From NCBI GenBank assembly GCA_965116475.1, contig OZ220691.1, positions 1,056,001-1,120,000 of the forward strand: 64,000 bases of DNA, in the 5' to 3' direction. The notes below the pieces were generated by a model. The model was not told where the DNA came from and did no database searches. It worked only from the letters and a program-made list of their open reading frames with translations. The DNA comes from Gemmatimonadota bacterium. GTDB lineage: Bacteria; Gemmatimonadota; Gemmatimonadetes; Palauibacterales; Palauibacteraceae. Position 1 is the first letter of the stretch; each line of letters opens with the position of its first letter. Below are positions 1 through 64,000 of the stretch, one piece after another. The translations under genes were made by a program, and so were the position numbers.

Positions 1-58
1 CGTCGTCGTAGAGGACCTCGACGCTGTTGAGTTCGAGCAGCGGGTTCGACCGGCTCAC
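1..58 (-). CDS. ABC transporter ATP-binding protein (LivF-like), 5' end only, runs off the window
   Basis: GTG at 58 overlaps the stop of the binding-protein gene; reads VSRSNPLLELNSVEVLYDD, a typical LivF N-terminus; completes the Liv-type operon. Confidence 0.7.
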   Translation of the reverse strand, partial: MSRSNPLLELNSVEVLYDD

Positions 59-1275
59 GGCGCCGTGAGGACTTCCGTCAGCGGGGTCCACCTTCCGTCT
101 TCGGCGCGGAAGAGCCGGAGCCCCTTCGACCCCCGGTGGTCGCTCGGCGTGAAGGTGAGTGGCGGCCCGGCGCCGCCCGTGTCGAGCCCATCGATCGTCT
201 CCAGCGCCCGCTTGATGTTCTCGCCGGTCACTTCCTGCCCCGCGTCGAGCACGCGCCGGATCCCCTCGACGAACACCCCCATCGTCCACCACCCCTGCGT
301 GTACGCGTTCGTCTTCTCCGCGTAGTCGTCGCCCCGGGACTCGAGGTAGTCGCGGATGTCCCGAATCCCCGGCACATCGGCGGTGAGCGGCGCCCACGGG
401 ATCGCCCCGACCACCCCTTCGGCCGCGTCCTCCGCCAGCCTCCACAGGAGCGCATTGGCGCACCAGTTCAGGCACACGAAGGTGGCGTCGATCCCCAGCC
501 CGCGCGCGTTCCGCAGGGCGACGGCCGCCGGCGCGGACGTGTTCTGGAACACCACGTAGGTCGCGCCCGACTGGCCGATGCGGGAGAACTCCGCCGTGTA
601 GTCGGTCGCGCCGCGCGGCATCTCGTAGGGCGTGACGTCGACGCCGATCTCCCGCGCGTAGTCCTCGCCCCCCTGCACCCACGGCGACAGGCCGAACGGA
701 CTCGCGTTGTGCATGAACGCGACCCGCGCGTTCCCTTCTCCGCCGTTCGCCCGGTGGTCCTCCGCGATCCAGCGCAGCACGATCCGGAACTGGTCGCTGT
801 AGCTCGTCGCCACGAGGAAGTTGTACGGCGACTCGTGCGCGTCTCCGAGCACGTGCGAGAGGGAGGCCGAGGAGAACGGGATGCGGTCCTCCGTGATCCG
901 CAGCCGGAGCGCCTCCGTGTCGCCCGTCCCCCAGCCCATGAAGATGAGCGCGCCCTCCTGCACGAACTGCGTGTAGAGCTGTTCGGCCCGGTCAACCTGG
1001 TAGCCGTAGTCCTGGTAGATGAGCCGGATCGGCCGCCCCCCGACGCCGCCCCGCGCGTTGAGCCACTCGACGTGCCCCCTGACCGCCTCGGCGTAGTCGA
1101 CCCCCACATCGGCCGTCGGCCCCGTGAGGTCGAAGATGGCCGCGATCAGGATCTCGTTCTCCGCCCTCTCCCCCGAGCCCCCGCAACCGGCGAGCGCGAG
1201 GGACAGGCTGAGACCGCCCCCGGCGATGGCGACGAAAACGGATCGGCTGGAGCGCATTTCCGGAGACCTCTTCAT
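55..1275 (-). CDS. ABC transporter substrate-binding lipoprotein (LivJ/Peripla_BP_6 type)
   Basis: Lipobox LAGC; FDLTGP and N..GGV.GR.I motifs; D.GY; operon context. Confidence 0.9.
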   Translation of the reverse strand: MKRSPEMRSSRSVFVAIAGGGLSLSLALAGCGGSGERAENEILIAAIFDLTGPTADVGVDYAEAVRGHVEWLNARGGVGGRPIRLIYQDYGYQVDRAEQLYTQFVQEGALIFMGWGTGDTEALRLRITEDRIPFSSASLSHVLGDAHESPYNFLVATSYSDQFRIVLRWIAEDHRANGGEGNARVAFMHNASPFGLSPWVQGGEDYAREIGVDVTPYEMPRGATDYTAEFSRIGQSGATYVVFQNTSAPAAVALRNARGLGIDATFVCLNWCANALLWRLAEDAAEGVVGAIPWAPLTADVPGIRDIRDYLESRGDDYAEKTNAYTQGWWTMGVFVEGIRRVLDAGQEVTGENIKRALETIDGLDTGGAGPPLTFTPSDHRGSKGLRLFRAEDGRWTPLTEVLTAP

Positions 1276-1305
1276 GTCGTGAAGCCTTACCGACTTCGGA
1301 GTCGA

Positions 1306-2367
1306 TCAGCGGCCCTCGCCGCGGCGGTACGCGAAGGGCCAGACGTAGAAGTAGTCTTTCACGTTGCGCCACAGTTTGGACAGGCCCTCGGGCTCGAACA
1401 CGAGGAAGAGGATGATGACGAGCCCGAACGCCGCCTGCTGCACGCTGGGCAGGAGGGCCGCGACCGCGGGCGCCGACCCCTGCAGTTCCCGCCCCACCGT
1501 CGCGATCATCGCGGGGAGCAGGGTGATGAGCGCCGCGCCGAACAGCGAGCCGCGGATCGTCCCCAGTCCTCCGACGATGATCATCGCCAGGTACAGGATG
1601 CTGGTCTCGAAGGTGAAGCGCTCCCACGAGATGATGTTGCGGTAGTACGCCGTGAGAGCGCCGGCCAGCCCCACGAAGAACGACGAGGTCGCGAAGGCGA
1701 GGAGCTTGGTCCCGAACACGTTCACGCCGATGACGCTGGCGGCGATGTCCTGGTCGCGCACGGCCACGAAGGAGCGGCCGATGCGCGAGCGGAAGAGGTT
1801 GGCGGTGAAGAGCGCCGTGGCGCCCGCCAGGGCGACGCCGAGCCAGTAGAAGCCGAAGTCCGTGTTCAGCCGCTGTCCGAAGAGCCGCGGGGCCGGGACG
1901 ACGACGGCTTCGACGCCTCCCGTGAGCGCGGGCCAGTGCGTGACGACCCACTCGACGATCTCCTGCGCGGCCAGCGTGGAAATCGCGAGGTAGAGCCCCT
2001 TGAGGCGCAGCGAGGGGAGACCGAAGAAGACGCCTACCGCCGCCGTCGCGAAGCAGGCGGCGACGATGCTCACGCCCCACGGCAGGCCCAGCCGCAGCGT
2101 GAGCAGCGCGGAGGTGTACGCCCCGACGGCCATGAAGGCGCCCTGCCCCAGCGAGATCTGCCCCGTGTAGCCGACGAGGATGTTGAGCCCCAGCGCGCCG
2201 ATGGTGGCGATCGCGATCTGGTTCGCGAGGTTGAGCCAGTACGGCGACGCGAGGAACGGGAAGACGAGGAGCGCGCACATGAACAGCCCGAGCCGCACGC
2301 GCTCCGCCGGCACGCGCCGGAGCCCCATGTCGGTCCGATAGTTCGTGTGAAAGACGCCGCTCTCCAC
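1306..2367 (-). CDS. Branched-chain amino acid-type ABC permease (LivM-like)
   Basis: LNILVGYTGQISLGQGAF, LRLKGLYLAISTLA, IVGGLG, EPEGL motifs. Confidence 0.92.
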   Translation of the reverse strand: MESGVFHTNYRTDMGLRRVPAERVRLGLFMCALLVFPFLASPYWLNLANQIAIATIGALGLNILVGYTGQISLGQGAFMAVGAYTSALLTLRLGLPWGVSIVAACFATAAVGVFFGLPSLRLKGLYLAISTLAAQEIVEWVVTHWPALTGGVEAVVVPAPRLFGQRLNTDFGFYWLGVALAGATALFTANLFRSRIGRSFVAVRDQDIAASVIGVNVFGTKLLAFATSSFFVGLAGALTAYYRNIISWERFTFETSILYLAMIIVGGLGTIRGSLFGAALITLLPAMIATVGRELQGSAPAVAALLPSVQQAAFGLVIILFLVFEPEGLSKLWRNVKDYFYVWPFAYRRGEGR

Positions 2368-2396
2368 GCGATGCTCCTGTTCGCCGGTCCGCGCGC

Positions 2397-3269
2397 CTAC
2401 ACGCGCTCGATGATTTCTCTGCCGAAGAGTCCGTACGGGCGGACCATGAGGACGATAATCAGCACGACGTACGGGACGATGAGGTTGAGCCCGTGGCCGA
2501 TGTAACCGCCCGCATAGAATTCAAGCAGTCCGATGATCGCGCCTCCGACGACCGCCCCGCGGATCGAGTCGAGTCCCCCCAGGATCACGACCGGGAAGAC
2601 GCGCAGGCCGATCTGCGCCACGTTCGGGGTCACGCCCACGATGTTGCCGAGCATGATTCCGCCGATGGCGGCCGTCACCGCCGCCAGCGCCCACGCGGTC
2701 GCGAACACGCGCGGGATGCTGATCCCCATGCTGAGCGCCGCCTGCTGGTCGTCGGCGATGGCCCGCATGGCGATCCCGCTTCGCGTGCGCCGGAAGAAGA
2801 GCGCCAGTCCCGCGAGCAGCGCGAGCGCGAGCGGGATCGCCACCAGCCGGTCCGCGCTCACCACGGCCGATCCCAGCATCACCTCGCCCTCGGGCAGGAA
2901 GGACGGGAAGGTGCGCGGCTGCGGCCCCCAGATCGCGTGCACGACCGCGCGCAGCACGCTCGAGAGGCCGATCGTGACCATGATCATCGAAACGATGGGC
3001 TCGCCGATCAGCGGCCGGAGCACGGCGCGCTCGATGGCGACGCCGATCCCCGCCGCCACGAGCATCGTCAGCAGGACGCCGGCCGTCCAAGGGAGCCCGA
3101 TCTGGACGAGGGAGAAGAAGATGAGATAGGTCCCGAACAGGAGGAGGTCCCCCTGCGCGAAGTTGATGACGTCGCTCGCCTTGTAGATGACGACGAAGCC
3201 CACCGCGGCGAGCGCGTAGATCATGCCCGTGCCCAGGCCCGCCACCGTCAGTTGCAGGAACTGGTCCAC
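2397..3269 (-). CDS. Branched-chain amino acid-type ABC permease (LivH-like)
   Basis: GTG start at 3269 (VDQFLQL); YALAAVGF..IYKAS.VINFAQG, ILGGLDS, RPYGLFG. Confidence 0.92.
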   Translation of the reverse strand: MDQFLQLTVAGLGTGMIYALAAVGFVVIYKASDVINFAQGDLLLFGTYLIFFSLVQIGLPWTAGVLLTMLVAAGIGVAIERAVLRPLIGEPIVSMIMVTIGLSSVLRAVVHAIWGPQPRTFPSFLPEGEVMLGSAVVSADRLVAIPLALALLAGLALFFRRTRSGIAMRAIADDQQAALSMGISIPRVFATAWALAAVTAAIGGIMLGNIVGVTPNVAQIGLRVFPVVILGGLDSIRGAVVGGAIIGLLEFYAGGYIGHGLNLIVPYVVLIIVLMVRPYGLFGREIIERV

Positions 3270-3271
3270 GG

Positions 3272-5194
3272 CTACGCCCCTCCGTCCTGCCCGTCCAGGC
3301 GCTCGATCCGCAGGTCGTGCTTCACGCTGGCGGTGCGGCCGTCCTGGTAGGCGATCTCCATCTCCACCGCCACGGTATCCTCCTCCCCGTACAGCGCCTC
3401 GATCAGCGACTCGAAGCGCTCGGCGACGAAGCGGCGGCGCACCTTCCGGGTGCGCGTGAGTTCGGCATCGTCCGCGTGCAGTTCCTTGTGCAGGAGGAGG
3501 AAACGCCGTACGCGGGCCGCCTCGGGCACGTCCCCGTTCACCGACTCGACGTGCGCCCGCACCAGGTCGTAGACCTCGGGCTTCTGCGACAGGTCGGTGA
3601 ACGTCGTGTAGGCGAGCTGCCGCCGCTCCGCCCACTGCCCCGCGTTCTCGAAGTCGATCGCGATGATCCCCGCCACGTAGGGGTGCTCGCCGCCGAACAC
3701 CACCGCTTCGCTCACGTAGGGGCTGAACTTGAGCAGGTTCTCGATGAACTGCGGCGAGAACGTCGTCCCGTCCGCGAGCGACATCACGTCCTTCAGGCGG
3801 TCGACGACCACGAGGTGGCCCTCATCGTCGAAGTATCCCGCGTCGCCCGAGTGCAGCCAGCCGTCCACGAGCGTCTCGCGCGTCGCCTCCGGGTTCTCGA
3901 AGTATCCCTGGAAGACGGCCGGACCCCGCGTCAGGATCTCCCCATCGCCCGCCACCCGGACCTCCATCCCGGGCAGCGGCTCCCCGACCGTCTGGTAGCG
4001 GATGTCGCCGTCCCGGTGCAGCACCGAGATGCCGGCGACCTCCGTCTGCCCGTAGATCTGCTTCAGGTTCACGCCCAGCGCGTGGAAGAAACGGAACACG
4101 TCCGGCCCGAGCGCGGCCCCGCCCGTGTAGGCGTCGCGCAGGTGCCTCAGGCCGAGCTGGTTCTTGATCGGGCGCATGGCGACGACTTCCGCGATCCGGC
4201 GGCGGAGGCGCCGCCGGCCGTCGGGCGTCCGGCCCTCGAACGCGTCGTCGGCCGCCTCCCCGCCGACCTTCATGGCCCACGCCTGGATGCGGCGCTTCAG
4301 CGGCGTCGTGTCCTCCACCATCACCTGCACCTCGGAGACGAGGTTCTCCCAGATGCGGGGCGGCGAGAACATCACGCGCGGCCCGATCTCGCGCAGGTCC
4401 TGCCGCACGGTACCCGGCTCCTCGGGAAAATTCACGGGGAAGCCGACCAGCACGTGACGGGAGACCGTCATCATCTGCTCGCCGATCCAGGCGAGGGGGA
4501 GAAACGAGACGAACTCGTCCTCCGCTTCCATCGGGTCCACAGCCTGCAACTGTCCGGCCATGCTGAGCAGGTTCGTGTGCGAGAGCACGGCGAGCTTGGG
4601 CTTGCTCGTCGTCCCGGAGGTGGTGCACAGGAGCGCGGGATGGCCGGGCCGGACGGCGTCCAGGGCGGCGGCGTACTCGTGCGGCAGCGCGTGGTCGCGC
4701 TCGGCCCCCCGGCGCTCGACATCCGGGAACGCGAGCAGCCCGCGCGCCTCGTAGCGGCCCAGTCCGCGCGGATCGTAGTAGATGATGTGCTCCAGGCGGG
4801 GCAGCGTCTCCCGGATCTCGAGCACCTTGTCGACCTGTTCCTGGTCTTCCGCGATGACGACCCGCGCCCGCGAGGCCGCGAGCAGGTATTCGAGTTCCGT
4901 GGCCACCGCGTCCTGGTAGAGGCCGAGGGGCAGCGCGCCGAGCGACTGGGCCGCCAACTCGCCGATGACCCACTCGGGACGGTTGTCGCCCACGATCGCG
5001 ATCCGGTCGCCGCGCTCGAGACCGAGTTCGCGGAGTCCCATCGCGAAATGGCGCACGCGCCGCGCGTATTCGGTCCACGTGAGACTCTGCCAGATCCCGA
5101 ACTCCTTCTCGCGCATGGCCACGCGCTCGCCATGGTGCGCTGCCTGCAGGCGAAGGAGTCCGGGCAGGCTGCCGTCCACGAACCCGCTGTTCAC
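3272..5194 (-). CDS. Long-chain fatty acid--CoA ligase (AMP-binding)
   Basis: TTSGTTSKPK P-loop, YGQTE, GWLHSGDAG, DRLKD, ELTRTRKVRR. Confidence 0.9.
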   Translation of the reverse strand: MNSGFVDGSLPGLLRLQAAHHGERVAMREKEFGIWQSLTWTEYARRVRHFAMGLRELGLERGDRIAIVGDNRPEWVIGELAAQSLGALPLGLYQDAVATELEYLLAASRARVVIAEDQEQVDKVLEIRETLPRLEHIIYYDPRGLGRYEARGLLAFPDVERRGAERDHALPHEYAAALDAVRPGHPALLCTTSGTTSKPKLAVLSHTNLLSMAGQLQAVDPMEAEDEFVSFLPLAWIGEQMMTVSRHVLVGFPVNFPEEPGTVRQDLREIGPRVMFSPPRIWENLVSEVQVMVEDTTPLKRRIQAWAMKVGGEAADDAFEGRTPDGRRRLRRRIAEVVAMRPIKNQLGLRHLRDAYTGGAALGPDVFRFFHALGVNLKQIYGQTEVAGISVLHRDGDIRYQTVGEPLPGMEVRVAGDGEILTRGPAVFQGYFENPEATRETLVDGWLHSGDAGYFDDEGHLVVVDRLKDVMSLADGTTFSPQFIENLLKFSPYVSEAVVFGGEHPYVAGIIAIDFENAGQWAERRQLAYTTFTDLSQKPEVYDLVRAHVESVNGDVPEAARVRRFLLLHKELHADDAELTRTRKVRRRFVAERFESLIEALYGEEDTVAVEMEIAYQDGRTASVKHDLRIERLDGQDGGA

Positions 5195-5234
5195 GAGGTG
5201 CTCACCAAGCGTCCCCGAGGCGCGCGCGAAACGC

Positions 5235-6053
5235 TCACGAGACCGGTCCGGCGGCCGGTTCGCCGTGGCCGAGGTACGCCTCGATCACGCGGGGATTCGC
5301 GCGGACCTCGGCGGGTGTGCCTTCGGCGATGACCTGCCCGAACTCGAGCACGATCACGCGCTCGCAGATGTCCATGATGACGTCCATGTCGTGGTCGATG
5401 ACGACCGGGGTCGTCCCCCATTCCTCGTGTACGTCGAGGATGAAGCGCGCCATCGACTCCTTCTCCTCCGAGTTCATGCCGGCCAGCGGCTCGTCGAGGA
5501 GCAGGATCTCGGGGTCGAGCGCCAGGGCGCGGCCGAGTTCGACGAGCTTCTGCTGTCCGTAGGGGAGGTTGCCGACGACGGCGCGGCGAATCGGCTCCAG
5601 GTTGAGGAAGTCGATCACCTCTTCGACCCGCACCCGGTGCCGGATCTCGCGGCGGCGCTGGAGACCCCAGAAGATCCCGCCCGACAGGACCCCGCCGCGC
5701 ATGTGCACGTGGCGGCCCAGCATGATGTTGTCGAGCGCGGTCATGTGCTTGAAGAGTTCGATGCTCTGGAAGGTGCGAGCGACGCCGAGCCGGGCGATCC
5801 GGTGCGGCGGCAGGCGGTGGAGCGCGTGCGACTCGCCCACGGGGTCTCGCAGCGTGATGGTGCCCTCGGTCGGACGGTAGAGTCCCGAAATGCAGTTGAG
5901 GACGCTCGTCTTGCCCGCCCCGTTCGGGCCGATGAGCGCGAGGAGTTCGCCGCCGCGGATGTCGAGGCGCACGTTCTCGAGCGCCGTCACGCCCCCGAAG
6001 CGGAGGGTGACACCGTCCAGGTACACGCTGGCTCGGCCGTCGGGCTCGTTCAT
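5235..6053 (-). CDS. ABC transporter ATP-binding protein (LivG-like)
   Basis: Walker A GPNGAGKT, RTFQ, LPYG, LLLDEP, HDM; ATG at 6053. Confidence 0.92.
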   Translation of the reverse strand: MNEPDGRASVYLDGVTLRFGGVTALENVRLDIRGGELLALIGPNGAGKTSVLNCISGLYRPTEGTITLRDPVGESHALHRLPPHRIARLGVARTFQSIELFKHMTALDNIMLGRHVHMRGGVLSGGIFWGLQRRREIRHRVRVEEVIDFLNLEPIRRAVVGNLPYGQQKLVELGRALALDPEILLLDEPLAGMNSEEKESMARFILDVHEEWGTTPVVIDHDMDVIMDICERVIVLEFGQVIAEGTPAEVRANPRVIEAYLGHGEPAAGPVS

Positions 6054-6146
6054 GTCTGCGCCTGCCGCGGCTCGGGACCGTTCGGGAAACCCCGGGGAAA
6101 ACGGGAAGTAGTTGACGGGCGGGCCTCCGGCAATCCTTATGAACAT

Positions 6147-7061
6147 ATGTTGCGTCTCCGGCCGCCCCCCGCCCCGATCCTCGCCACCGCGCTGGCCGCC
6201 GTGCTCGCCGCCGCCGCCGTGGCGGGCATGACGGCGCGATCCGACCGGCCGCCGGACGCGATCGCCGGGGAAACCGCCGGGGAGGCCGCCGCGGAGGCGA
6301 GCGCCGCGACCCTCCGCGAGCGCGCGGCCGCGCGGGACCGGCTCCTCGAGCGCGAACCCGGACTGGCCCAGGCGCGGGCGGAATGGGGCCGGGACTTCTA
6401 CTTCACGCGCGCCATCTACTCCGGTTCCCGCGGCTGGTGGGGGGGAGGACGGGGGCGCGGCACCTGGGCCACGGACTTCCCGAAGGCCGACCGCCAGTTT
6501 CTCTTCATCCTCCATCGCCTGCTCGCGATGCTGGACCTGCACGAGTGGGAGAACCCGGTCGCGCTCGACGACCCCGAACTGCGCCGCTTCCCCTTCCTCT
6601 ACATGCTGGAAGTCGGCTACATGAATCTCTCCGAGCCCGAAATCGAGGGGCTCCGGGGCTACCTCGAGGCGGGCGGGTTCCTCGTGGTGGACGACTTCTG
6701 GGGAGAGGAGGCGTGGTACAACCTCGAGTACCACATGTCGCGCATCCTGCCCGGCCGCCCGATCGAGCCGATCCCGCTGGACCATCCGATCTTCCACCAG
6801 TTCTACGACATCGACGAACTCCTGACGGTGCCGAGCATCAACAGGGCCATGCGCGGGCGCTACGAGGAGTGCTGGGGCCCGTGCACGCCCACGGTCAGCG
6901 GGATCTTCAACGACCGCGGCGAGCTGATGGTCGTCATCAACCACAACACGGATCTGGGCGACGCGTGGGAGTGGTCCGAGAACCCGTACTACCCGATCGA
7001 CCGGTCGACCTACGCCTACGAGCTGGCCATCAACTACATCATCTACGGCCTCAGCCACTGA
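6147..7061 (+). CDS. DUF4159 domain protein
   Basis: Signal peptide; W.TDFP.AD, PFLYM, YLEAGGFLVVDDFWG, DHPIFHQFYDI, NTDLGDAWE. Confidence 0.8.
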   Translation: MLRLRPPPAPILATALAAVLAAAAVAGMTARSDRPPDAIAGETAGEAAAEASAATLRERAAARDRLLEREPGLAQARAEWGRDFYFTRAIYSGSRGWWGGGRGRGTWATDFPKADRQFLFILHRLLAMLDLHEWENPVALDDPELRRFPFLYMLEVGYMNLSEPEIEGLRGYLEAGGFLVVDDFWGEEAWYNLEYHMSRILPGRPIEPIPLDHPIFHQFYDIDELLTVPSINRAMRGRYEECWGPCTPTVSGIFNDRGELMVVINHNTDLGDAWEWSENPYYPIDRSTYAYELAINYIIYGLSH

Positions 7062-8380
7062 TGGGACCGATCTCCCGGCGGCGGTTCGGGGCGCTCGCCC
7101 TCGGCGCCGCGGGGGCGGTGGCCACCCCCTGGCCCCTCCGCTCGCTGCGGCGCCAGCGGCTGCTCGTGGACGGCGACCGGCTCAACCGCCGCCTCGGCGA
7201 ACTCGCGGGCTTCAGCAGTGCCGCCGAAGGCACGACACGGCTCGCCTACAGCGACGAGGACCGCGCGGCCCGCGCCTGGCTCTCCGACATCATGTCCGAT
7301 CTCGGCCTCGAGGTGCACGTGGACCGCGCCGCCAACCTGATCGGCCGCCGGCGCGGCACGGACCCCTCGCTCGCTCCGATCGTCCTCGGTTCCCACATCG
7401 ATTCCGTGCCGGCGGGCGGCAGCTACGACGGCCAGGTCGGCTCGATGGGCGCGCTCGAGGCGGTGGCCACGCTGGTGGACGCGAGCCGCGACACCCGCCA
7501 CCCGCTGGAACTCGTGATCTGGGCCAACGAGGAGGGCGGCAAGACGGGGAGCCGCGCGGTCGCGGGCGAGACGCTGCCCTGGGAAGTCGACATCGTCACC
7601 GCGAGCGGGTTCTCGATCGGCGAGGGCACGGAGCGCCTGGGCGGCGACCTCACGGACCTGGCCGCGGCCCGCCGGGAGGCCGGCAGCCTCGCGGCCTACC
7701 TCGAACTGCACATCGAGCAGGGGTTCGTGCTCGACCGGGGCGGGCTCGACATCGGCGTCGTGCAGGGGATCGTCGGCATCCGCCGCTGGTCCGTGACCGT
7801 CGACGGCTTCGCGAACCACGCCGGCACCACGCCCATGGACATGCGGCAGGACGCCATGGTGACCGCGGCGCGCATCATCGATGCCGTGCACGTGACCGCG
7901 CGGGAACTGCCCGGGCGGCACGTGGCCACGGTCGGCCGCCTCACCGCCGAACCCGGTGCGCCGAACGTCATTCCGGGCCGGGTCACCTTCAGCCTCGAGA
8001 TCCGCGACCTCGCGATGACGGGAATCGACGCCGTCTTCCGGGCAATCCGTGGGCGCGCGGAGGAAATCGCCGGGGCGGACGGCACGACGGTCACCATCGA
8101 GCAGTTCTACGAGAGCCGCGCGGCGCCGACCGACCCGCGCCTCCGGGACATCATCGAGGCGGAGGCGCTCGATCTCGGCCTCACGGCGCTCCGCATGCCG
8201 AGCGGGGCGGGCCACGACGCGCAGAGCGTCGCCCTGCTGGGGCCGGTGGGGATGATCTTCGTGCCCAGCCGCGACGGCATCAGCCACTCGCCGCTCGAGT
8301 TCACCGAGCCGGATCAAATCACGGCGGGGGCGAACGTGCTGCTCGGCGCCCTCCTCGCCATCGACGCGCGCGGCCTCTGA
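7061..8380 (+). CDS. M20 Zn-dependent amidohydrolase (N-carbamoyl-L-amino acid/allantoate type) with Tat-like signal
   Basis: GSHIDSV, G.YDG..G, NEEG, ELHIEQG, NHAGTTPM, SGAGHDAQ, GISHSP.E; ATG overlaps upstream TGA; SRRRF at N-terminus. Confidence 0.9.
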   Translation: MGPISRRRFGALALGAAGAVATPWPLRSLRRQRLLVDGDRLNRRLGELAGFSSAAEGTTRLAYSDEDRAARAWLSDIMSDLGLEVHVDRAANLIGRRRGTDPSLAPIVLGSHIDSVPAGGSYDGQVGSMGALEAVATLVDASRDTRHPLELVIWANEEGGKTGSRAVAGETLPWEVDIVTASGFSIGEGTERLGGDLTDLAAARREAGSLAAYLELHIEQGFVLDRGGLDIGVVQGIVGIRRWSVTVDGFANHAGTTPMDMRQDAMVTAARIIDAVHVTARELPGRHVATVGRLTAEPGAPNVIPGRVTFSLEIRDLAMTGIDAVFRAIRGRAEEIAGADGTTVTIEQFYESRAAPTDPRLRDIIEAEALDLGLTALRMPSGAGHDAQSVALLGPVGMIFVPSRDGISHSPLEFTEPDQITAGANVLLGALLAIDARGL

Positions 8381-8425
8381 GTCCCGGACGCGTGCGCCGA
8401 CGCTCCGACGCTCCGCCGCCGGCCG

Positions 8426-9463
8426 TCAGTTGCCGATCACGTCCTTCGAGATGCGCATGGCGACGAGCATGTTCGGCACGTCCACGACCTCGGCGATCTT
8501 GAGGTCTCCCGCCATCGACGCCAGCTGGTAGGCCTCCTGGCGGGACAGGTCCCGCGCACGCACCAGGTAGTCGATCATCGCCTCGACGGCGTTCCGCGCC
8601 GCCTCGTCGATCGTCGGCGCGAAGCCGGTCACGGCGTAGAACTCGTCGGTCTCGTAGTGGGGCGACGGGATCGGTCCGATGCCCTTGACGACCTCCAGTT
8701 CGTAGACGACGCGCAGCGGCCCCTCGATCGCCGTGCCGCCGACCTCGCCGTCGCCCTGCGCGATGTGCGGGTCGCCCATCGAGAAGAGCGCGCCTTCCAC
8801 GAGCACCGGGAAGTACACCGTCGTGCCCTCGACCAGGTCGCGGTCGTCCATGTTGCCGCCGTTCTGGCGGGGCGGGATCGTGACGAGCATCGAATCCGTG
8901 TCCGGCGCCACGCCCATCACGCCGGGGAACGGCCGCAGCGGAATCCGGATCCCGGGCGCGAAGTCGACGCTGGTATCCCCCGGTTCGAACTCGAAGGTCC
9001 TCAGATACGGCTCGGGGAACCGGTCGGCGAGGAACCCGAACCCGGGGACGTTCGCGACCCAGCCCCAGTCGCCGAGTTCGATCTCGTGCAGCGTGACGGC
9101 GAGGAGGTCGCCCGGCTCGGCCCCCTCCACGTACACGGGCCCGGTCAGGGGGTGGATGGGATCGAAGCTCAGCCTCGCCAGATCCTCGAACGTGGACTCC
9201 GGCGTCAGTTGCCCATCCGACGCCTCCTCGAGATACGCCTCGATGACGGCGCCCGACGCCACGGTGAGGATCGGCGGAATCGTCCGGCTCCAGCGGTTGT
9301 GCGTCTGGTCCGCCGTCAGCGTGTGCTGCGGCTCCGGCGCGGGCGGTCCTCCTCCTTCACCGCCCGGAACCGCGGCCTCGGAGCCGGTCCCGCCGGGCGC
9401 GCAGCCCGACGCGAGGACGAGCGAGAGGAGCGGAACCCCGGCGGCGGCCCTCCCCGCCGCCAT
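8426..9463 (-). CDS. Acetamidase/formamidase family lipoprotein
   Basis: HPLTGPVYVEGAEPGD, PFPGVMGVAP, GGNMD, GD.H..QGDGEV..TAIE; start uncertain because of the tandem repeat. Confidence 0.88.
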   Translation of the reverse strand: MAAGRAAAGVPLLSLVLASGCAPGGTGSEAAVPGGEGGGPPAPEPQHTLTADQTHNRWSRTIPPILTVASGAVIEAYLEEASDGQLTPESTFEDLARLSFDPIHPLTGPVYVEGAEPGDLLAVTLHEIELGDWGWVANVPGFGFLADRFPEPYLRTFEFEPGDTSVDFAPGIRIPLRPFPGVMGVAPDTDSMLVTIPPRQNGGNMDDRDLVEGTTVYFPVLVEGALFSMGDPHIAQGDGEVGGTAIEGPLRVVYELEVVKGIGPIPSPHYETDEFYAVTGFAPTIDEAARNAVEAMIDYLVRARDLSRQEAYQLASMAGDLKIAEVVDVPNMLVAMRISKDVIGN

Positions 9464-9533
9464 CACTCTTCGCCGGCCAATCACTCGTCGTCGGCCAATC
9501 ACTCTTCGTCGGCCAATCACTCTTCGTTGGCGA
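9462..9533. repeat. 18-bp tandem repeat x4 (ATCACTCTTCGTCGGCCA consensus)
   Basis: Units at 9462, 9480, 9498, 9516; the last is the 3' end and stop codon of the upstream gene. Confidence 0.9.
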
Positions 9534-10017
9534 CCGTGAAGTGGAGGGTGTCCACGACCGGCGGATCGAGCGGGATGTGCGCGGGGTTGGCCACGACGGC
9601 GATGAGGCGGTGCTCTCCGGGCGCGAGTCCCTCCAGCATGTACTCGGTGCTCCCATCCCCCATGTGGATGATCTGGGGGTCGTTCTGCGGGATCAGGTCG
9701 GTGAGCGGCGTGAGGTCCACGTCGACGTACAGGTGATGGTGGCCGGTGCCGACGACCGGTGGCGTGATGGAGACGATCTCGATCCCCTCCGTCTCCATGA
9801 CGACCATGACATCCGGGCCCACCGTCGCGCCTTCTTCCGGCTGCGTGATGCGTACGGTGACGGCCGGCTCGGCGGGCATCTCTTCAGCCGCTGCCTCGGC
9901 CATCGCGTCTTCGGCCATCGCGGCGTCGTCGGCTTCGTCCCCTCCCCCGCAGGCGATGGCGAGCGAGAGCGGGGCGATGAAGGCAACCGGGATCCATCTC
10001 GGACGGGGGAAACGCAT
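9517..10017 (-). CDS. DUF4399-like lipoprotein
   Basis: AGGAGGT RBS before ATG at 10017; lipobox AIAC; GHHHLYVD, IHMGDG.TE, LAPGEH.L. Confidence 0.8.
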   Translation of the reverse strand: MRFPRPRWIPVAFIAPLSLAIACGGGDEADDAAMAEDAMAEAAAEEMPAEPAVTVRITQPEEGATVGPDVMVVMETEGIEIVSITPPVVGTGHHHLYVDVDLTPLTDLIPQNDPQIIHMGDGSTEYMLEGLAPGEHRLIAVVANPAHIPLDPPVVDTLHFTVANEE

Positions 10018-10230
10018 GAAACCTCCTGGACGAACGATCCGTCGATGCGACACGGCTTCGGGACTCGCAGATTAGGGAAACGGACCCGCCCGCGCGAGAC
10101 GCGGGGGGCGATGCCGCGCCGGAAACGCCGCATACAACGTTTCCGTCCATCGCATGTTCTCAAACACAGAACGGGAGTTCACGAGGCGACAAGGCACGCG
10201 CATGTCCTTCAGTTCACGCCCGGAGCGCTG

Positions 10231-11349
10231 ATGAATCCACTGACTCCACGCACGACCACTTTCCTTGCGCTGAGCACCTTTCTCCTTCTCGCGCCCGCGG
10301 GTCGGGCCGCGGCGCAGGAAACGCTGGCGCCGCCCGTTCCCGGCCCCCTTCCCATGGGGGCGGCGTGTGTCGTGCCGGATTCCATCGGGGAGGGACTCCG
10401 CCGGATCGCGCGACGGGTCGGCGACGCCGTCGGCGTCTCCGCACTGCACGTCGAGTCGGGCGCCCGGATCTCGCTGAACGGAGACCGGCCCTACCCGATG
10501 GCGAGCGTATCGAAGGTCCCCATGGCGCTCGAGTTCCTGCGGCGCGTCGACCTCGGGGAGATCGATCCCGCCGAGACGGTCGTCGTGACGGTGGAGGAGT
10601 TTCGCCCCGGGCACAGTCCGCTCGCCGCCTGGTCGGGGGCGCGGTCCGCGCGCCTCACCGTGGACAGCCTCTTCTCGCTCATGCTCGCCCAGTCGGACAA
10701 CACGGCGACCGACGTCATCCTCAACATGTCGGGCGGACCCGAGGCCGCCACGCGCCACCTGCACCGGCTGGGCGTCGAGGGCGTGCGCGTCGACCGCTCC
10801 GAGGCCCGCACCTTCGCGGACCTGGTCGGCCTCCCGGATACGATCCCCGAGAGCGAACTGTATCGCTACCAGTATTTCCGGCTGCGCGATGCCCTGCCCG
10901 ACGCGCACCGCCAGGCCGCGCGCGAGCGCTACGGCACGGACCCGCGGGACACGGCGACGCCGGACGGGATGACGGATCTCCTGCTTACGATCCACGAGGG
11001 CAGGGGACTCACGCCCGAATCGCGCGCCTGGATCCTCGACGTGCTGAACCGGTCGCGGTCAGGACGCGCGCGGATGCGGGGGCGGCTGCCGCAGTCCACC
11101 TTCGTCGCGCACAAGACGGGAACGATGGGCGGCGCGATCAACGACGTGGGGATCGTCAAGCTGCCGGATGGCGCGGGGCATCTCATCGTCTCGGTGTTCG
11201 TGAACACGCTGCGGCGGCCGACGTGGCGGCGGGAACGCACGATCGCGGAGATGACGCATCTGCTGTACGACTACTTTGGGGATGAATTCAGGGGGCGGGG
11301 CGCCGCGGTCGCGGTCGCGAGACGCTTCGGCGCCCCCTGCGTCGCCTGA
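10231..11349 (+). CDS. Class A beta-lactamase-family serine hydrolase
   Basis: SVSK (SxxK), SDN, DRSE, DT.TP, HKTGT, NDVG; signal peptide. Confidence 0.85.
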   Translation: MNPLTPRTTTFLALSTFLLLAPAGRAAAQETLAPPVPGPLPMGAACVVPDSIGEGLRRIARRVGDAVGVSALHVESGARISLNGDRPYPMASVSKVPMALEFLRRVDLGEIDPAETVVVTVEEFRPGHSPLAAWSGARSARLTVDSLFSLMLAQSDNTATDVILNMSGGPEAATRHLHRLGVEGVRVDRSEARTFADLVGLPDTIPESELYRYQYFRLRDALPDAHRQAARERYGTDPRDTATPDGMTDLLLTIHEGRGLTPESRAWILDVLNRSRSGRARMRGRLPQSTFVAHKTGTMGGAINDVGIVKLPDGAGHLIVSVFVNTLRRPTWRRERTIAEMTHLLYDYFGDEFRGRGAAVAVARRFGAPCVA

Positions 11350-11388
11350 GTGGCCTGAGTGGCGTGACCGGCCTGATCGGCCTGCTCA
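11344..11388. repeat. Degenerate 9-bp tandem repeat (GCCTGAGTG-like) x5 between convergent genes
   Basis: gcctgagtg gcctgagtg gcgtgaccg gcctgatcg gcctgctca; first unit contains the beta-lactamase stop. Confidence 0.7.
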
Positions 11389-11577
11389 GGAACTCCGGTT
11401 TCCGTTGGCGAAGATGCGGTACAGCGCCGCCCAGCCCACGGCGATGTACACAAGCCGGGCGAGGGGGCCGAAGGCCGCGGCCACGAAGTTGAACCCGATG
11501 AGGCCGATCAATCCCCAGTTGAGGGCGCCGGCCAGCAGCAGCGCGTTCGCCACTCTGTTGCAACTCTTCCCGTTCAT
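11386..11577 (-). CDS. DUF378 family small membrane protein
   Basis: GALNWGLIG..FN.VAA.FG..AR.VY..VG..ALY signature. Confidence 0.85.
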   Translation of the reverse strand: MNGKSCNRVANALLLAGALNWGLIGLIGFNFVAAAFGPLARLVYIAVGWAALYRIFANGNRSS

Positions 11578-11660
11578 GTATCTCTCCCGACTGAACCTGG
11601 CTGCGGGGCCGGCTGCAGGTCCGGCTGCGGCGCGCGGAACCCCTCCCGGTGACCCGTCGC

Positions 11661-11705
11661 GGTACGACGACACGGTACGAAGACATGGTACGAAGACATA
11701 GTACG
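11661..11705. repeat. 13-bp tandem repeat (GGTACGAAGACAT) ~3.5 copies in divergent intergenic region
   Basis: ggtacgacgacac ggtacgaagacat ggtacgaagacat agtacg. Confidence 0.85.
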
Positions 11706-11786
11706 CACGAAGATCGATCGGGTTTCGCAAGACCCGAATGCACTCGGACAGGGGCCTCAGCGCCGAGATGATGCGGAGATGATCAT

Positions 11787-12218
11787 TTGAGACGTCGCGA
11801 CTTCGTTGCCGCCCTTTCCGGCGCGCTCGCCGTGGCCGCCTGCGGAGACGGCGCCGGGCCCGGGACGCCCCCACCCGAGCCGCCGCCCGCGCCACCGCCC
11901 CCGCCGCCCGGTCCGGTGCCGGGAGCGAACGTGACGGTGAACATCGAGGACAACGCCTTCGTCGACCCGGCGGGGCGCCGCAACGGCGACGCGGAGGTGA
12001 CGATCCGGAGTGGCGAGACGGTGGGCTGGCGGCACGTCGGCGCGAACCCGCACACGGTGACGTCGACCGACGTTCCGTCCGGTGCGCAGGCCTTCGACAG
12101 CCGGACGATGAGCCACAACGACACCTTCACGGTCACGCCGAGCGTGGCGGGCACGTACGTGTACTACTGCGCCACGCACCCGAGCATCATGGTGGGAGCC
12201 CGCATCATCGTCACCTGA
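11787..12218 (+). CDS. Cupredoxin/plastocyanin-like copper-binding Tat lipoprotein
   Basis: RRRDF Tat motif, LAVAAC lipobox, Pro linker, PHTVT and YYCATHPSIM type-1 Cu ligands. Confidence 0.85.
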   Translation: MRRRDFVAALSGALAVAACGDGAGPGTPPPEPPPAPPPPPPGPVPGANVTVNIEDNAFVDPAGRRNGDAEVTIRSGETVGWRHVGANPHTVTSTDVPSGAQAFDSRTMSHNDTFTVTPSVAGTYVYYCATHPSIMVGARIIVT

Positions 12219-12370
12219 CCGCTGCCGGATTCAACCCTGCCCGAGGCGCGCGTGTCGTCTATCTGAACCTCCTTCGAGCTTCGGTCGAGAGCGGACACGA
12301 GCGGACGCCAATACTCGGCCGTGAGCAGATGACGATCACCCGGAATCGACGCGGATACGGCAGACACCGA

Positions 12371-14722
12371 ATGACACGCGCGCGACACGTGCGGCGGCTC
12401 CCGGGCCTTGCCCTTGCCCTGCTTCTTCTCCCCTGCGGAGTTCGCGCAGTCGGAGCCCAGGAAAGCGGGGGCTCGACCTCGACCATACAGGCCATGCGGC
12501 TGACCGCCGACGAGCGCATCGATCTGGACGGCCGCATCGAGGAATCGGTGTGGGGCCGCATCGAGGCGATCAGCGACTTCCGGCAGCGCGAGCCCGTCGA
12601 GGGCGGCACGCCGTCGCACCCCACCGAAGTCCGCGTCGCCTACGATCGCGACAATCTCTACATCGCGGCGATTCTGTTCGACGAGCCCGGCGAGATCCTC
12701 GCCCGCCAGCGCGCGCGAGACGCGTTTCTGTTCACGGACGACCGGTTCGCCTGGGTGCTCGACACGTTCGGGGACGGCCGCACCGGCTACCACTTCGAGA
12801 CCAACGCGGCCGGCGCCCTCAGCGACGGGCTCATCACGGGCACCGGCGGACGCGGCGGCGGTGGAGGGGGCGGCGGGTTCGGCGGCGTCAACCGCTCGTG
12901 GGACGGGATCTGGGAGGTGCGCACCGCGCGCCGTCCCGACGGGTGGTCCGCGGAGATCCGGATCCCCTTCCGCACGCTGAACTTCGTCCCGAACGGCGAG
13001 AACTGGGGCATCAACTTCCTGCGCTCGATCCGGCGCAACAACGAAGAGATCCTGTGGCGCGGCTACGGGCGGAACGAGGGCCTGAACCGCCTCGTGTTCG
13101 CGGGCGAACTGGAGGGACTCGAAGGTCTCTCGCAGGGGATCGGCCTGGAGGCGGTGGCTTCGGGCATCGGCAGTTGGCGCAACACCCCCGGCAACGCGGA
13201 CCCGACGACGTTCCCGCGCGACGTGAGCCTCGACCTCAACTACAGCGTGACGCCGAGTCTGCGCGCCTCCTTCAGCGTCAACACGGATTTCGCCGAGGTG
13301 GAGAGCGACCAGCGCCGCGTCAACCTCACGCGCTTCCCGCTCCGCTTCCCGGAGCGGCGCGACTTCTTTCTCGAGGGTTCGAGCGTGTTCACGTTCGCCC
13401 CCCGCAGCGGCCCGCAGCCCTTCTTCTCGCGGCGGATCGGGATCGAGGGCGGCCAGCAGGTCCCCATCGACTACGGGCTCCGCCTCACGGGCCAACTCAA
13501 CGGCGTCGACCTCGGCTTCTACCAGATGGGCACGGGCACCCACTCGTACGCCCCCGAGGATGAACTCGGGAACGCGGCCGGACCGGACCCCGCGGACTTC
13601 ATACGGTTCGAGCGGGAGGCGTTCACGGTGGCGCGCGCCCGGGTCCCCATCTTCGAGCAGTCGGCCATCGGCGCCATCTATACGCGCCGGAGCACGGCGG
13701 CCGACGCGGACGGCGTCCTGCCGGCGGACCGGCATACGCTCGGCGCGGACCTCGACTATCGGACCAACAGCCTGTTCGGGAACCAGAACTTCGAGGCCGA
13801 GGCGTTCATGGTCTGGAACTCGAATCCGGACCCGGCCGTGTCGCGGACCTTCCAGGATCTCTCCGCCTGGGGCGCCCGGATCAACTTCCCCAACGACCTG
13901 TGGTCGGGGCACGTCTCCTACCGGGAGTTCGGCGACGACTACAGTCCCGCGGTCGGGTTCGTGGCCCGGAACGACTTCCGCCGCGTGGAGCCGCGGATCG
14001 GGTTCTCCCCCCGCCCCGCCATCGACTGGATCCGGCAGGTGGAGGTCTCGGTCCAGTTGAGGAACCTGTGGGAAATGGGGTCCATGATCCTCGAGGAGCA
14101 GGAACTCCAGCTGAACTTCCTCGACATCGACTTCGAGAGCGGCGACAACCTGAGCTTCGAGGCGGTGCGGACGTACGAATTCCTCGACCGGCAGTTCGAG
14201 ATCAGCGACGGCATCGACATCATGCCGGGCGACTACACGACGTGGGACTATCAGATCCGGGGCCGGACGACGAGCCGCCGTCCCGTTTCGGTCCGGGGCG
14301 GGGCCAACATCGGCGGCTTCTGGAACGGCGACCGGGTGCGGGTCGACCTCAACGCGAACTTCCGGCCGAACCCCGGGATCAACCTGGAGACGGGCTACGA
14401 GCGCAACGCCGTGTACCTGCCGCAGGGCGATTTCGTCACGAACCTCTATCGCCTCGAGGGTTCATGGGACCCGACCCCGTGGATCGGCGTGACGAACCAG
14501 TTCCAGTACGACGATGTGAGCCGCGTGCTGGGGCTGTTCATGCGCTTCCGCTGGATCCTGAAGCCGGGCAACGACCTCTTCCTCGTCTACACCCACAACT
14601 GGCGGAACCTGGAGTCCGGGCTGCTCGATGAACCCGACGATTCCGACCTGATGGGGTGGATGGACCTGAGAACCCTCTCGCGCGGCGCCTCGGTCAAGCT
14701 GAACTACACGTACCGCTTCTAG
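12371..14722 (+). CDS. Carbohydrate-binding family 9-like / DUF5916 outer-membrane protein
   Basis: IDLDG..EE..W, YD..NLYIA, GWSAEIRIPF.TL, NTDFAEVE.D, ERRDFFLEG, FFSRRIG; C-terminal KLNYTYRF. Confidence 0.85.
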   Translation: MTRARHVRRLPGLALALLLLPCGVRAVGAQESGGSTSTIQAMRLTADERIDLDGRIEESVWGRIEAISDFRQREPVEGGTPSHPTEVRVAYDRDNLYIAAILFDEPGEILARQRARDAFLFTDDRFAWVLDTFGDGRTGYHFETNAAGALSDGLITGTGGRGGGGGGGGFGGVNRSWDGIWEVRTARRPDGWSAEIRIPFRTLNFVPNGENWGINFLRSIRRNNEEILWRGYGRNEGLNRLVFAGELEGLEGLSQGIGLEAVASGIGSWRNTPGNADPTTFPRDVSLDLNYSVTPSLRASFSVNTDFAEVESDQRRVNLTRFPLRFPERRDFFLEGSSVFTFAPRSGPQPFFSRRIGIEGGQQVPIDYGLRLTGQLNGVDLGFYQMGTGTHSYAPEDELGNAAGPDPADFIRFEREAFTVARARVPIFEQSAIGAIYTRRSTAADADGVLPADRHTLGADLDYRTNSLFGNQNFEAEAFMVWNSNPDPAVSRTFQDLSAWGARINFPNDLWSGHVSYREFGDDYSPAVGFVARNDFRRVEPRIGFSPRPAIDWIRQVEVSVQLRNLWEMGSMILEEQELQLNFLDIDFESGDNLSFEAVRTYEFLDRQFEISDGIDIMPGDYTTWDYQIRGRTTSRRPVSVRGGANIGGFWNGDRVRVDLNANFRPNPGINLETGYERNAVYLPQGDFVTNLYRLEGSWDPTPWIGVTNQFQYDDVSRVLGLFMRFRWILKPGNDLFLVYTHNWRNLESGLLDEPDDSDLMGWMDLRTLSRGASVKLNYTYRF

Positions 14723-14765
14723 CTCGGCCGTCGCGCGGCCGGCGGTCCGCCCCTTCGCTTCCGGG

Positions 14766-15398
14766 CTACCGCCCGAACGCCTCGAAGAAGGCGAGTTCGT
14801 GGCGCATGGCCTCGGCGTAGACCTCCGCCGCCCGCTCCGGCATGTCGGCGGCCAGGTCGTCGAGCAACCCCTCGAGGTCCCGGGCGAGGCGTTCGAACTC
14901 CCGGGAGCCGTATGTGTCGATCCACTCCGCGTACGGGTTCTCCTCGTAGTCGGTCGCACGAAGCTGCTGCCCAAGCCAGGCGTACAACCGCATGCAAGGC
15001 GTCATCGCGGCCAGAGTCTCGCCCACATCCGCGTTCCAGGCCGTCTCCGCGAGGAAATCTGTGTAGTCCTTCGCGGCGGCGTTGGGCGTGACAGACTCGA
15101 GATCGATTCGGAGTTGCTCGGCGTAGACGCGATGAAGTTCGAGTTCCTTGAGGACCCCTGCCATCAGGAAGACCAGCCGGCGCGCGACGTTCATCCGGTC
15201 GGCGGTGCGCGCGGCGGCCAGCGCGTAGGCGCTGAAGAAGGCCCGCAGGAAGAAGGCGTCCTGGGCCACGTAGCGCCGGAACGCCTCCGGATCGAGCGTC
15301 CCGTCGGAGAGGCCGCGCACGAACTGGGAGCGGAGGCAGGCACCGGCGAGGCCGGCGTTCCGGGCCCAGAGCGCCTCGTGCAGCGGTCGATTCGTCAT
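14766..15398 (-). CDS. tenA: TenA/THI-4 family protein (thiaminase II-like)
   Basis: F..Y..QD.FFL, PCMRLY, NPY.EWI.TY, E..FF. Confidence 0.85.
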   Translation of the reverse strand: MTNRPLHEALWARNAGLAGACLRSQFVRGLSDGTLDPEAFRRYVAQDAFFLRAFFSAYALAAARTADRMNVARRLVFLMAGVLKELELHRVYAEQLRIDLESVTPNAAAKDYTDFLAETAWNADVGETLAAMTPCMRLYAWLGQQLRATDYEENPYAEWIDTYGSREFERLARDLEGLLDDLAADMPERAAEVYAEAMRHELAFFEAFGR

Positions 15399-15417
15399 TC
15401 CGCCCCCGGCGCGTCCG

Positions 15418-15849
15418 TCAACTGAACAGCGTGCCCACGGCCTCGGGCGGGGCGGTGAAGTGGAAGCGCGGGACCGGGGCGCGGAAGACGGATCCGTCGC
15501 GGCGCCGGAAGTGGTAGAACCCCTCCATGTGACCCGTCGGACCCCGCAGGATGCAGAAACTGTTGTACCGGTGCGAATCCCCCGGTTCCAGCACCGGCGA
15601 CTGCCCGACCACGCCCTCCCCCTCGACCTCGTGTCCCCCCGCCACGAGATCGTGGATCAGCCAGTGGCGCCAGAAGAGTTGCGCCGTCTCCGTTCCCACA
15701 TTCTCGATCGTGATGTGGTAGACGAAGACGTAGCGCCAGGCCGCGGGATCCGAGTGTTCCGGCGCGTACTCCGGCCGCACGCGGATGGCCATCGCGTCCG
15801 GGACGATGGGGGGAACGCCGGCGTCGGGGGTCGTCTCATCAGGGGCCAT
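15418..15849 (-). CDS. apaG: ApaG family protein
   Basis: F.Y.ITIEN.G, RHW.I, EVEGEGVVG..P.L.PG, G.MEG.Y. Confidence 0.92.
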   Translation of the reverse strand: MAPDETTPDAGVPPIVPDAMAIRVRPEYAPEHSDPAAWRYVFVYHITIENVGTETAQLFWRHWLIHDLVAGGHEVEGEGVVGQSPVLEPGDSHRYNSFCILRGPTGHMEGFYHFRRRDGSVFRAPVPRFHFTAPPEAVGTLFS

Positions 15850-15979
15850 GCGGGCGCAGGATACGCCGTGACCGTTGCGCGGGCCACGTCTCGCGCCGCA
15901 GAGTATCAGTGCATCGTTTTGTTCGGGCCGCACGCCCGGTTCGCGGACGACGGCCGGGCGACAGGAACTTTGAGGGAGC

Positions 15980-17173
15980 ATGGAGGAAGCGATGGATTCC
16001 CAGCACACGTTCTCACGCCGGCACTTCGTGGGCGGCGCCGCCGCGGCCCTGGGCGTTGCGGGCCTGAACCCGTCGGCGGTCATCGGCGCCGGGCTCAAGC
16101 CTCCTCCGAAGGGCGTCGAGCCGCTCGACCCCTACGACGATCTCGCCAAGCTCTCCTCCAACGAGAACCCGTACGGGCCCTCGAAGAAGATGCTGGAGGC
16201 GATGAAAGGGGCCTGGAAGTACTCGAACCGGTACGGCTATCCGGATGGCGACATCCTCGAGAAGATCGCGGCGTCGCACGGGGTCCCCACCGATCACGTG
16301 ATGATCAACGCGGGCTCCGGCGAGACGCTGCGCGTGGCGGGCCTCGCCTTCCTGCGCCATGAGGAGAAGGTCGTCGGCGTGTCGCCCACGTACCTGACCG
16401 TCTACCGGACCGCCTCCGGGATCGACGCGGACGTGATCGAGCGCCCGCTCCTGCCCGACTACACGCAGGACATCGACGACCTCATCGAGGTCACGAACCG
16501 CAACTATCGCGATGTGGGCATGGTCTACATCTGCAATCCCAACAACCCCACGGGCGTCATCGTCCCATCGGACGACATCCGCCGCCTGCTGGATGGGATT
16601 CCGGAAGACGTCCCCGTGCTCATCGACGAGGCGTACCACCACTTCATCGAGGACCCGCGCTACGAGACGGCCCTCCCCTACATCAAGGAAGGCCGCAAGG
16701 TGCTCGTGACGCGCACCTTCTCGAAGATCTACGGGCTGGCGGGCATGCGCCTCGGCTACGGGATCGCTCCGCCCGAGATGATCGACCAGATGCGGGACTA
16801 CGCGACGGGGAGCGTGAATGCGCTCGTGAAGTGGGGCGGCGTCGCCGCGCTCGAGGACAAGGAGTACGAGGCCTGGATCAAGGAGACCTCGAACACGCTC
16901 CGTGACCAGACCGCCGACATCCTCAGGGGCCAGGGCTTCGACGTCCTCCCGTCGGAGACGAACTTCTTCATGGTCCGCACGGGCCGCCCGTCGTCCGAGG
17001 TCAGGGCCGAGTTCCGCAAGCACGACGTAGCCGTGGGCCGGGACTTCCCGCCCATGCTCGACTGGCTGCGCGTCTCCGTGGGGACGGAAGATGAGATGAA
17101 GCGCTTCATGACGGCGTGGAACGAGATCTTCCCCGACGGCATGACGGCCGCCGACAGCAACAGCCGCTCGTAG
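15980..17173 (+). CDS. HisC-like class I/II PLP aminotransferase with Tat signal
   Basis: SRRHF; LSSNENPYGP, NRY..P, CNPNNPTG, DEAY, RTFSKIYGLAGMRLGY. Confidence 0.9.
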   Translation: MEEAMDSQHTFSRRHFVGGAAAALGVAGLNPSAVIGAGLKPPPKGVEPLDPYDDLAKLSSNENPYGPSKKMLEAMKGAWKYSNRYGYPDGDILEKIAASHGVPTDHVMINAGSGETLRVAGLAFLRHEEKVVGVSPTYLTVYRTASGIDADVIERPLLPDYTQDIDDLIEVTNRNYRDVGMVYICNPNNPTGVIVPSDDIRRLLDGIPEDVPVLIDEAYHHFIEDPRYETALPYIKEGRKVLVTRTFSKIYGLAGMRLGYGIAPPEMIDQMRDYATGSVNALVKWGGVAALEDKEYEAWIKETSNTLRDQTADILRGQGFDVLPSETNFFMVRTGRPSSEVRAEFRKHDVAVGRDFPPMLDWLRVSVGTEDEMKRFMTAWNEIFPDGMTAADSNSRS

Positions 17174-17192
17174 GGCGCCCGGCGCACTTCAC

Positions 17193-17996
17193 ATGCCAGG
17201 AACACGCCGGGGACTTCATGGGTCGCGCAGGCGCGGCATGGCGATGTGGCTCTCGCTTGCGGGCCTGATCCTGCATCTGGCCGTCGCGGCGCCGGCGCGG
17301 GCCCAGGTGGACCCGGACGCCATCATCGACCGGGTGGACCGGATGCTGCGGGGTGATTCCAGTCGGGGCGTCGCGACGATGGAGGTCGTGACCGAGCACT
17401 GGGAGCGGCGGATGACGATGGAGATCTGGTCGCTCGGCACGGATTATTCGCTCGTCCGCCTGCGGGAGCCGCGGAGGGAAGCCGGAACGGCGACCCTGAA
17501 GGCAGCCGAGGACATCTGGAACTACCTCCCCAAGGTCGACCGGACGATCAAGGTTCCCGCCTCGATGATGGGCGGATCGTGGATGGGGTCGCACTTCACG
17601 AACGACGACCTGGTCAAGGACAGCAGGCTCGTCGAGGACTACGACATCGAACTCGTGTTCGACGGACAGGATGCGGACGGCGTGGCGGTCTGGGACTTTC
17701 GCCTGACCCCGAAGCCGGAGGTGCCCGTCGTCTGGGGGCACATCGAGTACCGGATCCGGCAGTCCGATGACATGCCGATCCGGGCGGAGTTCTTCGACGA
17801 GGACGGCGAGCTGGCCAGGACCGTCGAGCACGGCGACTACACCGAGTTCAGCGGGCGGATCGTTCCCCGGGTCATGAACATGCACCCGGCGGACAAGCCG
17901 GACGAACGCACGACGATCCGCTACGAGGAACTGGAGTTCGACATCGACATCGAGCCGTCCTTCTTCTCACTCCGGACCCTGCAGCGCGGGAGGTAG
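17193..17996 (+). CDS. Outer-membrane lipoprotein-sorting (LolA-like) protein
   Basis: E.GT.TLK, W.YLP...R, SWMGS.FT.DD, FF..R.L; start may be ~17238. Confidence 0.8.
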   Translation: MPGTRRGLHGSRRRGMAMWLSLAGLILHLAVAAPARAQVDPDAIIDRVDRMLRGDSSRGVATMEVVTEHWERRMTMEIWSLGTDYSLVRLREPRREAGTATLKAAEDIWNYLPKVDRTIKVPASMMGGSWMGSHFTNDDLVKDSRLVEDYDIELVFDGQDADGVAVWDFRLTPKPEVPVVWGHIEYRIRQSDDMPIRAEFFDEDGELARTVEHGDYTEFSGRIVPRVMNMHPADKPDERTTIRYEELEFDIDIEPSFFSLRTLQRGR

Positions 17997-18002
17997 CGGC
18001 GC

Positions 18003-19259
18003 GTGACGGGCCGATTGTGGCGAATCGGATGGCGCAACCTCGGCCGCAACCGGAAGCGAACAGTTCTTACCGCGCTCGGCCTCGGGGTCGGCTATTTCGC
18101 CGTGGTGTTCATGGTCGGATGGGCCGAGGGCGTCTCGACGGAACTCGTCGAGAACGCCACGTCGCTCGTCAGTGGACAGATCGAGATCCACGATGCCGAC
18201 TACCGGCCCGAGCGCAGCCTGTACGAGACCATCGGCGGCCGCGAGGGGGCCGACGTGGGGGAGATCCTGCGCACCATCGAGGCCGATCCCTCGGTCGTGG
18301 CCGTCGCCCCGCGCGTGTACGCGAGCGGGCTCGTGAGTTCCGGCGAAGCGACATCGGCCGGCGCTCTGCTCGGCGTCGACCCCGAGCGCGAGGTGGCGCT
18401 GAGCCGTTTTCTGGATCCCCTCGTAGAGGGCCGCCTGCCTGCCACCGGCCGATACGAAGCGGTGGTGGGAGATGAGATGGCGCGGCAGCTCGAGCTGAGC
18501 GTCGGAGACGAACTCGTCGTCGTCGCCTCGGCGGCGGACGGCTCGATGGGCAACGACCTGTACACGGTCACCGGCATCTTCCGGACCGGCCTGCTCGAGT
18601 TCGATGCCGGCACCATGGTCCTGCCGGTCGCGGACCTGCAGACGCTCGTGGCCCTCGATCCGGGTCGGGTCCACGAAATCGCGGTCAGCACCGACGACCC
18701 GTCGCAAGCCGACCTGACCGCGACCCGCCTCGGCGCCGCCCTTGGAGCCCCCGAACGGGCGATGTCGGTCGCGCCATGGACGGAACTCAATCCGGTGCTT
18801 GCCCAGTATGTCGCTCTCGCCGATGCGACGTACTGGATCTTCATCGTCCTCATTTACTCGGTCGCCAGCTTCGGCATCGCCAACACGACGCTGATGGCCA
18901 CCTTCGAACGCCGCCGCGAGTTCGCCGTCATGCTGGCGCTGGGTGCATCGCCGCGGTCCGTGGTGGGCACAGTGCTGTCCGAGGCGGTCGCGACCGGCGC
19001 CATGGGGCTGGGACTCGGGACCGCCGTCACGGTGCCGCTGCTGGTCTGGTTCTCGACGGCGCCGCCCGACCTCGGATGGCTCTACGGAAGTCTCACCGTG
19101 GAGGGCGTCCTGCTGACCCCCAGTCTCCGCGTGGGGACCAACGTGCCGGCATGGATCTGGGCGACGATCGGCCTGATCGTCACGGCACTCGTCTCCGCCC
19201 TCTACCCGGCACTCCGCGCGGCGCGGGTGCCGCCCGCCGACACTCTGTCGGGCCTGTAG
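18003..19259 (+). CDS. ABC transporter permease (FtsX/LolE-MacB type)
   Basis: WRNLGRN.KRT.LT, GVDP..E, ER.REF..M.ALG, YPA.RAAR. Confidence 0.88.
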   Translation: MTGRLWRIGWRNLGRNRKRTVLTALGLGVGYFAVVFMVGWAEGVSTELVENATSLVSGQIEIHDADYRPERSLYETIGGREGADVGEILRTIEADPSVVAVAPRVYASGLVSSGEATSAGALLGVDPEREVALSRFLDPLVEGRLPATGRYEAVVGDEMARQLELSVGDELVVVASAADGSMGNDLYTVTGIFRTGLLEFDAGTMVLPVADLQTLVALDPGRVHEIAVSTDDPSQADLTATRLGAALGAPERAMSVAPWTELNPVLAQYVALADATYWIFIVLIYSVASFGIANTTLMATFERRREFAVMLALGASPRSVVGTVLSEAVATGAMGLGLGTAVTVPLLVWFSTAPPDLGWLYGSLTVEGVLLTPSLRVGTNVPAWIWATIGLIVTALVSALYPALRAARVPPADTLSGL

Positions 19260-19261
19260 CC

Positions 19262-20539
19262 GTGCGTCTGCGCGTCCTGGTCCGGCTCGCCCTCAGGAAC
19301 CTGCGCCGTCATCTGCGGCGCACGGTGCTGACCGCTTCGGCGATGATCGTCGGCGGCGCCTTCCTGGTTTGGTCGATGACGGTCGACGACGGCAGCCACG
19401 AGCAGTGGGTCGATTCGGGTGTGCGCATGGGGAGCGGACACGTGACCGTCGAGCGGCCCGAGTACCGGCTGCGCCGTCAGATCGACAACCGCCTGACGAC
19501 GGACGTCAGCCGCGCCGCGGAGCAGGCGCTGGCCTCTCCGGAGATCGCGCCGCATGTCGTGGCCACGTCCGCCAAGCTCGGCATCAACGGGCTGGCGAGT
19601 TCGGCGGCCGGGGCGCGCCCGGCGCAGATCGTGGGGGTCGACCCCGTCGCCGAAGCGGGCTTCGGCATGATCGACGACGGAGTGGTCGAAGGGCGCTACC
19701 TCGAGCCCGATGATCGGCTGGCGGCCTATGTCGGCGCCGATCTGGCCCGCAGCCTGGGACTCGAGATCGGATCGCGCTTCGTCGTGCAGGCGCAGGGCGC
19801 CGATGGCGAGATTGCGGGGCAACTGCTCCGCGTGGTAGGGATCTTCCGCAGCCGCGTGCCCGCCATCGACCAGGCGACGATCCACATCACGCTCGCGACG
19901 GCCGGCGAGTGGCTCGGTTCCGGGAGCGACGTGACCCACGTCGCGGTCGTCCTGCAGAGCAGCGATCGGACCCGACGGGTCTCGGACCACCTGGCGGTGG
20001 CGCTGGCGGAGCCGGTGGAACGCGGCGAGGCACGCGTCGTGGGGTGGCGCGAGGCGAACCCTGTCCTGGCGGCGGGGATCGCGATCGACGAGTTCGGGAA
20101 TTACGTGATTCAGGGGTTCCTGTTCGTCATCATCGCGTTCGGGATCGTCAACACGGTGCTGATGTCGGTGATGCATCGCCAGCGCGAGTTCGGCGTGCTT
20201 CAGGCGCAGGGGCTGACGCCGGGCCAGACGGGCACCGTCGTGCTCATCGAGGGCCTCACGCTGTCCGCTGTCAGCGGGCTGGTCGGCGTCGTCCTGGGAC
20301 TCCTGGGCACGTGGTATTTCTTCGGCGACGGGCTCGACACGTCGGTCTTCATGCAGGACATCGACGAGTTGACATTCTCGGGGGCCGCCGTTGACCCTAT
20401 CATCGTCCCGATCTTCGGGGTACGACGCATCATCCAGATCGTCGGGTTCATCCTCGGCATTGGCATTGTCGCCTCGGTCTATCCGGCGCTGCGCGCTTCC
20501 CGGGTCGATGTTACCGAGGCGATGAAGTTCGATCGGTAG
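19262..20539 (+). CDS. ABC transporter permease (FtsX/LolE-MacB type)
   Basis: ALRNL.RH.RRT.LT, NTVLMSV..R.REFG, YPA.RASR; GTG at 19262. Confidence 0.88.
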   Translation: MRLRVLVRLALRNLRRHLRRTVLTASAMIVGGAFLVWSMTVDDGSHEQWVDSGVRMGSGHVTVERPEYRLRRQIDNRLTTDVSRAAEQALASPEIAPHVVATSAKLGINGLASSAAGARPAQIVGVDPVAEAGFGMIDDGVVEGRYLEPDDRLAAYVGADLARSLGLEIGSRFVVQAQGADGEIAGQLLRVVGIFRSRVPAIDQATIHITLATAGEWLGSGSDVTHVAVVLQSSDRTRRVSDHLAVALAEPVERGEARVVGWREANPVLAAGIAIDEFGNYVIQGFLFVIIAFGIVNTVLMSVMHRQREFGVLQAQGLTPGQTGTVVLIEGLTLSAVSGLVGVVLGLLGTWYFFGDGLDTSVFMQDIDELTFSGAAVDPIIVPIFGVRRIIQIVGFILGIGIVASVYPALRASRVDVTEAMKFDR

Positions 20540-20585
20540 CCGCTCTCGTGCCGACCCCTTGCCGCGCAAGGAGAATCGAGGTGTG

Positions 20586-21287
20586 ATGGCAGTGCGCGAC
20601 ACGGCAGCCGCCCGGACCGACGGCGTCTGGAAGGTCTTCCAGCAGGAAGCCGAATCTGTGCAGGCGGTCCGCGACGTCAGCCTGACCGTAGAACGTGGCG
20701 AGTTCACCGCGCTGGCGGGGCCGTCGGGGTCCGGCAAGACGACGCTGCTGAATCTGATCGGTGGTCTCACCCGCCCCACGCAGGGACGGGTCTGGGTCGC
20801 CGGGCGGGAGGTGAGCCGCATGTCGAACCAGGAGCTCGCGCGGCTCCGGCTCGAGGAGGTGGGCTTCGTCTTCCAGGCCTATAACCTGCTCCCCGTGCTC
20901 TCCGCGCTGGAGAATGCGGAATTCCCGATGCTGCTCCAGGGCGTGCCCGCGGAGGAGCGTCAGGCGCGGGTCCGCGAACTCTTTGCGCGGACGGGAATGG
21001 AAGGGCTCGAAGACCGGCGCCCGGGCAAGCTGTCCGGCGGCCAGCAGCAGCGCGTCGCCGTCGTGCGCGCGGTGGCCAGCCGTCCGGCCCTGGTGCTCGC
21101 GGACGAGCCGACGGCGAACCTCGACTCGGTCACGAGCGAAGCGCTCCTCGATGTCATGGGCGAGTTGAATCGCGACCTCGGGGTGACCTTCGTCTTCGCC
21201 ACCCATGACGGCCGCGTCATGGAGCGGTCTCGGCGCCTGGTCCGCATGGTCGACGGCACCGTGCGTGACGACGAACGCCGATCCTAG
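20586..21287 (+). CDS. ABC transporter ATP-binding protein (LolD-like)
   Basis: GPSGSGKT, GFVFQ.YNL, LSGGQQQR, ADEPTANLD, THD. Confidence 0.93.
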   Translation: MAVRDTAAARTDGVWKVFQQEAESVQAVRDVSLTVERGEFTALAGPSGSGKTTLLNLIGGLTRPTQGRVWVAGREVSRMSNQELARLRLEEVGFVFQAYNLLPVLSALENAEFPMLLQGVPAEERQARVRELFARTGMEGLEDRRPGKLSGGQQQRVAVVRAVASRPALVLADEPTANLDSVTSEALLDVMGELNRDLGVTFVFATHDGRVMERSRRLVRMVDGTVRDDERRS

Positions 21288-21360
21288 AACCTGTCCCGGT
21301 CGCCTGTACGGCGTGCCACCCGCCTGGACACCGCACCGGTCATCGCCTGAGGCGCGAGCA

Positions 21361-22476
21361 ATGGACATCCACGAAGCGATAGCGATCAGCCAGGAGCGAT
21401 TGGCGGGGGAAGGCGCCACCATGCATGACCTGCTCGGGCCCCTGCGAGACAGAATCGCTCCCGTACTGATCGGGGAGCAGGAGTGGGAACACGTGCTGGC
21501 GCGGGCGGGAACCCTGCCGATCACCATGGGTGCCCAGCCGTTCGGTTTCGAGCTGCCGCTGCACGACCGTCGGCCGCGGGCGGATTTCGGCGTCTCGCTG
21601 GCGAGCGGCAACCGGTCGGGGGCGTTTTTCGAAGAGAAGGCGCGACGCGATCCATCGGATCGCACGGCGGCGGCGGTCCGTCGCCTGTTTCGCAGCATGG
21701 AGGCCGCGGACTCGCCCCTCCGCGCCATTGTCGGCCGCAAGCTGATGCTGGAATACGACATCGGGTCGGGGGGCGACGGCGATCCGCTGCCGGGGATGTT
21801 CCTGCGGCCCAACGAACGCACGATCGCCGGCGGCGCCGGGCAGCAGCACGATGTCGGCGTCGTGGTCGACGGACTCGTGGCCTGTCACGACCTGGAACCG
21901 AGCGCGGCGGAGCGGAGCAACGCCGAGCGGGTGTATCTGGCGCAACCGGAAGATACCCGCCTCGACTCCTTCGGCCTGTTTCCGTCACGCGCACGCACGA
22001 TCCGCCTGGCGATCATGGGCTTTGCCGGGCAGCGGGATGTCTGTTCCTTTCTCGAGGAAATCGCCTGGCCCGGCAACATCGCGACCGTGGAGACGGTGCT
22101 TGCACGCTTCAGCGAGCGCGCGGACATCGTCAGGACCGGCGTGAACGTCGACGCGCAGGCGGATGGCATCGGTCCGGCGCTCGGCCTGACGCCCATAGTC
22201 AGGCAGAGATATGCGGCTGATTCCCGGGTCTGGATCGATGGTTTGACGGATTGGCAGCCGGTGCTGGAGGCCCTGCGCCACGAAGACCGTGTAGTGCCGG
22301 AGAAGGTCGCGGCGCTGGCCGGCTGGGTCTCGCAACCGACCCTTCTGTTTGGCAGAACCGGGCGGTTTGTACTGATGCGCGGAATTCACCATCTTAAGCT
22401 GGTCATCGCCGGAGACCGGGTTGAACAGATCAAGGCCTATGTCTACATGGTGCTTTCGGGTGCCCTCGCGCCCTGA
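21361..22476 (+). CDS. Hypothetical protein of the RiPP cluster (possible PT-barrel prenyltransferase fold)
   Basis: Clean 371-aa ORF directly upstream of the halogenase; FGFE, LEYD, WPG, C-terminal HLKL...KAY; fold call is speculative. Confidence 0.6.
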   Translation: MDIHEAIAISQERLAGEGATMHDLLGPLRDRIAPVLIGEQEWEHVLARAGTLPITMGAQPFGFELPLHDRRPRADFGVSLASGNRSGAFFEEKARRDPSDRTAAAVRRLFRSMEAADSPLRAIVGRKLMLEYDIGSGGDGDPLPGMFLRPNERTIAGGAGQQHDVGVVVDGLVACHDLEPSAAERSNAERVYLAQPEDTRLDSFGLFPSRARTIRLAIMGFAGQRDVCSFLEEIAWPGNIATVETVLARFSERADIVRTGVNVDAQADGIGPALGLTPIVRQRYAADSRVWIDGLTDWQPVLEALRHEDRVVPEKVAALAGWVSQPTLLFGRTGRFVLMRGIHHLKLVIAGDRVEQIKAYVYMVLSGALAP

Positions 22477-22512
22477 TGTCGGCCTCCCGGCGCGCCCGGG
22501 GAGGTCGCCACG

Positions 22513-23823
22513 GTGAAGGAACTCGGCAGCGGATCGTGCAGGAAGATTGCCGTCGTCGGACGCGGCACCGCGGGCGCGCTGGCCGCCGCCAGCGTATCGC
22601 GGTTGCAGCCGGAGCCCGAGCATGAGCTGCACCACATCTACGATTCACGCATTCCGATCATCGGCGTGGGCGAAGGAAGCTGGCCCGGCCTGGTCCGCGA
22701 GCTGCAGCACCTGCTGCAGTTGCCCCACGAGACGGTTCAGCAACGCCTGAACGGCACCCGCAAGTTCGGCAACCGCTTCGAGGGCTGGGGTCGACGCCGA
22801 CAGGACTTCACTCACTACTTCACGCCGCAACAGGTGGCCTACGCCTACCACCTGTCGGCGGACCTGATGGCGGAGCTGCTGTGCGCGAGTACGCAGGCCC
22901 GCCACATCGACGCGAAGGTGACCGCGATCCGGCGAGTGAACGGAGGCGCACAGGTAGAGTTCGAGGACCGTGAGTCCGAGCGCTACGACCTGGTCTTCGA
23001 TGCCCGCGGCTATCCACGGCAACTGGACCCGCAGAAGCACATCGACATTTCCTTCATCCCCACGAACTGCGCCGTCATTCGCCGCGCCCCCCCGGTCATC
23101 GAGGCGCCGCCGAACGCGCCGGTCCGGGAACCCACGTATACCCGTGCAGTGGCGCGTCCGCACGGATGGGTGTTCGTCATTCCGCTGACCGTGCACACAT
23201 CCTACGGCTATGTCTTCAACAAGGACGTGTCCGGGCTCGATGCGGTCGAGGCGGACTTCGACGAGCTGCTTGCGGAGGAGGGTGTGTCGGACTTCGAGCA
23301 GCGCGCCGTCATTCCGTTTCCGAATTTCGTCCACCGCCGGATCTATGACGGCGCCGTGGCCCGCGTCGGGAATGCCGCCGCCTTCATGGAGCCGCTCGAA
23401 GCGACCGCCATCAGGTTGGCGCAACTGCAGGTCGCGCTGATTCTGCGCATGCGGTTCCACCGGCCAGCCGAATATGTGCAGCGCGACGCGCCCGTCATCA
23501 ACCGCTTTCTGGTCACCGACGCGCTCCTGGCCGGCCTGTTCGTCGGTTGGCACTATTCCTGCGGTTCGAAGTACGACAGTGCGTTCTGGCGCAACGCCCG
23601 GGACCGCGTGTGGCCGAACCACCGCGACGCCGCCGATCCGCGGGCCGTGGACTGTTCCGCCTTGCGCAAATTCGACGAGATGATCGAACTGGTCGACGCG
23701 CAGGTCCCCGATCCGGCGGACTGGGAGCGGCAGTGCGCGTTCTTTCCCGTGAGCAGCTTCGCGCAGATAGCCCACGGCCTGGGCGTGCCATTGGAGTGGC
23801 AGCGCGACGCCCGGCCGACGTAG
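22513..23823 (+). CDS. Flavin-dependent tryptophan-halogenase-family enzyme (SrpI-like peptidyl halogenase)
   Basis: GRGTAG FAD motif, IIGVGEG, catalytic Lys region TRKFG, GWVFVIP (WxWxIP-like), FMEPLEAT. Confidence 0.88.
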   Translation: MKELGSGSCRKIAVVGRGTAGALAAASVSRLQPEPEHELHHIYDSRIPIIGVGEGSWPGLVRELQHLLQLPHETVQQRLNGTRKFGNRFEGWGRRRQDFTHYFTPQQVAYAYHLSADLMAELLCASTQARHIDAKVTAIRRVNGGAQVEFEDRESERYDLVFDARGYPRQLDPQKHIDISFIPTNCAVIRRAPPVIEAPPNAPVREPTYTRAVARPHGWVFVIPLTVHTSYGYVFNKDVSGLDAVEADFDELLAEEGVSDFEQRAVIPFPNFVHRRIYDGAVARVGNAAAFMEPLEATAIRLAQLQVALILRMRFHRPAEYVQRDAPVINRFLVTDALLAGLFVGWHYSCGSKYDSAFWRNARDRVWPNHRDAADPRAVDCSALRKFDEMIELVDAQVPDPADWERQCAFFPVSSFAQIAHGLGVPLEWQRDARPT

Positions 23824-23871
23824 CCGGCCGGCGGCCGACGCCGCCGCCCCCGGGTCACCGCCGTGCCCCGG

Positions 23872-25044
23872 TCAGAAGTACCAGCTCAGGGAGAGATACA
23901 CGAACAGGCCCGCCAAGCCGTACTCCGAAGGCAGCGGACGGGCGGCCGTGGCGTCGTCGTCACCCAGACCGAGGAATGCGCCCGTGACCACCGCCACATC
24001 GTTACTGGCTGAGTAGGCGACGCTCGGGCCCATCGTTGCGCTCCGGTCGTTCAGGTTCCAGAGCACGAGACTGCTCAGGCTCCAGAGCGGATGCACCTGG
24101 TAGGACGCCCGGACGACCGCCTCGTCCCGTCCGAGCACCTGATGTTCGCCGCGCAGGAATGTGGCCGATCCCAGGGTGGCCAGGTACGCGTCCGGTCCGT
24201 CCGCGCCCAGGCCGTCGCGCTGGTACTCGGCCGCGAGCGTCAGGTCCCTCCCGCCGACCTGGAGCTGCCGGTCGAGACCGAGCGTGCCGCGGAGAACGAC
24301 CCGGTCCGGGAGTTTGCGCAGCACGGCCTCCCCTCGGACGGCCCAGCCTCCCAACGATCCGGCCGCGCCGAGGGCCCCCGCCGGATCCCCGTACACGATC
24401 CCGCCCCATGCCGAGACTTCCCAGTTCCGCACCGTCGTGAGACCGCGTATCAGCGCAGTCACCTCCTCCTCGCCGGCCAGCGACCGGGTCGGTCTCACGA
24501 CGAGGTCGATCTCGCTCAGCGCGCTCGGAAAGAAACGGAGCCGGGCCGCGTCGACCCCGGCGCGGAACTCCCGGAACGGGTCCACCGGGTTGAAGGGCGT
24601 GTACGGATCGCTCGGCGTGAGAAAGAGCGCGGTGCCCCACGACACCGCCTGCCGCCCCACGGTGATCTCGAAGCGCTCACTCCCCCACTCGACGTACAGG
24701 CGATCGAACCGGTGCCGCCAGACGACATGGTCCCGCTCCGCCGCCGTCCACTGGAGTCGGAGCCACTCGCCGCCGCCGGGCACCGCGCCGAGGTGGAACT
24801 CGGGCGCCTGGGCGAGGCTCCGGAACGTCAGCAGATGCTCGTAGGCGGCGCCGAATCCAAAGGCTCCCGCGCCCCACTCTCCGAAGAGTCGCACCCGGTT
24901 GAACTCGCCCAACTGGCCTTCACGGGTCCCGACGAGAGGAATGGCCTGGACGTAGCCGTTCAGCTGCATGGCCTGACCGGATGAAGTGTCGCAGAGAGCC
25001 GAGAGCAGCACGGCCGCGCAGGCGGCCCCGGCGCGAAGCCTCAC
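23872..25044 (-). CDS. Outer-membrane beta-barrel hypothetical protein
   Basis: DRLYV, GRQAVSWG, GVDA.R, amphipathic strands, terminal SWYF; start uncertain. Confidence 0.7.
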   Translation of the reverse strand: MRLRAGAACAAVLLSALCDTSSGQAMQLNGYVQAIPLVGTREGQLGEFNRVRLFGEWGAGAFGFGAAYEHLLTFRSLAQAPEFHLGAVPGGGEWLRLQWTAAERDHVVWRHRFDRLYVEWGSERFEITVGRQAVSWGTALFLTPSDPYTPFNPVDPFREFRAGVDAARLRFFPSALSEIDLVVRPTRSLAGEEEVTALIRGLTTVRNWEVSAWGGIVYGDPAGALGAAGSLGGWAVRGEAVLRKLPDRVVLRGTLGLDRQLQVGGRDLTLAAEYQRDGLGADGPDAYLATLGSATFLRGEHQVLGRDEAVVRASYQVHPLWSLSSLVLWNLNDRSATMGPSVAYSASNDVAVVTGAFLGLGDDDATAARPLPSEYGLAGLFVYLSLSWYF

Positions 25045-25282
25045 CGTCCCTGGAACCTCCGCTCCCACGGTCCATCGGTGAGCCTCGGCATCATCCTCCC
25101 CCCGTTCGCGCCCACGGTCACGCCGACACCGGCAATCTACATTCTCAGCGTAGTACCGAACACTCGGCGGCGATTCCGACACCTGCACTGCGTACTCGGA
25201 CGTCCTATATTCCCCCGATTCTCCGCTCAATCCGAACGGGATTGTCCGTGCTCGATACCTGGTGGGGAGGCGAGGCAGGGTC

Positions 25283-25834
25283 GTGTTCAATAATCCGTTT
25301 GATTCGTTTCACGACACCGTTGCTGAAGCAAAGCAGGAACGGGAACAACTCGACCGGCTGCTGACGATTTCCACGCCCCGGGAGCGTCTGCTCGTCGCCG
25401 GCGTCGGGCTGTGGTTGTTGATCTTCGTGACGTGGCTCTTCTTCGGTAACGTAGCCCGCAGCCTCGCGGTGGACGGTGTGCTCGTCGACCCCGGCACAAA
25501 CCTGTCCGAAGCCGGCCGGTCCGTGCAGGCGCTGGTCTGGATCGAGAACGACGTCGCGCCGCAGATCAGGGCAGGGATGCCGGCGGTGATGGAGCTGGGT
25601 GCGGCGGCTGGAGAAGCGGGCGCGATGAGCGCAGAAGTCGCGGCGATTTCCGCCGTTCGCTCGTCCGAGGTTCCCGCCGCCTTCGAGTCTGCGGTGCCGA
25701 TGTCGTTGCACCGCCTCGATATCGCGCTGGACGAGAACCTCGACCTTGCCGCCATGGCGGGCAGGGAATGCCGGATCGTCATCGATATGGGCACGCAGTC
25801 TCCGGTCGCGTTCTTGCGGATGGGGCGGTCATGA
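25283..25834 (+). CDS. Short NHLP secretion (HlyD/membrane-fusion-like) protein
   Basis: EQLDRLL.I.TPR followed by TM helix and W.FFG; C-terminal G..C...I....QSP; directly upstream of the C39 transporter. Confidence 0.7.
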   Translation: MFNNPFDSFHDTVAEAKQEREQLDRLLTISTPRERLLVAGVGLWLLIFVTWLFFGNVARSLAVDGVLVDPGTNLSEAGRSVQALVWIENDVAPQIRAGMPAVMELGAAAGEAGAMSAEVAAISAVRSSEVPAAFESAVPMSLHRLDIALDENLDLAAMAGRECRIVIDMGTQSPVAFLRMGRS

Positions 25835-25835
25835 T

Positions 25836-28046
25836 ATGGCGCTGACCGCCTTCGGGCGCGCTGGCGACAAGGCCGCACCGAGCGTCGAGACACGGCGGAT
25901 CACCACGCCGATCCTGTTGCAGATGCACGCGTCGGAATGTGGCGCCGCCTGCCTCGGCAGCATCCTCGCCTACTTCGGACGCTGGGTTCCGCTGACGGAA
26001 TTGCGGGAAAGATGCGAGGTGAGTCGGGACGGGAGCAGTGCGGCGAGCATCGCGCGCGCCGCCAGGCACTACGGCCTCGAATGCAGCGGACTCAGCCTGC
26101 GCGCCAGTCAGCTGAAGAAGTTGCAGTTGCCTCTGATCGTGTTCTGGCAGTTCAGCCATTTCGTTGTCCTCGAGGGGTTCGACAGTCGCCACTTCTATCT
26201 CAATGATCCGTCCACGGGGCGGCGCAGGCTTTCGGCGGAAGAGTTCGAAAAGGGCTACAGCGGGATTGCGCTGCGATTCAAGCGGGGCTCCGGTTTCAGA
26301 CCCGGCGGCGAACAGCCCGGATTGTTCACGCAGTTGGGCACCCTGCTCGCCGGATCGCGGAGCGTGCTTGCCTGGGTGATTGCCTGCGGTCTCATGTTGA
26401 CGCTGCTGGCCCTTGTCGTCCCCGCATCCCTCAGCGTGTTCGTGGACGATGTTCTGGAGAACCGGGGCCCCTGGGGCGGGCTCGTGGCTGCCCTGCTCGG
26501 CGGCGGCATCCTCGTGTACGTCCTGTCCCTGCTCAAGCATCGGTTCCTGAAGCGGTTCGCGGTTCGGATCTCGGTGATTGGCTACAGTCGAGGCCTGTCG
26601 CGGCTGCTGCGGCTGCCGGTGGAGTTTTTCGAACACCGTCTCGTAGGCGATCTGACGGATCGAGTCTCGTCCATCGACAGAATCGCCAGGAACCTGACGG
26701 AACAGTTCCTGGTGCTCGTTATCGACATGGGAATGAGCGCCGTGCTGCTCGTTGCCATGTTGGTCTACGATGTCCGGCTCACGCTGGTTGTGTTGCTTCT
26801 GGCCTTTCTGCACGGCGTGCTGGCGCACTTTCTCAACGGGCTCAGGGCGGTGCGAAGCCAGGCGATGAGGCGCGAACAGGGACTGTTGATCGGCGTCGGC
26901 ATGCAGATGCTGAATCACGCCGACAATCTGCGCATGACGGGATCGGACGACCGTCTGTTTTCGCGCTGGAGCGGCCATCAGGCGCGCGAACTGGAGGCCC
27001 GCCGGCACTATTCCGCGCTCGGCTCGGTCAACACCGCGCTCCCGGGCATGATCGCCGCACTTCGCAGCGCGGCGGTCCTGGCCATCGGGGGAAGCCTGAT
27101 CCTGGCCGGAGAGATGACCCTGGGCGCGCTGGTCGGGTTCTATATCCTGGCCGAGATGTTCCTGTCGCCGGTTGGGCGCTTCCTGGAGTTCGCCGGGCAG
27201 CGCCAGGCGCTCGAAACCGATCTGCAGCGACTCGAGGATATCTCGAAGGCCGCGGAAGACCCCGCCTTCAGCCGCCGGAGTCCGCAGTCGGAGTCGATTC
27301 CCACCTTCAAGGGCCGGTTCCAGCTCACCGGCCGGCTCGAGCTGCGAGACGTCAGCTTCGGCTTCAACAAGAGCCGGCCCGCTCTGATCAAGGACTTCAA
27401 TCTCGTAATCATGCCGGGGCAGCGGGTTGCCGTGGTCGGTCCCAGCGGATCCGGCAAGTCGACCCTCGCGCGTCTGATTGGCGGTCTCTATCAGCCCTGG
27501 TCCGGCGAAATCCTGTTCGATGGCCACCCCCGGGATGAGATTCCCGAGGAGGTGCTGCGGCGGTCCATCTCCATGGTGGATCAGGAGGTCGTGCTCTTTT
27601 CCGCGTCCGTGCGCGACAACATCACCCTGTGGAACCCCGCCGTTCCGGATGAGGCCATCTTCGCGGCGACACGCGATGCCCAGATCCACGACGAAATCCT
27701 GCTGCGGCCGAACGGGTACTCGACCCGGGTCGAGGAAGGCGGCGTGAATTTCAGCGGCGGCCAGCGCCAGCGGCTGGAGATCGCCCGGGGGCTGCTGGGC
27801 AATCCGACGCTGCTCATTCTGGATGAGGCGACCAGCGCCCTCGACGCCGCGACGGAGGAATACGTCGATGACGCCCTGAGACGTCGCGGAGTCACCTGCC
27901 TGATCGTGGCGCACCGGCTGAGCACCGTGCGGGACTGCGACGAGATCATCGTGCTCGACAAGGGCGTCGAGGTGCAGCGCGGGACGCATGACGAGCTGAT
28001 GGCGGACCAGGCCGGCACGTACTACAAGCTGGTCAGGTCCGGCTGA
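25836..28046 (+). CDS. NHLP family bacteriocin export ABC transporter, C39 peptidase/permease/ATPase
   Basis: TP.LLQM...ECGAACL, HFVV, NDP catalytic triad; GPSGSGKS, FSGGQRQR, LDEATSALD. Confidence 0.93.
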   Translation: MALTAFGRAGDKAAPSVETRRITTPILLQMHASECGAACLGSILAYFGRWVPLTELRERCEVSRDGSSAASIARAARHYGLECSGLSLRASQLKKLQLPLIVFWQFSHFVVLEGFDSRHFYLNDPSTGRRRLSAEEFEKGYSGIALRFKRGSGFRPGGEQPGLFTQLGTLLAGSRSVLAWVIACGLMLTLLALVVPASLSVFVDDVLENRGPWGGLVAALLGGGILVYVLSLLKHRFLKRFAVRISVIGYSRGLSRLLRLPVEFFEHRLVGDLTDRVSSIDRIARNLTEQFLVLVIDMGMSAVLLVAMLVYDVRLTLVVLLLAFLHGVLAHFLNGLRAVRSQAMRREQGLLIGVGMQMLNHADNLRMTGSDDRLFSRWSGHQARELEARRHYSALGSVNTALPGMIAALRSAAVLAIGGSLILAGEMTLGALVGFYILAEMFLSPVGRFLEFAGQRQALETDLQRLEDISKAAEDPAFSRRSPQSESIPTFKGRFQLTGRLELRDVSFGFNKSRPALIKDFNLVIMPGQRVAVVGPSGSGKSTLARLIGGLYQPWSGEILFDGHPRDEIPEEVLRRSISMVDQEVVLFSASVRDNITLWNPAVPDEAIFAATRDAQIHDEILLRPNGYSTRVEEGGVNFSGGQRQRLEIARGLLGNPTLLILDEATSALDAATEEYVDDALRRRGVTCLIVAHRLSTVRDCDEIIVLDKGVEVQRGTHDELMADQAGTYYKLVRSG

Positions 28047-30982
28047 TGCGGGACACGAGGCCGGGGTACACGTCCATCGCGGAACTCGCCGCCCGCTCCG
28101 GCGAGTCCGTGCCCTGCGCCGGCAACCTGCCGGTGAAGCTCGACGATCCGGACACTGTCTGGTTCATCGATCAGGGCGCCGTCAATCTGTTCCTGGTCGA
28201 ATTCAAGGACGGGGTCGAGCAGGCGGCGCCGCAGCACCTGCTGCGCCGCGAATCGGGCTGGCTGCTGCCGGGCGTCGCGCCGGACGGACCAAACGATGAG
28301 GAAGACACCACGCTCAGCCTGATCGCCAAGGGATCGCCGGGCACCGTCCTGAAACGGCTGTCGGCCTCCGTGCTGTCCGAGGTCGATCCGGCGGAGATGG
28401 CGGAACAGACCGATACCTGGCTGACCGCGATCACGGACACACTCTCGCGTTTTGCGAGCCGCCTTCCGCGTCCGACGGTGCTGGCCAAGCCCGGTCCGAT
28501 GCGGACCCCGGCTCCCTGTACGCTGTCCGTACAGCGCGGCGTCGTATGGGTGTCCGAACCGCCGCGCGGCACCAGCCTCTTCATGGACCTGGTCGACCAG
28601 GCGGAAATCGTCGAGGCGGACGGCTCACACGAAGCGGTGATACCGCTGACGCGAACAAGCTGGATCATCCTGTCCGACGAGGTGACACTCTCGGGCTGGT
28701 CGACGGAGACGCTGGCACAGCGGGGCGTCCTGCTCCCGGCGCTCGCATCCTTCCACGCGGTTGCCTTCGCCCTGGAGCGCCTCAACCGCCGACTGGCCGT
28801 GGTCGATGATGCGAACCTGGAGCGCGCGCGGACCACGAGCCGCCGCACGGTCGAGAGGGCCGCGCGGCAGCGGCTCTTCAATATCTATGATCTGCCGATC
28901 GACCGGGAGACCAGTGTCGAGGACACGTCGCTGGCGGACGCCCTGCAGGCGATCGGACGCCGTGAAGGAATCGATTTCAAGATCCCGGTGCGCTCGGATC
29001 CTTCCGGTCCTCCGGTCAGCCTCGTTGACGTTCTCGATGCTTCGGGCGTGCGCGCCCGGCGCGTGCGGTTCGGGGCCGAGGGCGCCTGGTGGCGCGGCGA
29101 CAGCAACGCGATGCTGGCATTTCGCGCCGAAGACGGCCAACCCGTGGCGCTCCTGCCAGGATGGCTGGGCCGCTACCGGGAATTCGATCCGGTCAGCAAG
29201 CGCAGCGTTCGGATGACGGCGGATCGTGCCGCTGCGCTGGCGGATGGGGCCTGGGTGTTCTACCGGCCACTGCCGGTGGGGAACGTGCAACCGGCGGACC
29301 TGCTGAGGATCGCGCTGCATGGATCGGCGGCGGATCTGGCGCGGCTGGTGATGGCCGGGCTTCCGGGCGGCCTGATCAAGCTCGTGCCGGCGTTCGCGCT
29401 CGGGTTCGTTGCGAACCAGACGGCGGCGGGCGGAAGTGCCGGAGCGCTCTATGCCGTGGCCGTGGCGGTGGCGGGGTTCGGCCTGCTCGGCGCACTGCTG
29501 CACCTGTTTCAGGGCACGGTGATGATGCGGATCGAGGGTCGCTCTTCACGGGTCGAAGCGGCCTTCTGGGACCGTCTCATGCGCCTTCCGCCAAGCATGT
29601 TGCACGGCCGTCGGGCCGGCGATCTGGCCGTGTCGGGAATGACGTTCCAGAATCTTCGCGACGGGTTGCAGGGAGTCGCGGCCGACGGCCTGCTGTCGAT
29701 CATTTTTCTGCTCCCGGTGCTTGGCGTCATCTTCCTCTACGATGCCACGCTGGGGACCGTTGCCCTCGCCTTCAGCCTGGCTTCGCTCCTGATCACCGTC
29801 GTCCTCGGGCTGCGCCAGATTCCGCCCTATGGCCGGATGATCCGCGCGGCGCGGCGCGTCTCCGGCCGGCTATTCCAGATCGTGGGCAGCATCGGCAAGC
29901 TGCGTGTGGAAAACGCGGAAGCGTCGGCTTTCGCCATCTGGGCGCAGGACTACCGGGAGCAGAAACGCACGGAACTCGAGCTGGGCGCGCTCGAGGGACA
30001 TTCGCGGGCATTCGGTGCCGCGCTCCCCCTGCTTGCCGCCGGGGTCCTGCTGTTCGCGGCCGTAGCCGTGGACGGGCCCCTCCCGGTCGGCGATTTTCTC
30101 GTCGTCTACCTTGTCTTCATCGCCTTCCAGTCCGCCGTCGCCCGACTCGGCGAGTCCTTTGGCGCGGTCGCCGCCGTGCTCCCGGCGTTCGACCAGATGC
30201 GCCCGCTCCTGGCGGCGGTTCCCGAGGCCGAAGTCGAAGGAGCGCCGGTCGAGTATCTGGGCGGCGACATTTTCTTCGACCGCATTTCCTACCGGTACGA
30301 CCCCGACGGCCCGTTGATCCTCGACGACGTCACGATTCATGCCCGCCCCGGGGAATTCGTCGCGATCGCGGGCGAGTCCGGCGCCGGCAAGAGCACCCTC
30401 TTCCGGTTGGCGCTTGGATTCGACCGGCCCACGTCCGGCGCCGTGTACTACGACGGACGTGACCTGAGGAACCTGAACCTGAAACAGGTGCGCCGCAGGA
30501 TCGGCGTGGTGCCGCAATCCGTTGGACTCCATCCCCTGGATCTCTGGGACAACCTGGTCGGTCACCACGATGAGGTGGCGAGCGACGAGGTCTGGAGCGC
30601 GGCGCGCGTCGCCGATGTCGAAGCGGAGATCAAGGGCATGCCCATGGGCATGATGACCATGGTCGGCACGAGCGGGAATGTCCTGTCGGGCGGCGAGAGT
30701 CAGCGCGTTTCAATCGCCCGGTCGGTGATCGGCAGCCCGCGAATCATGCTCTTCGACGAGGCGACCAACTGGCTGGATAACGAGAGCCAGGCAAAGGTCA
30801 TGCAAAACCTCACCGCCCTGACCTCCACCCGCGTCGTCATCGCGCACCGCCTGTCCACGCTGGAGCAGGCCGATCGCATCTACGTGTTGAAGGCGGGAAG
30901 AGTCGTGCAGAGCGGCTCCTTCAACGAACTCATGGAGGTCGACGGGGTGTTCAGAGACCTGGTCAAGAGGCAGGTCGCCTGA
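28046..30982 (+). CDS. NHLP bacteriocin system ABC transporter permease/ATPase (no peptidase domain)
   Basis: R.R.V......WW..D, PVALLP; GESGAGKS, LSGGE.QR, FDEAT..LDN; long N-terminal extension. Confidence 0.9.
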   Translation: MRDTRPGYTSIAELAARSGESVPCAGNLPVKLDDPDTVWFIDQGAVNLFLVEFKDGVEQAAPQHLLRRESGWLLPGVAPDGPNDEEDTTLSLIAKGSPGTVLKRLSASVLSEVDPAEMAEQTDTWLTAITDTLSRFASRLPRPTVLAKPGPMRTPAPCTLSVQRGVVWVSEPPRGTSLFMDLVDQAEIVEADGSHEAVIPLTRTSWIILSDEVTLSGWSTETLAQRGVLLPALASFHAVAFALERLNRRLAVVDDANLERARTTSRRTVERAARQRLFNIYDLPIDRETSVEDTSLADALQAIGRREGIDFKIPVRSDPSGPPVSLVDVLDASGVRARRVRFGAEGAWWRGDSNAMLAFRAEDGQPVALLPGWLGRYREFDPVSKRSVRMTADRAAALADGAWVFYRPLPVGNVQPADLLRIALHGSAADLARLVMAGLPGGLIKLVPAFALGFVANQTAAGGSAGALYAVAVAVAGFGLLGALLHLFQGTVMMRIEGRSSRVEAAFWDRLMRLPPSMLHGRRAGDLAVSGMTFQNLRDGLQGVAADGLLSIIFLLPVLGVIFLYDATLGTVALAFSLASLLITVVLGLRQIPPYGRMIRAARRVSGRLFQIVGSIGKLRVENAEASAFAIWAQDYREQKRTELELGALEGHSRAFGAALPLLAAGVLLFAAVAVDGPLPVGDFLVVYLVFIAFQSAVARLGESFGAVAAVLPAFDQMRPLLAAVPEAEVEGAPVEYLGGDIFFDRISYRYDPDGPLILDDVTIHARPGEFVAIAGESGAGKSTLFRLALGFDRPTSGAVYYDGRDLRNLNLKQVRRRIGVVPQSVGLHPLDLWDNLVGHHDEVASDEVWSAARVADVEAEIKGMPMGMMTMVGTSGNVLSGGESQRVSIARSVIGSPRIMLFDEATNWLDNESQAKVMQNLTALTSTRVVIAHRLSTLEQADRIYVLKAGRVVQSGSFNELMEVDGVFRDLVKRQVA

Positions 30983-31017
30983 ACCGAATCGGCAGACCGG
31001 AGCATTTCGAGACATCG

Positions 31018-32334
31018 ATGAACGGACCCATGGACGCGGACGATCTCCTCGTATCAAGAGCTCTCGTATCAAGAGCTGATGAAGACGGCGACTTTCGCGA
31101 ACGTCTTCTCCGAAAACCCAGGGAGACCATCGAGACGGAATTCGGCGTGACGCTGGCCGAGGACCATGAGATTCACGTGCACGAAGAGACGTATACCGCG
31201 ACGCACGTGGTGCTCCCGCCGCGGAGCAAGCTCAGCGAGGCCGAACGAGAGGCGGCGAGGACCGGTGCGGCATCGCTCGAGTTTCTTCGAAGGACACTCC
31301 ACGACCCCGCACCACCGCTCCGCCCTCCCGCAGGGCAGGAAGAGGGGGGCCGATGCAGCGGGGCCTCCCCGGAGGCGCTGGCCGGCGCGGCGAGGGAAGG
31401 GATCCGCCGCGGGCTCGCCTTCCTGGAATCCACGATCGACGAGAATGGGGCTTGGCACTGCATCCGGTTCAACGTGGCCGACCCGGAGATCCCCAGGCAT
31501 TTCGAGAGGCCCCCCTTCGTGTCGGCTCTCTGCGTGCTTGCCCTTGAGAGCTCCGATGAGCCGCGGGCCAAGGCGATTTGCACCGCTACGAAGGCATATC
31601 TCATCGACACCATCGAATATCCCGGATTCTGGCGGTACTACCGCCACCTCCCGCCGGATCTCGATAGTACTGCACTCTGTTCGCTCGTCATCGGGACGCA
31701 CCCCTGGATCTTGCTTGGAAGGAACGTTCCGGGGATGCTGGCGAATCGCGACGAGGAAGGCCGCTTCATGACCTGGGTGCTGGCGGAAGACGAACCCGAC
31801 GTCGTGTCGCGCTTTCGCATCGAGGCCGACCCGGTCGTCAATGCGAATGTCCTCGCCTGCCTCGGCGACCATCCGGAAACGAGGGATGCCCAGCTCTGGC
31901 TGGAAGCCCTGGTAACCGAAGGCAACCTCGAGGGCTCGTCGAAGTGGTATCCCGACACGGTCACGATCTACCATGCGATCACACGCGCGATGGTCTGTGC
32001 GGAGCCCGTCCTCGATCGCCTGCGCCCGATACTCGCGGATCGTATCCTCGGCCTGCGTGACGAGAAGGGAGGATTCGGCAATGTCCTTCAGACCGCCCAG
32101 GCGGTGTCGGCGCTCTACAACATCGGAAGCCTCGAGCGCATCGACGCGAAGCGCGAGGTGGAGCGACTGATGAGCTCGCAGCGCGGGGACGGCAGCTGGC
32201 CGGAGCTGCTCGCGTTCGGCGACCAGTCGTTGAAATGGGGCGTGGTAGGGCAGATCGGGCATGGCTCCGAGGCCGTGACCTCCGCGTTCTGCATCGAGGC
32301 CCTGGAGCGGCTCGTCGAAGTGCTGGAGGCCTGA
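31018..32334 (+). CDS. NHLP leader-like domain fused to prenyltransferase/squalene-cyclase-repeat (class II terpene cyclase-like) domain
   Basis: N-term RA.ED..FR..LL..P...I..EFG......I.VHEE.....H.VLP; C-term QW-like motifs (LESTIDENGAW, SSQRGDGSW) and PPDLDST. Confidence 0.75.
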   Translation: MNGPMDADDLLVSRALVSRADEDGDFRERLLRKPRETIETEFGVTLAEDHEIHVHEETYTATHVVLPPRSKLSEAEREAARTGAASLEFLRRTLHDPAPPLRPPAGQEEGGRCSGASPEALAGAAREGIRRGLAFLESTIDENGAWHCIRFNVADPEIPRHFERPPFVSALCVLALESSDEPRAKAICTATKAYLIDTIEYPGFWRYYRHLPPDLDSTALCSLVIGTHPWILLGRNVPGMLANRDEEGRFMTWVLAEDEPDVVSRFRIEADPVVNANVLACLGDHPETRDAQLWLEALVTEGNLEGSSKWYPDTVTIYHAITRAMVCAEPVLDRLRPILADRILGLRDEKGGFGNVLQTAQAVSALYNIGSLERIDAKREVERLMSSQRGDGSWPELLAFGDQSLKWGVVGQIGHGSEAVTSAFCIEALERLVEVLEA

Positions 32335-32339
32335 GCCAG

Positions 32340-34655
32340 ATGACAGCGGAGGCGCACGCGCGCCCCCGGCACGGGATCCTGGCCCGAACGACTCGTGCGG
32401 ACCGGGGCCTTGTCGAGCTTCCGGCTCTCACCCCGCACCTCCGATTCCACGGTATCGGCGAGGCGCAGGTCCTTCTCGTCTCCGAGTCGTTCAATACGCT
32501 GCTGCACGGCAAGCTGCACCGCGATCTGCTGCCGCTGCTCGACGGTCGGCACCCCCGGGACGAGATCGTCGCGGCCCTCGAGGGCGCCCATGCGGCGACC
32601 GATGTCCTGGCGGCCATCGCCGCGTTCGCGGCCAGGGGCTATCTGATCTCCGCCGATCACGGCATGGACCGGGGCCAGGCGGCCTACTGGTCGTCGCTTG
32701 GCGCGTCGCCGCGCTGGGTCGAAGAGCGGCTGGCGCAGTCGCGCGTCACGGTCGAAGGTGACGACGGCGGGCTCGTCCGGCACCTGGAGGCGAACGGCGC
32801 CAGGGTGGGAACCGGCGAACCGAAGCTCACCGTAGTGGTCTGCGGCGACTATCTCGAAGCCGATCTCGCGGAGGTGAATCGGCGCCACCTCGAGGCGGGA
32901 GCGCCGTGGACGCCGGTGCGGCCGAGCGGCATGGAGCCGCTCTTCGGGCCCGTCTTTCGGGCGGACGGGCAGGGACCCTGCTGGGATTGCCTCGCGTACC
33001 GCCTGCGCAGCCACCGGGAAGTCCATGGTTTCCTGCGCAACGTCGCCGGCGAGGAAGCCGCCTTCAGGCCGTTCGCGGCTCAGCCCGCAGTGCTGGAAGC
33101 GATGTACGGGCTGATCGCCGCGGAGATCGTCAAATGGCTGGCGCTGGGTGAGGCGGCCCCGATTCACGACCAGGCGATCGCGATGAATGTCGGCACGTTC
33201 GCAAGCTCGCACCATCGGGTCGTGCGTCGGCCGCAATGCCTGGCCTGCGGCGACGAAGCCTTGCACCGGCCGGATCGACCGCCGGTTCCGGTGTCTCTGA
33301 AGGCGAGCCCCAAGGCCCATCGCAACAGCGGCGGCGCGCGTGCCGTGGCGCCGGGAGCCACCCTGGCGAAGTACAGGCACCTGGTGAGCCCGATCAGCGG
33401 TGTCGTGACGTGGCTGTCGCGCACCACGGATGAGGCCGACTCCTGGCTGCACGTCTACTGGGCCGGGAGCAATCTCGGCATGAGAGGCCGGAGCCTGAGT
33501 TCGCTCAGGCGCAGCCTGCGCAGCAAGAGCGCCGGCAAGGGCAGCACACGACAGCAGTCAAAGGTCAGCGCCCTCTGCGAGGCGGTCGAGCGCTATTCGG
33601 GCGCCCGTCATGGCGACGAGATCCGTATCCGCAAGCGGTTCAGCGAGTTCGAGAGAGAAGAGGCGATCCACCCCAACGAGGTGCAGTTGTTCAGCGAGAG
33701 CCAGCTCGACGACGCGGGGAGCATCAACGCGAAAGGCCACCCCTACAACGTCGTACCGCCGCGTCTCGAGCCCGACGCCGAAATCGACTGGACGCCGGTG
33801 TGGTCGCTGACGCGGCAGCGGCACCGCTACCTGCCGACATCCATCCTCTACAGCATGCCGGCCGAGGAGCGCGGCCCCGCCGACCTGATCGCCGATTCGA
33901 ACGGCTGCGCCGCGGGCAACACCCTGGAAGAGGCCATCCTGCAGGGCTTCTACGAACTGGCCGAGCGCGATGCGTTCGCCATCTGGTGGTACAACCGGTT
34001 GCGGGTGCCGGCAGTCGATCTTTCCAGCTTCGACGACGACTACGTCACCGCGGCCCCGGACTACTACGCCCGTCACGAGCGGGAGCTATGGATGCTCGAC
34101 GTCACCTCCGATATCGGCATCCCCACCTTCGTCGCGCTCTCGCGCCGGCCGGACGCTCGGACCGAGGACATCATCTACGGTGCCGGGACTCACGCCGACC
34201 CGCGCATAGCAGCCCTGCGCGCGCTTTGCGAATTGAACCAGTGCCTTACCTGGCTGCCGCGTCCCGGGGCGGGGGACGGCCGGCCCATGATCGATGATCC
34301 GCTGGCCCTCTGGTGGTGGAAGACCGCCCGGCTCGCCGACTGTCCCTGGCTGGCGCCGGCGCCGGACGAACCGCCCCGCAAGGCCTCGCACTACCCGGTG
34401 ACCGAATCGGCGGACACGCGCGAAGATGTGGAGCATTGCCGCGCGCTCGTCGAGGCCGGCGGCATGGAGTTCCTGGTGCTGGATCAGACGCGGCCCGATA
34501 TCGGCATGCCCGTGGCGCGGGTCATCGTGCCGGGCATGCGCCACTTCTGGGCAAGGCTCGCGCCAGGGCGGCTGTACGACGTACCCGTCAGTATGGGCTA
34601 CCGCGAATCCCCGCTCGCCGAAGCCGACCTGAACCCCGCGCCCGTGATCGCGTAA
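32340..34655 (+). CDS. TOMM cyclodehydratase, fused RRE/E1-like + YcaO (SrpC-like)
   Basis: GP.F....PCW.CL, CLACG, SAGKG, EAVERYS, DSNGCAAG..LEEA..QG.YE..ERD, PGMRHFW.R, C-terminal PAP. Confidence 0.93.
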   Translation: MTAEAHARPRHGILARTTRADRGLVELPALTPHLRFHGIGEAQVLLVSESFNTLLHGKLHRDLLPLLDGRHPRDEIVAALEGAHAATDVLAAIAAFAARGYLISADHGMDRGQAAYWSSLGASPRWVEERLAQSRVTVEGDDGGLVRHLEANGARVGTGEPKLTVVVCGDYLEADLAEVNRRHLEAGAPWTPVRPSGMEPLFGPVFRADGQGPCWDCLAYRLRSHREVHGFLRNVAGEEAAFRPFAAQPAVLEAMYGLIAAEIVKWLALGEAAPIHDQAIAMNVGTFASSHHRVVRRPQCLACGDEALHRPDRPPVPVSLKASPKAHRNSGGARAVAPGATLAKYRHLVSPISGVVTWLSRTTDEADSWLHVYWAGSNLGMRGRSLSSLRRSLRSKSAGKGSTRQQSKVSALCEAVERYSGARHGDEIRIRKRFSEFEREEAIHPNEVQLFSESQLDDAGSINAKGHPYNVVPPRLEPDAEIDWTPVWSLTRQRHRYLPTSILYSMPAEERGPADLIADSNGCAAGNTLEEAILQGFYELAERDAFAIWWYNRLRVPAVDLSSFDDDYVTAAPDYYARHERELWMLDVTSDIGIPTFVALSRRPDARTEDIIYGAGTHADPRIAALRALCELNQCLTWLPRPGAGDGRPMIDDPLALWWWKTARLADCPWLAPAPDEPPRKASHYPVTESADTREDVEHCRALVEAGGMEFLVLDQTRPDIGMPVARVIVPGMRHFWARLAPGRLYDVPVSMGYRESPLAEADLNPAPVIA

Positions 34656-34749
34656 GGAGGGAGCCCCTCCCGTTCGACCTTGTTCAAGGAGGGGGACCCG
34701 GAAGCCGGGGAGCCGGAAGAAGTCAACCGGCGCCCCGGCTAACGGTGAG

Positions 34750-35007
34750 CTACCAGCAGCAGCAGAGCCCGGCCGAGATGGCTTCCATCTGCTCCTCGCT
34801 GATGTGCGGATCCGGCGGCAACGCGAGATGCACCGTCTGCATGTCGCTCTCATGGATCTGGATGTTCATCGAATCGGGAATCGTAATGCCCAACTCGCCG
34901 CTGATCGCAGTCTTCGGATCTGCGAGAAGCTGCTGCCTGAACCCCTCGTCCACGGTGGACTTCTCAACAATCTGCGCGAGCATTTCATCGCCGCTTCGCA
35001 TGGCCAT
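34750..35007 (-). CDS. NHLP/proteusin RiPP precursor, core LCCCW (SrpE-like)
   Basis: Nitrile-hydratase-like leader (D..FRQQLLADPK.AI..ELG..IP..M.I.IHE......LALP), ISEEQMEAISAG cleavage box, then LCCCW*; RBS spacing favours ATG at 35001. Confidence 0.93.
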   Translation of the reverse strand: MAMRSGDEMLAQIVEKSTVDEGFRQQLLADPKTAISGELGITIPDSMNIQIHESDMQTVHLALPPDPHISEEQMEAISAGLCCCW

Positions 35008-35010
35008 TCT

Positions 35011-35049
35011 CCTTCGTTCTACGTTACGAGCCTTCGTTCTACGTTACGA
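35011..35049. repeat. 20-bp tandem duplication immediately upstream of the precursor gene
   Basis: ccttcgttctacgttacgag ccttcgttctacgttacga; overlaps the RBS. Confidence 0.9.
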
Positions 35050-35124
35050 ATCCCGGCACCAACCACACAGAATCGTGATTCCAAGATAAAGTCAAGTCTT
35101 GCGACTCCCTGCCGGTCGAGGTCT

Positions 35125-37212
35125 CTACTGCCGGGCGGCGGGGCGGTGCCGCTCATCCGCGAGCGCGACGATGTCCACGCCGGCCCGGGACCCGGTATCG
35201 ACTTCGCCGGCGTCGGCTTCGCGCTTGCCGGCCAGCGGCGCCTCGCGGGCCGCACTCGGCGCCGGAGCGTCTCGCAACGCCTGCGCGAGCCGTTGCTCGA
35301 TCTCGCCGTCGCCCGACACGAACACGCAGCGCGCCCCCGCAAGCGCATCAAGCTCGCGACTCCCACCGCGATTCGGCGGCTGTTCCCCGAACGCGGCGAG
35401 AGGATGGAGGCCGTCCAGCCCGCCGCGCGGGACGGGCGCCAGCAGCAGGTTGTTGCGCGACAGCGCTCGGAGCGCCTTGCGGAAGCGGCGGCACAGCGCT
35501 TCGTAGTACCTGGCCGGGCCACCGTCGTACACGAACCGGACATCGAGCTCCGCGCCCGGCAGCGCCTCCCCGTCTCCCAGCGGTCCCAGAACCGCGACCG
35601 CCACGCCACCGCTGGCCTGCGGAACGCCGCGATCGGCGAAGTCCTCCTCGACCGCGGACAGGACGAAGACGATGGAGGCTTCGGCAACGCGCGACAGCGC
35701 CGTCGTCGCTTCGCTCACGGACAGGCTGCCGCGCATCGCGTGCACGGCGATCTGGAAGACCTTGCCGTTCGACCACTCCAGCGCCGCCTCGACCGCCTCG
35801 CCGGCGTCCTGCACGGGAATGTCGTCGAGCTGGGCCCCCATCTCGGAGAGGCTGAGTTCGTGCGTCCAGTACAGACGCGCCAGCCCGCACCGGGCGATCG
35901 CCTCCGATTCCGAATCCGACAGGAATCCCTCCGGCAGCTCCAGGTCCGTGAACTCCCGCTCCCGCAGCGTGTCGAGCAGGACCGGCGAGCGGTTGATCCA
36001 CTCGGCGAGGCCGGGGGCGGCGGCATGAATCTCCGCGATGACGTCGAACGCGTCTGGACGCGCCGCGAACGCACGGCTGTCGTAGGCGCTCCAGTCGTCG
36101 ATCTCGGGATAGAACTGGGCGCGCTGACGATCGAGCAGCGGATCGATGGTCTCGAACCACCGCTTCGGAAAGAGCGCCATGCCGTTCATCTGGGCGTAGC
36201 TGCCCGGCAGCTGCGGGGAGGCGGCCTCGCCATGATGCTGCAACAGCGGATAACGATGGTTGGACGTATGGTGGTCGGCGTGGCGCTGCATGTTGTAGTA
36301 CAGCCAGTTGGTGAACTTGTAGGCCGCGCTCCAGGCGTGCCTCGGCTTGACCGGCTCGTACCTGCCGGTGGGCATGCGGATGCGCCGCAGTCCGTAGTGC
36401 TGCACGTAGTTGCTGATCTTCATCGAGAAGACCACGCTGCCGCACAGGGCAAGGTAGAGCAGCAGAGCCCATGGGCCGCCCCACCAGAAGATCAGCCCGT
36501 ACCAGAAGACGATCTGCACGGCGTAGCGCCAGAACGCGTTCGTGTAGTGCCACAGCGGCAGGTGGCGACGCGTCAGCCGGCGGCGTTCGAACCGCCAGGC
36601 CCCGACCAGGTTGTTCGCCACCTCGGCGGGCAGGTACTGCCAGAAGCTCAGGCCCTTCGGCGCGGACCCGGGGTCGAGCGGCGTACACACGCGGGGGTGA
36701 TGGATGTAGACGTGCTCGGTCGCATAGTGCGGGTAGGAGACGGAGGCCAGCAGGAACTCGCCGAGCCGGCGTTCCCAGAGCGCGCGCCGATGCACCAGTT
36801 CGTGGCCCACGATGAACACCGTCTGCGCGACCAGGGTCAGGATGGCGGCCGTGACACCGATCTCCCAGAGGGAAAGGCGGCCGACGAACAGCATCTGCCA
36901 GAGCGCGAACACGAAAGCCACCGGCCAGAACGCCGCCCACAACCAGAGCGAGAGCTTGTACAGGAACAACTGGCTCTCGCGGGTCGTCGCGGGATCCATG
37001 TTCCGCTCCTCGAGGCCGAAGAGGTGGTCGAACCGGTCCGCGAGCATGAAGAAGACGAACGGCCCCGCAAGCCACCAGCCGCCAAACACGGCGGCGCAGA
37101 CGACGAGCGGGAAGATGAGAAGGGGGACGAAATGCGGGAGCGCGTTCGCGACGGAGGGCTCGACGACCCGCCTGCCCGCCGTCATCGAGGCGCCGGAGCT
37201 ATGTGCTTCCAT
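35125..37212 (-). CDS. AlkB/fatty-acid-desaturase-family di-iron membrane hydroxylase fused to degenerate GlnE-like nucleotidyltransferase domain
   Basis: His boxes HELVH, EHVYIHH, NYVQHYGL, QRHADHH; C-term VAVLGPLGDGE.LPGAELDVRFVYD resembles GlnE GKLGG.E....SD.D. Confidence 0.8.
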   Translation of the reverse strand: MEAHSSGASMTAGRRVVEPSVANALPHFVPLLIFPLVVCAAVFGGWWLAGPFVFFMLADRFDHLFGLEERNMDPATTRESQLFLYKLSLWLWAAFWPVAFVFALWQMLFVGRLSLWEIGVTAAILTLVAQTVFIVGHELVHRRALWERRLGEFLLASVSYPHYATEHVYIHHPRVCTPLDPGSAPKGLSFWQYLPAEVANNLVGAWRFERRRLTRRHLPLWHYTNAFWRYAVQIVFWYGLIFWWGGPWALLLYLALCGSVVFSMKISNYVQHYGLRRIRMPTGRYEPVKPRHAWSAAYKFTNWLYYNMQRHADHHTSNHRYPLLQHHGEAASPQLPGSYAQMNGMALFPKRWFETIDPLLDRQRAQFYPEIDDWSAYDSRAFAARPDAFDVIAEIHAAAPGLAEWINRSPVLLDTLREREFTDLELPEGFLSDSESEAIARCGLARLYWTHELSLSEMGAQLDDIPVQDAGEAVEAALEWSNGKVFQIAVHAMRGSLSVSEATTALSRVAEASIVFVLSAVEEDFADRGVPQASGGVAVAVLGPLGDGEALPGAELDVRFVYDGGPARYYEALCRRFRKALRALSRNNLLLAPVPRGGLDGLHPLAAFGEQPPNRGGSRELDALAGARCVFVSGDGEIEQRLAQALRDAPAPSAAREAPLAGKREADAGEVDTGSRAGVDIVALADERHRPAARQ

Positions 37213-37320
37213 CCTGGATATCCTCTACCTCGGTGAATCGTTGCGCGGCACCTGCCCCATCGAATCCATCATCATCAAAATCTAGCCTCAAGGGTAGCCC
37301 ACGCCAGCAACGACGCGGCT

Positions 37321-39789
37321 TCACGGGACGAGGACGGGCTGGCGTTTTCTGAGCAGGAACAACCCCTCGTTCCAGCTCGACACGGCGATCACGCCGCTCT
37401 CGAAGTACGGGTAGTTGCTCCACGTGCCGCCGAAGGCCGTCGCGTCGTCGTCCGTCGGCACCGTGTCGAAGAAGGCCACCTCCACCGGGTTCTCCGGATC
37501 GCGGATGTCGAGGATGCGGAGCCCGCCCAGCAGGTTGGACTGGTAGAGGAAGTCGCCGCGCACGTACTGGTTGTGGTCGATCGCGCGCGTCTCGGCGAAG
37601 TACTCCGTCGCGAGCACCGGATCGTCGAGTTCCGCCACGTCCCACACGAGGGTGCGCGTGTTCGAGACGGTGCCGCCTTCCTCGTCGAGTTCGTCGCCGA
37701 GGAAGAAGTAGCGGTGGTCCTCCGTGAGCCATCCCTGGTGGGCGGCGACGGCGCCCGGGTAGTTGGCGCTCGCGAGCGCGACGGGGTTCTCCTTGTCGGT
37801 GATGTCGGAGATCCCGAGCGCGTCGATCGAGGCGTGGAAGCAGATCTCCCGTCCGACGTAGTCCTCGTCGGGTCCGTCGTAGATCACGCACTGGGCGTCG
37901 TGCGTGTAGCCGCCGCCGAGAAAGCCGCCGATGTCGGGGTCCGCGAAGCAGCCGGCGAAGCGGGGGTTCCGGGGATCGCGGATGTCGATCATGTGGAGGC
38001 CGCCGCCGCACGCCTCGCCCCCGCCGCTGCTGCCGACGGCATGCGCGAACCCGGTCTCCTCGTTGATCACGATGTTGTGAGAACTGAACACGCCGTCGTA
38101 GTGGGCCGTCTCCTCGAACAGCGCCGGCGGGTCGCGCACGTCGCGCAACTGGGTGAGGTCGAAGATCTGGACGCCGTGCGCCCCGGCGTTGTCCGCCACG
38201 ATGAAGGCGTGGTCCGCGTAGGTCTTGATGTCGCGCCACAGGTTCTCGACGCCCCCTTCGGTGAGGGGAAGTTCGCCCACGTAGACCGGCGCGTTGGGGT
38301 CGGTGATGTCGACGAACGACGTGCCGTTGGATTTGCCGAGAAGGACGTACTCGCGACCGGTCTCGGAGTCGGTCCAGCCCCAGATGTCGTTCGCGATCGA
38401 TGTGGGGCCGGCGCCGAGTTCGGCGAGCGGGAGGAAGGCCACGAGATCCACGTCGGTGCAGGCGTAGTCGAGCGCGGCCCCGTCCTGGCAACTCACCGTC
38501 TCGCCCGAAACGGCGGTCATGTTCGGCCGCTCCGGATCGCGCAGCGTGCCCGACAACTCCCAGGGAGCGGCGAGGGAGGCGCGTTCGAACACGGCCGCGG
38601 CGCCCAGTCGGAGGTCGGCCTGCCCCGCCCCGATCACGGCAAGATGGCCGGACGCGCCGAGGCTCGAGCCGAAAGCCCCGCCCGGCCCGAACGGCGACTC
38701 GTCAAGCGTCTGAACGTGTTGGAAGGATGCGGCATCGAAGGTGTAGACGGCACCGGCGGCCGACGCGGTCGCGGGCGCGCCGATCCACACGGTTCCGTCC
38801 GCGATCGTGAGGGCGGCTCCGAAGCCGGCGGCATCCGATCCTGTCGGAGGCGTCAGGGTTCGGGAGGGGGTCGAGGCACCCTCCGGATCGAACACCGCCA
38901 CCGCGCCCGCGCCCTCCCGGCCGGGCGCGCCGGCAAACAGCGTCGTGCCATCGAACGCGAGCGCCGAGCCCAGCCGATCGCCGGGGACGCCGCCTTCGAG
39001 CATGAAGGATTCGACGTGCCGCCATTCGCCGCCGGAGGGCTCGTAGAGATGTACGGCGCCGCGATTGCCGTCCGCGCCCGGGGTGCCCACGAAGAGTCGA
39101 TTCTCGGCCGCGGCCAAGGCGGTGCCGAAGCGGTCGGAGCCTTCGGGTTCGGGAGCGGTCAGACGGCCCAGGAACGGTCCCCCATCGTCCCGTGTCACCA
39201 GGTAGATCCCAACGGAGCCGGGCTGCGGAGGCGCCGGTTGCCCGAACCGGGGCAGGTCGCCGAGTCCGCCCGGAGCGCCCACGAACGCGACATCGCCAAC
39301 CAGTGCGACGGCGCTCCCGAGACCGGCACGCGGCGCCCCGTCGGTGGAGACCATCGCGCGCTGGATCCAGGTGTCGCCGCTGCCTTCGCTCCGTTCGAAG
39401 ACGTAGGCTACGCCGTTCGCCTCGTTCGTTCCGGGGGCCCCCATCACCACCCGGTCGCCCGAGCCGGCGATGCTGGCTCCGAACTGGTCTCCCACTTCTC
39501 CCGTGTCCATCAGCGGCTGAAGGACTTCGGCGATGGTCCACTCTCCCGACTCGTCCCGACGGAAGACGTAGACCGCGCCCGGCTGGGGATACGTGGCGAG
39601 CCGGAGTTCGGCGCCCGTGCGCGACACCAAGATGTCGTCCCCGACGAGCGTGACCGCGGCCGCGAAGCCGGAGGCCGGAAGGGCGGGCCTCTCTGCCGTT
39701 GGAGCGAGCGTCTGAGCCGCGGCCGCGTCGGGCACGGCGAGGAAGCCGGGGACGAGGAGTGGGATCCATCGGATCAATCGGTGTCGCAT
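37321..39789 (-). CDS. Choice-of-anchor B family protein with N-terminal FG-GAP repeats
   Basis: Repeated FG.....G.P....GAVY units; NDIWGWTD, WRDIKTY, YTHDAQC, HQGWLTED, DELDE, IDHNQY, WSNYPYF.SG. Confidence 0.88.
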   Translation of the reverse strand: MRHRLIRWIPLLVPGFLAVPDAAAAQTLAPTAERPALPASGFAAAVTLVGDDILVSRTGAELRLATYPQPGAVYVFRRDESGEWTIAEVLQPLMDTGEVGDQFGASIAGSGDRVVMGAPGTNEANGVAYVFERSEGSGDTWIQRAMVSTDGAPRAGLGSAVALVGDVAFVGAPGGLGDLPRFGQPAPPQPGSVGIYLVTRDDGGPFLGRLTAPEPEGSDRFGTALAAAENRLFVGTPGADGNRGAVHLYEPSGGEWRHVESFMLEGGVPGDRLGSALAFDGTTLFAGAPGREGAGAVAVFDPEGASTPSRTLTPPTGSDAAGFGAALTIADGTVWIGAPATASAAGAVYTFDAASFQHVQTLDESPFGPGGAFGSSLGASGHLAVIGAGQADLRLGAAAVFERASLAAPWELSGTLRDPERPNMTAVSGETVSCQDGAALDYACTDVDLVAFLPLAELGAGPTSIANDIWGWTDSETGREYVLLGKSNGTSFVDITDPNAPVYVGELPLTEGGVENLWRDIKTYADHAFIVADNAGAHGVQIFDLTQLRDVRDPPALFEETAHYDGVFSSHNIVINEETGFAHAVGSSGGGEACGGGLHMIDIRDPRNPRFAGCFADPDIGGFLGGGYTHDAQCVIYDGPDEDYVGREICFHASIDALGISDITDKENPVALASANYPGAVAAHQGWLTEDHRYFFLGDELDEEGGTVSNTRTLVWDVAELDDPVLATEYFAETRAIDHNQYVRGDFLYQSNLLGGLRILDIRDPENPVEVAFFDTVPTDDDATAFGGTWSNYPYFESGVIAVSSWNEGLFLLRKRQPVLVP

Positions 39790-39808
39790 GTGACCTCCTT
39801 GTAACCGC

Positions 39809-41119
39809 CTACCGCGATCGCGCCAGCGGGTTTACGCCCGCCAGCGCCGCGCCGGCGAAGGGTAGCGCCAGCACCCACACCCGGAGGCCGAGCGGGCCGG
39901 CCCCGTCCGCCGCGATGCCGCCCAGGGCGAGGAGCGCCAGTCCGGCGCAGGCCATCGTCCCGCCGACCGCGAGCAGCCAGCCCGGGCGCGTTCGCTCGCC
40001 GGGGCCGCCACGCTCGAGCCGCCCGAACGCCAGCACGCACGGGACCAAGGCCACTGCGTACACGGCGAACCACAGCGGCCGGACGGCCCACCACGCTCCG
40101 GAGGCGGGGTCGACGCCGAGACCCACGCCACCCAGGAGGAGCGCCGCGCCGACGACCAGCGTCGCCGCCGTCAGGTGCCAGAGAAAGATCGTCATGATCA
40201 TCCCGTTCACGAGCACCGTGGCCGTCCACGGCACGGCCCGGTCTAGCCAGCGCCGCATCGGACCCTCGATCGACAGCAGCAGCCCGGTGTGCACGAGCGC
40301 CAGCGCGAGCATGGGCAGCTTGGGTGGCAGCGAATTGCTGATCGCGTCGCCGGGGACGCTCACCATGCTGACCGGGTACGGCCCGAGCGTCACCATCCCG
40401 ACCAACGCCGCCGCGCCCAGGGCGGCCCACGCCGCGCCCCTTCGCAGGCCGGCCGCGTACCCGTCGCGCCACGCGTACCCCAACTGGTGAACGGCGACCC
40501 AGATGAAGGCGTAGTTGGCCCAGCCCACGACGGTCAAATCGGCGGCGAGGAAGAGGACGTCGTCCGCGATCGCGGCCGCGACCAGCGCCCAGAACGACCA
40601 CAGCCCGTACCGCCGCCAGACCGCGTACGTGAGCGGCACGATGAGCACGACCATGACGTAGACGGCGAGGAACCAGATCGGGATCAGCGCCATCTGCGAC
40701 AGGTCGCCCACGAGGGTCGCGTCGACGCCTCCCAATCCCATGCCGACGCCGAGCAGCACCCACACGGCGAGGAGCGCGAGGACGGGGCCGAGCAGGCGCC
40801 GGAGCCGTGCCTCCAGCCACTCCGCATAGTTTTTATGCCGATCGCGGGCCGACCGCCACGACACGCCGTTCGAGTAGCCACCGACGAGGAAGAAGATCGG
40901 CATCACCTGAAAGGCCCATGTGAGCCACCCCGTCCATGACTGGTGTTCGAGCGCGCTCGAGAGCGCGATCTCCCCGCCGCCGGTGTACGGCGCCGCCTGT
41001 ATCCAGTGGCCCACCACGACGGCGCCGATCGAGAGGGCGCGCAGGAAGTCCACGTATCGGTTGCGCGACGCCGGCGTCCGCGCGGCCACCCCCGCCGCCC
41101 GGGACCACAGGCCGCTCAA
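39809..41119 (-). CDS. Acyltransferase family 3 membrane protein
   Basis: RNRYVDFLRA.SI..VV.GHW, QVMPIFFLVGG, WFL.VY, HQLG, MTIFLWH. Confidence 0.85.
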   Translation of the reverse strand: MSGLWSRAAGVAARTPASRNRYVDFLRALSIGAVVVGHWIQAAPYTGGGEIALSSALEHQSWTGWLTWAFQVMPIFFLVGGYSNGVSWRSARDRHKNYAEWLEARLRRLLGPVLALLAVWVLLGVGMGLGGVDATLVGDLSQMALIPIWFLAVYVMVVLIVPLTYAVWRRYGLWSFWALVAAAIADDVLFLAADLTVVGWANYAFIWVAVHQLGYAWRDGYAAGLRRGAAWAALGAAALVGMVTLGPYPVSMVSVPGDAISNSLPPKLPMLALALVHTGLLLSIEGPMRRWLDRAVPWTATVLVNGMIMTIFLWHLTAATLVVGAALLLGGVGLGVDPASGAWWAVRPLWFAVYAVALVPCVLAFGRLERGGPGERTRPGWLLAVGGTMACAGLALLALGGIAADGAGPLGLRVWVLALPFAGAALAGVNPLARSR

Positions 41120-41141
41120 GCGTCGCCTCCGGCTGCGCGGC

Positions 41142-43229
41142 TCACGGCAGGCCCAGCGCCACGTACTCGGCCGGCTGCTCGCTCCCCCCGACCGCGACCA
41201 CGATGTACTGCTTCCCCTGGTGCAGGTACGTCATGGGCCCGCCCGTCGTCCCCGAAGGGAGTTCCGTCTCCCACACGACCTCTCCCGTCGCCTTGTCGTA
41301 GGCCCGGAAGGTCGTCCCCCAGTGCGTGTCCGGCGTCCCGATGACCGCGTCGCTCCCCTCGCCGATGAAGAGCAGCGAGCCCGTGACGAGCGGCGCCGGC
41401 CGGTTCGCGTTGCCCAGCGGAGGAAGGTCGAGGCCCTCGAGGAGCGGATGTTCGTTGGGTCCGTCGCCGTTCGCCGCAATCCACAGGTGCTCGCCCCGGT
41501 TCATGTCGATCGCCGTGATCCGTCCCCACGGCGGCTTCACGAGCGGCAGGCCCTCGATCTCGGCCCGCGGCCAACCCCCCTGCGTGCCGAACTCCATCTC
41601 CCCGGGTTCGGAGTTCTCGGACAGGCTCCAGACGTTCGGAAGCGTGTGCGACACCGCGAAGTAGACGCCCGTCTCGGGATCGAACGCGCCGGTGTTCCAG
41701 TTCCCCGCCCCCCATGCGCCGGGGATGACGTACGTCCCGATCTTCCCTTCCACCGACTCCCGTTCCATGGGCGGCGTGAACAGCGGGCCCATGACGAGCG
41801 AGTCCGCCAGCGCGAGCGCCCGCTCACGGATCTCCGGCGTGAAGTCGATCACATCTTCGGGCGTCACGCCCTGGCGGTCGAAGGCGGGCGGGCGGCTCGG
41901 AATCGGCTGCGTCGGCGACGTGGCCTCGCCCGGCACGGTCGACTGCGGCACCTCCACCTCGTCGATCGGCCACACCGGCTCTCCCGTCCGGCGGTCGAAG
42001 GTGTAGAGGAAGGCCGTCTTGCTCGCCTGCATCACCGCGTCGATCGCGCGCCCGTCCACGTGGATGCGGCCCAGCACGGGCGGGCCCACGGTGTCGTATT
42101 CCCAGATGTCGTGGTGCACCATCTGGAAATGCCACACGCGCTCGCCCGTCGCGGCGTCGAGCGCCACGAGGCTGTTCGAGAACAGGTTGTCGCCGGGCCG
42201 GTGCCCCCCGTAGTAGGCCGAAGTCGGCGCCGAGAGCGGCACGTAGACGTAGCCCAGTTCGTCGTCCGCGCTCAGGCAGCACCACGAGCCGAGATCGCCG
42301 GACTCCGCGAGCGACCCGCCCCCCCAGGTGTCCGCCCCGAACTCCCCCTCCTCCGGGATCACGTGGAACGTCCACAGGAGACGGCCGGTGCGGGCGTCGA
42401 AGCCGCGGATGTCCTCCCGCACGCTCCCCCGCCACTCCGTGCCTCCGTCGCCGGCCCCGTCGACGGTCCCCGCGAGGACGATGACGTCCCCGACGACGAT
42501 CGGCCCCGAACTCCAGCCGTACCGTCCCCCGGCCGGGAGTTGCAGATCCACGCGTCCGCCGTCTCCGAACGAGGCGACCGGTTCGCCCGTCGCCGCATCG
42601 AGCGCGTGCATCGAGGGTCCGCGCACCGAGATGATCCGCCCCGCGGAGTCCCCGTCACCGCCGTCGCCAGCGGCGCCTCCGCCCCCACCGCTCGTCCCGG
42701 AGCCGCGCCAGTAGGCGACGCCCCGGAAACTCCGGCCGCGCGCGTCCTCCTCCGACTCCGGCCGCTGGATCCAGCGCGTCTCCCCCGTACCCGGATCGAA
42801 GGCCTCGACAAGACCGACGGCGTTCGGCGCGTACAGCGTCCCTTCCACGAGGACGGGCGTCCCGCGCAGGTAGTTGTTGAAGCTGAGGTCCGGAAACTCG
42901 GCCGTCAGCGCGCCGTCGACGGCCGGCCGCCGCCACAGCACCTGCACCGCCGCCACGTTCTCACGGCCGATCTGCGTGAGCGGAGAATACCGGTTGAAGG
43001 AGTTCTGCCCGCCGTAGTACGTCCACTCATCACTCGGCGGCGGCAACCGGTCCGGATCCGCCCCGTCGCCGGTGCAGGCCACGACGGCGAACGCCGTCGC
43101 GATTCCTGCGAAGACCGTGCCCACCGCATGGAAATGACGCGTTTGTTGCGGATCACCCCTTCGTCGCCTCGCCGGCATGGACCCCTCCGGGCGTTTGCGT
43201 GTTGATACCCCGTTGCGCCGTGCGGGCAT
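41142..43229 (-). CDS. PQQ-dependent dehydrogenase (quinoprotein glucose dehydrogenase-like)
   Basis: RYSPL.QI...NV, RGVAYW, repeated ALDA.TG..W, QMVHHDIWEYD, KPPWG, PMTY...GKQY; true start probably downstream of 43229. Confidence 0.88.
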   Translation of the reverse strand: MPARRNGVSTRKRPEGSMPARRRRGDPQQTRHFHAVGTVFAGIATAFAVVACTGDGADPDRLPPPSDEWTYYGGQNSFNRYSPLTQIGRENVAAVQVLWRRPAVDGALTAEFPDLSFNNYLRGTPVLVEGTLYAPNAVGLVEAFDPGTGETRWIQRPESEEDARGRSFRGVAYWRGSGTSGGGGGAAGDGGDGDSAGRIISVRGPSMHALDAATGEPVASFGDGGRVDLQLPAGGRYGWSSGPIVVGDVIVLAGTVDGAGDGGTEWRGSVREDIRGFDARTGRLLWTFHVIPEEGEFGADTWGGGSLAESGDLGSWCCLSADDELGYVYVPLSAPTSAYYGGHRPGDNLFSNSLVALDAATGERVWHFQMVHHDIWEYDTVGPPVLGRIHVDGRAIDAVMQASKTAFLYTFDRRTGEPVWPIDEVEVPQSTVPGEATSPTQPIPSRPPAFDRQGVTPEDVIDFTPEIRERALALADSLVMGPLFTPPMERESVEGKIGTYVIPGAWGAGNWNTGAFDPETGVYFAVSHTLPNVWSLSENSEPGEMEFGTQGGWPRAEIEGLPLVKPPWGRITAIDMNRGEHLWIAANGDGPNEHPLLEGLDLPPLGNANRPAPLVTGSLLFIGEGSDAVIGTPDTHWGTTFRAYDKATGEVVWETELPSGTTGGPMTYLHQGKQYIVVAVGGSEQPAEYVALGLP

Positions 43230-43303
43230 CCTGATCCTGCAAGATCGTTCGCGAACCGGCTGAGCGGGAGGGGGTAACTGGATTGGTCCACATGGGGAGA
43301 TTA

Positions 43304-43324
43304 TGGTACATGATACCTGTACCA
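43304..43324. promoter_or_regulatory. Inverted repeat TGGTACA-N7-TGTACCA, probable TA autoregulatory operator
   Basis: Perfect 7-bp inverted repeat 30 bp upstream of the antitoxin ATG; resembles TGTACA-core YefM operators. Confidence 0.65.
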
Positions 43325-43354
43325 GTACCTGAGAACAGGATGAGGGAGTCGAAG

Positions 43355-43639
43355 ATGATTCGGGAGACGACCTACACCGGGGCCCGCAAGAACCTCGCCA
43401 CGTTGATGGACCAGGTCACCGACACGCACGAACCGGTCCTGATTCGGCGCCGCGGCAAGGCGCCGGTCGCCCTGATCGCCGCAGAAGACCTCAGTTCATG
43501 GATGGAGACGGTATACGTGCTCCGCTCACCGAAGAACGCCCAGAGACTGCGGGAAGCGATCGCCTGGGTCGAAAGCGGGCAGGGAGAGCCTGTGGACCTC
43601 GACGAGCTCGCCCAACGGCTTGGCCTTGAAGGCGCCTGA
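43355..43639 (+). CDS. yefM: Phd/YefM family antitoxin
   Basis: YT.AR.NLA..MD.V.....PV.I.R, ET.Y.LRSP.NA.RL. Confidence 0.92.
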   Translation: MIRETTYTGARKNLATLMDQVTDTHEPVLIRRRGKAPVALIAAEDLSSWMETVYVLRSPKNAQRLREAIAWVESGQGEPVDLDELAQRLGLEGA

Positions 43640-43907
43640 CGGAAAGAGCACGCGGGACGCCGTCCTCGCGCCTCAGTGTCTGCGGGATCTGGAGTATTGG
43701 ACCCGGACGAAACCCAAGCGAGCTCGACGGGTGTTCAAGCTCGTTCGGTCGACGCTGCGAGATCCGTTCGACGGCCTCGGAAAGCCGGAACCGCTACGCG
43801 GAGAGTTCGCCGGTTCGTGGTCCCGCCGAATCGACGGCGAGCATCGCTTGATCTATCGGGTCACGGCCACGCGAGTCTACTTCCTGTCCGCCCGAGATCA
43901 CTACTGA
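43620..43907 (+). CDS. yoeB: Txe/YoeB family toxin
   Basis: DL.YW, PF.G.GKPEPL, WSRRID.EHRL.Y, R.HY C-terminus; overlaps the antitoxin. Confidence 0.93.
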   Translation: MALKAPDGKSTRDAVLAPQCLRDLEYWTRTKPKRARRVFKLVRSTLRDPFDGLGKPEPLRGEFAGSWSRRIDGEHRLIYRVTATRVYFLSARDHY

Positions 43908-43958
43908 GCCGACGGTCAGGTTTTCCGGCGGATACCGCCACGAGAGGATGAGGATCAG

Positions 43959-44855
43959 ATGAGGGAGATCAGCTTTTTTGGATCGTTACGGCGGCAGGTC
44001 ACCGGAGTCCTCGCGGTCTGTCTGGGTTCGCCGGGCGCCGCTGTCGCCCAGAACGTCTTCGCCTCCACCCAGTCCGCGACCCTGCCGACCGCGGCCTCCT
44101 CGCGCGCGGGCGACCTGCACATCGAAATCTCCCACCGGTTCGGCTACGTGTCGGGCGGTGCGAGCGACCTTTGGGGCCTCGACGGATTCGTGCTGAATCG
44201 CCTCGGGCTGGCGTTCACGCCCCAGGACCACGTCACCATCGGCGTGCTTCGTTCCAACAGCCTGGACAACCTCGAGTTCAACGCCCGTTTCGCCGGGCTG
44301 CGGCTCGACGGCGCCACCGGTCCGGTCGAGTTCGCTGCGCAGACCGGAATGGCGTGGAACCTGCAAGTCGAGCCGGACGACAGCCACGCCGGTCACGAGC
44401 ATGCGCTCGCACCCCGCGCCAGCGTGTATGGCGGCGGCCGTTACGACGGCATGGCCGCGGACAACGAGATGCAGGCCTACGTTCAGGTGATCGCCAACGC
44501 CAGGGTCGCGGATCGCGTCGCACTCGGTGTCGTGCCCACGCTTCTCTGGAATCCGCGAATCGAAGATCCCGACCGGGAGACCGCGGTCTCAGTCGGTGCG
44601 ACCGGCCAGATCTACCTCAGCCGCATGTGGAGCGTCTTCGGCGAGTGGATCTTCAGCGGCGCGAGGGAGGATCAGGAGTACGACTCCGCCTCTTTCGGCG
44701 TCGAAATCCGCACGCCTGGACACTTCTTCAAGATCGTCGTCACGAATCAGCACCGGATGAATCCGACGCATACGCTCGCCGGCGCCGCCGAGGACTTCCT
44801 TGACACGAACTCGTGGCGCCTCGGCTTCAACATCCAGCGAAGACTCCGGCTGTAG
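43959..44855 (+). CDS. DUF5777 family beta-barrel protein
   Basis: ISHRFG, GLD, G.EI.T.GH.F....TN, LGFNI.R. Confidence 0.8.
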   Translation: MREISFFGSLRRQVTGVLAVCLGSPGAAVAQNVFASTQSATLPTAASSRAGDLHIEISHRFGYVSGGASDLWGLDGFVLNRLGLAFTPQDHVTIGVLRSNSLDNLEFNARFAGLRLDGATGPVEFAAQTGMAWNLQVEPDDSHAGHEHALAPRASVYGGGRYDGMAADNEMQAYVQVIANARVADRVALGVVPTLLWNPRIEDPDRETAVSVGATGQIYLSRMWSVFGEWIFSGAREDQEYDSASFGVEIRTPGHFFKIVVTNQHRMNPTHTLAGAAEDFLDTNSWRLGFNIQRRLRL

Positions 44856-44869
44856 CGGCTCGGCGTAGA

Positions 44870-45162
44870 AGGACACGAGCATCGTGTGGCCGGGGTGGTG
44901 GCGCTGCAGGCGGGTGCCCAGCGACATCCCTTCTACGGGATTGTAGCGCCAAAAAGCCGAACTTGAACGGGTCCCCCAGCGGGTCGGCCGCGAACCGCTC
45001 CATCCGCAGCCCGCTGAAGAACTCCGAATCGTCGGGATCGAAGATTGGCTGCCGGAGCCGTGCCGCGAGCACATGCACGATGGCGGGCTCGTCACGCGAC
45101 CACCGCACGCGGGCCGTGCGTTCGCCGTGCAGCGAGGGACGATTGCGTTCGTAGGAGGGCAC
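44870..45162 (-). pseudogene. Possible fragmented outer-membrane protein gene remnant
   Basis: Protein-like pieces in two frames (ARVRWSRDEPAIVHV...; RYNPVEGMSLGTRL, resembling RYNRVEG of OM proteins); no intact ORF. Confidence 0.35.
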
Positions 45163-45232
45163 CTCGCCGCCGATCCGCTCGCGGAGCAGCGCGGTGTACG
45201 AGTCGATCGTCAGGCGCGCGGAGCCCTGGGGT

Positions 45233-45625
45233 TCAGAGCTTCCCGCACCGCTCCAGCAAGTGCTCGGCGTCGGCGATGGCTTCCCGCGCTGGCGCCCGGT
45301 CTCGATGCTCCCCGACCCTCGCGACCTTTACCTGGATCACGTTGTCCGGGTTGTCGTCCACCGTACTCGCGCTGATGTAGTTCACGACCAGCGCGTCAGT
45401 GATCAGACGGCCAGTCGGGAAGCTTTCGCGTGTACGCATGCGTTCCGCCCTCATGAACCCGAGTGAACGATCACCGGCGGTGATCATGTATCCGAGACGC
45501 TGCAACGTCACGCGAACGCAGTCGAGCCCATCAGCTTGCACACTTGCCGGACGTGTCATGATCAGGGGTTGTACTGCACAGGCCATCGTTGCCGTCACGG
45601 CGATGGACAGCGCAAGGCGTTTCAT
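45233..45625 (-). CDS. Hypothetical lipoprotein
   Basis: GGAGG RBS, MKR + hydrophobic stretch + TMAC lipobox-like. Confidence 0.7.
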   Translation of the reverse strand: MKRLALSIAVTATMACAVQPLIMTRPASVQADGLDCVRVTLQRLGYMITAGDRSLGFMRAERMRTRESFPTGRLITDALVVNYISASTVDDNPDNVIQVKVARVGEHRDRAPAREAIADAEHLLERCGKL

Positions 45626-45769
45626 CGTTGCCTCCAGGAGTCGCGAACCCGGTTCCCTCCGAAGCCGGAGGTCTGCCCGTCATCCCGATGACGCGAGAAC
45701 CTGCTGCACGGTCACATCGCCGGAAGAGATCGAAGGCTTTCAGAGACGCATCGGCGCCAAGCAATCGGC

Positions 45770-45915
45770 TTACCGGACCACGGGCTGGAGCTTGCCGCAC
45801 TCGTACTCCGGCGGTGCCTCGGCACCGAGGAGGTGGCGACGAAGTAGTCCCAGCGGCGGCGCATCATGTAGGGCTCGTTGCCGAAGCCTTGGCCCCGGTT
45901 GCGGAGCAGCAGCGG
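45770..45915 (-). repeat. Degenerate second copy of the 3' end of the S9 peptidase gene (left island boundary)
   Basis: Aligns with 52852-52997; 48 bp identical (45838-45885 = 52921-52968); encodes NRGQGFGNEPYMMRRRWDYFV/frameshift/HLLGAEAPPEYECGKLQPVVR*. Confidence 0.92.
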
Positions 45916-46099
45916 GCCCGAACGAGCAGCGGAAGGGGCACTCTGGTCACGGGCCTATCGTTTCGGTCCACCGCTTGAATCCGTGGCCACACCACGACTA
46001 GTTTCTGACGAACCGGCACCATCGGAGCCGCGCGCGTCAACCGACGCTTGATCGGTGGGCTCTAGCGATCCAAGAGGGAGAACTCAAGGAGGTAGCGCG

Positions 46100-46828
46100 G
46101 TGCGGAATTCGAACGGTGCCATTCCGGCGATCAGCTTGTTCACCGGTGCGGGGGGCTTGGACCTTGGGTTCGCGAGGGCAGGTTTCGACATACGTGTCGC
46201 GGTCGAAACCGACCCGGCCGCGGTGGCTACACTTCGCCGCAACTGGCGAAGTACACCCGTAATCACGCGCGGGCTCGAAGAGGTATCAACCGGTACGCTA
46301 CTCGACAAGGCCGATCTGAGCGTCGGGGAGGTGGGTATGGTCTTCGGCGGTCCTCCTTGCCAGTCCTTTTGCATCGCCGGAAACGGCCGCGGGCTTGAAG
46401 ACCCGCGCGGGCAGCTGTTGCTTGAGTTTTGTCGCGTTGTCCGTGAAGCACGGCCCAGCGTGTTCCTGATCGAAAACGTGCCGGGACTGCTCCGCGTACC
46501 CCATATCGCTAGTGCAATCCATGACGCCGTGAACCGCAGCTCAGGATCGGACTACCACGTCTCACACGACATTCTCAACGCCGCGGAGTACGGCGTACCG
46601 CAGCACCGGAAGCGGGTCTTCTTTGTCGGCTGGAGGGAATCCGGCGACTTCTATTTTCCGAAGCCGACGCACTACGTGGAAGGCCGACGTCGCCACAGCG
46701 GACTCAAGCCCGCTGTCACTGTCGCGCAAGCTTTATGGGGGCTACCCGAGCCGGATCCGCCATCTGCAATAGCCTATCGTGTTGCAAAGACAATTCCCGA
46801 TCGGAATCGGCAATGGTACGGAAAGTAA
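46100..46828 (+). CDS. DNA (cytosine-5) methyltransferase, alpha subunit (motifs I-VIII), M.AquI alpha-like
   Basis: AAGGAGG RBS then GTG at 46100; SLFTGAGG, GGPPCQSF, D.RG.L, ENVPG, YGVPQHRKR; ends before the TRD. Confidence 0.9.
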   Translation: MRNSNGAIPAISLFTGAGGLDLGFARAGFDIRVAVETDPAAVATLRRNWRSTPVITRGLEEVSTGTLLDKADLSVGEVGMVFGGPPCQSFCIAGNGRGLEDPRGQLLLEFCRVVREARPSVFLIENVPGLLRVPHIASAIHDAVNRSSGSDYHVSHDILNAAEYGVPQHRKRVFFVGWRESGDFYFPKPTHYVEGRRRHSGLKPAVTVAQALWGLPEPDPPSAIAYRVAKTIPDRNRQWYGK

Positions 46829-47886
46829 CGAACCACCAAGCCACTGCCCACGCGGACACTACTCTCGAAAAGATCCGCCTCGTTCGTGAGGGCAAGCGGC
46901 TATCCGGTCGACACAGCGCCTTCGGAGCCGCCTACCGACTCCTAGACCCCGAAAAGCCTTCACCTACGGTAACACGTAGTGGTTTTCGAGATTTCATCCA
47001 TCCTACTGAAGATCGACTCTGTACTGTTCGAGAGCTCGCGCGGCTCCAGACCTTCCCGGACAACTATGTGCTCGAAGGGCGTAGGTGCGACACCTACGCC
47101 GGCAGTCGCTATAGGCAACAAACCCAACACGAACAACTTGGCAATGCCGTACCCCCTCGACTCGCGTATGCACTCGCCGGAGCGATTAGGCGGCAGCTCT
47201 TCGACAGACGGGATCCTCCATCTCTCGTTCGCCCGATTTCCCCAACTGTGTTTCGCCAACTTGACTCCACATATCCGGACACGGATCTAGGGAACAAACT
47301 CAACCCTCTTGATGAACTCATCTATATCATCCTTTCAAGGCGAACCAAGGAGAATCAGTACCAAGAGGCGTATCGGAATTTGCGTCGTATATATCGCGGC
47401 TGGAGTCGTGTGCTCGAAGCTGATTTGGAGGAGGTCGAACAACTCTTGCAACCAGTCGGTCTCGCTCGCCAGAAGGCACGAGCGATCAAAGCGCTGCTTA
47501 CTACTGTCCAAGCTGATATGGGTCGCGTGTCTTTAGCATCTCTAAAATCTGCTTCTGATTCCGCCGCTTATCATTACCTCCGGTCGCTACCCGGCGTGAG
47601 CGACAACACGGCCAAGTGTGTTATGCTGTACTCACTCGGCCGTGATGTTCTCCCCGTCGACACACACACATATCGCGTGTCACGACGTCTTGGCCTGATC
47701 CCACAATCCGTATCGTACTACCGGTCGCCGCGCTTACTAGCGAAAGCAGTACCACGCCCCTTGCGGCGACGATATCACATCGTGTCAATCCTACACGGCC
47801 GGAAGGTCTGCAGAGCTCACTCGCCACGCTGTGACGTCTGCCCGGTGACGAACAGTTGTCCGCACTCCACCCACCCCAAGCTCTAG
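46813..47886 (+). CDS. C5-MTase beta subunit (TRD + motifs IX/X, M.AquI beta-like) fused to HhH-GPD/endonuclease III-family glycosylase
   Basis: PSPTVTRSGFRDFIHP..DR..TVRELARLQTFPD, QLGNAVPP; then LDELI..ILS, GLA.QKA, LPGVSDNTA, PVDTH, C-x6-C-x2-C-x5-C. Confidence 0.88.
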   Translation: MVRKVTNHQATAHADTTLEKIRLVREGKRLSGRHSAFGAAYRLLDPEKPSPTVTRSGFRDFIHPTEDRLCTVRELARLQTFPDNYVLEGRRCDTYAGSRYRQQTQHEQLGNAVPPRLAYALAGAIRRQLFDRRDPPSLVRPISPTVFRQLDSTYPDTDLGNKLNPLDELIYIILSRRTKENQYQEAYRNLRRIYRGWSRVLEADLEEVEQLLQPVGLARQKARAIKALLTTVQADMGRVSLASLKSASDSAAYHYLRSLPGVSDNTAKCVMLYSLGRDVLPVDTHTYRVSRRLGLIPQSVSYYRSPRLLAKAVPRPLRRRYHIVSILHGRKVCRAHSPRCDVCPVTNSCPHSTHPKL

Positions 47887-50144
47887 TTATACGCCGGCGT
47901 TAGCGCCTCATGGGCAAGCTCAATGCACTCGGCCAGGCATTGGTATCGGAAGTCGTCATAGTCTACTGGGTCGACGGAATTGTCAGGACCCCAGCCAAGG
48001 TTCGGAAGTTCGTCCTGCAGCCGCCGGGCGACGAATGCCTCGCAGATTATCTCTGCGATTATAGCCCTAGCCTGTGGATCCTTTTGGCCCGGCCACTTTT
48101 CGCCTGTGCTCGGATCAAGATCCGGGCCGAGCACTCGTGCAAGAGTCGCATGTCTTGCCGCAATCTGCACCAAATATGAATCTGTCGCGTCCCACCTGAA
48201 TCGACGACCCGGCGCGCCGAAGTGAGACACATCTTCAAACTTGAAGTTGATCCTAGGCTTGCCGCCGATCTCGCGAAACACGATGATCGCGTCGTCCTTG
48301 TGGTGCTCCAGCTGAGCCTTCAGCACGGCCTTTGCCTCGGTATCTGAGACCGCTCGCACTGACGCCGTAGCAACTCCAAGACGACCATCGAACTCTAGCG
48401 TGACGTGCGACCGATTCAATGAGACATCGCCGTGGCGAGGGGTTACATGAACCGTCGCCCCATCCAGCGAAGGATCGGCGTAGATCGTAATGTGCTTGTT
48501 TCGTCCGGGGATTGATGTATAGCGACGTTGTGAAAACTGAAGATCTTGATCCAAGTCGATGACGCCCTCGATTTGGTCGCGTACTGCCACTTTGAGGATG
48601 TGAACGGCGCTCTCGGCACAAATCTCGATCGTCGCGAGATCCGTCAACTGATCGCCGCTGACCTCGACGGAACCACGAAACACGCCAGGGTGCTCGTCCA
48701 TCAGTTGAAGTTCGATTGTGTCGTGAGACACAAACAGATTACCCGCCGTCGCAGCGATCTCACACTCGACGACACGGTCTCCATCGGCCTCTTTCCGATA
48801 GTAGATTCCCAACCGCTTCGCTTTACCGATCTCAAGACGGAGAGTAGCTGGGATTACGGTTAGGCCCATCTGGAGCTCCGGCCCGGACCCTGGTCCTTCG
48901 GGTGTGTCGAGCTTTTCCGCCAACTGCTCGCCCAACCTATCTAGCGCCTGCCGGAGCTCAGAACCAACGCGTTGCTCGGTCGGCGGAGTTAGTTCCTTTT
49001 GAAGCTCGGATAACGCCTTCTCGATCACAGGACGGACTGCATCGTGAACCGCATGCACAAAAGGATGTTCGCCATTCAGCCCTAAGCGATCAGGATCGGT
49101 CACCTGTGTCGGATTGAAAGCATCGCGTTGTATGCTTGGGTCCGCCTCTCGAGCCCGCTCGAATTCGTCATACTGCAGCAGAAGTTCGGGGACGTGAGGG
49201 AGATACAACTCCCCGAACAGATGTTGGCCCGCTAGTGTGTCCGATCCTCGCGCACCCAGGAAGCCGATATCGTGCCCCGTCCTGCCGTCGACGATGAGGA
49301 CCCCGCCCTCGCTTTTCCACAGGCGGGTGATCGAACGTCCGCCTAACCGCAATGTCTCTTCAGATCTCTGGAGCAATAGCCGAGCGCGTTGCCCGTCCGA
49401 ATACGTAACGAACTCCGGCAGCTCCATATCTTCCTCCACCAGCACCGCGCCTACCGGCATGAACCCCTCTATAAAACGATCTCGACCGACCCTCCCCCCT
49501 CTCATCTCCCTCATCTGTAGCGGGATGAGCGGCAAACCCTGCGGGTGATATCGTATCTCAACGTGTCGCTCCAGGTCCCCGGCAAGCGTATCGAAACGTG
49601 GCTTCGTGATGTCGGCGAACGGCCTAAGCGTTACGACGGTCCCGTTCCCCGCGTGCAGCTCCAGACGCGCTCGCACGTCATCATCCGCCGCCGCCGAAAT
49701 CACTACTTTCGATCGTCGTCCCTCAACCACCTTGCATGCGGAGTAACGATCGCCATGAATGCTCTCGAACAACACTTCCCCTAGCACGCCGACATCCTTG
49801 GCACCTCTCGCGTTGAGTCCTCGCACCGTCGCACTGTCGAAGCTACTCGCAGGATCGCCATACTGTAGGAGACGATCCTCCATAACCTCACGGCTCATCC
49901 CCTCGAATCGATCTCGAATGACAAGGCACTCCTGGCCTCGCGTCGTGTCGTAGTCAAGAACAATCGGCCGTGCGACCAATTCTCTCTCTTGTAGCTCACC
50001 CTTCTCAACCAGGCGGTACGCAGAATCTCGCGCATTGGTTATTAGCTCGACGAGTCCCCGGACAACGAATCCGCTCATAGCACGTGACGCGTTGCGTCTC
50101 AAATAACGTGCCGCGACTGGCAGGTCGATCATTTCGTCAGGCAT
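47883..50144 (-). CDS. GHKL (MORC/MutL/Hsp90-type) ATPase with long uncharacterised C-terminus
   Basis: ELITNARDS, IRD..EGM, RG..ARGAK, GNGT.VT Bergerat-fold motifs. Confidence 0.8.
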   Translation of the reverse strand: MPDEMIDLPVAARYLRRNASRAMSGFVVRGLVELITNARDSAYRLVEKGELQERELVARPIVLDYDTTRGQECLVIRDRFEGMSREVMEDRLLQYGDPASSFDSATVRGLNARGAKDVGVLGEVLFESIHGDRYSACKVVEGRRSKVVISAAADDDVRARLELHAGNGTVVTLRPFADITKPRFDTLAGDLERHVEIRYHPQGLPLIPLQMREMRGGRVGRDRFIEGFMPVGAVLVEEDMELPEFVTYSDGQRARLLLQRSEETLRLGGRSITRLWKSEGGVLIVDGRTGHDIGFLGARGSDTLAGQHLFGELYLPHVPELLLQYDEFERAREADPSIQRDAFNPTQVTDPDRLGLNGEHPFVHAVHDAVRPVIEKALSELQKELTPPTEQRVGSELRQALDRLGEQLAEKLDTPEGPGSGPELQMGLTVIPATLRLEIGKAKRLGIYYRKEADGDRVVECEIAATAGNLFVSHDTIELQLMDEHPGVFRGSVEVSGDQLTDLATIEICAESAVHILKVAVRDQIEGVIDLDQDLQFSQRRYTSIPGRNKHITIYADPSLDGATVHVTPRHGDVSLNRSHVTLEFDGRLGVATASVRAVSDTEAKAVLKAQLEHHKDDAIIVFREIGGKPRINFKFEDVSHFGAPGRRFRWDATDSYLVQIAARHATLARVLGPDLDPSTGEKWPGQKDPQARAIIAEIICEAFVARRLQDELPNLGWGPDNSVDPVDYDDFRYQCLAECIELAHEALTPAYN

Positions 50145-50166
50145 GACGTAATCTCACGCGATAAGG

Positions 50167-50775
50167 TTAGAGGTCGAACTGCTTTCTACCTTCCTGAATG
50201 AAGCGTGTGAGCCTACGGCTCTCTTCTCGATCGGGCAACCCCTCGATTGTACGTTCGACACGGGCCAATCTCCCAGAGGCCACAAAAGGGGAGGCGTCGG
50301 GAAAGAGCTTAAGAGCAGCGAGAAACGCATCCCGACCAATCGCCTGCATCCTTCTTCCGGCTTGAAACTGTCCGAAGGCGTCGGAATCGACGATCGGCTG
50401 AATCAACCGTGAGTAATCCACCGGTCGCTTCGTCGCGGTTACGTTGTGTCGCTCGTGGACAGCTTTGAGTCCTCGGGCTCGTTCTATCCCCGGGCGCGTG
50501 AGAGCGAATCGTTTGATCCGACCCATTCGATCACCCGCTGTCTTCCGCATGTCCTGATCTGTCACTAACTTCCCTGCCCGCGACTTCTTCGCTTCAGAAA
50601 GGTGAACCCTAACAGCATCTTTGTCTGGAAAATCCGGGTAGCGGCGCCAACAGAAAAGGGCGGGAAACATCTCGTGAGCCTTTACCGCGATCGCCTCCAG
50701 GTCGCTCTCCCCGCCGAGTTCGTAGAGCGCCAGAACAACCAGTAACGTCTTGTTTACTTCTGCGTTGTCATTCAC
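50167..50775 (-). CDS. Hypothetical protein, probable winged-helix N-terminal domain
   Basis: LALYELGG...E.IA..A..MFP..F, wing ending FALT..G; tightly spaced in the operon. Confidence 0.65.
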   Translation of the reverse strand: MNDNAEVNKTLLVVLALYELGGESDLEAIAVKAHEMFPALFCWRRYPDFPDKDAVRVHLSEAKKSRAGKLVTDQDMRKTAGDRMGRIKRFALTRPGIERARGLKAVHERHNVTATKRPVDYSRLIQPIVDSDAFGQFQAGRRMQAIGRDAFLAALKLFPDASPFVASGRLARVERTIEGLPDREESRRLTRFIQEGRKQFDL

Positions 50776-50790
50776 TATCTGAATCCTAGA

Positions 50791-52689
50791 TTAGACGAGA
50801 TCAAATTCAACCAGCGTTTGCTCCGGGTAGAATGTTGCGACCAGATAGTCGCCTTCCCGAACCCCAGCATTCCTCAGCTGGCGATACGTTCCCCAGAAGC
50901 TATTGCCCCGTATCGTCACAGGCACGACTTCGCCCGTGGGAAGGCTACAGCGCCACTCTTCTCTCTGCGTCGAGAGGGCTGACGGAAAGGCGAAAACACC
51001 GCTAAGGTTGAAGCGGCTCACGCGGTACGTTACGATGAAGCGCCCCGGACCTTCCCAGCCGGAAGTGATGATGTTCGTGGACCGTGAGCCAAGCCATTCG
51101 TTTCGGCGTTCCGAGAGCAGCTGGTTCGGGACGCGGCGTCCCCGCAAGGCGTAGACGGCAGTCGCAACTCTGGTAAGAATGGGGCTTCGGGTCAACACCG
51201 AGGCCATCGGCTCGGAGAAGCCGCGCCTCTTCATCCCGTCGACCATATCTTGGAGGAGAATGACCCCTTGGTGCTCTTCTATCAGTTCTACCAAGGCGTG
51301 CTCGGACTCCGACAGGATCTCGGCCTGCAGTGGCTTGCCTCGGAGTCGCGCTCGACCCGCGGTAACTTCGAACCCGGAATGCTGTCTTAGGACGAACTCG
51401 ACCACGTCCCGTGGCGGCACCGGATCCAATCTGGGGTTGCGGAGAAGACCCGAGTGAAGTTGGACAATTGGCAAGGGAGCCGTAACGGCTAACACCTTCC
51501 GTGCTTGCCGGACCAGCGATGAATCCGGAGAGGGTTTGGGGACCAGATACCCGAGAACGCGATCAAGACTTGAGCCGCGCGGCGCAATAAGTGTGGCGGC
51601 GTGTCCCGCAGAGAAAGGCGAGAGTTCTTCGAGGGCTGATTCCTTCACTGCACCAACACGTCGAAGTTCAGCGCGTGCCTTACCCTTCAGCCTCTTTAGT
51701 GCCTCGCTGAGCTGTCCTGTCTCGACCCAAGCTGAGCGACCCTCCACACCAATCCATACGCGGGTTTCTGGATCCCAACTGATCTTCGGAATCAAGCCGA
51801 CCTTAGACAACACGCTCAGGGGACTGACAGAAAGGTCGTCTCGTAGGACTTCCCCAACCGACAACCGTTCGACCAAGACTGTGGCGGAAGCAATTCCCCC
51901 TGCGAGATCGATCTCTCGAACCACTCGAGAACCGATCGGTAACCGTAGACCCGATTCGGCCAACTTTTTCAGATGTCGGGTTACGATCTGTCGGACCCTT
52001 TCGCGCGTGATTCCAGTTCTCTCGCCAAGTTCCTCGAATGTAAACTGCTCAGCGGAACGGTAGCGAAGACGCGCAAGTACCAGATCTCGATTGCGGGCCC
52101 CTAAGTTCGCACATAGAGCCTGAACCTCTTCGTCCAAGGTCCTGGCTGATGCAATCGACAGGAGAAGCTCGGCGCTCAAGGCCGGAACGCATATGTCGTC
52201 CTGTTTGGTTTCCCAGCTCATTTCAACGAGCTTTTCCATCGGAATCGTACCCAGAACGTCCACTAACTCACGGAGCTTTGCAAGCCGGGTCGGGCTGAGA
52301 ACACCGGACAGGTCACAGTCAGACAGATCTCCGAGAGTATGGCAACCCTGTTGATAAAGCGCCTCCAGCGCACCTTTGTCGAGGGCGAGACTTGAGGTCG
52401 GAACACGGGCTAGGTACGAGGGCACGTCAGAGACGGTCGGCTTGTAGTCCGTGACGACCTCTTGGGTTGCCGTGATTGCCCCGAGACGCCGGAGAAAATC
52501 GACAATCTCAGTCACGGTTCCGGGGCCTATCTGATCAATCCGCAAGAGGTCTGCAGTCGATAGGCCATCCAGTGCCCCCACGGTCCTCAATCGATTGCGA
52601 AGCAGGAGGTTCCTTGTGCGACTCGAAAGATCCGTTCCGGCAATCGACATATGCTGAATGGCAACAGGTACCTGTACAACCTCGCGCAC
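50791..52689 (-). CDS. RNA polymerase alpha-CTD-like repeats + sigma70 region 4 HTH + further domains
   Basis: DLSSRTRNLL.RN.L.TVG.L...S..DLL.I..IG..TV.EI (alphaCTD); T.EELG...GITRERVRQI (sigma4); no sigma region 2. Confidence 0.82.
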   Translation of the reverse strand: MREVVQVPVAIQHMSIAGTDLSSRTRNLLLRNRLRTVGALDGLSTADLLRIDQIGPGTVTEIVDFLRRLGAITATQEVVTDYKPTVSDVPSYLARVPTSSLALDKGALEALYQQGCHTLGDLSDCDLSGVLSPTRLAKLRELVDVLGTIPMEKLVEMSWETKQDDICVPALSAELLLSIASARTLDEEVQALCANLGARNRDLVLARLRYRSAEQFTFEELGERTGITRERVRQIVTRHLKKLAESGLRLPIGSRVVREIDLAGGIASATVLVERLSVGEVLRDDLSVSPLSVLSKVGLIPKISWDPETRVWIGVEGRSAWVETGQLSEALKRLKGKARAELRRVGAVKESALEELSPFSAGHAATLIAPRGSSLDRVLGYLVPKPSPDSSLVRQARKVLAVTAPLPIVQLHSGLLRNPRLDPVPPRDVVEFVLRQHSGFEVTAGRARLRGKPLQAEILSESEHALVELIEEHQGVILLQDMVDGMKRRGFSEPMASVLTRSPILTRVATAVYALRGRRVPNQLLSERRNEWLGSRSTNIITSGWEGPGRFIVTYRVSRFNLSGVFAFPSALSTQREEWRCSLPTGEVVPVTIRGNSFWGTYRQLRNAGVREGDYLVATFYPEQTLVEFDLV

Positions 52690-52851
52690 GATCTAGCTCC
52701 CTTCCTGGCGTCCCCGAAACTCGACACGGCGATTAGTCATGGCGAAGCACCTCGGGACAACGCTGGAGAGATCCCACTTGACCGTAGCGCCCTAAAACCG
52801 CGTAGTTGATCCAAAACAGTTACCGCTCGGGATTCGTTGAGCACGGGGCGG

Positions 52852-55200
52852 TTACGGCACCAGGGGCTGCAGCTTGCCGAACTCGTACTGCGGGGGCGGT
52901 TCGGCGCCGAGGAGGTGGCGGACGAAGTAGTCCCAGCGGCGGCGCATCATGTAGGGCTCGTTGCCGAAACCGTGGCCGCGGTTCGGGAAGAGGAGGAGGT
53001 CGAAGTCCTTGTTCGCGGCGATGAGGGCGTCAACGACCAGCATCGTGTTCGAGTGCGGGACGTTCGTGTCCATCGTGCCGTGGGCGATGAGGAGCTTGCC
53101 CACCAGGTTCTCCGCCACGAGCTGGTTTGCCTGGTTGTCGTAGTTCGTGGCGCCGTCGGCGTACTCCTCCAGCAGCCCCTGGTACTTCTCGCCCCAGTCG
53201 TCCTCGTAGTTGCGGTTGTCGTGGTTTCCGGCCTGCGAGACGGCAACCTTGTAGAAATCCGGGTAGCGCAGGATCCCCGAAGTGGAGGCGAAGCCGCCGC
53301 CGGAGTGGCCGTAGATCCCGACCCGGTCGATATCGATCCAGGGGTGGCGCTCGGCGAGTTGGCGGATGCCGGCGATCTGATCCGGGAGCCCGTTGTCTCC
53401 CATGTTTCCGTAGTAGGCGTCCTGGAACGTCTTCGAGCGCCTCGGCGTCCCCATCGCGTCGAGTTCGATGACGACGAACCCGAGTTCGGCCAGCGACTGC
53501 AGATCCCGGTGCGCCGCGCGGAAGTTCCGGCTCCCCACGCTCCCGCTCTGCGGCCCCGGGTAGAGGTAGTTGATCACGGGATACGTGGCGGCCGGGTCGA
53601 AGTTCGAGGGACGGAACATGAGCCCGTGCAGATCCGTCTCGCCGTCGCGCGCCTTCACCGTGAACGGGATCGGCGGCTGCCAGCCGGTCCGCTCCAGGCG
53701 TGAGATGTCGGCCCGTTCGACGGTCTGCAGCAGGTCGCCGTCCATGTCCCGGACGACGGTGACCGGCGGGATCGTGGGCGTGGAGTACTGGTCGACGAAC
53801 GTCTCGCCATCCGGCGCGAGCCAGACGACGTGGTTCGCGCTGTCGGGCGTGAGGAGTTGGACGTCGCCCCCGTCGAGGCCGGCGCGGTACAGGTACATGA
53901 AGTAGGGGTCGCCGGGCTCCCGCCCGTTCCCCATGAAGAGGATCTCCCGAGCCTCCGCGTCGACCGCCACCACGTCCTCCACCTGCCACGCGCCCGAGGT
54001 CACCTGCCGCTTCGGTTCTCCGGTGTCCGCGTCGTAGAGGTAGAGGTGCCCCCAGTCGTCGCGCTGGGAGTACCAGAGGATCTCGTCGGACTCGGAGAGG
54101 TAGCGCCAGTTGGCGTGGGACTCGAAGAAGGTCTCCACGACCTCCTCGAACAGGTCGCGGACCTCGCCCGTGCGCGCATCGGCCATGCGGACGAGCGCCC
54201 GCTTGTGGTCGCGCGAACTCGACACGAAGACGAAGCGGGAGCCGTCGGCGCTCCACTCGACGTCGGAGAACGTCCCGCCGCAGGCCACGTGGTCGCAGAC
54301 CGTGGAGCGGTGCTGGTCCGGGGGCATGTCCAGGCGGACGACGCGGCTCGCCGCCGGCGCCTCCGTGTCGATCACCACGCGGTGGATGCGGAAGATGACC
54401 GAGTCCTCCGGGAGCGGGTAGCGCCACGCCTCGAGTTCGGGGTGCCCGACCTCGGTCGTGACCATGTACATCATCCCCACGCCGCGGGCGTCGTGCTGGA
54501 AGGTGGCGATGCGCCGCGAGTCGGGAGACCACTTGAGCACGGGACGGTCGCTCTTCACCCAGCCCGCGTTGTTCGTCGCGTAGCCGAAGTCCGCGACGCC
54601 GTCCTCGGTGAGTTGGGTCTCCTCCCCCGTGGCCAGATCCCGGAGCCACAGGTTGTGGTCGCGGATGAAGGCCGCCCTGGTCCCGTCCGGTGACACGATG
54701 TCGAAGCGGCGGGCCGTCGTGCCCTCGGGCGCCGGGACCGCCTCGCAGCGGTCGGCGTCGAGCCCGCAGGCGTACGTCTCTCCCTCGACGTCGACTTCGA
54801 AGCGGATCCTCCCGCCCTCGAGCGCGAGATCCCCGAACGGGAGCGCGAAGGCAGTGTGCTCCTCGCCGGTTGCCGCGGTGAGCGCGGCGGCGATGCGGGC
54901 GTGGTCGAAGGCGCGCTCCCGCGTCCCCGCGGCCGGATCGATGAGGACGTACTCGTTGCCCCCCTCGAACCGGGTCCGATACCAGAACCGCCCGTCCTCC
55001 AGCCAGACCGGGATGACGGAAGCCCCGAGCACGAGCGGATTCACCTGGCTCGCGAGCCTCCCCTCCGCCCGCGCGTAGTCCGCCACCGTCAGCGCGTCGG
55101 GCGCCTCCTGGGCGAACGCACCCGGCGTCGGTGAGAGGTTGGCGGCGATCAGCAGCGTTGCGCTGGCTATCCGGCTCATGCTTGCGATCCTGTTGGACAT
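52852..55200 (-). CDS. S9B dipeptidyl peptidase IV-family protein
   Basis: DPP IV propeller; YPGPQ, GHSGGG nucleophile, HGTMD.NV, RGHG; ATG at 55200. Confidence 0.93.
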   Translation of the reverse strand: MSNRIASMSRIASATLLIAANLSPTPGAFAQEAPDALTVADYARAEGRLASQVNPLVLGASVIPVWLEDGRFWYRTRFEGGNEYVLIDPAAGTRERAFDHARIAAALTAATGEEHTAFALPFGDLALEGGRIRFEVDVEGETYACGLDADRCEAVPAPEGTTARRFDIVSPDGTRAAFIRDHNLWLRDLATGEETQLTEDGVADFGYATNNAGWVKSDRPVLKWSPDSRRIATFQHDARGVGMMYMVTTEVGHPELEAWRYPLPEDSVIFRIHRVVIDTEAPAASRVVRLDMPPDQHRSTVCDHVACGGTFSDVEWSADGSRFVFVSSSRDHKRALVRMADARTGEVRDLFEEVVETFFESHANWRYLSESDEILWYSQRDDWGHLYLYDADTGEPKRQVTSGAWQVEDVVAVDAEAREILFMGNGREPGDPYFMYLYRAGLDGGDVQLLTPDSANHVVWLAPDGETFVDQYSTPTIPPVTVVRDMDGDLLQTVERADISRLERTGWQPPIPFTVKARDGETDLHGLMFRPSNFDPAATYPVINYLYPGPQSGSVGSRNFRAAHRDLQSLAELGFVVIELDAMGTPRRSKTFQDAYYGNMGDNGLPDQIAGIRQLAERHPWIDIDRVGIYGHSGGGFASTSGILRYPDFYKVAVSQAGNHDNRNYEDDWGEKYQGLLEEYADGATNYDNQANQLVAENLVGKLLIAHGTMDTNVPHSNTMLVVDALIAANKDFDLLLFPNRGHGFGNEPYMMRRRWDYFVRHLLGAEPPPQYEFGKLQPLVP

Positions 55201-55382
55201 CCTGGGTCCTCTGCGGCATGCGAAGTCGCAAGATGCCGACCGTCCCCCGCGCCGGCCACCGCGGTCTCGCGAGGTGTCCGGTGGCGCGCCGGGCGGGTAT
55301 TTTGGAGAGGATGACTTCCGGCCGGAACGGCGTCCGGCGGGCCGTGCGTTGAGCGGGGCGAAGGAAGGCGGAAGGAGGGCAC

Positions 55383-55742
55383 GTGTTGCAACCTCGGCTG
55401 GACGCTCGGAGAACGCGCTCCCTGCTCGACCTCGCGGCAACCAAGGTGCAGGTCGTACAGAGCCGGGCGAGCGCGAAGGACTACCTGGATGTGAACGCTC
55501 TGATTCACCTCGGGGGGATCGACCTTGGTCAGGCCCTGGGCGCGGCCACAGCGGTCCACGGCGATCGCTTCAATCCGATCCTGACGCTGAAGGCGCTGAC
55601 CTTCTTTGACGATGGCGATCTGTCGGAGGTCCCGATCATGGTCCGCGACCGACTCGCGGCAGCCGTCCGGGGCGTCAACCTGGAAGGCCTGCCGAATTTC
55701 CCCGCTCGCCAAGGTCTTCTGGCGTCCCGAGGGTCGTCATGA
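55383..55742 (+). pseudogene. C-terminal fragment of AbiEii/AbiGii-like nucleotidyltransferase
   Basis: DLAATK...QSRA..KDY.D, LKAL.FF.DGD; the N-terminal GGTA/R.S.D.D motifs are absent. Confidence 0.65.
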
Positions 55743-56032
55743 CGGATCCGCTGCGCGACCTTGAGCTTCTTCGCGTGGCCAAACGCATGGTGTGGTTCAA
55801 GCCGCCGGAGGACACGCTGCGCGACCCGGTGTTCTTCCTCAACCACGTCATGACCTGGGGCACGGTCGACGACATCCGGGTCGCCCGGTCTTGTTTCGAC
55901 GAGGACGATTTCAGGACCGCCCTGAGACAGGCTCACCCCGGGATACTCGATCCTCGCTCATGGACCTACTGGCACCTGGTGCTGGGGATCGGCCCAGCTC
56001 CGCCGCTGCCGGAGCGCCGCCTGCCCGAATAG
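55739..56032 (+). CDS. Small hypothetical protein, probable partner (antitoxin-like) of the nucleotidyltransferase
   Basis: ATGA overlap; VWF..P...L, VMT.GT..D, PG..D.RSW.YW. Confidence 0.7.
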   Translation: MTDPLRDLELLRVAKRMVWFKPPEDTLRDPVFFLNHVMTWGTVDDIRVARSCFDEDDFRTALRQAHPGILDPRSWTYWHLVLGIGPAPPLPERRLPE

Positions 56033-56166
56033 GGGTGCTTCAGTACGACTCAGTGCGGAGGGCGTCGATGCGGAGGGCGACGCCTTCTTCGTAGCCGGGC
56101 TCTTCGAAGCCCGCGCGCTTGAACTGGATGAACCCCGCCCCGTCCAGGTGTTGCGGGAAGCGTCGG

Positions 56167-57156
56167 TCACGAGGGATCGAGGCTCGGGGTCACGATCAGG
56201 ATGAGCACGGGGTCTTCGGCGGAACGGCGAGCCGAGCCCAGCACCACCCTCTGGCCATCGCGAATCGTGACGGAGGCTTCGAGAAGGGGCCCGAGCACCT
56301 CCATCCGGAAGACCCCTCCCTCACGCTCCTGTAACCGCGAGGTGCCGGAAGTTTCTCCGGCGAGAGTCACCTTCGCACGGACATTCCTGGTGGCACGTCG
56401 TGCACTGATCTCTGCGTGGATCGTAAGCGGCGTTGCCGAATCACCGGCGACGATTCTCTGGGATCCGGTGCCGCCTACCCTGACGTTCGAGGTCCGCGCC
56501 AAGCCGACGTTCAGGATCGAAGTCGACAGGAGTCGGTACCCCTGGAAGTTGAACAGCCGCTTGAGTTCGCTCACGACATCGCTGATCTCCGGGTCGTCAT
56601 CCGTGAAACCGTCCGCCTCGACCAGGTGGAAGACGAGCTGCACGTTCCGCACGGTCTCCACGGCATCCTCGCGCTCCTGCGCGCTCGCGGTGCCCGGGAG
56701 GTCCTGCGCCGACAGCCGCTCCACCGTGAACGGGAACTTCACCTGCGGCGTCTCGCCCACCACCCCCGTCACGACGATGTCCTGGCGGCGAAGGGCCGTC
56801 TGCTCCACGGCGAAGTCCGCCGTCGCCACCCGGCCCGACGCCACCGTCACCGTCTGCGACAGCTCGTGGTAGCCGATCAGGCGCACCGTCACGGTCTGCT
56901 CGCCCGCCGGCACCCCCTCCAGCCGGTACGTGCCTTCCGGACCCGACAGCGTACCGATCACCGTTGTTCCCGCGACAAACACCTGCGCGCCGGCCACCGG
57001 GGCCAGCGACTCCGCATCGGTCACCATCCCCGACACCGCTCCCTGAGCGAGCAGCGGGGCCGCGCCGATAAAGAGCGGAGGGAGGCCGAAGGCCAGCGAC
57101 GCGATCAACGCGCCTCGGATATTCTGTCTCGCTCTCGCGTTCACCTTGCCGGTCAT
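56167..57156 (-). CDS. Carboxypeptidase-regulatory-like (SusC N-terminal) domain fused to an unknown domain
   Basis: VSG.VTDA....PV.GAQV, G.Y.L..VPAG, IGY, IVVTG; then an unrelated C-terminus ending T.RDGQ.VVLG...LILIVTP. Confidence 0.7.
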   Translation of the reverse strand: MTGKVNARARQNIRGALIASLAFGLPPLFIGAAPLLAQGAVSGMVTDAESLAPVAGAQVFVAGTTVIGTLSGPEGTYRLEGVPAGEQTVTVRLIGYHELSQTVTVASGRVATADFAVEQTALRRQDIVVTGVVGETPQVKFPFTVERLSAQDLPGTASAQEREDAVETVRNVQLVFHLVEADGFTDDDPEISDVVSELKRLFNFQGYRLLSTSILNVGLARTSNVRVGGTGSQRIVAGDSATPLTIHAEISARRATRNVRAKVTLAGETSGTSRLQEREGGVFRMEVLGPLLEASVTIRDGQRVVLGSARRSAEDPVLILIVTPSLDPS

Positions 57157-57557
57157 CAGTCACTCTCCTCCGGGTTGAGCAGCCATACGACGGCGATATC
57201 GGGGTCGTTCGTGGGGAAGACGACGAACGGCCGGTCGGCCTCCACGTCCATGTCGCTCACCATGCTCCGCGTGGGCGACGTGAGGGGGACGCCGCTCTCT
57301 TCGATGGCGCCGTCGGGCAACAGGAGCAGGGCCGCCACGACGGCGGCCGCCGCGAGCGGCGCCACCGTCCACCTGCGCCACGCGGGTCGCCGACCCACCC
57401 GCGCGGCGTGCGCTACGGCCGCGGCGTGCTCTGGCGGCGCGACGGGCAGGCCGTCGCTCACCTGGTTGGCCATCGCCGACAGGACGGCGTGCATGTTCCG
57501 CTCGTCGCGGGCGATGCGCTCCGCGTCCCGACGCCCCGGGGCGTCCCGTTCCGTCAT
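57156..57557 (-). CDS. Putative anti-sigma membrane protein
   Basis: Coupled to the ECF sigma; single TM (PLAAAAVVAALLLL). Confidence 0.65.
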   Translation of the reverse strand: MTERDAPGRRDAERIARDERNMHAVLSAMANQVSDGLPVAPPEHAAAVAHAARVGRRPAWRRWTVAPLAAAAVVAALLLLPDGAIEESGVPLTSPTRSMVSDMDVEADRPFVVFPTNDPDIAVVWLLNPEESD

Positions 57558-58138
57558 CGTTTCCCCTCGGTTCCCCTCTCCACGGGTCGCGCCAGCATCT
57601 CCTTCCGCATCCGGCGCCGCGCGCGCATCAGGTGGACCCGCAGCGTGTTCGGGTTCATCTGCAGCAGCCGCGCCGCCTCCGCGGGCCTCAGTCCCTGCAG
57701 GTCCACCAGGTCGAAGACCTCCCGCTGCATCATGGGCAGTTCCGTCACGAGCGTTCGAATCAGGCGCAGCGTCCGTCTCATCTCGATCTCATCCAGCGGG
57801 TCCTCCAACTCGGGCGCCCACGACTCGGCGAGCCACTCCGCCTTCTCGGCCAACCGCTGCGCCTGCCGCCTCTCCCGCTGGCGATCCAGGCTGGCGTTCC
57901 GCGTGATCCGGTAGACCCAGCTCGTCACCCTGGAGCGCCCATCGAAGCTCGCGAGCGAGCTCAGCGTCTTCATCAGGACGACCTGTGCGACATCCTCCGC
58001 GTCATCCGGATCGCCGGTCATGACCAGGGCCCACCGGCATACCAGGGGACGGAGGGCGCCCGCCAGTCTCTCGCGCGCCCCTCGTTCTCCCTGCCTGGCC
58101 CCTTCGACCAGTTCCAGGATCTCTCGGTCGGAGAGCAT
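57554..58138 (-). CDS. ECF RNA polymerase sigma factor
   Basis: DAEDVAQ, F.G.S...SW.YRI..N, LP..QR.VF.L....G....E.A..L, L.RAR. Confidence 0.92.
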   Translation of the reverse strand: MLSDREILELVEGARQGERGARERLAGALRPLVCRWALVMTGDPDDAEDVAQVVLMKTLSSLASFDGRSRVTSWVYRITRNASLDRQRERRQAQRLAEKAEWLAESWAPELEDPLDEIEMRRTLRLIRTLVTELPMMQREVFDLVDLQGLRPAEAARLLQMNPNTLRVHLMRARRRMRKEMLARPVERGTEGKR

Positions 58139-58239
58139 GGCGCTCCCGGTCCCTTCCCCCTCGCGTGGTTTCGAGAGTGAGACGGAAAATGAAGGTAGAG
58201 CGTTTACCCGGCGCGCTGTTGCGGTCGTCTACGTCGTCA

Positions 58240-59430
58240 TTACTCGCCGAATTCGACCAGGTCGTAGAGGGCGACGGTCGGGACGCCGAATTCGTCGCGC
58301 TGGCGCAGGAGCACCCAGTCGCGGCCCGCGTCGAGGACGACTCCGCTCGGCAACACAAGTCGCCGCAGCCATGCGCCGCTCGCGTCCAGGAGGTGCAGTT
58401 CCTCCCCTGGCGCCAGCCACCCGTGGGTTTTGACCCAGAAGGCGCCGTCCGGGAGCGCGATCAGGGCTTCGTACGCGGGGAAGCGCTCCGGAAGTTGATC
58501 GCGGCGGTCCGGCCAGGATTCCCGGTCGAAGCGCCGACGGCGCTCCGGGTCGTTGTATCGCGCCAGGAGAGCTTCCCGATACGCGTCGACGCGATCGTCC
58601 GTCACCGCGAGCCCGGGGCCGGCCCAGCGGGCGACCCGCGTGACCCGGCCCGTCCAGTCCACGTGCTCGAGTTCGTAGTCATCCGCCGTCCCGTACCACA
58701 CGCCCGTGCCCACGGGCGCAAATACTGCGTCCTTCCCCCAATCGCGCGGACCGCTCGACCCAGGCTGGATGAAGAACCGTTCAGCGCCCGGAATCCCCGA
58801 GCGCAGGGTCGCGACGCTGTCCCCCTCGGCGGCCACGAGGGCCGTGCGCCACCGGTAGACGTCCCCCTCGGCCAGGCCCTCCTCGTAGCTCTCGCCCATG
58901 TCGTCGGGCCAGGGCGTGTACACGAGCCGGCCGTCGGGTGCGCAGGTGAGATCGCCGTAGGGACGAACGCCCGCCGCAACCAGCGAACGGGAGTCGAGCA
59001 CGTTGCCATCGACATCCAGCTCGGTGATGCGGTCGAGGCTCCAGTCGAAGGCGGTGAGCGGCGCGCCGGGGCAGTTCCTGAGCAGCCGCAGCCCCGTGTA
59101 CTCGCCCGGCCCCTCCCCCGAACGTCCGCTCGTCCACACGTGGCGTCCGTTCGGGTCGTAGCGGCGCAGGTTGGCGCTCTGCTCATCCGCGACGACGATG
59201 CTCCCGTCTTCGAGACGAACCCCGCCCGTCACATTGCCGAAGATGTACTCCAGCGAACCGTCCACGATGCCGATTCGCAGCAGCGGCTCGTCCGCCAGCG
59301 TCAGGTCGGGGTCGCGCGGCGCCGCGCTCTCGACCACTTCCTGGGCGTCGAGGGCCCGCCGCGGCACGAGGATCGAAACCGTGAAGAGTAGTACGGCGCC
59401 GGCTGGCGGCCCGAGTCTCGGTCGGTGCAT
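58240..59430 (-). CDS. 6-bladed beta-propeller (NHL/TolB-like) exported protein
   Basis: LRIG, DG.IVVAD, GR.GEGPGEY, D..G..WV-like segment, DEFGVP.V..Y. Confidence 0.8.
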   Translation of the reverse strand: MHRPRLGPPAGAVLLFTVSILVPRRALDAQEVVESAAPRDPDLTLADEPLLRIGIVDGSLEYIFGNVTGGVRLEDGSIVVADEQSANLRRYDPNGRHVWTSGRSGEGPGEYTGLRLLRNCPGAPLTAFDWSLDRITELDVDGNVLDSRSLVAAGVRPYGDLTCAPDGRLVYTPWPDDMGESYEEGLAEGDVYRWRTALVAAEGDSVATLRSGIPGAERFFIQPGSSGPRDWGKDAVFAPVGTGVWYGTADDYELEHVDWTGRVTRVARWAGPGLAVTDDRVDAYREALLARYNDPERRRRFDRESWPDRRDQLPERFPAYEALIALPDGAFWVKTHGWLAPGEELHLLDASGAWLRRLVLPSGVVLDAGRDWVLLRQRDEFGVPTVALYDLVEFGE

Positions 59431-59518
59431 TTGCGGCCCCCGGGGAGGTGTGGACAGGGAACGTCGATCTCGGACCGGAGACACAGGTTCGACGCAGGAA
59501 AGTTGTGTCGCGTTTATC

Positions 59519-59920
59519 TCACGCGCGACGGAGCTCGACTCGCGAGCGGAACCAGTCGGCGATCGCTTCCTCGTCGAGTTCGCCCGCGGCGAGGGCCCAC
59601 ATCTTCCCCGCGACCTCCTCCTCCGGCGCGACGAGATCCAGGCCATTGAGGCCGAGAAAGATGACCGCGGCGACGAACGAGATCCGCTTGTTTCCGTCCC
59701 GAAACGGGTGGCCGGAGCAGATGCCGAAGGCGTAGCAGGCAGCGAGGCGGGGCAGATCCGAGTTCGCATCGTAGGTCCACCTTTGGCGTGCCCGGGCCAG
59801 GGCGGCCTCGAGGGCATCCTCGTCGCGAAGGCCGAGCAAACCGCCGTGTTCGCGAACCTGGTCGAGTTGGACGGCCTCGACAACGACCCGGGGAACCCAG
59901 CGCGGCTCCAGCCGGGTCAC
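59519..59920 (-). CDS. doc: Death-on-curing (Doc/Fic) family toxin
   Basis: HGG..GLRD...LE.AL.R, HPFRDGNKR, FL.LNG. Confidence 0.92.
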   Translation of the reverse strand: MTRLEPRWVPRVVVEAVQLDQVREHGGLLGLRDEDALEAALARARQRWTYDANSDLPRLAACYAFGICSGHPFRDGNKRISFVAAVIFLGLNGLDLVAPEEEVAGKMWALAAGELDEEAIADWFRSRVELRRA

Positions 59921-60144
59921 TTCGCCAAGTCTCTCAATGCCCTCCGGTATCGCTTCTGGGCCTCGACCGCGATCGCGAGCCCGTCGTCCACATCCGGGTC
60001 GTAGGGGCTCAGCAGGATCCCGTTCGCCGTCTCGACCGCGAGCACTTCGTCACCCGCCTCGAGGTGGAGACGTTGCGCCATGTCTCTTGGCAGCGTAGCC
60101 CCGACGGACCCGCCCATGCGCCGCAGTTTCACGCTTCGAACCAT
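59917..60144 (-). CDS. AbrB/MazE family antitoxin
   Basis: KLRR.GGS.G.TLP, L..GD, L.PYDP, YR.AL..LAK; overlaps doc. Confidence 0.9.
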   Translation of the reverse strand: MVRSVKLRRMGGSVGATLPRDMAQRLHLEAGDEVLAVETANGILLSPYDPDVDDGLAIAVEAQKRYRRALRDLAK

Positions 60145-60262
60145 GAACCCTCGTCCTTTCGTGTAGCACCTCAATGCTACGATATTCTGCACCTATCGTT
60201 CCGGCAAGTTGAAGGTCGTATGATGGGACGGAGTCCCGTTCACCCTTGGTATCGAGGTTCAG

Positions 60263-62500
60263 ATGCGTTCCCTTCCCGTCGCCCTCGTTCTTCCCTTCGC
60301 CGCGCTTGCACTGCCGTTTGAGACGCCGCTCGCCGCGCAGGAGCGGCCGTTCACGTTCATGGATGTGCAGGAGATGAAACGCGCCGGTTCGTGGACGCCG
60401 AGTCCGGACGGGGCGTGGATGCTGTACACCGTGACGACGCCCGACTGGGAGGCGGCGGAGTCGCAGACGGACATCCACCTCGTGTCGCTGAGCGAGGGCG
60501 TCGCGTCGGACCGCCGGCTCACCTACACCGAGGACAAGGATGAGCGCAGCCCGACGTGGGCCCCGGACGGGTCGTTCTTCCTCTTCGCCTCCAACCGGGA
60601 TGGGGACGACACCCAGCTCTACATGATGCGCCACGACGGGGGCGAAGCCCGGAAGATCACCGACGCGGCAGAGGGCGTGTCCGGCTTCGCGTTCAGCCCC
60701 GACGGACGCTGGCTCGTCTACCGCTCCGGGGAGAACGGCCGGGAACAACTCTATCGGCTGCCGGCCGACGACCTCGCCGGGGCCGATCCCGAGCAGCTCA
60801 CCGACGGCGAGGCGGGCGTCGACCAGTGGGATTTCTCCCCCGACGGAAGCCGCGTCTACTTCGCGCGCCCCGATTCGTTCGACGAGGACGAGGTGAAGCG
60901 GCGCGAGGAGGGCTTCACGGTCGACGTGCGCAACGCGGTCACCCCGCTCTCGAGCCTGTGGAGCGTGGAGATCGAGACCGCCACGGAGCGCCGCGAGACG
61001 GACGATCCGTCGTACAGCGTGAACGGCTTCACGATCTCCGATGACGGACGCTGGATCGGGATCACGGGCGGCTCGACCAGGCGCTACGAGCGCAACATCA
61101 CGGCGCAGCGCCTCTACGCGGACCTCTATCTGATGGAAGTCGCGACCGGCGAGATCGAGCGACTGACGGACAACTACGAGGTCGGCGAGGGCGGGCTCAG
61201 CTTCTCCCCGGACGGGCGCTGGGTCGCCTTCTCGGCGCCGGACGAGATGGAGCGCTACTCGATGACGGAGAGCCGCGTCTACATCCGCGAGGTGGACGAC
61301 CGCGGGGGCGCGTTCCGGAAGCTGGGGGCGGAGTTCGACCAGAGTTCGAGCGTCGGGTTCTGGTCCGGGGATTCGAACACGATCTACTTCAACGCCGGCG
61401 TGAAGGTGACGACGCAGTTGCACGCGCTGGACGTGGAGACCGGCGCGGTGCGGCAACTCACCGAGGAGCGGGCCGCACTCTCCGTGTCCGAGGATGACGA
61501 CACCGGCACGATCCTGATCAACTACAGCGACCCGAAGACGCCCCCCACCGTGTTCGCCGTCGCGAGCGTGGCCGACGTCCCGGACCGCTCGAAGTGGACG
61601 CAACTCGTCGACGTGAACCCGCAGTTGCGCGAGGTGGCGTTCGGCGACGAGGCCGAGGTCAACTGGCGCTCGTCGGACGGGAAGATGGTCGGCGGCGTCC
61701 TCGTCTACCCCGTTGGCTACGAGGAGGGGACGCGCTATCCGCTCATCGTCGCGATCCACGGGGGCCCGGCGTCGGCCGACATCCTGCGCTTCAACGGCGG
61801 CTACAACGCGCAGGTCTACGCGGGCGCGGGCTACGCCGTGCTCAAGCCCAACTACCGCGGCTCGCGCAACTACGGCAACGCGCACCGCACGGACATCGTC
61901 GGCGACTACTTCACGATGGGCTACGAGGACATCATGACGGGCGTCGACCACCTGATCGCCGAGGGGATCGTGGACGGCGACCGCATGGGCGCGCTGGGCT
62001 GGAGCGCCGGCGGCCACTGGTCCAACTGGATCCTCACGCAGACGGACCGCTTCAAGGCGATCAGTTCGGGCGCCGGGACGATGAACTGGATCAGCATGTA
62101 CGCGCAGAGCGACGTGCAGCGGAACCGCCAGTTCTACGTCGGCGACGGCTTCCTGTACGAGGACTTCGACACCTACTTCGACCAGTCCCCGCTCAAGTAC
62201 ATCGCGAACGCGACGACGCCGACCATGATCCACGTGGTGGAGGGCGACCCGCGCGTGCCGAGCCCGCAGTCGGTGGAACTCCACATGGCGCTCAAGAAGC
62301 TGGACGTGCCGACGGAACTGTTCATGTATCCGGGGCGCAGCCACGGCATCCCGGATCCGCGCAACCGGCTCGTCAAGGCGGTGAGCGAGATGGCGTGGAT
62401 GGACTACTACGTGCGCGGCATCGGCGAGAAGTTCCAGTGGCGCCAGGTCCTCGAAACCCTCGAAGGCGAGGAGGCCCCCACCGTCGTCTCGGAACGCTAG
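60263..62500 (+). CDS. S9 family peptidase with TolB/WD40-like propeller
   Basis: Repeated SPDG; IHGGP, PNYRGS..YG, GWSAGG, D.RVP, SHG. Confidence 0.92.
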   Translation: MRSLPVALVLPFAALALPFETPLAAQERPFTFMDVQEMKRAGSWTPSPDGAWMLYTVTTPDWEAAESQTDIHLVSLSEGVASDRRLTYTEDKDERSPTWAPDGSFFLFASNRDGDDTQLYMMRHDGGEARKITDAAEGVSGFAFSPDGRWLVYRSGENGREQLYRLPADDLAGADPEQLTDGEAGVDQWDFSPDGSRVYFARPDSFDEDEVKRREEGFTVDVRNAVTPLSSLWSVEIETATERRETDDPSYSVNGFTISDDGRWIGITGGSTRRYERNITAQRLYADLYLMEVATGEIERLTDNYEVGEGGLSFSPDGRWVAFSAPDEMERYSMTESRVYIREVDDRGGAFRKLGAEFDQSSSVGFWSGDSNTIYFNAGVKVTTQLHALDVETGAVRQLTEERAALSVSEDDDTGTILINYSDPKTPPTVFAVASVADVPDRSKWTQLVDVNPQLREVAFGDEAEVNWRSSDGKMVGGVLVYPVGYEEGTRYPLIVAIHGGPASADILRFNGGYNAQVYAGAGYAVLKPNYRGSRNYGNAHRTDIVGDYFTMGYEDIMTGVDHLIAEGIVDGDRMGALGWSAGGHWSNWILTQTDRFKAISSGAGTMNWISMYAQSDVQRNRQFYVGDGFLYEDFDTYFDQSPLKYIANATTPTMIHVVEGDPRVPSPQSVELHMALKKLDVPTELFMYPGRSHGIPDPRNRLVKAVSEMAWMDYYVRGIGEKFQWRQVLETLEGEEAPTVVSER

Positions 62501-62525
62501 CCGAAGCCCGGGAGCGGGTGAGACC

Positions 62526-63617
62526 GTGAGCCGCCTGGTCTGGCGGGCGACCTGGGTTGCGGCCACCGTCGCGCTCGTGGTGGTGCCTTTCGGTTACGCG
62601 ATCACCGAGGTCCACCGGGACGTCTTGATGGGAGCGGGCTGCGGGCTCGCCATCGGAGTGGGTATCGGTCTCCGGGGAGGCGCGCAGGCCGGCCCCTGGA
62701 TGGGGATCCTGATCGGTTCGATTGTCGGGATCTTCACCGCGTTGGTCGCCGGCGTGGCCCCCTGGGACGGACTCGGGGTTCTTGTGCCACCCATTCTGGC
62801 CCTGGCGGTCGGCATGCATGATGGGCTCCGCGAGACTTCCTTCTCTCGCTATCGGGACATGAGCCGCGAGACGTTCATCGTGTCCGTCCTGCTCGGCCTG
62901 GGGTTCTTCCCCGGCCTGGTCGCGTCGGGAGAGTTGGAGGCCGCGGTGATGTTCACGATGGCTCCGCTCGCATGCATGCCCTGGATCGCGCTGATATCCG
63001 GCCTGCTCAGCCACCGCCGCGAGGGATGGCACGATACACGTCCCCCGCGACTGCTGGTCGTGAGTGCGGTGCTGCTGCTTGCTTTGCTGCTCTATCTGAT
63101 GGTGGACGAGCAAATGAGGCTGGATCGTGTAGCCCAACGCACGGTCCCTGCCCTGCAATACGTCGGTATCATGGGGCTTGGGCTGGCCGCGGTCTCCGCC
63201 GGCGCGTTTCTGCTGGGGCGCGTCGTCATCATGTGGTTGCAGCCGCGGCTCCGGGTGTACGGCCGGCTTGCCGACTACCTGCGCATCATGTGGGTCCCCA
63301 TCGGCGGGTTCGCGGTCGGCTACCTGATGATCATCGTGCTGTTCGCCGGCTTCTACGGAATGCTGGAGCGGTTCAGCCCCGGGGCGTTCGCCGACGCCGC
63401 CGTCGGGATCAAGGAATGGATCTTCTTCGCGTTCTACACCGGCCTCGCCCAGGACTACGCGACCGTCGTCCCCGTCTCGGACGGCGCCCGTTTGCTCGTC
63501 GGCGCCCACCTGATCCTCTCGGCGGGGTGGGTCGTCGTACTGTTCGCGGCGGTGATGTCGTTCATCGGCCCGAAACTGGAGAGGATCGCCAGACGCCACG
63601 CGGAGGAAGAATCGTGA
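62526..63617 (+). CDS. Multi-pass membrane protein with C-terminal two-TM ion-channel-like segment
   Basis: Many TM helices; FAGFY...FFAFYT....Y..VVPVS..AR pattern. Confidence 0.65.
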   Translation: MSRLVWRATWVAATVALVVVPFGYAITEVHRDVLMGAGCGLAIGVGIGLRGGAQAGPWMGILIGSIVGIFTALVAGVAPWDGLGVLVPPILALAVGMHDGLRETSFSRYRDMSRETFIVSVLLGLGFFPGLVASGELEAAVMFTMAPLACMPWIALISGLLSHRREGWHDTRPPRLLVVSAVLLLALLLYLMVDEQMRLDRVAQRTVPALQYVGIMGLGLAAVSAGAFLLGRVVIMWLQPRLRVYGRLADYLRIMWVPIGGFAVGYLMIIVLFAGFYGMLERFSPGAFADAAVGIKEWIFFAFYTGLAQDYATVVPVSDGARLLVGAHLILSAGWVVVLFAAVMSFIGPKLERIARRHAEEES

Positions 63618-64000
63618 ACCGGTTGATCTCGCTGGGGGTCCGGATTGCGGCCGCCGTCGCCTTCATCGTCGCGACCTGCGGGTATGCGATCACGGGGAAC
63701 CACACCGACGTCTTGCTGGGAGCGGGGTGTGCGGTCGCCATCGGCTTGGGCGTGGGTCTTCGCGGGGGATCGAGCGGGGGCCCGGGGGTCGGCATCCTGA
63801 TCGGCTCGATCGTGGGGGTCGTCACGGCGTTCCTGGCCGGCGCGCTGAGCGTCGGTTGGGGCGTCATCATTCCGCCCCTCGGTCCATTGGCGGTCGGCTT
63901 GATCGGCGGGCTGGACCGGTCGTCCCTCTCCGGGTACCGGGATGTGAGCCGGGAGATGTTCGTCGTGGCGGTCCTGCTGAGCCTGGGGTTCATCCCCGCG
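63614..64000 (+). CDS. Tandem paralogue of the preceding membrane protein (partial)
   Basis: GTGA overlap; GYAIT..H.DVL.GAGC..AIG.G.GLRGG...GILIGSIVG and YRD.SRE.F shared with the upstream gene. Confidence 0.8.
   Translation, partial: MNRLISLGVRIAAAVAFIVATCGYAITGNHTDVLLGAGCAVAIGLGVGLRGGSSGGPGVGILIGSIVGVVTAFLAGALSVGWGVIIPPLGPLAVGLIGGLDRSSLSGYRDVSREMFVVAVLLSLGFIPA

Follow-up and report, generated by a model that had tools for sequence, protein, structure and literature searches.

A precursor-leader-like module fused to a class II terpene cyclase-like domain in a sponge srp proteusin cluster

What might a protein that joins a peptide-leader-like N-terminus to a terpene cyclase-like domain do in a peptide biosynthetic cluster? 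The question is raised by one gene in the 64,000-nt stretch of DNA analysed here (the window). Judged by gene content, the window's cluster is the already described sponge srp proteusin cluster, an identity that an earlier sequence-only reading had overlooked, while its observation of the fusion gene itself was confirmed. In the portions of the literature available to us, srp clusters are defined by an NHLP precursor with an LCCCW core, a YcaO cyclodehydratase and a Trp halogenase, and, among the biosynthetic clusters of sponge microbiomes, rank near the top in both spread and transcription. According to the same partial sources, the YcaO enzyme turns the three core Cys into thiazolines, the halogenase installs bromine at C6 of the C-terminal Trp, and azoline formation and bromination were reconstituted without the cyclase and ABBA genes. 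SrpC is described in the available part of PMC10286304 as poorly active in E. coli, giving partly modified products, and the accessible text of one survey speaks of 'several genes of unknown function'. The available papers, which are confined to SrpE, SrpC and SrpI, made no mention of a cyclase or prenyltransferase, and within the same scope neither a prenylated or terpenylated srp product nor a pathway end product was described.

Cluster setting of the fusion gene

The fusion gene is an open reading frame with an ATG start that begins 36 nt past the end of the upstream ABC gene (30982) and ends 5 nt short of the likely YcaO start (32340). Its orthologues in other genomes maintained a frame without stops in 80/80 cases, with identities of 71-90%. 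The features of the gene and its cluster are collected in Table 1. The LCCCW core of the precursor was conserved: of 61 loci, all kept the L, the second C and the W, and 60 each kept the first and the third C.

Table 1. Features of the fusion gene and of the surrounding cluster, in window coordinates.
Feature	Position	Strand	Details
Unannotated 371-aa protein, ABBA (DMATS-type) aromatic prenyltransferase fold	21361..22476	+	Predicted fold
Flavin-dependent Trp halogenase (SrpI-like brominase)	22513..23823	+	Pfam Trp_halogenase E 4.9e-46; 44/52 loci
NHLP-type exporter subunit with C39 peptidase domain (PCAT)	25746..28046	+	Peptidase_C39 E 1.1e-34; TIGR03796 E 1.8e-252
Second NHLP exporter ABC subunit	28046..30982	+	TIGR03797 E 2.8e-197
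Whole fusion gene: NHLP-like module, tether, class II terpene cyclase	31018..32334	+	438 aa plus stop
Perfect 15-nt tandem duplication in helix alpha-1 of the NHLP module	31048..31077	+	LVSRA twice, +5 residues
NHLP-like module, residues 13-83	31054..31266	+	Structured nucleus 13-66; pseudo cleavage box 67-83 ending T-G
Post-box segment, residues 84-102	31267..31323	+	At core-peptide position; most conserved part of the protein
Variable tether, residues 103-118	31324..31371	+	32.8% mean identity, 80 orthologues
Monodomain (beta) class II terpene cyclase domain, residues 119-438	31372..32331	+	
General-acid motif D214-L-D216-S-T, DxDD(TA) variant	31657..31671	+	D216 aligns with AsDMS D333
Y311, aligned with AsDMS Y427	31948..31950	+	Mapped by hand from HMM alignment
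QW-type motif Q388 to W394 (QRGDGSW, Q-x-x-D-G-x-W)	32179..32199	+	
E1-like/YcaO fused cyclodehydratase, N-terminal winged-helix RRE (SrpC-like)	32340..34655	+	YcaO E 3.6e-97; TIGR03604; TIGR03882
NHLP precursor (SrpE-like)	34750..35007	-	Leader end A-G, core LCCCW; TIGR03793 67.6 bits
Membrane fatty-acid-desaturase-like and GlnE-like nucleotidyltransferase fusion	35125..37212	-	FA_desaturase E 2.5e-21; GlnE E 4.1e-8; 47/52 loci

We counted the genes lying within 10 kb of the fusion gene in 52 fully flanked loci. The ABBA-like gene accompanied the fusion in 51 of the 52 loci and was thus commoner beside it than the YcaO gene (49), the precursor (47) or the halogenase (44), and the exporter genes were present in 39-41. 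The ABBA-like gene lay 8.5 kb from the fusion in the window, against a median spacing of 6.1 kb across the 51 loci. The usual gene order across loci was cyclase, desaturase-GlnE, YcaO, ABBA and precursor, mostly not beside the exporter. The related-locus search was seeded with an alignment of eight fusions and returned fusions only.

In six independent metagenome loci an unfused cyclase was preceded directly upstream by a divergent ABBA-like gene; four of these loci carried tandem NHLP precursors just downstream, with Trp in each of the eight complete short cores among those listed. Distant unfused relatives adjoined UbiA or polyprenyl-synthase-like genes in 4 of the 12 loci scanned. The window's cluster itself showed no gene for a polyprenyl diphosphate synthase.

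Two side observations concern distribution. The phylum sample held an unfused relative in G033, on a 2.6-kb contig, and a weak match in G037. Contigs from one sponge metatranscriptome covered all 30 bins of positions 30900-35100 at a likeness of at least 90%, with DNA carry-over possible; these contigs come from relatives, since they are mostly 90-95% alike, and such coverage does not establish transcription.

The cyclase domain and its prenyltransferase-like neighbour

The sequence-only reading had assigned the C-terminal part of the protein to a class II terpene cyclase-like domain, and profile and fold comparisons supported this assignment. A 54-member family profile searched against the PDB found the drimenol synthase class II domain (E 7.7e-30) and squalene-hopene cyclase (about 5e-26), and also matched AstC, SsDMS and MstE. 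[quoted passage not shown] Terpene cyclases thus came out on top of the fold check, with unrelated alpha/alpha toroids reaching only about 18. We dropped a LanC-like reading and a protein-prenyltransferase beta-subunit reading of the toroid because the top profile and fold matches were all terpene cyclases.

The PPDLDST motif was located as claimed, at residues 212-218, as was the Pro-rich linker at residues 96-107. D214-L-D216-S was invariant in 80/80 orthologues, and the motif extends to D214-L-D216-S-T-A. The aligned AsDMS D333 is the position seen as D333N in chain 9m7d. The consensus of unfused relatives at this motif is DLDDTA, and drimenol synthases carry D-L-D-T-T in the profile alignment, a motif named DxDTT in the available text of PMC9128629. 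By HMM alignment read by hand, with no superposition, AsDMS D331/D333/Y427 correspond to D214/D216/Y311. These AsDMS residues are essential by mutagenesis, with Y427 activating the catalytic Asp, in the accessible part of PMC12365925. Y311 was kept in at least 90% of the 54 family members and in 8/8 fusions. In the pocket lining, compared by alignment mapping only, four of six positions were aromatic (F167, Y207, Y208 and F400), AsDMS F328 became Leu211 and F518 became His415, and the fourth DxDD position was Ser. With Ser for the last Asp, His415 for F518 and Leu211 for F328, the cyclase pocket appears unlike those of characterised enzymes.

The QW-like repeats of the sequence-only reading held for one stretch, QRGDGSW at residues 388-394, while residues 141-146 and 246-253 proved to be degenerate G-x-W turns without Gln. 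Q388 and G392 were invariant, and W394 nearly so, across the 54 family members. The sole Pfam SQHop_cyclase_C stretch (residues 357-397, E 3.5e-5, under the cut-off) encloses this motif. Sequence and model together suggest that the C-terminal module is a catalytically competent, apparently active monodomain class II terpene cyclase.

The 371-aa ORF upstream of the halogenase gene had no Pfam or NCBIfam family and no PDB sequence match at E up to 10. An ESM comparison pointed it to Trp_DMAT, and the secondary structure of its AF2 model (pLDDT 84) fits the ten-strand alpha-beta-beta-alpha prenyltransferase barrel. All Foldseek matches listed were ABBA prenyltransferases (TM about 0.5, 7-17% identity), as were the 50 VIA matches listed (6-14% identity), among them MpnD at Z 17.0 with 304 of 371 residues aligned. 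Many Arg, Lys and Tyr residues were invariant across 28 homologues. On the strength of these models, the ORF is a putative ABBA prenyltransferase and the proposed partner supplying the prenylated substrate. The fusion protein of the window showed no prenyltransferase domain within its 438 aa. Prenyltransferase-cyclase fusions exist in the same cyclase family, namely P0202 and, with a weak Trp_DMAT match, P0205. BLASTP found no likeness between the prenyltransferase-cyclase fusion P0205 and the 371-aa ORF, and hhalign of the ORF's profile was negative for P0205, P0208, P0209 and P0261; P0202 alone aligned (E 6.7e-4 over 295 columns).

The N-terminal module and competing readings

The claim that the first ~83 residues parallel the precursor leader was borne out: BLASTP against the cluster's own 85-aa precursor gave a gapless alignment over 72 aa (32% identity, E 2e-15), and residues 13-79 matched TIGR03793 (leader_NHLP) at E 4.4e-12 and 45.7 bits, under the curated cut-off of 50.9. 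The genome-scan score of 49.5 bits also lay under this cut-off, against 67.6 bits for the true precursor. The module further matched Pfam NHase_alpha (PF02979; 28.0 bits, cut-off 27.2), NHase alpha chains (E 2e-6) and the NHLP NMR structure 8TB1 (E 9e-4). Its identity to leaders of unfused-type clusters was 40-45%, compared with 32% to the precursor of its own cluster. Mean identity across the 80 orthologues was 73.6% in the nucleus and 80.7% in the pseudo cleavage box, and conservation within the module was lowest in the N-tail (residues 1-12; 57%, only 52/80 orthologues scorable). The 15-nt duplication is present in the window's own copy and missing in the other seven of the eight aligned fusions. 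The post-box segment had a mean identity of 86.1%, with S86, L90, T93, P97, A98, P99 and R102 invariant in 80/80.

The cleavage-box reading of the earlier work was not supported in its original form. The box residues 72-83 (LSEAEREAARTG) carry Arg at -7 (R77), Ala at -4 (A80) and Gly at -1 (G83) in 80/80 fusions, Thr at -2 in 65/80 and F/L at -12 in 72/80, whereas the 61 precursors have Leu/Met at -7, Ile/Val at -4 and Ala at -2, each in 61/61. The L(X)4L recognition motif is absent from the fusions, its second position being Arg77 in 80/80. A double-Gly-type site with hydrophobic -4/-7 residues and a short core is likewise absent; T-G is followed instead by 355 residues of linker and enzyme. 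In the available literature, experiments show that the YcaO RRE and the brominase both require L(X)4L, and the accessible part of PMC12715784 describes the motif's hydrophobics, by modelling, as a contact for C39 domains. In the MprE7/MprC model, NHLP alpha-1 contacts the RRE and alpha-1 mutation lowers turnover; L(X)4L is needed together with alpha-1, the L70A/L75A mutant losing product (PMC12455567). As far as the alignments tell, the cleavage-box likeness of the fusion is superficial, and the module represents a precursor-leader copy that has been domesticated and is under strong constraint. With L(X)4L and the hydrophobic -4/-7 positions lost, it would not be a cleavable leader, and the replacement of those hydrophobics by Arg and Ala in 80/80 makes both cleavage with export and canonical RRE docking unlikely.

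On balance, we lean towards the fusion gene product being a maturase with two modules in the srp proteusin pathway of sponge symbionts, its cyclase acting downstream of the separately encoded ABBA-type prenyltransferase and its domesticated leader probably serving as a tether. Other readings were weighed against the same observations. The module might dock the cyclase on the YcaO RRE as a leader does, recruiting the cyclase or activating YcaO in trans, which would explain the poor YcaO activity. The module keeps helix alpha-1 and its structured nucleus, alpha-1 touches the RRE in the MprE7/MprC model (PMC12455567), the YcaO gene comes directly after the fusion in the window, and SrpC was poorly active with the precursor in E. 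coli (PMC10286304, available part); however, the required L(X)4L is broken by Arg in 80/80, alpha-1 bears the five-residue duplication in this genome, and the N-tail is the least conserved part (57%, 52/80 scorable), so that we regard such docking as unlikely. A complex prediction of YcaO (771 aa) with fusion residues 1-112 scored 0.00, in a setting where the controls were unfolded and the partner fold was uncertain, and weighs neither way on binding. That the module is a working leader, cut after T-G by the PCAT C39 domain so that the 355-aa cyclase is exported and acts outside the cytoplasm on the exported prenyl-peptide or otherwise, appears quite unlikely. Such export would fit the -1 Gly (80/80) and the -12 F/L (72/80), the position directly downstream of two exporter genes in the window, and the finding, in the part of Haft et al. 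2010 available, that the conservation of NHLP follows the exporter more closely than it does tailoring enzymes. Against it stand the Arg, Ala and Thr (65/80) at -7, -4 and -2, unlike 61/61 precursors, and the loss of the hydrophobics described as the C39 contact (PMC12715784, accessible part). Conservation as high as the 86% seen right after the putative site would also be unexpected at what would become the N-terminus of an exported cargo, and in most loci the fusion gene does not adjoin the exporter, whose genes lie within 10 kb in only 39-41/52.

The cyclase-like domain could also be non-catalytic on the peptide, serving in binding, immunity or as a chaperone for a lipophilic product, or it could be a small-molecule cyclase (e.g. 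for FPP) that shares the island. Alpha/alpha toroids also act as binding domains, weak TED_complement Pfam matches occur in relatives, the DxDD motif is degenerate (DLDS) and the closest solved relative works on free FPP. Yet D214 and D216 are invariant in 80/80 and Y311 in 8/8, drimenol synthases themselves have D-L-D-T-T, the gene co-occurs tightly with the ABBA-like gene and Trp-ending precursors, and a RiPP precedent is described in the available part of PMC13290415 (NctPC/ChrPC); we judge this reading very unlikely. Hardly credible, finally, is a giant precursor whose post-box S86 and T93 are modified by cluster enzymes to switch on or anchor the cyclase: the post-box lies exactly at the core-peptide position, and no part of the protein is better conserved, its Ser and Thr being invariant, but it has no Cys or Trp, the targets of srp chemistry being Cys and the C-terminal Trp, and the recognition motif for YcaO and the brominase is broken.

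Within the two-module maturase reading, the module would most likely tether the cyclase either to the precursor or to the machinery that handles leaders and, by analogy, replace the covalent prenyltransferase-cyclase fusion of NctPC-type enzymes; this is the weakest part of our proposal. In a bolder version, which is conceivable though doubtful, the module is a leader mimic derived from a captured in-frame precursor that holds a leader-binding site on a dimeric pathway enzyme or on the exporter and assembles the enzymes round the precursor; the final and very hydrophobic step, terpene ring closure on the brominated tri-thiazoline peptide, would then fall at the export hand-over. If true, it would represent a natural leader-in-cis recruitment of a tailoring enzyme, and the peptide cluster with the widest spread in sponge microbiomes would make a terpene-annelated peptide. 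No second tailoring enzyme with a leader-peptide-like domain was found, and this unusual fusion architecture provides a natural setting in which to test how RiPP enzymes are organised by structured NHLP leaders.

Proposed pathway and comparison with known systems

By analogy, the most likely role of the fusion would be cyclisation of a polyprenyl group on the C-terminal Trp of the precursor. Prenyl cyclisation on the RiPP, as the sequence-only reading had suggested, gained strong contextual support from the conserved ABBA-like gene in the cluster and from the NctPC/ChrPC precedent as far as the available source describes it. In the proposed pathway, YcaO would convert the three Cys of the LCCCW core to thiazolines and the halogenase would brominate the C-terminal Trp at C6, after which the ABBA enzyme may place a polyprenyl group, probably C15 or C20, on this Trp. 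D216, positioned by Y311 and with D214 in support, would then protonate the distal double bond and start cationic ring closure, and the PCAT exporter would cut after A-G and export the product. The conserved core of the cluster appears to consist of the prenyltransferase-like gene and the cyclase, both of which keep company with it more constantly than the brominase, and this predicts a lipidated, ring-closed srp product. The joining of a leader copy to an apparently active cyclase suggests a ring-closed lipid, so far unreported, on a peptide that is widespread in sponges. The predicted adducts are +204.19 (C15) and +272.25 Da (C20), giving [M+H]+ 855.275 and 923.338, respectively, for the 79Br tri-thiazoline core. 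Absent partners such as the ABBA and cyclase genes may partly explain the poor reconstitution of YcaO with the precursor.

The window's cluster shares with srp (SrpE, SrpC, SrpI; Nguyen et al., JACS 2021, and later papers) the LCCCW core, NHLP leader, YcaO, brominase and exporter, as well as the wide spread across sponge-symbiont phyla. The module belongs to the same fold family as NHLP/proteusin leaders (TIGR03793; 8TB1; 32-45% identity) and keeps the proline pair and acidic region. It differs from them in falling under the family cut-off, in lacking L(X)4L and the -4 hydrophobic residue, and in being followed by an enzyme rather than a short core. The cyclase domain shares the Asp-x-Asp and Tyr triad of AsDMS (9M7D/9M7F/9MHS; about 20% identity), with Thr/Ser for the fourth Asp. 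AsDMS, however, has a HAD phosphatase as its fusion partner, and its substrate is free FPP. The available part of PMC12365925 describes the AsDMS substrate as bound centrally in the single beta domain, independently of Mg. MstE merosterolic acid synthase (6SBB-6SBG) is a stand-alone beta-domain cyclase (Z 27.8, 16% identity) that takes a prenylated aromatic rather than a diphosphate as substrate and thus offers the closest functional analogy to a prenyl-indole, but it works on a small molecule and has no leader-like module.

Since 2024, cyclisation of a prenyl group on the Trp of a RiPP has been an established reaction, and the srp cyclase would therefore be a variant and not a new principle. 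The Nct product is reportedly a proteusin with heterocycles. NctPC, an ABBA prenyltransferase joined to an MstE-like cyclase, geranylgeranylates a RiPP Trp and cyclises the prenyl group (PMC13290415, available part), and ChrPC likewise prenylates a RiPP Trp and then cyclises (Hubrich et al., Chem 2024, as reviewed in PMC13290415). The srp fusion resembles these systems in pairing an MstE-like monodomain cyclase with a prenyltransferase-like partner and in the Trp of the precursor core (61/61 here). The srp system differs in that its proposed target Trp is C-terminal and brominated. In NctPC and ChrPC, as the accessible text has it, the prenyltransferase stands in cis, whereas in the srp cluster its putative counterpart is a separate gene and the cyclase is fused to an NHLP leader-like module instead.

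NHLP-like module and cyclase domain of the fusion

All motifs named in the sequence-only reading, which had described an NHLP leader fused to a class II terpene-cyclase-like enzyme, were found where it had placed them. The leader part was borne out: NHLP leader model TIGR03793 matched residues 13–79 (E 4.4e-12; at 45.7 bits it fell short of the 50.9 cut-off), Pfam NHase_alpha matched the same residues (28.0 bits; cut-off 27.2), and the module aligned without gaps to the 85-aa precursor of its own cluster (32% over 72 residues, E 2e-15). The module also matched 8TB1, an NHLP structure solved by NMR, as well as alpha chains of nitrile hydratase. The module was 40–45% identical to leaders of unfused-type clusters, compared with 32% to its own precursor. 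The 15-nt duplication within it was specific to the window's genome and missing from the other 7 of 8 aligned fusions.

Coordinates of features in the window
Feature	Position	Strand	Remarks
371-aa ORF, unannotated	21361-22476	+	just upstream of halogenase; ABBA indole-prenyltransferase fold (predicted)
190-aa ORF	25262-25834	+	weak match to first 50 positions of NHLP-system HlyD protein (E 0.0018)
Second ABC subunit, first ~290 residues	28046-28925	+	beyond TIGR03797 model; no Pfam match
Fusion gene, 438-aa ORF	31018-32334	+	packed between second exporter ABC gene (end 30982) and YcaO gene
15-nt perfect tandem duplication	31048-31077	+	doubles five residues of helix alpha-1, NHLP-like module
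YcaO gene	likely start 32340; longest ORF from 32235	+	longest ORF overlaps fusion gene's end by 100 nt
NHLP precursor	34750-35007	-	ends A-G then LCCCW
695-aa desaturase-GlnE fusion	35125-37212	-	membrane fatty-acid-desaturase-like and GlnE-like nucleotidyltransferase domains

The assignment of the enzyme half to class II terpene cyclases was likewise upheld by profile and structure. A full-library search returned 1297 relatives at E ≤ 0.001, the majority stand-alone proteins of ~320 aa matching fusion residues 117–433, and an alignment of 54 relatives gave the motif consensus LPPDLDDTA, with D216, N277, Q388 and G392 invariant. The 54-member profile aligned almost end to end with the class II domain of a bacterial drimenol synthase (E 7.7e-30); the next matches were squalene-hopene cyclase, AstC, SsDMS, the 'prenylcyclase' 6ij1 and the monodomain cyclase MstE. 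The AlphaFold2 model (pLDDT 86, pTM 0.79) matched the drimenol synthase AsDMS in Foldseek (E 3.5e-12), and VIA gave Z 31.8 to drimenol synthase (rmsd 2.2 Å, 282 residues), 27.9 to 6ij1 and 27.8 to MstE; unrelated alpha/alpha toroids scored near 18.

The available part of PMC12365925 places the AsDMS substrate in the centre of a single beta domain, without Mg, and reports D331, D333 and Y427 as essential by mutagenesis. In an HMM alignment read by hand, these residues corresponded to fusion D214, D216 and Y311, and AsDMS F281, F318, Y319 and F509 to F167, Y207, Y208 and F400, whereas F328 and F518 were replaced by Leu211 and His415. Because the catalytic residues map, D-L-D-S is invariant in 80/80 fusion orthologues and drimenol synthases themselves have D-L-D-T-T at this site, the domain looks catalytically competent.

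Altered box of the NHLP-like module

We compared the aligned box (residues 67–83, ending T82-G83) in 80 fusions with that of 61 real precursors. Position −1 was G in both (80/80; 61/61), whereas position −12 was F/L in 72/80 fusions and I/M/L in 61/61 precursors, position −7 was R (80/80) versus L/M (61/61), position −4 was A (80/80) versus I/V (61/61), and position −2 was T (65/80) versus A (61/61). The recognition motif L(X)4L, formed by the two hydrophobic box positions, is thus broken in the fusions, and the earlier reading of this stretch as cleavage-box-like was not supported. Mutation of these hydrophobics abolished turnover by an NHLP-specific YcaO (PMC12455567) and, according to the available text, bromination by the srp enzyme SrpI; the accessible part of PMC12715784 also describes L(X)4L as a contact of the C39 peptidase domain.

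Since Arg and Ala are invariant in the fusion box, the pattern argues for selection on a different function rather than decay. Mean identity of the 80 orthologues to the window's protein was 73.6% in the nucleus (13–66), 80.7% in the box, 86.1% in the post-box region (84–102), 32.8% in the tether (103–118) and 83.1% in the cyclase (119–438), and in-frame stops were found in 0/80 fusion genes. We read the module as a captured precursor, retained for a new role, with a flexible tether linking it to the enzyme.

The srp cluster and its ABBA-like gene

The window's cluster is the known 'srp' cluster of sponge symbionts. The precursor is accompanied by an E1-like/YcaO cyclodehydratase, a flavin-dependent Trp halogenase and two NHLP exporter subunits, and the closest proteins are labelled as Candidatus Palauibacter and other sponge-metagenome MAGs. 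In the accessible srp texts, the YcaO SrpC forms three thiazolines, SrpI brominates C6 of the C-terminal Trp, and a survey refers to 'several genes of unknown function'. The srp papers that followed the founding JACS 2021 report treated, in their available parts, SrpE (the precursor), SrpC and SrpI alone, and literature searches judged mostly by titles and excerpts returned nothing relevant on a cyclase or prenyltransferase in srp/proteusin clusters.

YcaO orthologues begin at the Met equivalent to 32340. The cluster contained no FMN azoline dehydrogenase, nor did we see a HlyD-type adaptor of full length there; the 190-aa ORF was kept in 39/52 loci. Leader-like modules might dock on the N-terminal stretch of ~290 residues in the second ABC subunit.

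The 371-aa ORF returned zero Pfam, NCBIfam or PDB sequence matches, and its homologues are called 'hypothetical protein' in source annotations. A language-model search returned Trp_DMAT prenyltransferases (score 0.90), and the AlphaFold2 model (pLDDT 84) showed an alpha-beta-beta-alpha repeat pattern. ABBA aromatic prenyltransferases made up all Foldseek matches listed and ABBA enzymes 50/50 among the VIA matches listed, with the indole prenyltransferase MpnD at Z 17.0 over 304 aligned residues. The ORF is therefore predicted to encode an ABBA-type prenyltransferase.

A scan using one genome per species yielded 302 relatives; the best 80 loci of these were all fusions, 71–90% identical, under record titles with at least 8 phylum-level labels. 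Among the 52 with full 10-kb flanks, the most faithful neighbour within 10 kb was the ABBA-like gene (51/52), followed by YcaO (49/52), the precursor and the desaturase-GlnE fusion (47/52 each), the halogenase (44/52), the second ABC subunit (41/52) and PCAT (39/52). The commonest order was cyclase, desaturase-GlnE, YcaO, ABBA, precursor, the desaturase-GlnE gene usually lying between cyclase and YcaO. The cyclase family occurred in 14/301 genomes of the phylum sample and 4/16 of the window's own genus; given these counts and 71–90% identity across phyla, the cluster fits a horizontally spread island.

The window's genome carries one cyclase copy, and in this genome the NHLP model matched the precursor, the fusion and also the alpha subunit of a genuine nitrile hydratase. 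The latter (L084:961-1752; G000:C1, about 1190257-1191048) lies ~100 kb from the cluster, has a His-rich N-terminus and a Cys-rich metal site, and is followed by a likely beta subunit.

Unfused relatives and proposed pathway

A metagenome scan with unfused relatives as query returned 80 loci, 20 of them srp-type fusions. In six (L089, L098, L103, L110, L111, L112), a divergent ABBA-like gene, sharing 30% identity with that of the window (E 1e-26), lay directly upstream of an unfused cyclase with a DNDD motif, 40% identical to the window's. Directly downstream of the cyclase in four (L089, L098, L103, L125) were two or three tandem NHLP precursor genes with the canonical L(X)4L and G-G motifs; Trp was present in 8/8 complete 6–10-residue cores among the matches listed. 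The DNA stretch available around these unfused-cyclase loci held no YcaO. These loci represent a second, simpler cluster type: ABBA-like gene, unfused DNDD cyclase, then tandem NHLP precursors. One further locus of the 80 (L143:302-1624) has an unfused cyclase gene preceded, at a distance of ten bases, by an NHLP-like ORF that carries Trp close to its end; a leader-cyclase fusion could arise from such an arrangement via stop-codon loss.

More distant unfused relatives adjoin UbiA or polyprenyl-synthase-like genes in 4/12 loci scanned, and natural prenyltransferase-cyclase fusions exist inside the cyclase family: the N-terminal half of P0202 matched the srp ABBA profile (hhalign over 295 columns at E 6.7e-4 with a probability of 27%; BLASTP E 0.003), and P0205 gave a weak Trp_DMAT match. 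As described in the available part of a 2026 review (PMC13290415; the primary paper is Hubrich et al., Chem 2024), the RiPP maturase NctPC combines an ABBA-fold prenyltransferase with an MstE-like cyclase and places geranylgeranyl on Trp, which is then cyclised; ChrPC performs the same reaction with another prenyltransferase fold.

Our computations showed the cyclase fold with its catalytic residues, the predicted ABBA fold of the neighbour, co-occurrence and the broken recognition motif. In the pathway we propose, the LCCCW core undergoes thiazoline formation, then C6 bromination (both shown by others); the ABBA enzyme would prenylate the C-terminal Trp, D216 would protonate the distal double bond, and the prenyl chain would close into rings. 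The NHLP module may serve as a tether that holds the cyclase at the precursor or at the machinery handling the leader. The Nct product is reportedly a heterocycle-bearing proteusin. In NctPC-type enzymes prenyltransferase and cyclase are covalently linked, whereas in the srp window they are separate genes, and NHLP tethering may replace that link.

Follow-up and report, generated by a model that had tools for sequence, protein, structure and literature searches.

The window, a stretch of 64,000 nucleotides of contig OZ220691.1 from a Gemmatimonadota bacterium, carries a peptide cluster of the proteusin type. Its precursor is an 85-aa NHLP-leader protein of the SrpE type (34750..35007, minus strand) with the core LCCCW and the end GLCCCW, scoring 67.6 bits with TIGR03793 (cut-off 50.9); orthologues with xCCCx cores occur in 13 other loci. 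The plus strand encodes a fused leader-binding/YcaO cyclodehydratase of the SrpC type (32235..34655; PF02624 at E 3.6e-97, TIGR03604 and TIGR03882 above their cut-offs) and a protein that combines an NHLP-leader-like domain (TIGR03793 at 45.7 bits, below the cut-off) with a terpene-cyclase/prenyltransferase-repeat-like domain of ~340 aa (31018..32334). On the same strand lie two ABC exporters assigned with Pfam (25629..30982), one of C39-peptidase type at 25629-28046 and the second at 28046-30982, a flavin-dependent Trp halogenase of the SrpI type (22477..23823; PF04820, E 5.6e-46) and a conserved 371-aa protein to which AF2 and Foldseek assign the ABBA aromatic-prenyltransferase fold (21355..22470). 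Where the cluster ends, LolA-like (17145-17996), LolCE-like permease (17997-19259) and LolD-like ATPase (20526-21287) genes may form an export module (17145..21287, plus strand); PF17131 is matched at E 9.1e-48, TIGR02212 and TIGR02211 remain below their cut-offs, and, judging by position only, the module possibly belongs to the cluster. The cluster has no stand-alone RRE protein.

By gene content, the cluster is a copy of the published srp proteusin cluster of sponges. The founding paper on srp (sponge-derived RiPP proteusin) clusters is reportedly that of Nguyen et al. in J Am Chem Soc, 2021. The accessible text of three sources (10.1101/2023.06.09.544420, PMC10858898, PMC10286304) describes an NHLP precursor with an LCCCW core, a YcaO producing three thiazolines, a leader-dependent Trp brominase and two ABC transporters, with clusters occurring in sponge symbionts that belong to several phyla. 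Described products are thiazolines and bromo-Trp with no lipid, as far as the accessible parts of PMC10858898 and PMC10286304 go. The accessible portion of 10.1101/2023.06.09.544420 uses the wording 'azol(in)e' products, ranks srp with the peptide clusters that are most widely distributed and most strongly transcribed in sponge microbiomes, and describes the end product and role as unknown; a later genome-mining text, likewise accessible in part, calls the conserved srp genes 'of unknown function' (PMC11832590). The cluster is not a new one: the combination of LCCCW precursor, YcaO and Trp halogenase matches what the accessible srp text describes, and the gene considered below is one of its conserved members. 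The stretch was matched in sequencing runs labelled sponge metagenome. Contigs of one sponge metatranscriptome run fell on 28 of 30 bins with 88-99 % likeness; they derive from relatives, and DNA carry-over is possible, which makes them weak evidence of expression.

The gene of main interest (35125..37212, minus strand, 695 aa) joins two parts. Residues 1-365 (36118..37212) constitute an AlkB-type membrane di-iron oxygenase domain (PF00487, match to 8f6t_A), and residues 366-695 with the stop codon (35125..36117) a single GlnE-type nucleotidyltransferase-like domain (PF03710) whose catalytic motifs are degraded. Its stop codon (35125) precedes the precursor ATG (35007) by 117 bp on the same strand, close to the ~120 bp given earlier, and a promoter and terminator scan of this gap yielded nothing above shuffled expectation. 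The AlphaFold model of the fusion has pLDDT 84.2 and pTM 0.82. The AlkB-GlnE architecture is real and recurrent; the one-off rearrangement considered in the sequence-only reading is contradicted by a homologue search in which 115 of 120 listed homologues, from several phyla, contain both domains. A full-text literature search found no account of an alkane monooxygenase-GlnE fusion, nor did searches for proteusin with fatty acid desaturase and for SrpI with alkane find a report.

As an integral-membrane di-iron enzyme the fusion belongs to the AlkB type, and all nine histidines of its metal site are intact. Pfam places FA_desaturase (PF00487) at residues 115-318 (E 2.5e-21). A single-sequence PDB search matches the N-terminal part to two solved AlkB structures, 8f6t_A (E 7.3e-50, residues 43-363) and 8sbb_A (E 7.2e-37), and with a family profile the match to 8f6t_A reaches E 6.1e-83. 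At the level of structure, the model aligns to 8f6t over 353 residues (model residues 17-380, VIA Z 36.7, rmsd 2.8), Foldseek matches it to AlkB at E 1.2e-15, and identity of the domain to FtAlkB is 32 %. All AlkB His boxes had been recognised from the letters alone; H137, H141, H167, H171, H172, H272, H311, H314 and H315 are indeed present, invariant in a 39-sequence alignment of the fusion family, and the accessible text on FtAlkB (PMC10113152) gives its nine His ligands as the same residues with the same numbers.

One conserved position next to the metals departs from AlkB. The motif NYVQHYG of the fusion places Gln271 where FtAlkB has Glu271, the residue that distinguishes AlkB from the SCD1 desaturase (PMC10110569). 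Of the 39 aligned family members 36 have Gln here, as do 125 of 130 fusion-type proteins; five fusion representatives keep Glu, whereas 63 of 75 stand-alone AlkB-like representatives have Glu. The fusion family is a natural E271Q, apparently non-rubredoxin branch of AlkB. A search of the source genome (one contig, 96.3 % complete) found no rubredoxin domain PF00301, the control search being positive in 7 of 14 control genomes. The genome encodes one Reductase_C flavoprotein elsewhere, and another ferredoxin could serve as the electron donor. A scan for rubredoxin motifs, too crude to be relied on, hit none of the 16 fusion loci and four of the 64 loci with a stand-alone AlkB.

The C-terminal part is GlnE-like, as the sequence-only reading had proposed. 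PF03710 covers residues 467-631 at 33.4 bits (curated cut-off 24). A single-sequence PDB search with the fusion returned no GlnE match, and GlnE was recovered by the family profile only, at E 2.9e-26 for the adenylylation domain of E. coli GlnE (3k7d_A) and E 1.8e-12 for 1v4a_A. Model residues 372-693 give VIA Z 18.1 to 1v4a and 18.0 to 3k7d. With the NCBIfam GlnE equivalogs the protein reaches 31.8 bits at best, where the cut-off is 724, and one NTase domain is present, compared with two in tandem in the ~950-aa GlnE, for removal and adenylylation.

The same reading had regarded the NTase Lys, first Asp and D.RLRP motif as altered or missing and the domain as probably inactive, and both statements agree with the alignments. 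In the 3k7d alignment GKLGG...SDLDL of GlnE corresponds to LGPLGDGE...AELDV; the loop G-P-L-G ... E-L-D has lost the Lys, carries a conservative Glu for the first Asp and retains the second Asp. The third carboxylate motif (D-x-RLRP) is gone, since 'EVDARLRP' aligns to 'APV----P'. No member of the 39-sequence alignment has the Lys of the G-K-L-G loop, and 13 of the 39 carry a non-acidic residue in place of the first Asp. The domain lacks the canonical catalytic set. An acidic residue stands at each of the two positions in 25 of the 39 members, and one orthologue reads GADLDV, so residual nucleotide binding or activity might persist.

Comparison with eight orthologues gave dN/dS of 0.07-0.20 for the AlkB domain; in the GlnE-like part the values are 0.19-0.41 over residues 366-650 and 0.74-1.24 over residues 651-695. 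Both parts of the fusion are under purifying selection. Most homologues are ~800 aa long against 695 aa here, and the last ~45 residues are a poorly conserved tail left by in-frame loss of a terminal helical subdomain.

How closely is the fusion bound to srp genes? We sought srp-type genes within 10 kb of 16 fusion loci (L022-L037), whose hosts are MAGs of Gemmatimonadota, Acidobacteriota, Alpha- and Gammaproteobacteria and Nitrospirales and whose record titles name sponge-associated bacteria of several phyla. Such genes lie at most 10 kb away in 14 of the 16, YcaO in 12; the two without them are L027, which adjoins Mla lipid-transport genes, and L028. Around stand-alone AlkB-like genes, homologues of YcaO, precursor, NHLP fusion, ABBA-like protein or halogenase were found in none of 64 loci. 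The association holds in the other direction as well: the fusion is present in 8 of 10 loci retrieved via srp-type YcaO versus 0 of 70 retrieved via distant YcaOs (37-48 %), and among 41 related genomes the ten with the fusion are the same ten that have a YcaO of at least 65 %. In G003 and G017 an LCCCG precursor, an ABBA-like gene and YcaO lie ~10-14 kb from the fusion. Cores at fusion loci read LCCCW, LCCCG, LCCCGI, MCCCGI and RCCC, both ABC exporters are conserved beside the fusion in other phyla, and Trp halogenase homologues occur in L029, L032, L035 and L036. Linkage to such precursors in other genomes, which the sequence-only reading had left to be checked, is thereby confirmed. YcaO, the xCCCx precursor, the C39/ABC exporters and the ABBA-prenyltransferase-like protein share the inheritance and the transfers of the fusion, and the srp pathway includes a membrane di-iron oxygenase as a constant component.

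The Palauibacter fusion belongs to a conserved block that also holds genes for a PQQ dehydrogenase, an acyltransferase-3 and an FG-GAP protein, and in most other phyla the fusion stands between the NHLP fusion and YcaO or directly before YcaO, on the same strand. We also considered this block as the true context, with the RiPP genes as chance neighbours, and rejected the idea because distant loci lack the block yet retain srp genes.

The neighbours hint at isoprenoid or lipid chemistry. The 371-aa protein matches nothing in Pfam or NCBIfam; its AF2 model (pLDDT 88.8, pTM 0.88) has 91 Foldseek matches in the PDB at E <= 0.001, and those listed are all ABBA prenyltransferases with TMq 0.37-0.56, so that the predicted fold match is moderate. 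It accompanies 10 of 10 srp-type YcaO loci versus 0 of 70 other YcaO loci. The NHLP fusion seems to resemble a terpene cyclase, to judge from sub-threshold hits (SQHop_cyclase_C at 23.4 bits, below cut-off; profile match to 8paj at E 0.003) and from language-model (Atlas) neighbours that carry SQHop_cyclase_C at scores of 0.89-0.94. It is not an obligate partner, since it is missing near AlkB-GlnE in L023, L024, L026, L029, L036 and L037. Accessory genes among the neighbours of six loci encode UbiA, an amine-oxidase-family flavoprotein, an MpaB/Lcp-type oxygenase, MMPL, LolA-like and DUF1302 proteins; the amine-oxidase Pfam family also holds CrtI-type desaturases. In L017 a polyprenyl synthetase adjoins the fusion. 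As for the oxygenase itself, the accessible text of PMC10113152 describes AlkB as acting on aliphatic chains that enter from the membrane and are oxidised terminally, along a hydrophobic tunnel that is narrow and open to the bilayer.

We propose, at somewhat short of an even chance, that the fusion, as the membrane oxygenase of the srp pathway, oxidises a peptide-borne isoprenoid or alkyl group and that its GlnE-like domain serves as a non-catalytic dock. YcaO would first convert the three Cys to thiazolines. The ABBA-type enzyme would then attach an isoprenoid to the peptide, or prepare one for it, and in many clusters the leader-tagged terpene-cyclase-like protein might also take part. The AlkB domain could next hydroxylate or desaturate the aliphatic chain within the membrane with O2 and with electrons drawn from a ferredoxin-type chain of the host. 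The GlnE-like domain would transfer no nucleotide and would act instead as a cytoplasmic platform holding the leader-bearing substrate, or a partner enzyme, at the membrane enzyme. A more specific version, in which srp peptides end not as brominated tri-thiazolines but as membrane-processed lipopeptides, prenylated by the ABBA enzyme, oxidised on the isoprenoid tail by AlkB-GlnE and docked through the NHLP leader on the dead GlnE domain, strikes us as rather doubtful. Observations on the side of a lipid role are the ABBA fold, the terpene-cyclase-like leads, the accessory isoprenoid and lipid genes and the aliphatic-chain chemistry of AlkB; on the other side, the srp products described in the accessible literature are thiazolines and bromo-Trp, with no lipid.

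The replacement Gln271 would fit desaturase-like chemistry on a different substrate equally well. As the sequence-only reading suggested, the AlkB domain might act on the peptide itself as a desaturase, oxidising the YcaO-made thiazolines to thiazoles in place of a missing FMN-dependent azoline dehydrogenase; neither the 89 neighbour proteins of six loci nor the window cluster include a McbC-type or nitroreductase-type gene, the fusion follows the invariant CCC motif and not the Trp, and both the near-uniform loss of the residue that sets AlkB apart from SCD1 and the published 'azol(in)e' wording would fit. This reading nevertheless seems improbable to us. The narrow AlkB tunnel is suited to an alkyl chain and ill suited to a peptide backbone on a leader of ~80 residues; we know of no membrane di-iron enzyme that oxidises azolines; Glu is kept in the five fusion representatives mentioned above; and the conserved prenyltransferase-like partner is left unaccounted for. 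Because prenyltransferase-like and terpene-cyclase-like neighbours are conserved, we lean towards the lipid option over replacement of the azoline dehydrogenase.

The lipid acted upon need not be bound to the peptide. The fusion may hydroxylate an isoprenoid or alkyl group that then serves as donor, or may alter membrane lipids for export or self-protection, the GlnE-like part being a sensor. Recurrence of lipid-transport genes in the clusters (MMPL, LolA-like, DUF1302, RND), the acyltransferase-3 and PQQ dehydrogenase of the Palauibacter block, and the absence of a nearby srp gene from L028 and from L027 beside its Mla genes speak for such a role. To this reading we give a low probability: the Palauibacter-specific neighbours are absent elsewhere, and most other phyla keep the fusion in the position between NHLP fusion and YcaO, or just before YcaO, described above.

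Hydroxylation or desaturation of a core side chain, for example of the first residue (Leu/Met) or of the Trp indole, is quite unlikely. The fusion is tightly linked to the precursor, and the mature core, short and very hydrophobic, might partition into the membrane; yet L, M and R all occur as first residue of the core, Trp is missing in many fusion-linked cores, and the tunnel argument applies likewise. That the fusion serves hydrocarbon catabolism as an ordinary alkane hydroxylase and is a chance neighbour of the RiPP cluster is very improbable in spite of its 32 % identity and full-length fold match to FtAlkB, given the two-way co-occurrence with srp genes that stand-alone relatives do not show, the negative search for a rubredoxin domain in a 96 %-complete single-contig genome (control search positive in 7 of 14), the replaced Glu271, and the absence, outside one genus, of a conserved alcohol or aldehyde dehydrogenase operon beside it.

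Oxidation of a peptide-bound isoprenoid or alkyl group, the reading we prefer, gives the missing srp steps a concrete proposal: prenyl masses, followed by +16 or -2 Da. If the more specific lipopeptide version is true, the fusion would be the first AlkB/desaturase-family enzyme serving as a RiPP tailoring enzyme. Soluble reconstitution in E. coli with YcaO and halogenase alone may miss the natural product, and the fusion and prenyltransferase findings provide a reason for this. The analysis shows an oxygenase of the srp pathway with a re-purposed GlnE domain, co-travelling with a prenyltransferase-fold protein.

Compared with known srp clusters, as the accessible literature presents them, the window cluster is no different at cluster level, and the accessible text contains no description of an AlkB-GlnE, ABBA-like or NHLP-cyclase-like gene. 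With SCD1 and Scs7p of the FADS-like superfamily the fusion shares a His-rich di-iron site, and with SCD1 the lack of the AlkB-specific carboxylate near the metals, but the folds as a whole match weakly (Z 5.2-5.8) and the sequence clearly groups with AlkB. To E. coli GlnE (3K7D, 1V4A) it is related in fold and sequence by one NTase domain with flanking helices; it differs in having a single such domain, no Lys, Glu for the first Asp and a replaced D-x-RLRP motif, and the window fusion has also lost the terminal helical subdomain. A close parallel is FtAlkB-AlkG, the natural AlkB-rubredoxin fusion of Fontimonas thermophila (8F6T). Judged by the accessible text of PMC10113152 on FtAlkB-AlkG, both are six-helix membrane di-iron enzymes with nine His at the same numbers and a C-terminal soluble domain on the cytoplasmic side. 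That domain is a rubredoxin in FtAlkB-AlkG and a GlnE-type NTase fold without redox centre here; Glu271 and the gate residue Ile54 there correspond to Gln and Phe54 here; and where the Fontimonas enzyme belongs to an alkane regulon, the fusion belongs to a peptide cluster.

The open reading frame at 35125..37212 on the minus strand encodes a protein of 695 residues, in which Pfam recognises a fatty-acid-desaturase/AlkB-type domain (residues 115-318, PF00487, E 2.5e-21) and a GlnE domain (residues 467-631, PF03710, 33.4 bits at a curated cut-off of 24). Full-length GlnE models of NCBIfam match it partially and far under their cut-off (31.8 vs 724 bits). The N-terminal half shares 32 % identity with AlkB of Fontimonas thermophila (FtAlkB; 8f6t_A, E 7.3e-50) and also matches 8sbb_A (E 7.2e-37). 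A profile of the 39-sequence fusion family finds both again (E 6.1e-83 and 4e-67), together with the adenylylation domain of E. coli GlnE (3k7d_A, E 2.9e-26) and the GlnE deadenylylation domain (1v4a_A, E 1.8e-12). The AlphaFold model built on the same alignment is confident (pLDDT 84.2, pTM 0.82); its residues 17-380 align with 8f6t at Z 36.7 and residues 372-693 with 1v4a and 3k7d at Z 18.1 and 18.0. Domain matches, profile matches and model alignments agree, and the two-domain architecture proposed in the sequence-only reading is therefore real.

Nor is this architecture a one-off rearrangement, a doubt raised in the same reading. Both Pfam domains are present in 115 of the best 120 clusters of a word-indexed search (query counted), whose named sources are Candidatus Palauibacter (Gemmatimonadota) and MAGs of Gemmatimonadota and Acidobacteriota, and exhaustive search of 50 %-identity representatives gave at least 15 full-length fusion clusters with identity down to 29-32 %. 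Most relatives are ~800 aa long; the window's protein and its nearest kin have 678-697 aa and have lost the last helical subdomain through in-frame deletions of varied lengths, which spare the extreme C-terminus. Comparison with 8 orthologues gives dN/dS values of 0.07-0.20 in the AlkB part, 0.19-0.41 over residues 366-650 and 0.74-1.24 in the tail beyond; the two domains are constrained and the C-terminal tail is unconstrained. In an Alphaproteobacteria MAG (L031:10001-16579) the orthologous gene is split after about residue 543 by an insert of ~4.5 kb encoding an rve/Mu-type transposase and a TniB-like AAA protein, and the remaining GlnE-like part lies at 16178-16579. One contig of a related genome (G014:C3) carries two copies with identical scores, at ~190 kb and ~1.93 Mb (loci L018 and L019), which may reflect duplication or misassembly; near the second copy lies a fragment of YcaO containing an in-frame TAG.

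The gene cluster is already known. Published accounts (10.1101/2023.06.09.544420, PMC10858898, PMC10286304) describe srp, after Nguyen et al. 2021, as sponge-derived RiPP proteusin clusters found in many sponge-symbiont phyla and highly transcribed; the three Cys of the LCCCW core are converted to thiazolines by the YcaO protein SrpC, and the C-terminal Trp is brominated by the leader-dependent halogenase SrpI. Domain searches find all of these features in the window, namely an NHLP-leader precursor with core LCCCW (34750..35007, minus strand; TIGR03793, 67.6 bits), a YcaO (32235..34655, plus strand) and a halogenase (22477..23823, plus strand); the fusion is a member of an srp cluster. The window's DNA is present in runs labelled sponge metagenome. 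Full-text literature search, with the founding srp paper outside its reach, gave no paper that connects an alkane hydroxylase or a desaturase with SrpI or proteusins, and none joining AlkB with GlnE; the architecture and the role of this gene appear undescribed in the literature reached.

Linkage of the fusion to RiPP genes, suspected earlier and the decisive point, was put to four tests and stands. A scan anchored on the fusion and limited to a single genome for each species found 80 loci, 16 of which (L022-L037) span both domains and 64 the AlkB part only. In 14 of the 16, at least one among YcaO, NHLP precursor, NHLP-fusion protein and C39/ABC pair of the window has a homologue within 10 kb (YcaO in 12); the sources are Gemmatimonadota, Vicinamibacterales/Acidobacteria, Alpha- and Gammaproteobacteria and Nitrospirales MAGs. 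The two others are a 9.5-kb contig (L028) and a locus labelled Bifidobacteriaceae that adjoins sugar-nucleotide and Mla genes (L027). Among the 64 stand-alone AlkB-like loci, used as control, there were no homologues of YcaO, precursor, NHLP-fusion, ABBA-like protein or halogenase, and three had generic ABC matches. Anchoring on YcaO in metagenomes also gave 80 loci: the fusion occurs in 8 of the 10 with YcaO at 59-81 % identity and in none of the 70 at 37-48 %. Of the two fusion-less srp-type loci, L103 has YcaO at a contig end and L102 a xanthine-dehydrogenase-like gene upstream. In 41 genomes that are kin rather than independent samples (the window's own, 24 of the same genus, 16 of a sister family), fusion carriers number 10 and are the same 10 that have YcaO at 65 % identity or more; the fusion is missing from three with distant YcaOs only and from the other 28. 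Four close relatives (G006, G011, G016, G020) have one in-frame TGA in the open frame that surrounds their YcaO match, probably upstream of the true start.

The usual one-strand order is C39-ABC, ABC, NHLP-fusion, AlkB-GlnE and YcaO, with the precursor close by. Cores beside the fusion are LCCCW, LCCCG, LCCCGI, MCCCGI and RCCC. A second cluster type within the same genus (L014/L182 in G003, L017/L183 in G017, and L022) has core LCCCG, YcaO 65-68 % identical, an ABC pair ~55 % identical and an RND pump between fusion and exporters; the stretches read contain no halogenase or NHLP-cyclase fusion. A separation of the fusion from RiPP genes in G003 and G017 was considered and rejected: past the RND pump and ABC pair the cluster continues with LCCCG precursor, ABBA-like gene and YcaO ~10-14 kb from the fusion. 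The genes that precede the fusion on its strand (37321-43229; an 822-aa FG-GAP/choice-of-anchor-B protein, acyltransferase-3 and PQQ dehydrogenase) are conserved within Palauibacter only. Farther on, at 46000-52000, G+C falls to 0.57-0.58 from the 0.65-0.72 that holds over most of the window; this stretch, possibly a foreign island, encodes among others a DNA-methylase/HhH-GPD fusion, 753-aa and 202-aa proteins lacking Pfam matches, and one of 632 aa that contains pieces of sigma-70 region 4 and RNAP alpha-CTD.

Among the companions of the fusion, the 371-aa protein at 21355-22470 (plus strand) has no Pfam or NCBIfam match, and is present in 10/10 srp-type YcaO loci vs 0/70 other YcaO loci and in 8/16 fusion-anchored loci. 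Its model (pLDDT 88.8, pTM 0.88) has 91 PDB matches at E <= 0.001, and those listed are all ABBA aromatic prenyltransferases (TMq 0.37-0.56): NphB/Orf2, FamD1, IptA, 6-DMATS, AmbP1/3, PriB, CloQ, EpzP, TleC and the peptide prenyltransferase PagF. The 438-aa NHLP-fusion protein (31018-32334, plus strand) joins a leader-like N-terminus to an enzyme-sized C-terminal domain with sub-threshold squalene-hopene-cyclase matches, a profile match to squalene-hopene/tetraprenyl-curcumene cyclase 8paj (E 0.003) and language-model neighbours that carry SQHop_cyclase_C. We regard its likeness to terpene cyclases as a lead rather than a fold assignment. It is conserved in L025, L031-L035 and LCCCW-type Palauibacter clusters, but none turned up in the LCCCG/RCCC-type loci examined. 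Some loci also contain UbiA, MpaB/Lcp-type oxygenases, methyltransferases, MMPL, LolA-like and DUF1302 proteins, and flavoproteins of the amine-oxidase Pfam family, to which CrtI-type desaturases also belong; in L017 a polyprenyl synthetase adjoins the fusion.

The nine His ligands of the FtAlkB di-iron site (137, 141, 167, 171, 172, 272, 311, 314 and 315; PMC10113152) recur at identical numbers in the fusion and show no variation across the 39-sequence alignment; the metal site of this AlkB-fold membrane enzyme is intact. The tenth residue differs, being Glu271 in FtAlkB (NYIEHYG) and Gln271 in the window's fusion (NYVQHYG). Gln occupies this position in 125/130 fusion-type proteins, while 75 stand-alone AlkB-like representatives have Glu (63), Gln (11) or Gly (1). 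According to PMC10110569, this Glu sets AlkB apart from the desaturase SCD1 (water there) and Scs7p (His). The exchange speaks for oxidation of thiazolines to thiazoles by the fusion, as does the missing azoline dehydrogenase, none of that type having been seen in scans of cluster neighbour genes; we nevertheless hold this activity to be unlikely.

In the GlnE-like part, alignment to 3k7d sets LGPLGDGE...AELDV of the fusion against GKLGGWE...SDLDL of GlnE, and APV----P opposite EVDARLRP of GlnE. No family member has Lys at the Lys position. Of the 39 sequences, 23 have E, 3 have D and 13 have some other residue at the first acidic position; at the second, 30 have D and 7 have E. Both are acidic in 25/39, yet in only 6/15 diverse representatives. 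Thus the fold is kept and the canonical catalytic set is largely, though not wholly, lost. To call the domain probably inactive, as was done from sequence alone, is fair; certainly inactive would go too far. It is a domain under constraint without the canonical catalytic set.

In AlkB a hydrophobic tunnel admits aliphatic chains from the bilayer, and their terminal carbon is oxidised (PMC10113152). Action of the fusion on a free lipid we think improbable. Oxidation of a core side chain is quite doubtful, the invariant feature of fusion-linked cores being CCC, not Trp or Leu. An unrelated alkane hydroxylase can be practically dismissed, the company of srp-type YcaO, precursor, exporters (25629..30982, plus strand, in the window) and ABBA-fold protein being obligate.

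We tentatively favour, at a little less than an even chance, a role for the AlkB domain in oxidising an alkyl or isoprenoid chain, which would be borne by the srp peptide or by some precursor of its modification. The GlnE-like domain would keep the substrate with its leader, or else a partner enzyme, at the membrane. AlkB receives its electrons at the cytoplasmic face (PMC10113152). A search of the window's genome (96 %-complete, single contig) gave no rubredoxin domain; this genome has one ferredoxin-reductase-type flavoprotein ~1 Mb from the cluster, and a similar gene borders two clusters (L029, L036). The GlnE-like domain sits where FtAlkB carries its rubredoxin.

Follow-up and report, generated by a model that had tools for sequence, protein, structure and literature searches.

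The island described here lies in a 64,000-nucleotide stretch of a marine Gemmatimonadota genome (the window) and is a mobile cassette of ~6.9 kb made of two co-inherited units. One encodes a predicted split cytosine methyltransferase with a fused DNA glycosylase; the other, as predicted fold and gene order show, comprises a sigma4/alphaCTD protein, a winged-helix partner and a MORC-like ATPase. Our best reading, which we hold tentatively, is that the island is a methylation-linked, MORC-type defence cassette.

A mobile cassette of two convergent units

ORF calling on the window places five intact ORFs in the insertion (Table 1) and finds no integrase or replication genes in the cassette. Gaps of 22 and 15 nt lie between the three minus-strand genes, and the convergent terminal genes of the two units have the CTAG at 47883-47886 in common, both stops being TAG with 2 nt shared. 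GC content is 0.577 in the island and 0.683 in the remaining window, the island value being the lowest among all 6.9-kb windows of that stretch. ORFs, CTAG and GC thus bear out the initial annotation, which had described a low-GC island of five genes in two convergent operons overlapping at their stops. Its statement that no nuclease or helicase gene could be recognized also holds: in searches with Pfam, PADLOC and NCBIfam, none of the five proteins had a recognizable nuclease or helicase domain or any killing domain of a known kind; no domain is assigned to residues 626-753 in the ATPase or to 270-632 in the sigma4 protein.

Direct repeats of 144 bp flank the insertion (repeat search, families D1 and D2). 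The left copy, at which assembled contigs of two runs break, is 84-89% identical to 52852-52995. The insertion site is empty in 6 of 13 same-genus loci, and the empty-site relatives have a single repeat copy only. Of 35 same-genus genomes, one has a true sigma4-protein homologue, and full-length beta occurs in one of 401 genomes of the phylum. Its repeats, empty sites, rare homologues and low GC mark the cassette as a mobile insertion of sporadic occurrence.

Table 1 Features of the cassette and its borders (window coordinates)
Feature	Position	Strand	Description
Left direct repeat	45770..45912	.	Duplicate of peptidase gene 3' end; left insertion border
C5 DNA methyltransferase alpha subunit (predicted)	46055..46828	+	257 aa; motifs I-VIII
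MTase beta::HhH-GPD (predicted)	46813..47886	+	357 aa; distal variable region and motifs IX-X, EndoIII-type glycosylase, 4Fe-4S loop
MORC-like GHKL ATPase (predicted)	47883..50144	-	753 aa; structure model, Foldseek, motif conservation
Winged-helix partner (predicted)	50167..50775	-	202 aa; N-terminal MarR/F-93-type wHTH, C-terminal helical domain
Multi-HTH protein	50791..52689	-	632 aa; alphaCTD-like HhH, sigma-70 region 4, ~360-aa C-terminal part
Right direct repeat	52852..52995	.	True 3' end of DPP-IV/S9 peptidase gene; insertion site
DPP-IV/S9 peptidase gene	52852-55440	-	Insertion target

When gene neighbourhoods were checked, as the initial annotation had proposed, homologues of the ATPase and the winged-helix protein stayed adjacent in most loci, and the order sigma4-wHTH-GHKL was found in 10 of 10 close-clade loci. 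All five genes occur together, with the methylase convergent, in six of the seven close loci that have enough downstream sequence; these come from Gemmatimonadota, Myxococcota and metagenomes, with ATPase identities of 44-56%. Methylase matches end within ~30 nt of ATPase matches, and the genes therefore abut tail to tail. At least 10 contigs are apparently common to the ATPase and beta homologue lists, as paired by equal size. One locus, L084, has the three genes with no methylase in its 1.4 kb of downstream sequence, and CBASS-like genes adjoin its three-gene unit.

The split methyltransferase and its glycosylase

Alpha matches positions 3-166 of 324 in the Pfam profile PF00145 (2.2e-46, 159 bits) as well as TIGR00675 of NCBIfam (9.4e-44), and its translation contains all of the FxGxG, PCQ (PPCQ), ENV and QxRxR motifs. 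Beta continues the Pfam profile at positions 211-323 (7e-11, 42.6 bits), and TVRE..LQTFP and GNAVP can be read in its translation; C5 methyltransferase motifs I, IV (PCQ Cys), VI (ENV), VIII, IX and X are thus present across the two proteins. Likewise, the 344 positions of the PADLOC model MTase_II PDLC03378 are divided, with 5-204 on alpha and 205-330 on beta. Both proteins also match the generic MTase_II, DruM and DrmMII PADLOC models, as any C5 methylase would. Their sequences identify a predicted two-subunit 5-methylcytosine methyltransferase, split like M.AquI within the variable region, in which beta would join a portion of the target-recognition region to an EndoIII-type DNA glycosylase.

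The split is real, as several features show. The beta ATG falls within a Trp codon of alpha, so that the two genes overlap by 16 nt in the window. Moreover, alpha and beta lie in different frames and overlap by 16-19 nt in six of six loci, with an ATG or GTG start of beta kept, and the sequence is identical in contigs from two runs. ATG 46813 is the most likely start of beta, as the database gene call begins there and every relative uses the corresponding start; a start at 46735, giving the longest ORF (383 aa), was set aside. The split form was found only in loci of the window's clade. Elsewhere, C5-methylase::HhH-GPD fusions of 580-671 aa occur unsplit as single genes. The cassette presents two biochemical oddities: a naturally split C5 methyltransferase kept across phyla, and the fusion of a methylase subunit with a glycosylase of EndoIII type.

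The glycosylase domain of beta matches HhH-GPD PF00730 in Pfam (6.1e-10, 39.8 bits) and TIGR01083 in NCBIfam (5.8e-25). Its best solved relative is EndoIII-1 of D. radiodurans (8a5c/4unf, 7e-27), whereas the Mig structure 1kea is matched more weakly (1e-7). The Asp in VDTH, proposed for mutation in the initial annotation, is present: Asp309 and the four Fe-S cysteines, spaced Cys-x6-Cys-x2-Cys-x5-Cys, occur in 49 of 49 aligned relatives and are kept in the window copy. The Lys nucleophile of bifunctional enzymes has been replaced. At the position of Lys120 in E. coli Nth, 46 of the 49 relatives have Lys, and the window copy alone has Asn (Asn291, codon AAC, 47605-47607). Loss of this conserved Lys may impair the window glycosylase.

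The winged-helix and ATPase pair and its family

Structure prediction gave a GHKL fold for the 753-aa protein and a winged helix for the 202-aa protein, in agreement with the calls of the initial annotation, both of which had been made by eye. Foldseek matches of the ATPase model (AF2, pLDDT 80.9) are to ParE/GyrB/Hsp90 (1e-9). VIA-align fold matches span Z 14-19.6 and are led by MORC3 (Z 19.6, 292 residues), GRP94 (18.6) and SMCHD1 (18.4), which are effectively tied. In the model, a GHKL domain and S5-like transducer (~9-390) are accompanied by long helices (361-412) and by two Ig-like domains (425-625) that resemble SbsC and intimin in VIA-align; the C-terminal region after 625 has no domain assigned and contains conserved His665 and Glu698. 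Bergerat motifs I (ExxxN), II (DxGxG-like), III (Gly-rich lid) and IV (GT) are present: among 98 family representatives, each of the residues E33, N37, D78, G82, G109, G114, K116 and G168 is either invariant or conserved in 90% or more. Judged by this model, the protein is a predicted GHKL ATPase with a MORC/SMCHD1/Hsp90-like fold and intact ATP-binding motifs, which we class as MORC-like and not as a MORC family member. It has no match in Pfam, PADLOC or NCBIfam, with PF13589 (HATPase_c_3) not reached at E<=0.1; one relative, 26% identical, does match PF13589.

The 202-aa protein (AF2 model, pLDDT 93.0) is predicted to form a MarR/F-93-type winged helix over residues 1-111 (Z 9-10.6), and has no match in PADLOC, NCBIfam or, at E<=0.1, Pfam. 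For the 632-aa protein, Pfam matches to Sigma70_r4 (3.8e-8) and RNA_pol_A_CTD (2.8e-6) confirm the earlier alphaCTD-sigma4 assignment. Among its aligned relatives, Sigma70_r4 is present in 24 of 24, alphaCTD in 15 of 24 and HARE-HTH in one. Atlas look-alikes point to HARE-HTH-like features in the C-terminal 360 aa, and PADLOC returned only local matches to PglW (25.7 bits) and MzaA (21.4 bits).

The ATPase matches 596 representative clusters. Of 80 loci, 56 have a wHTH gene immediately upstream of the ATPase, in most cases with no methylase nearby; the pair thus needs no methylase in general, and methylation dependence is not a trait of the ATPase family. Accessory genes vary, being sigma4 proteins, HARE-HTH, PIN toxin-antitoxin, DndB, Shedu nuclease or none; at L017, for example, the ATPase gene is followed directly by one for a Shedu nuclease. 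A PADLOC match at E<1e-20 was found within 6 kb in 8 of 13 scanned loci (SduA, Hma, type IIG R-M, SoFic and others), or in 9 of 13 when a generic hydrolase model is included, a raw count without background control that covers 140 of 229 eligible proteins and 13 of 22 eligible loci. Partner type tracks ATPase clades in a 58-sequence tree, a pattern inflated by kinship. Neither core protein matches any PADLOC v2 model (MZA, Tiamat, BREX/Pgl, Druantia, DISARM and Shedu are among the systems covered), nor does the gene set match a PADLOC system; 52 ATPase relatives gave no family-level PADLOC match and a single 31-residue motif match to TmtA. The wHTH and ATPase pair is therefore the core of a large unnamed family, often beside known defence genes, that is widespread and missing from current defence catalogues.

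These observations divide the earlier view of the methylase and three-gene operon as one system: co-inheritance stands, in six of seven loci, whereas a general need of the pair for a methylase does not. The most serious rival to the defence-cassette reading, which we nevertheless consider somewhat unlikely, is that two independent modules merely travel together, one a methylation-independent wHTH and GHKL (plus sigma4) defence or sensor module and the other an orphan methylase with its own repair enzyme. The largely methylase-free occurrence of the pair, with PIN, HARE-HTH, DndB, Shedu or no partner, fits this idea, as do L084 and the unsplit methylase-glycosylase genes found elsewhere. By contrast, the tail-to-tail layout recurs in the informative loci across phyla at ~50% identity, contigs are apparently common to both homologue lists, and the split methylase is confined to this clade, all of which argue against simple co-travel.

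Proposed mechanism, rival readings and known systems

The defence reading is favoured by conservation of the cassette, retention of the split, the ATPase motifs, mobility, the defence context of the family, the partner-clade pattern and precedents. It is weakened by the lack of a recognized effector, by the absence of a methylase from most of the family, by L084 and by loss of the glycosylase Lys in the window copy. Under the defence reading, the methylase would mark the host's own sites, and the fused glycosylase could handle base damage (T:G) there. Reading DNA and loading an ATPase dimer would fall to the sigma4 protein and the winged-helix partner, and the dimer could close on DNA upon ATP binding, as MORC, MutL and Hsp90 do. 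The resulting clamp would act on incoming unmarked DNA, either blocking it directly or recruiting a nuclease encoded elsewhere. We can only infer that the three-gene operon stands in for the restriction enzyme, as was originally suggested. More broadly, the wHTH and ATPase pair could be the engine that stays constant throughout a large family of defence-island modules, with the third gene as an exchangeable adaptor or effector.

MORC-type GHKL ATPases silence transposons in plants and animals, and the eukaryotic enzymes have been predicted since 2008 to originate in bacterial restriction-like systems. To our knowledge, the bacterial MORC-type versions that have been tested all bear nucleases (Shedu-type VcSduA and Tiamat). 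A more speculative proposal, which we regard as unlikely, is that the cassette provides nuclease-free immunity akin to eukaryotic MORC silencing, in which 5mC would denote self and an ATP-gated clamp, loaded by wHTH and sigma4/HARE-like proteins, would entrap or compact unmethylated DNA that is silenced uncut. In a bolder variant, the sigma4/alphaCTD protein would imitate RNA polymerase surfaces and, as a decoy, detect the take-over proteins of phages. If the silencing proposal were true, the partnership between MORC and DNA methylation would have a prokaryotic forerunner in the cassette. Because it is compact, complete in 6.9 kb without a recognizable nuclease, and couples a MORC-like ATPase to a 5-methylcytosine writer, the cassette offers a direct test case for methylation-dependent clamp action and its effector.

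Alternatively, the cassette could be a repair unit and not an immune one, its MutL-like GHKL ATPase recruiting or stimulating the glycosylase at deaminated 5mC in the sites of the cassette's own methylase. MutL-Vsr cooperation and recurrent GHKL/cytosine methylase/Vsr neighbourhoods provide precedents (PMC2292703; PMC8011034), with an HhH-GPD enzyme here in the place of Vsr and no nuclease recognized. Against this quite improbable reading, the ATPase family keeps company with PIN toxins, Shedu nuclease and HARE-HTH in defence islands that contain no methylase or glycosylase, and the cassette is sporadic and mobile. Another, very improbable, reading makes the glycosylase/AP-lyase the restriction arm, with beta-guided base removal and nicking at unmethylated foreign sites under GHKL control. 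We know of no HhH-GPD restriction enzyme, the nearest solved relatives of the domain are repair enzymes, and the window copy has Asn at the Lys position. On the other side, relatives retain the bifunctional EndoIII residues, the domain matches PADLOC PDLC03398, labelled 'Type II nicking endonuclease' (1.8e-8), and GHKL modules are usually paired with a DNA-cutting partner (PMC2292703). Least probable of all is a non-conflict role, as a transcription-regulatory or chromosome-organising cassette with the sigma4/alphaCTD protein as regulator or as a mobile-element maintenance module, for although sigma4, alphaCTD and winged-helix domains classically belong to the transcription machinery and no effector was recognized, integrase and replication genes are absent from the cassette, the ATPase family sits in a defence-island context and the GHKL motifs are conserved.

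Parts of the cassette have known counterparts. The two genes of M.AquI reportedly overlap. Its larger piece contains motifs I-VIII and its smaller piece the rest of the variable region and motifs IX-X, a split position and motif division that the cassette methylase shares (PMC3404938). The cassette differs in that the small subunit of its putative heterodimer carries an additional glycosylase domain of 200 aa. In Dcm-Vsr and M.MthTI-Mig.MthI, a methylase is paired with a T:G mismatch repair enzyme. The cassette likewise combines a cytosine methylase with an enzyme that could correct 5mC deamination, but the two are fused and the domain is nearer EndoIII than Mig; moreover, Mig is not known to have the lyase Lys, whereas relatives of the cassette glycosylase retain it. 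In MZA, the partner of MzaA is MutL-like. MzaA itself is a sigma-70-like protein (NCBIfam NF041931, PADLOC PDLC02203), and in MZA as in the cassette a large sigma4-bearing protein is encoded together with an ATPase of GHKL type, within a defence context. Nevertheless, only a 60-residue sigma4 stretch of the 632-aa protein matches NF041931 (32.6 bits against a cut-off of 800), the cassette has no Z1 or AIPR genes, and its ATPase matches no PADLOC model.

VcSduA, a Shedu protein of the paraMORC3 type in which a GHKL ATPase is fused to a DUF4263 nuclease, requires its ATPase for anti-phage protection (PMC12137116). The cassette has the GHKL ATPase without DUF4263 or another nuclease domain, and no Shedu gene is present in the window; the L017 relative has its Shedu gene as a separate one. 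[quoted passage not shown] Neither the 753-aa nor the 202-aa protein matches PF19191 or PF19192 (HEF_HK/Response_reg_2) at E<=0.1, and the two pairs are thus unrelated at the Pfam level.

Prokaryotic MORC/paraMORC genes, which belong to predicted restriction-modification operons, adjoin cytosine methylases and Vsr (PMC2292703; PMC8011034). In the portions of Iyer et al. drawn on here, these operons share with the cassette a GHKL and S5-like ATPase with intact motifs, a sporadic mobile distribution, and nearby cytosine methylases and T:G repair enzyme, but mostly carry SF2 helicases and nucleases, of which the cassette has neither (PMC2292703). ParaMORC1-5 are described with ExxxH in S5 and with C-terminal extensions such as an RE-fold nuclease, TIR or HxH domain (PMC2292703); Pfam found neither a nuclease nor a TIR domain in the cassette ATPase, whose two Ig-like domains and constant winged-helix partner do not figure in those descriptions. 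The earlier claim that no named system has this composition is therefore correct for the composition, whereas the kind, GHKL proteins with cytosine methylases and T:G repair, is already in print and was anticipated by Iyer et al. 2008 (PMC2292703) and Bellieny-Rabelo et al. 2021 (PMC8011034). Set beside these systems, the cassette appears to be a so far uncharacterised member of the wider restriction-modification kin that does without a nuclease.

A mobile island at a recurrent insertion site

The island that carries the five genes (45913-52851) has a GC content of 0.577, the minimum among all 6.9-kb stretches, compared with 0.683 for the rest of the window, and has 144-bp direct repeats on either side. 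An ORF scan reproduced the coordinates of the five ORFs that the initial annotation had placed in two operons. These operons converge on the tetranucleotide CTAG (47883-47886), in which two TAG stops have two bases in common. Pattern scans for terminators and promoters gave nothing above chance level, and no tRNA genes were found across the window. A further ORF at 45399-46001 (+) is 200 aa long and matches no family; it extends over the left repeat and the methylase operon's promoter region, and is probably not a real gene.

Genes and direct repeats of the island
Feature	Coordinates	Strand	Remarks
Left direct repeat	45770-45912		84-89% identity to right copy
Alpha gene (C5 methyltransferase, motifs I-VIII)	46055-46828	+	
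Beta gene (remaining methyltransferase piece, HhH-GPD fusion)	46735/46813-47886	+	preferred start ATG 46813
ATPase gene (MORC-like GHKL protein)	47883-50144	-	22 nt from partner gene
Partner gene (winged-helix protein)	50167-50775	-	15 nt from sigma4 gene
Sigma4 gene (alphaCTD + sigma-70 region 4)	50791-52689	-	first of three minus-strand genes
Right direct repeat	52852-52995		genuine 3' end of DPP-IV/S9 peptidase gene

The island is an insertion, and the cassette is mobile. At six of 13 same-genus loci (L135, L137, L140, L141, L142 and L147) the left flank is joined straight to the end of the peptidase gene with a single copy of the repeated segment, and these loci therefore represent the empty site. 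Public contigs from two runs in two studies span the whole island with zero differences and end at the repeats; one of the two runs was possibly the source of the assembly. No RNA run was among those listed for the island, and a Hi-C run contributed no reads to it. Other inserts occupy the same site with the same partial duplication in three same-genus contigs (G013:C4, G025:C1 and G020:C1), and a fourth, G017:C4, also carries an insert with a partial duplicate of the gene end; approximate insert sizes across these genomes are 1.4 kb, 8.6 kb, 20 kb and 6.6 kb. Within this genus, insertions recur at the 3' end of the DPP-IV/S9 peptidase gene, which makes it a hotspot, and the window's own insert contains no integrase.

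A genuine homologue of the sigma4 protein occurs in one of 35 same-genus genomes, the remaining matches being sigma4 stretches of 50-70 residues. At the same site in G017 (L101, G017:C4:3432000-3451900, 8892-15727), a homologue that is 68% identical ends at residue 538 and is followed by an opposite-strand 739-aa fusion of a GNAT acetyltransferase with a PIN domain and by an rve-type transposase. Several homologues in the databases, 504-566 aa long, resemble this truncated form.

A methylase in two genes and its glycosylase domain

The PF00145 profile falls partly on alpha (positions 3-166, motifs I-VIII) and partly on beta (211-323, motifs IX-X). One PADLOC model is likewise shared out between them, alpha covering 5-204 and beta 205-330, which indicates one methylase cut within the variable region; M.AquI shows the same split (PMC3404938). 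In the window, as in five related loci with 55-60% protein identity, the two reading frames differ and overlap by 16-19 nt, alpha ending in ...RNxxWYGK(x)-stop and beta, with the N-terminus MVRKxVxNHQ, starting at an ATG or GTG inside alpha's Trp codon; the database gene call for beta, 357 aa long, begins at that ATG. Sequencing error as the origin of the split is ruled out by the conserved junction in the five relatives and the identical contigs of two runs. We also considered a programmed frameshift that would fuse alpha to beta. Because the junction shows no canonical slippery heptamer (X XXY YYZ) and beta keeps its start codon, we prefer to read alpha and beta as probably two translationally coupled genes. 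When 401 genomes of the phylum were sampled, one was found to have full-length beta; the 36 further matches span the glycosylase part only.

The solved structure nearest to the HhH-GPD domain of beta is Deinococcus EndoIII-1 (7e-27), the match to Mig (1kea) being much weaker (1e-7). An alignment of 49 relatives, both split and unsplit, shows no change at the catalytic Asp or at the four Fe-S cysteines; 46 of them keep the Lys found in bifunctional EndoIII enzymes, and two others have Thr or Tyr. On this conservation, the family as a whole probably acts as a glycosylase/AP-lyase. In the window copy alone this Lys is replaced by Asn (AAC, 47605-47607; LPGVSDNTAK versus the family's LPGVNDKTAK), so this copy may be weakened or monofunctional, and the substitution may reflect a recent weakening of the enzyme.

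Unsplit chains of C5 methylase and HhH-GPD glycosylase, 580-671 aa long and all with both Lys and Asp, are present in other metagenomes and genomes (beta homologues P0254, P0256-P0260, P0265, P0271, P0272, P0291, P0294 and P0304). The fusion is thus older and wider than the split. We found no published description of this architecture in the literature searched.

The three-gene operon and its relatives

No Pfam, PADLOC or NCBIfam model matched the 753-aa ATPase, and a profile search of solved-structure sequences returned nothing significant for it, an Hsp82 stretch at E 0.047 being the sole match. In a structure predicted from 23 aligned sequences (pLDDT 80.9), the segment 9-390 aligns with MORC3 (Z 19.6, 292 residues), GRP94 (18.6) and SMCHD1 (18.4), with further fold matches, Foldseek also being used, to MORC2, TRAP1, ParE and MutL. 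Residues 425-625 form two Ig-like sandwiches (SbsC and intimin matches), and the Atlas look-alikes of the unassigned residues 626-753 are unnamed clusters throughout, with no nuclease lead. Across 98 aligned family representatives, at about 22-25% identity to the window ATPase, the Bergerat motif residues E33, N37, D78, G82, G109, G114, K116 and G168 are kept. So are the polar residues N344, R353, H360 (invariant), H665 and E698, which might mark a putative second active or binding site.

The 202-aa partner has a predicted fold (pLDDT 93.0) in which residues 1-111 form a winged helix of the MarR/F-93 type (Z 9-10.6) and the remainder is helical; a profile search of solved-structure sequences gave nothing significant (best E 0.3). 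Gene order suggests that partner and ATPase may bind each other. The 632-aa sigma4 protein combines an alphaCTD-like HhH with sigma-70 region 4, and among 24 aligned relatives sigma4 is present in all, alphaCTD in 15 and HARE-HTH in one. Atlas look-alikes of its last 360 residues, which are unassigned, are sigma-like or unnamed (0.90-0.91) or belong to a HARE-HTH cluster (0.77), with no nuclease lead.

Close relatives of the ATPase were sought in a 5.8-billion-protein collection, scoring being limited to the 8000 candidates with most shared words. Few turned up: of the 23 proteins at E<=0.001, one is a self-fragment with 100% identity, 21 share 39-76% and one shares 26%. A metagenome scan yielded no loci from a single-protein query and seven from an alignment query (L082-L088), which together with three genomic loci (L002-L004, from Myxococcota, Longimicrobiales and Gemmatimonadales) make ten close loci. 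All ten keep the order sigma4-wHTH-ATPase as far as their contigs extend, with frame breaks in L004, and in five both methylase halves are convergent and adjoin the ATPase gene. This is the co-occurrence in other genomes on which the initial annotation made its proposal depend. In L002, beta is seen up to the contig end; three of the ten loci end too early to judge methylase presence; and in L084 the methylase is absent from the 1.4 kb of contig downstream. The same locus has CBASS-type ThiF-like and SAVED-domain genes (403-3959) just upstream of the three-gene operon. At least ten contigs, recognised by identical length, are common to the lists of ATPase and beta homologues. All five genes are linked across this clade; one main rival explanation is that they are independent modules merely travelling together.

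An exhaustive HMMER search extended the ATPase family to 596 representative clusters at E<=1e-3 (38 at <=1e-30), most members being full length at about 740 aa. We inspected neighbourhoods at 80 genomic loci, mostly from MAGs and from many phyla. At 56 of them the gene immediately upstream of the ATPase encodes a partner homologue, 51 meeting a strict position filter and five having an ATPase ORF whose start was set too long. A contig of the cultured Mycobacterium sp. E183 (L016) carries the two-gene version. The 24 loci without a partner include eight from a 505-aa Dehalococcoidia subfamily and three with DndB instead. In the former (L071, L073, L075-L079 and L081; 505-560 aa), only ATPase residues 19-322 are matched, the winged-helix partner is missing and a different neighbourhood is conserved; this subfamily probably has a different function. 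In the latter (L022, L033 and L038), which fall in one ATPase clade, a DndB-family protein (6.9e-97) occupies the partner's position upstream; in L038 a one-piece C5 methylase is also encoded upstream, at a distance of about 5 kb.

Other neighbours vary. The sigma4 protein is encoded upstream of the pair in the window clade and downstream in L044, L062 and L067; HARE-HTH (eight loci), MazE with PIN (9-10 loci) and two unnamed small families also recur. A Shedu nuclease gene (SduA, DUF4263; 2.6e-88) lies directly downstream of the ATPase in L017 (12245-13528), and another (SduA, DUF4263) lies near a family ATPase in L026 (14102-15679); ATPase plus separate Shedu gene resembles a two-gene version of VcSduA/paraMORC3, in which GHKL and Shedu parts are fused. 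In a 58-sequence tree partner type tracks ATPase clades, a pattern that is suggestive only, because kin share labels.

Plasmids in PLSDB and phages in INPHARED gave no match at 1e-8. IMG/VR yielded 12 loci, two of which (L102 and L110) carry the pair; the other ten (L103-L109 and L111-L113) have partial ATPase matches, nine N-terminal and L113 in residues 279-386 only. Nine of these ten are giant-virus MAG contigs with 23-35% identity, eight matching the GHKL and transducer domains and the ninth being L113; none of the giant-virus contigs has a partner gene beside its partial match.

The family has a defence-island context. A scan of neighbouring proteins took the eligible loci in order and covered 13 of 22 (140 of 229 proteins). 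Eight of the 13 have a PADLOC match at E<1e-20 within 6 kb, a raw count that rises to nine with a generic hydrolase model. The matched types are Shedu, Hma, type IIG R-M, SoFic, PD-T4-6, a BrxH-like helicase with HNH, methylases and GajA-like proteins. Two of the remaining loci have no match at a 1e-10 cut-off and two have weaker ones (1e-13 and 5e-18). The family ATPases themselves fit no described system's model in PADLOC (0 of 52 tested, apart from one 31-residue motif match).

Possible working and comparison with known systems

We propose that the methylase would mark self DNA, that the glycosylase would deal with damage at the methylase's own sites and that the DNA-binding proteins would load an ATP-gated clamp onto unmarked DNA. 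The sigma4 protein, built of RNA-polymerase surface modules, could act as a decoy that draws off phage take-over factors. No nuclease or helicase was recognised in the cassette. Besides co-travelling modules, there are two main rivals to the proposed clamp: the ATPase might assist repair much as MutL does in its cooperation with Vsr (PMC2292703), or the glycosylase/lyase itself might take the restriction role.

The initial annotation knew of no named system with this composition, and our literature search, which covered main texts, turned up no description of the gene set. Among precedents, R-M operons have been predicted to encode MORC and paraMORC ATPases, frequently together with cytosine methylases and Vsr (Iyer et al. 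2008, PMC2292703), and a small-partner and paraMORC pair, unrelated to the present pair, accompanies a C5 methylase and Vsr (Bellieny-Rabelo et al. 2021, PMC8011034). VcSduA (PMC12137116) and Tiamat (bioRxiv 10.64898/2026.09.30.754977) are GHKL proteins with a nuclease that defend against phage. What the cassette has in common with these precedents is the overall theme. By contrast, its ATPase belongs to another family, neither nuclease nor helicase accompanies it, and it is set among winged-helix and sigma4 partners and a split, glycosylase-fused methylase.
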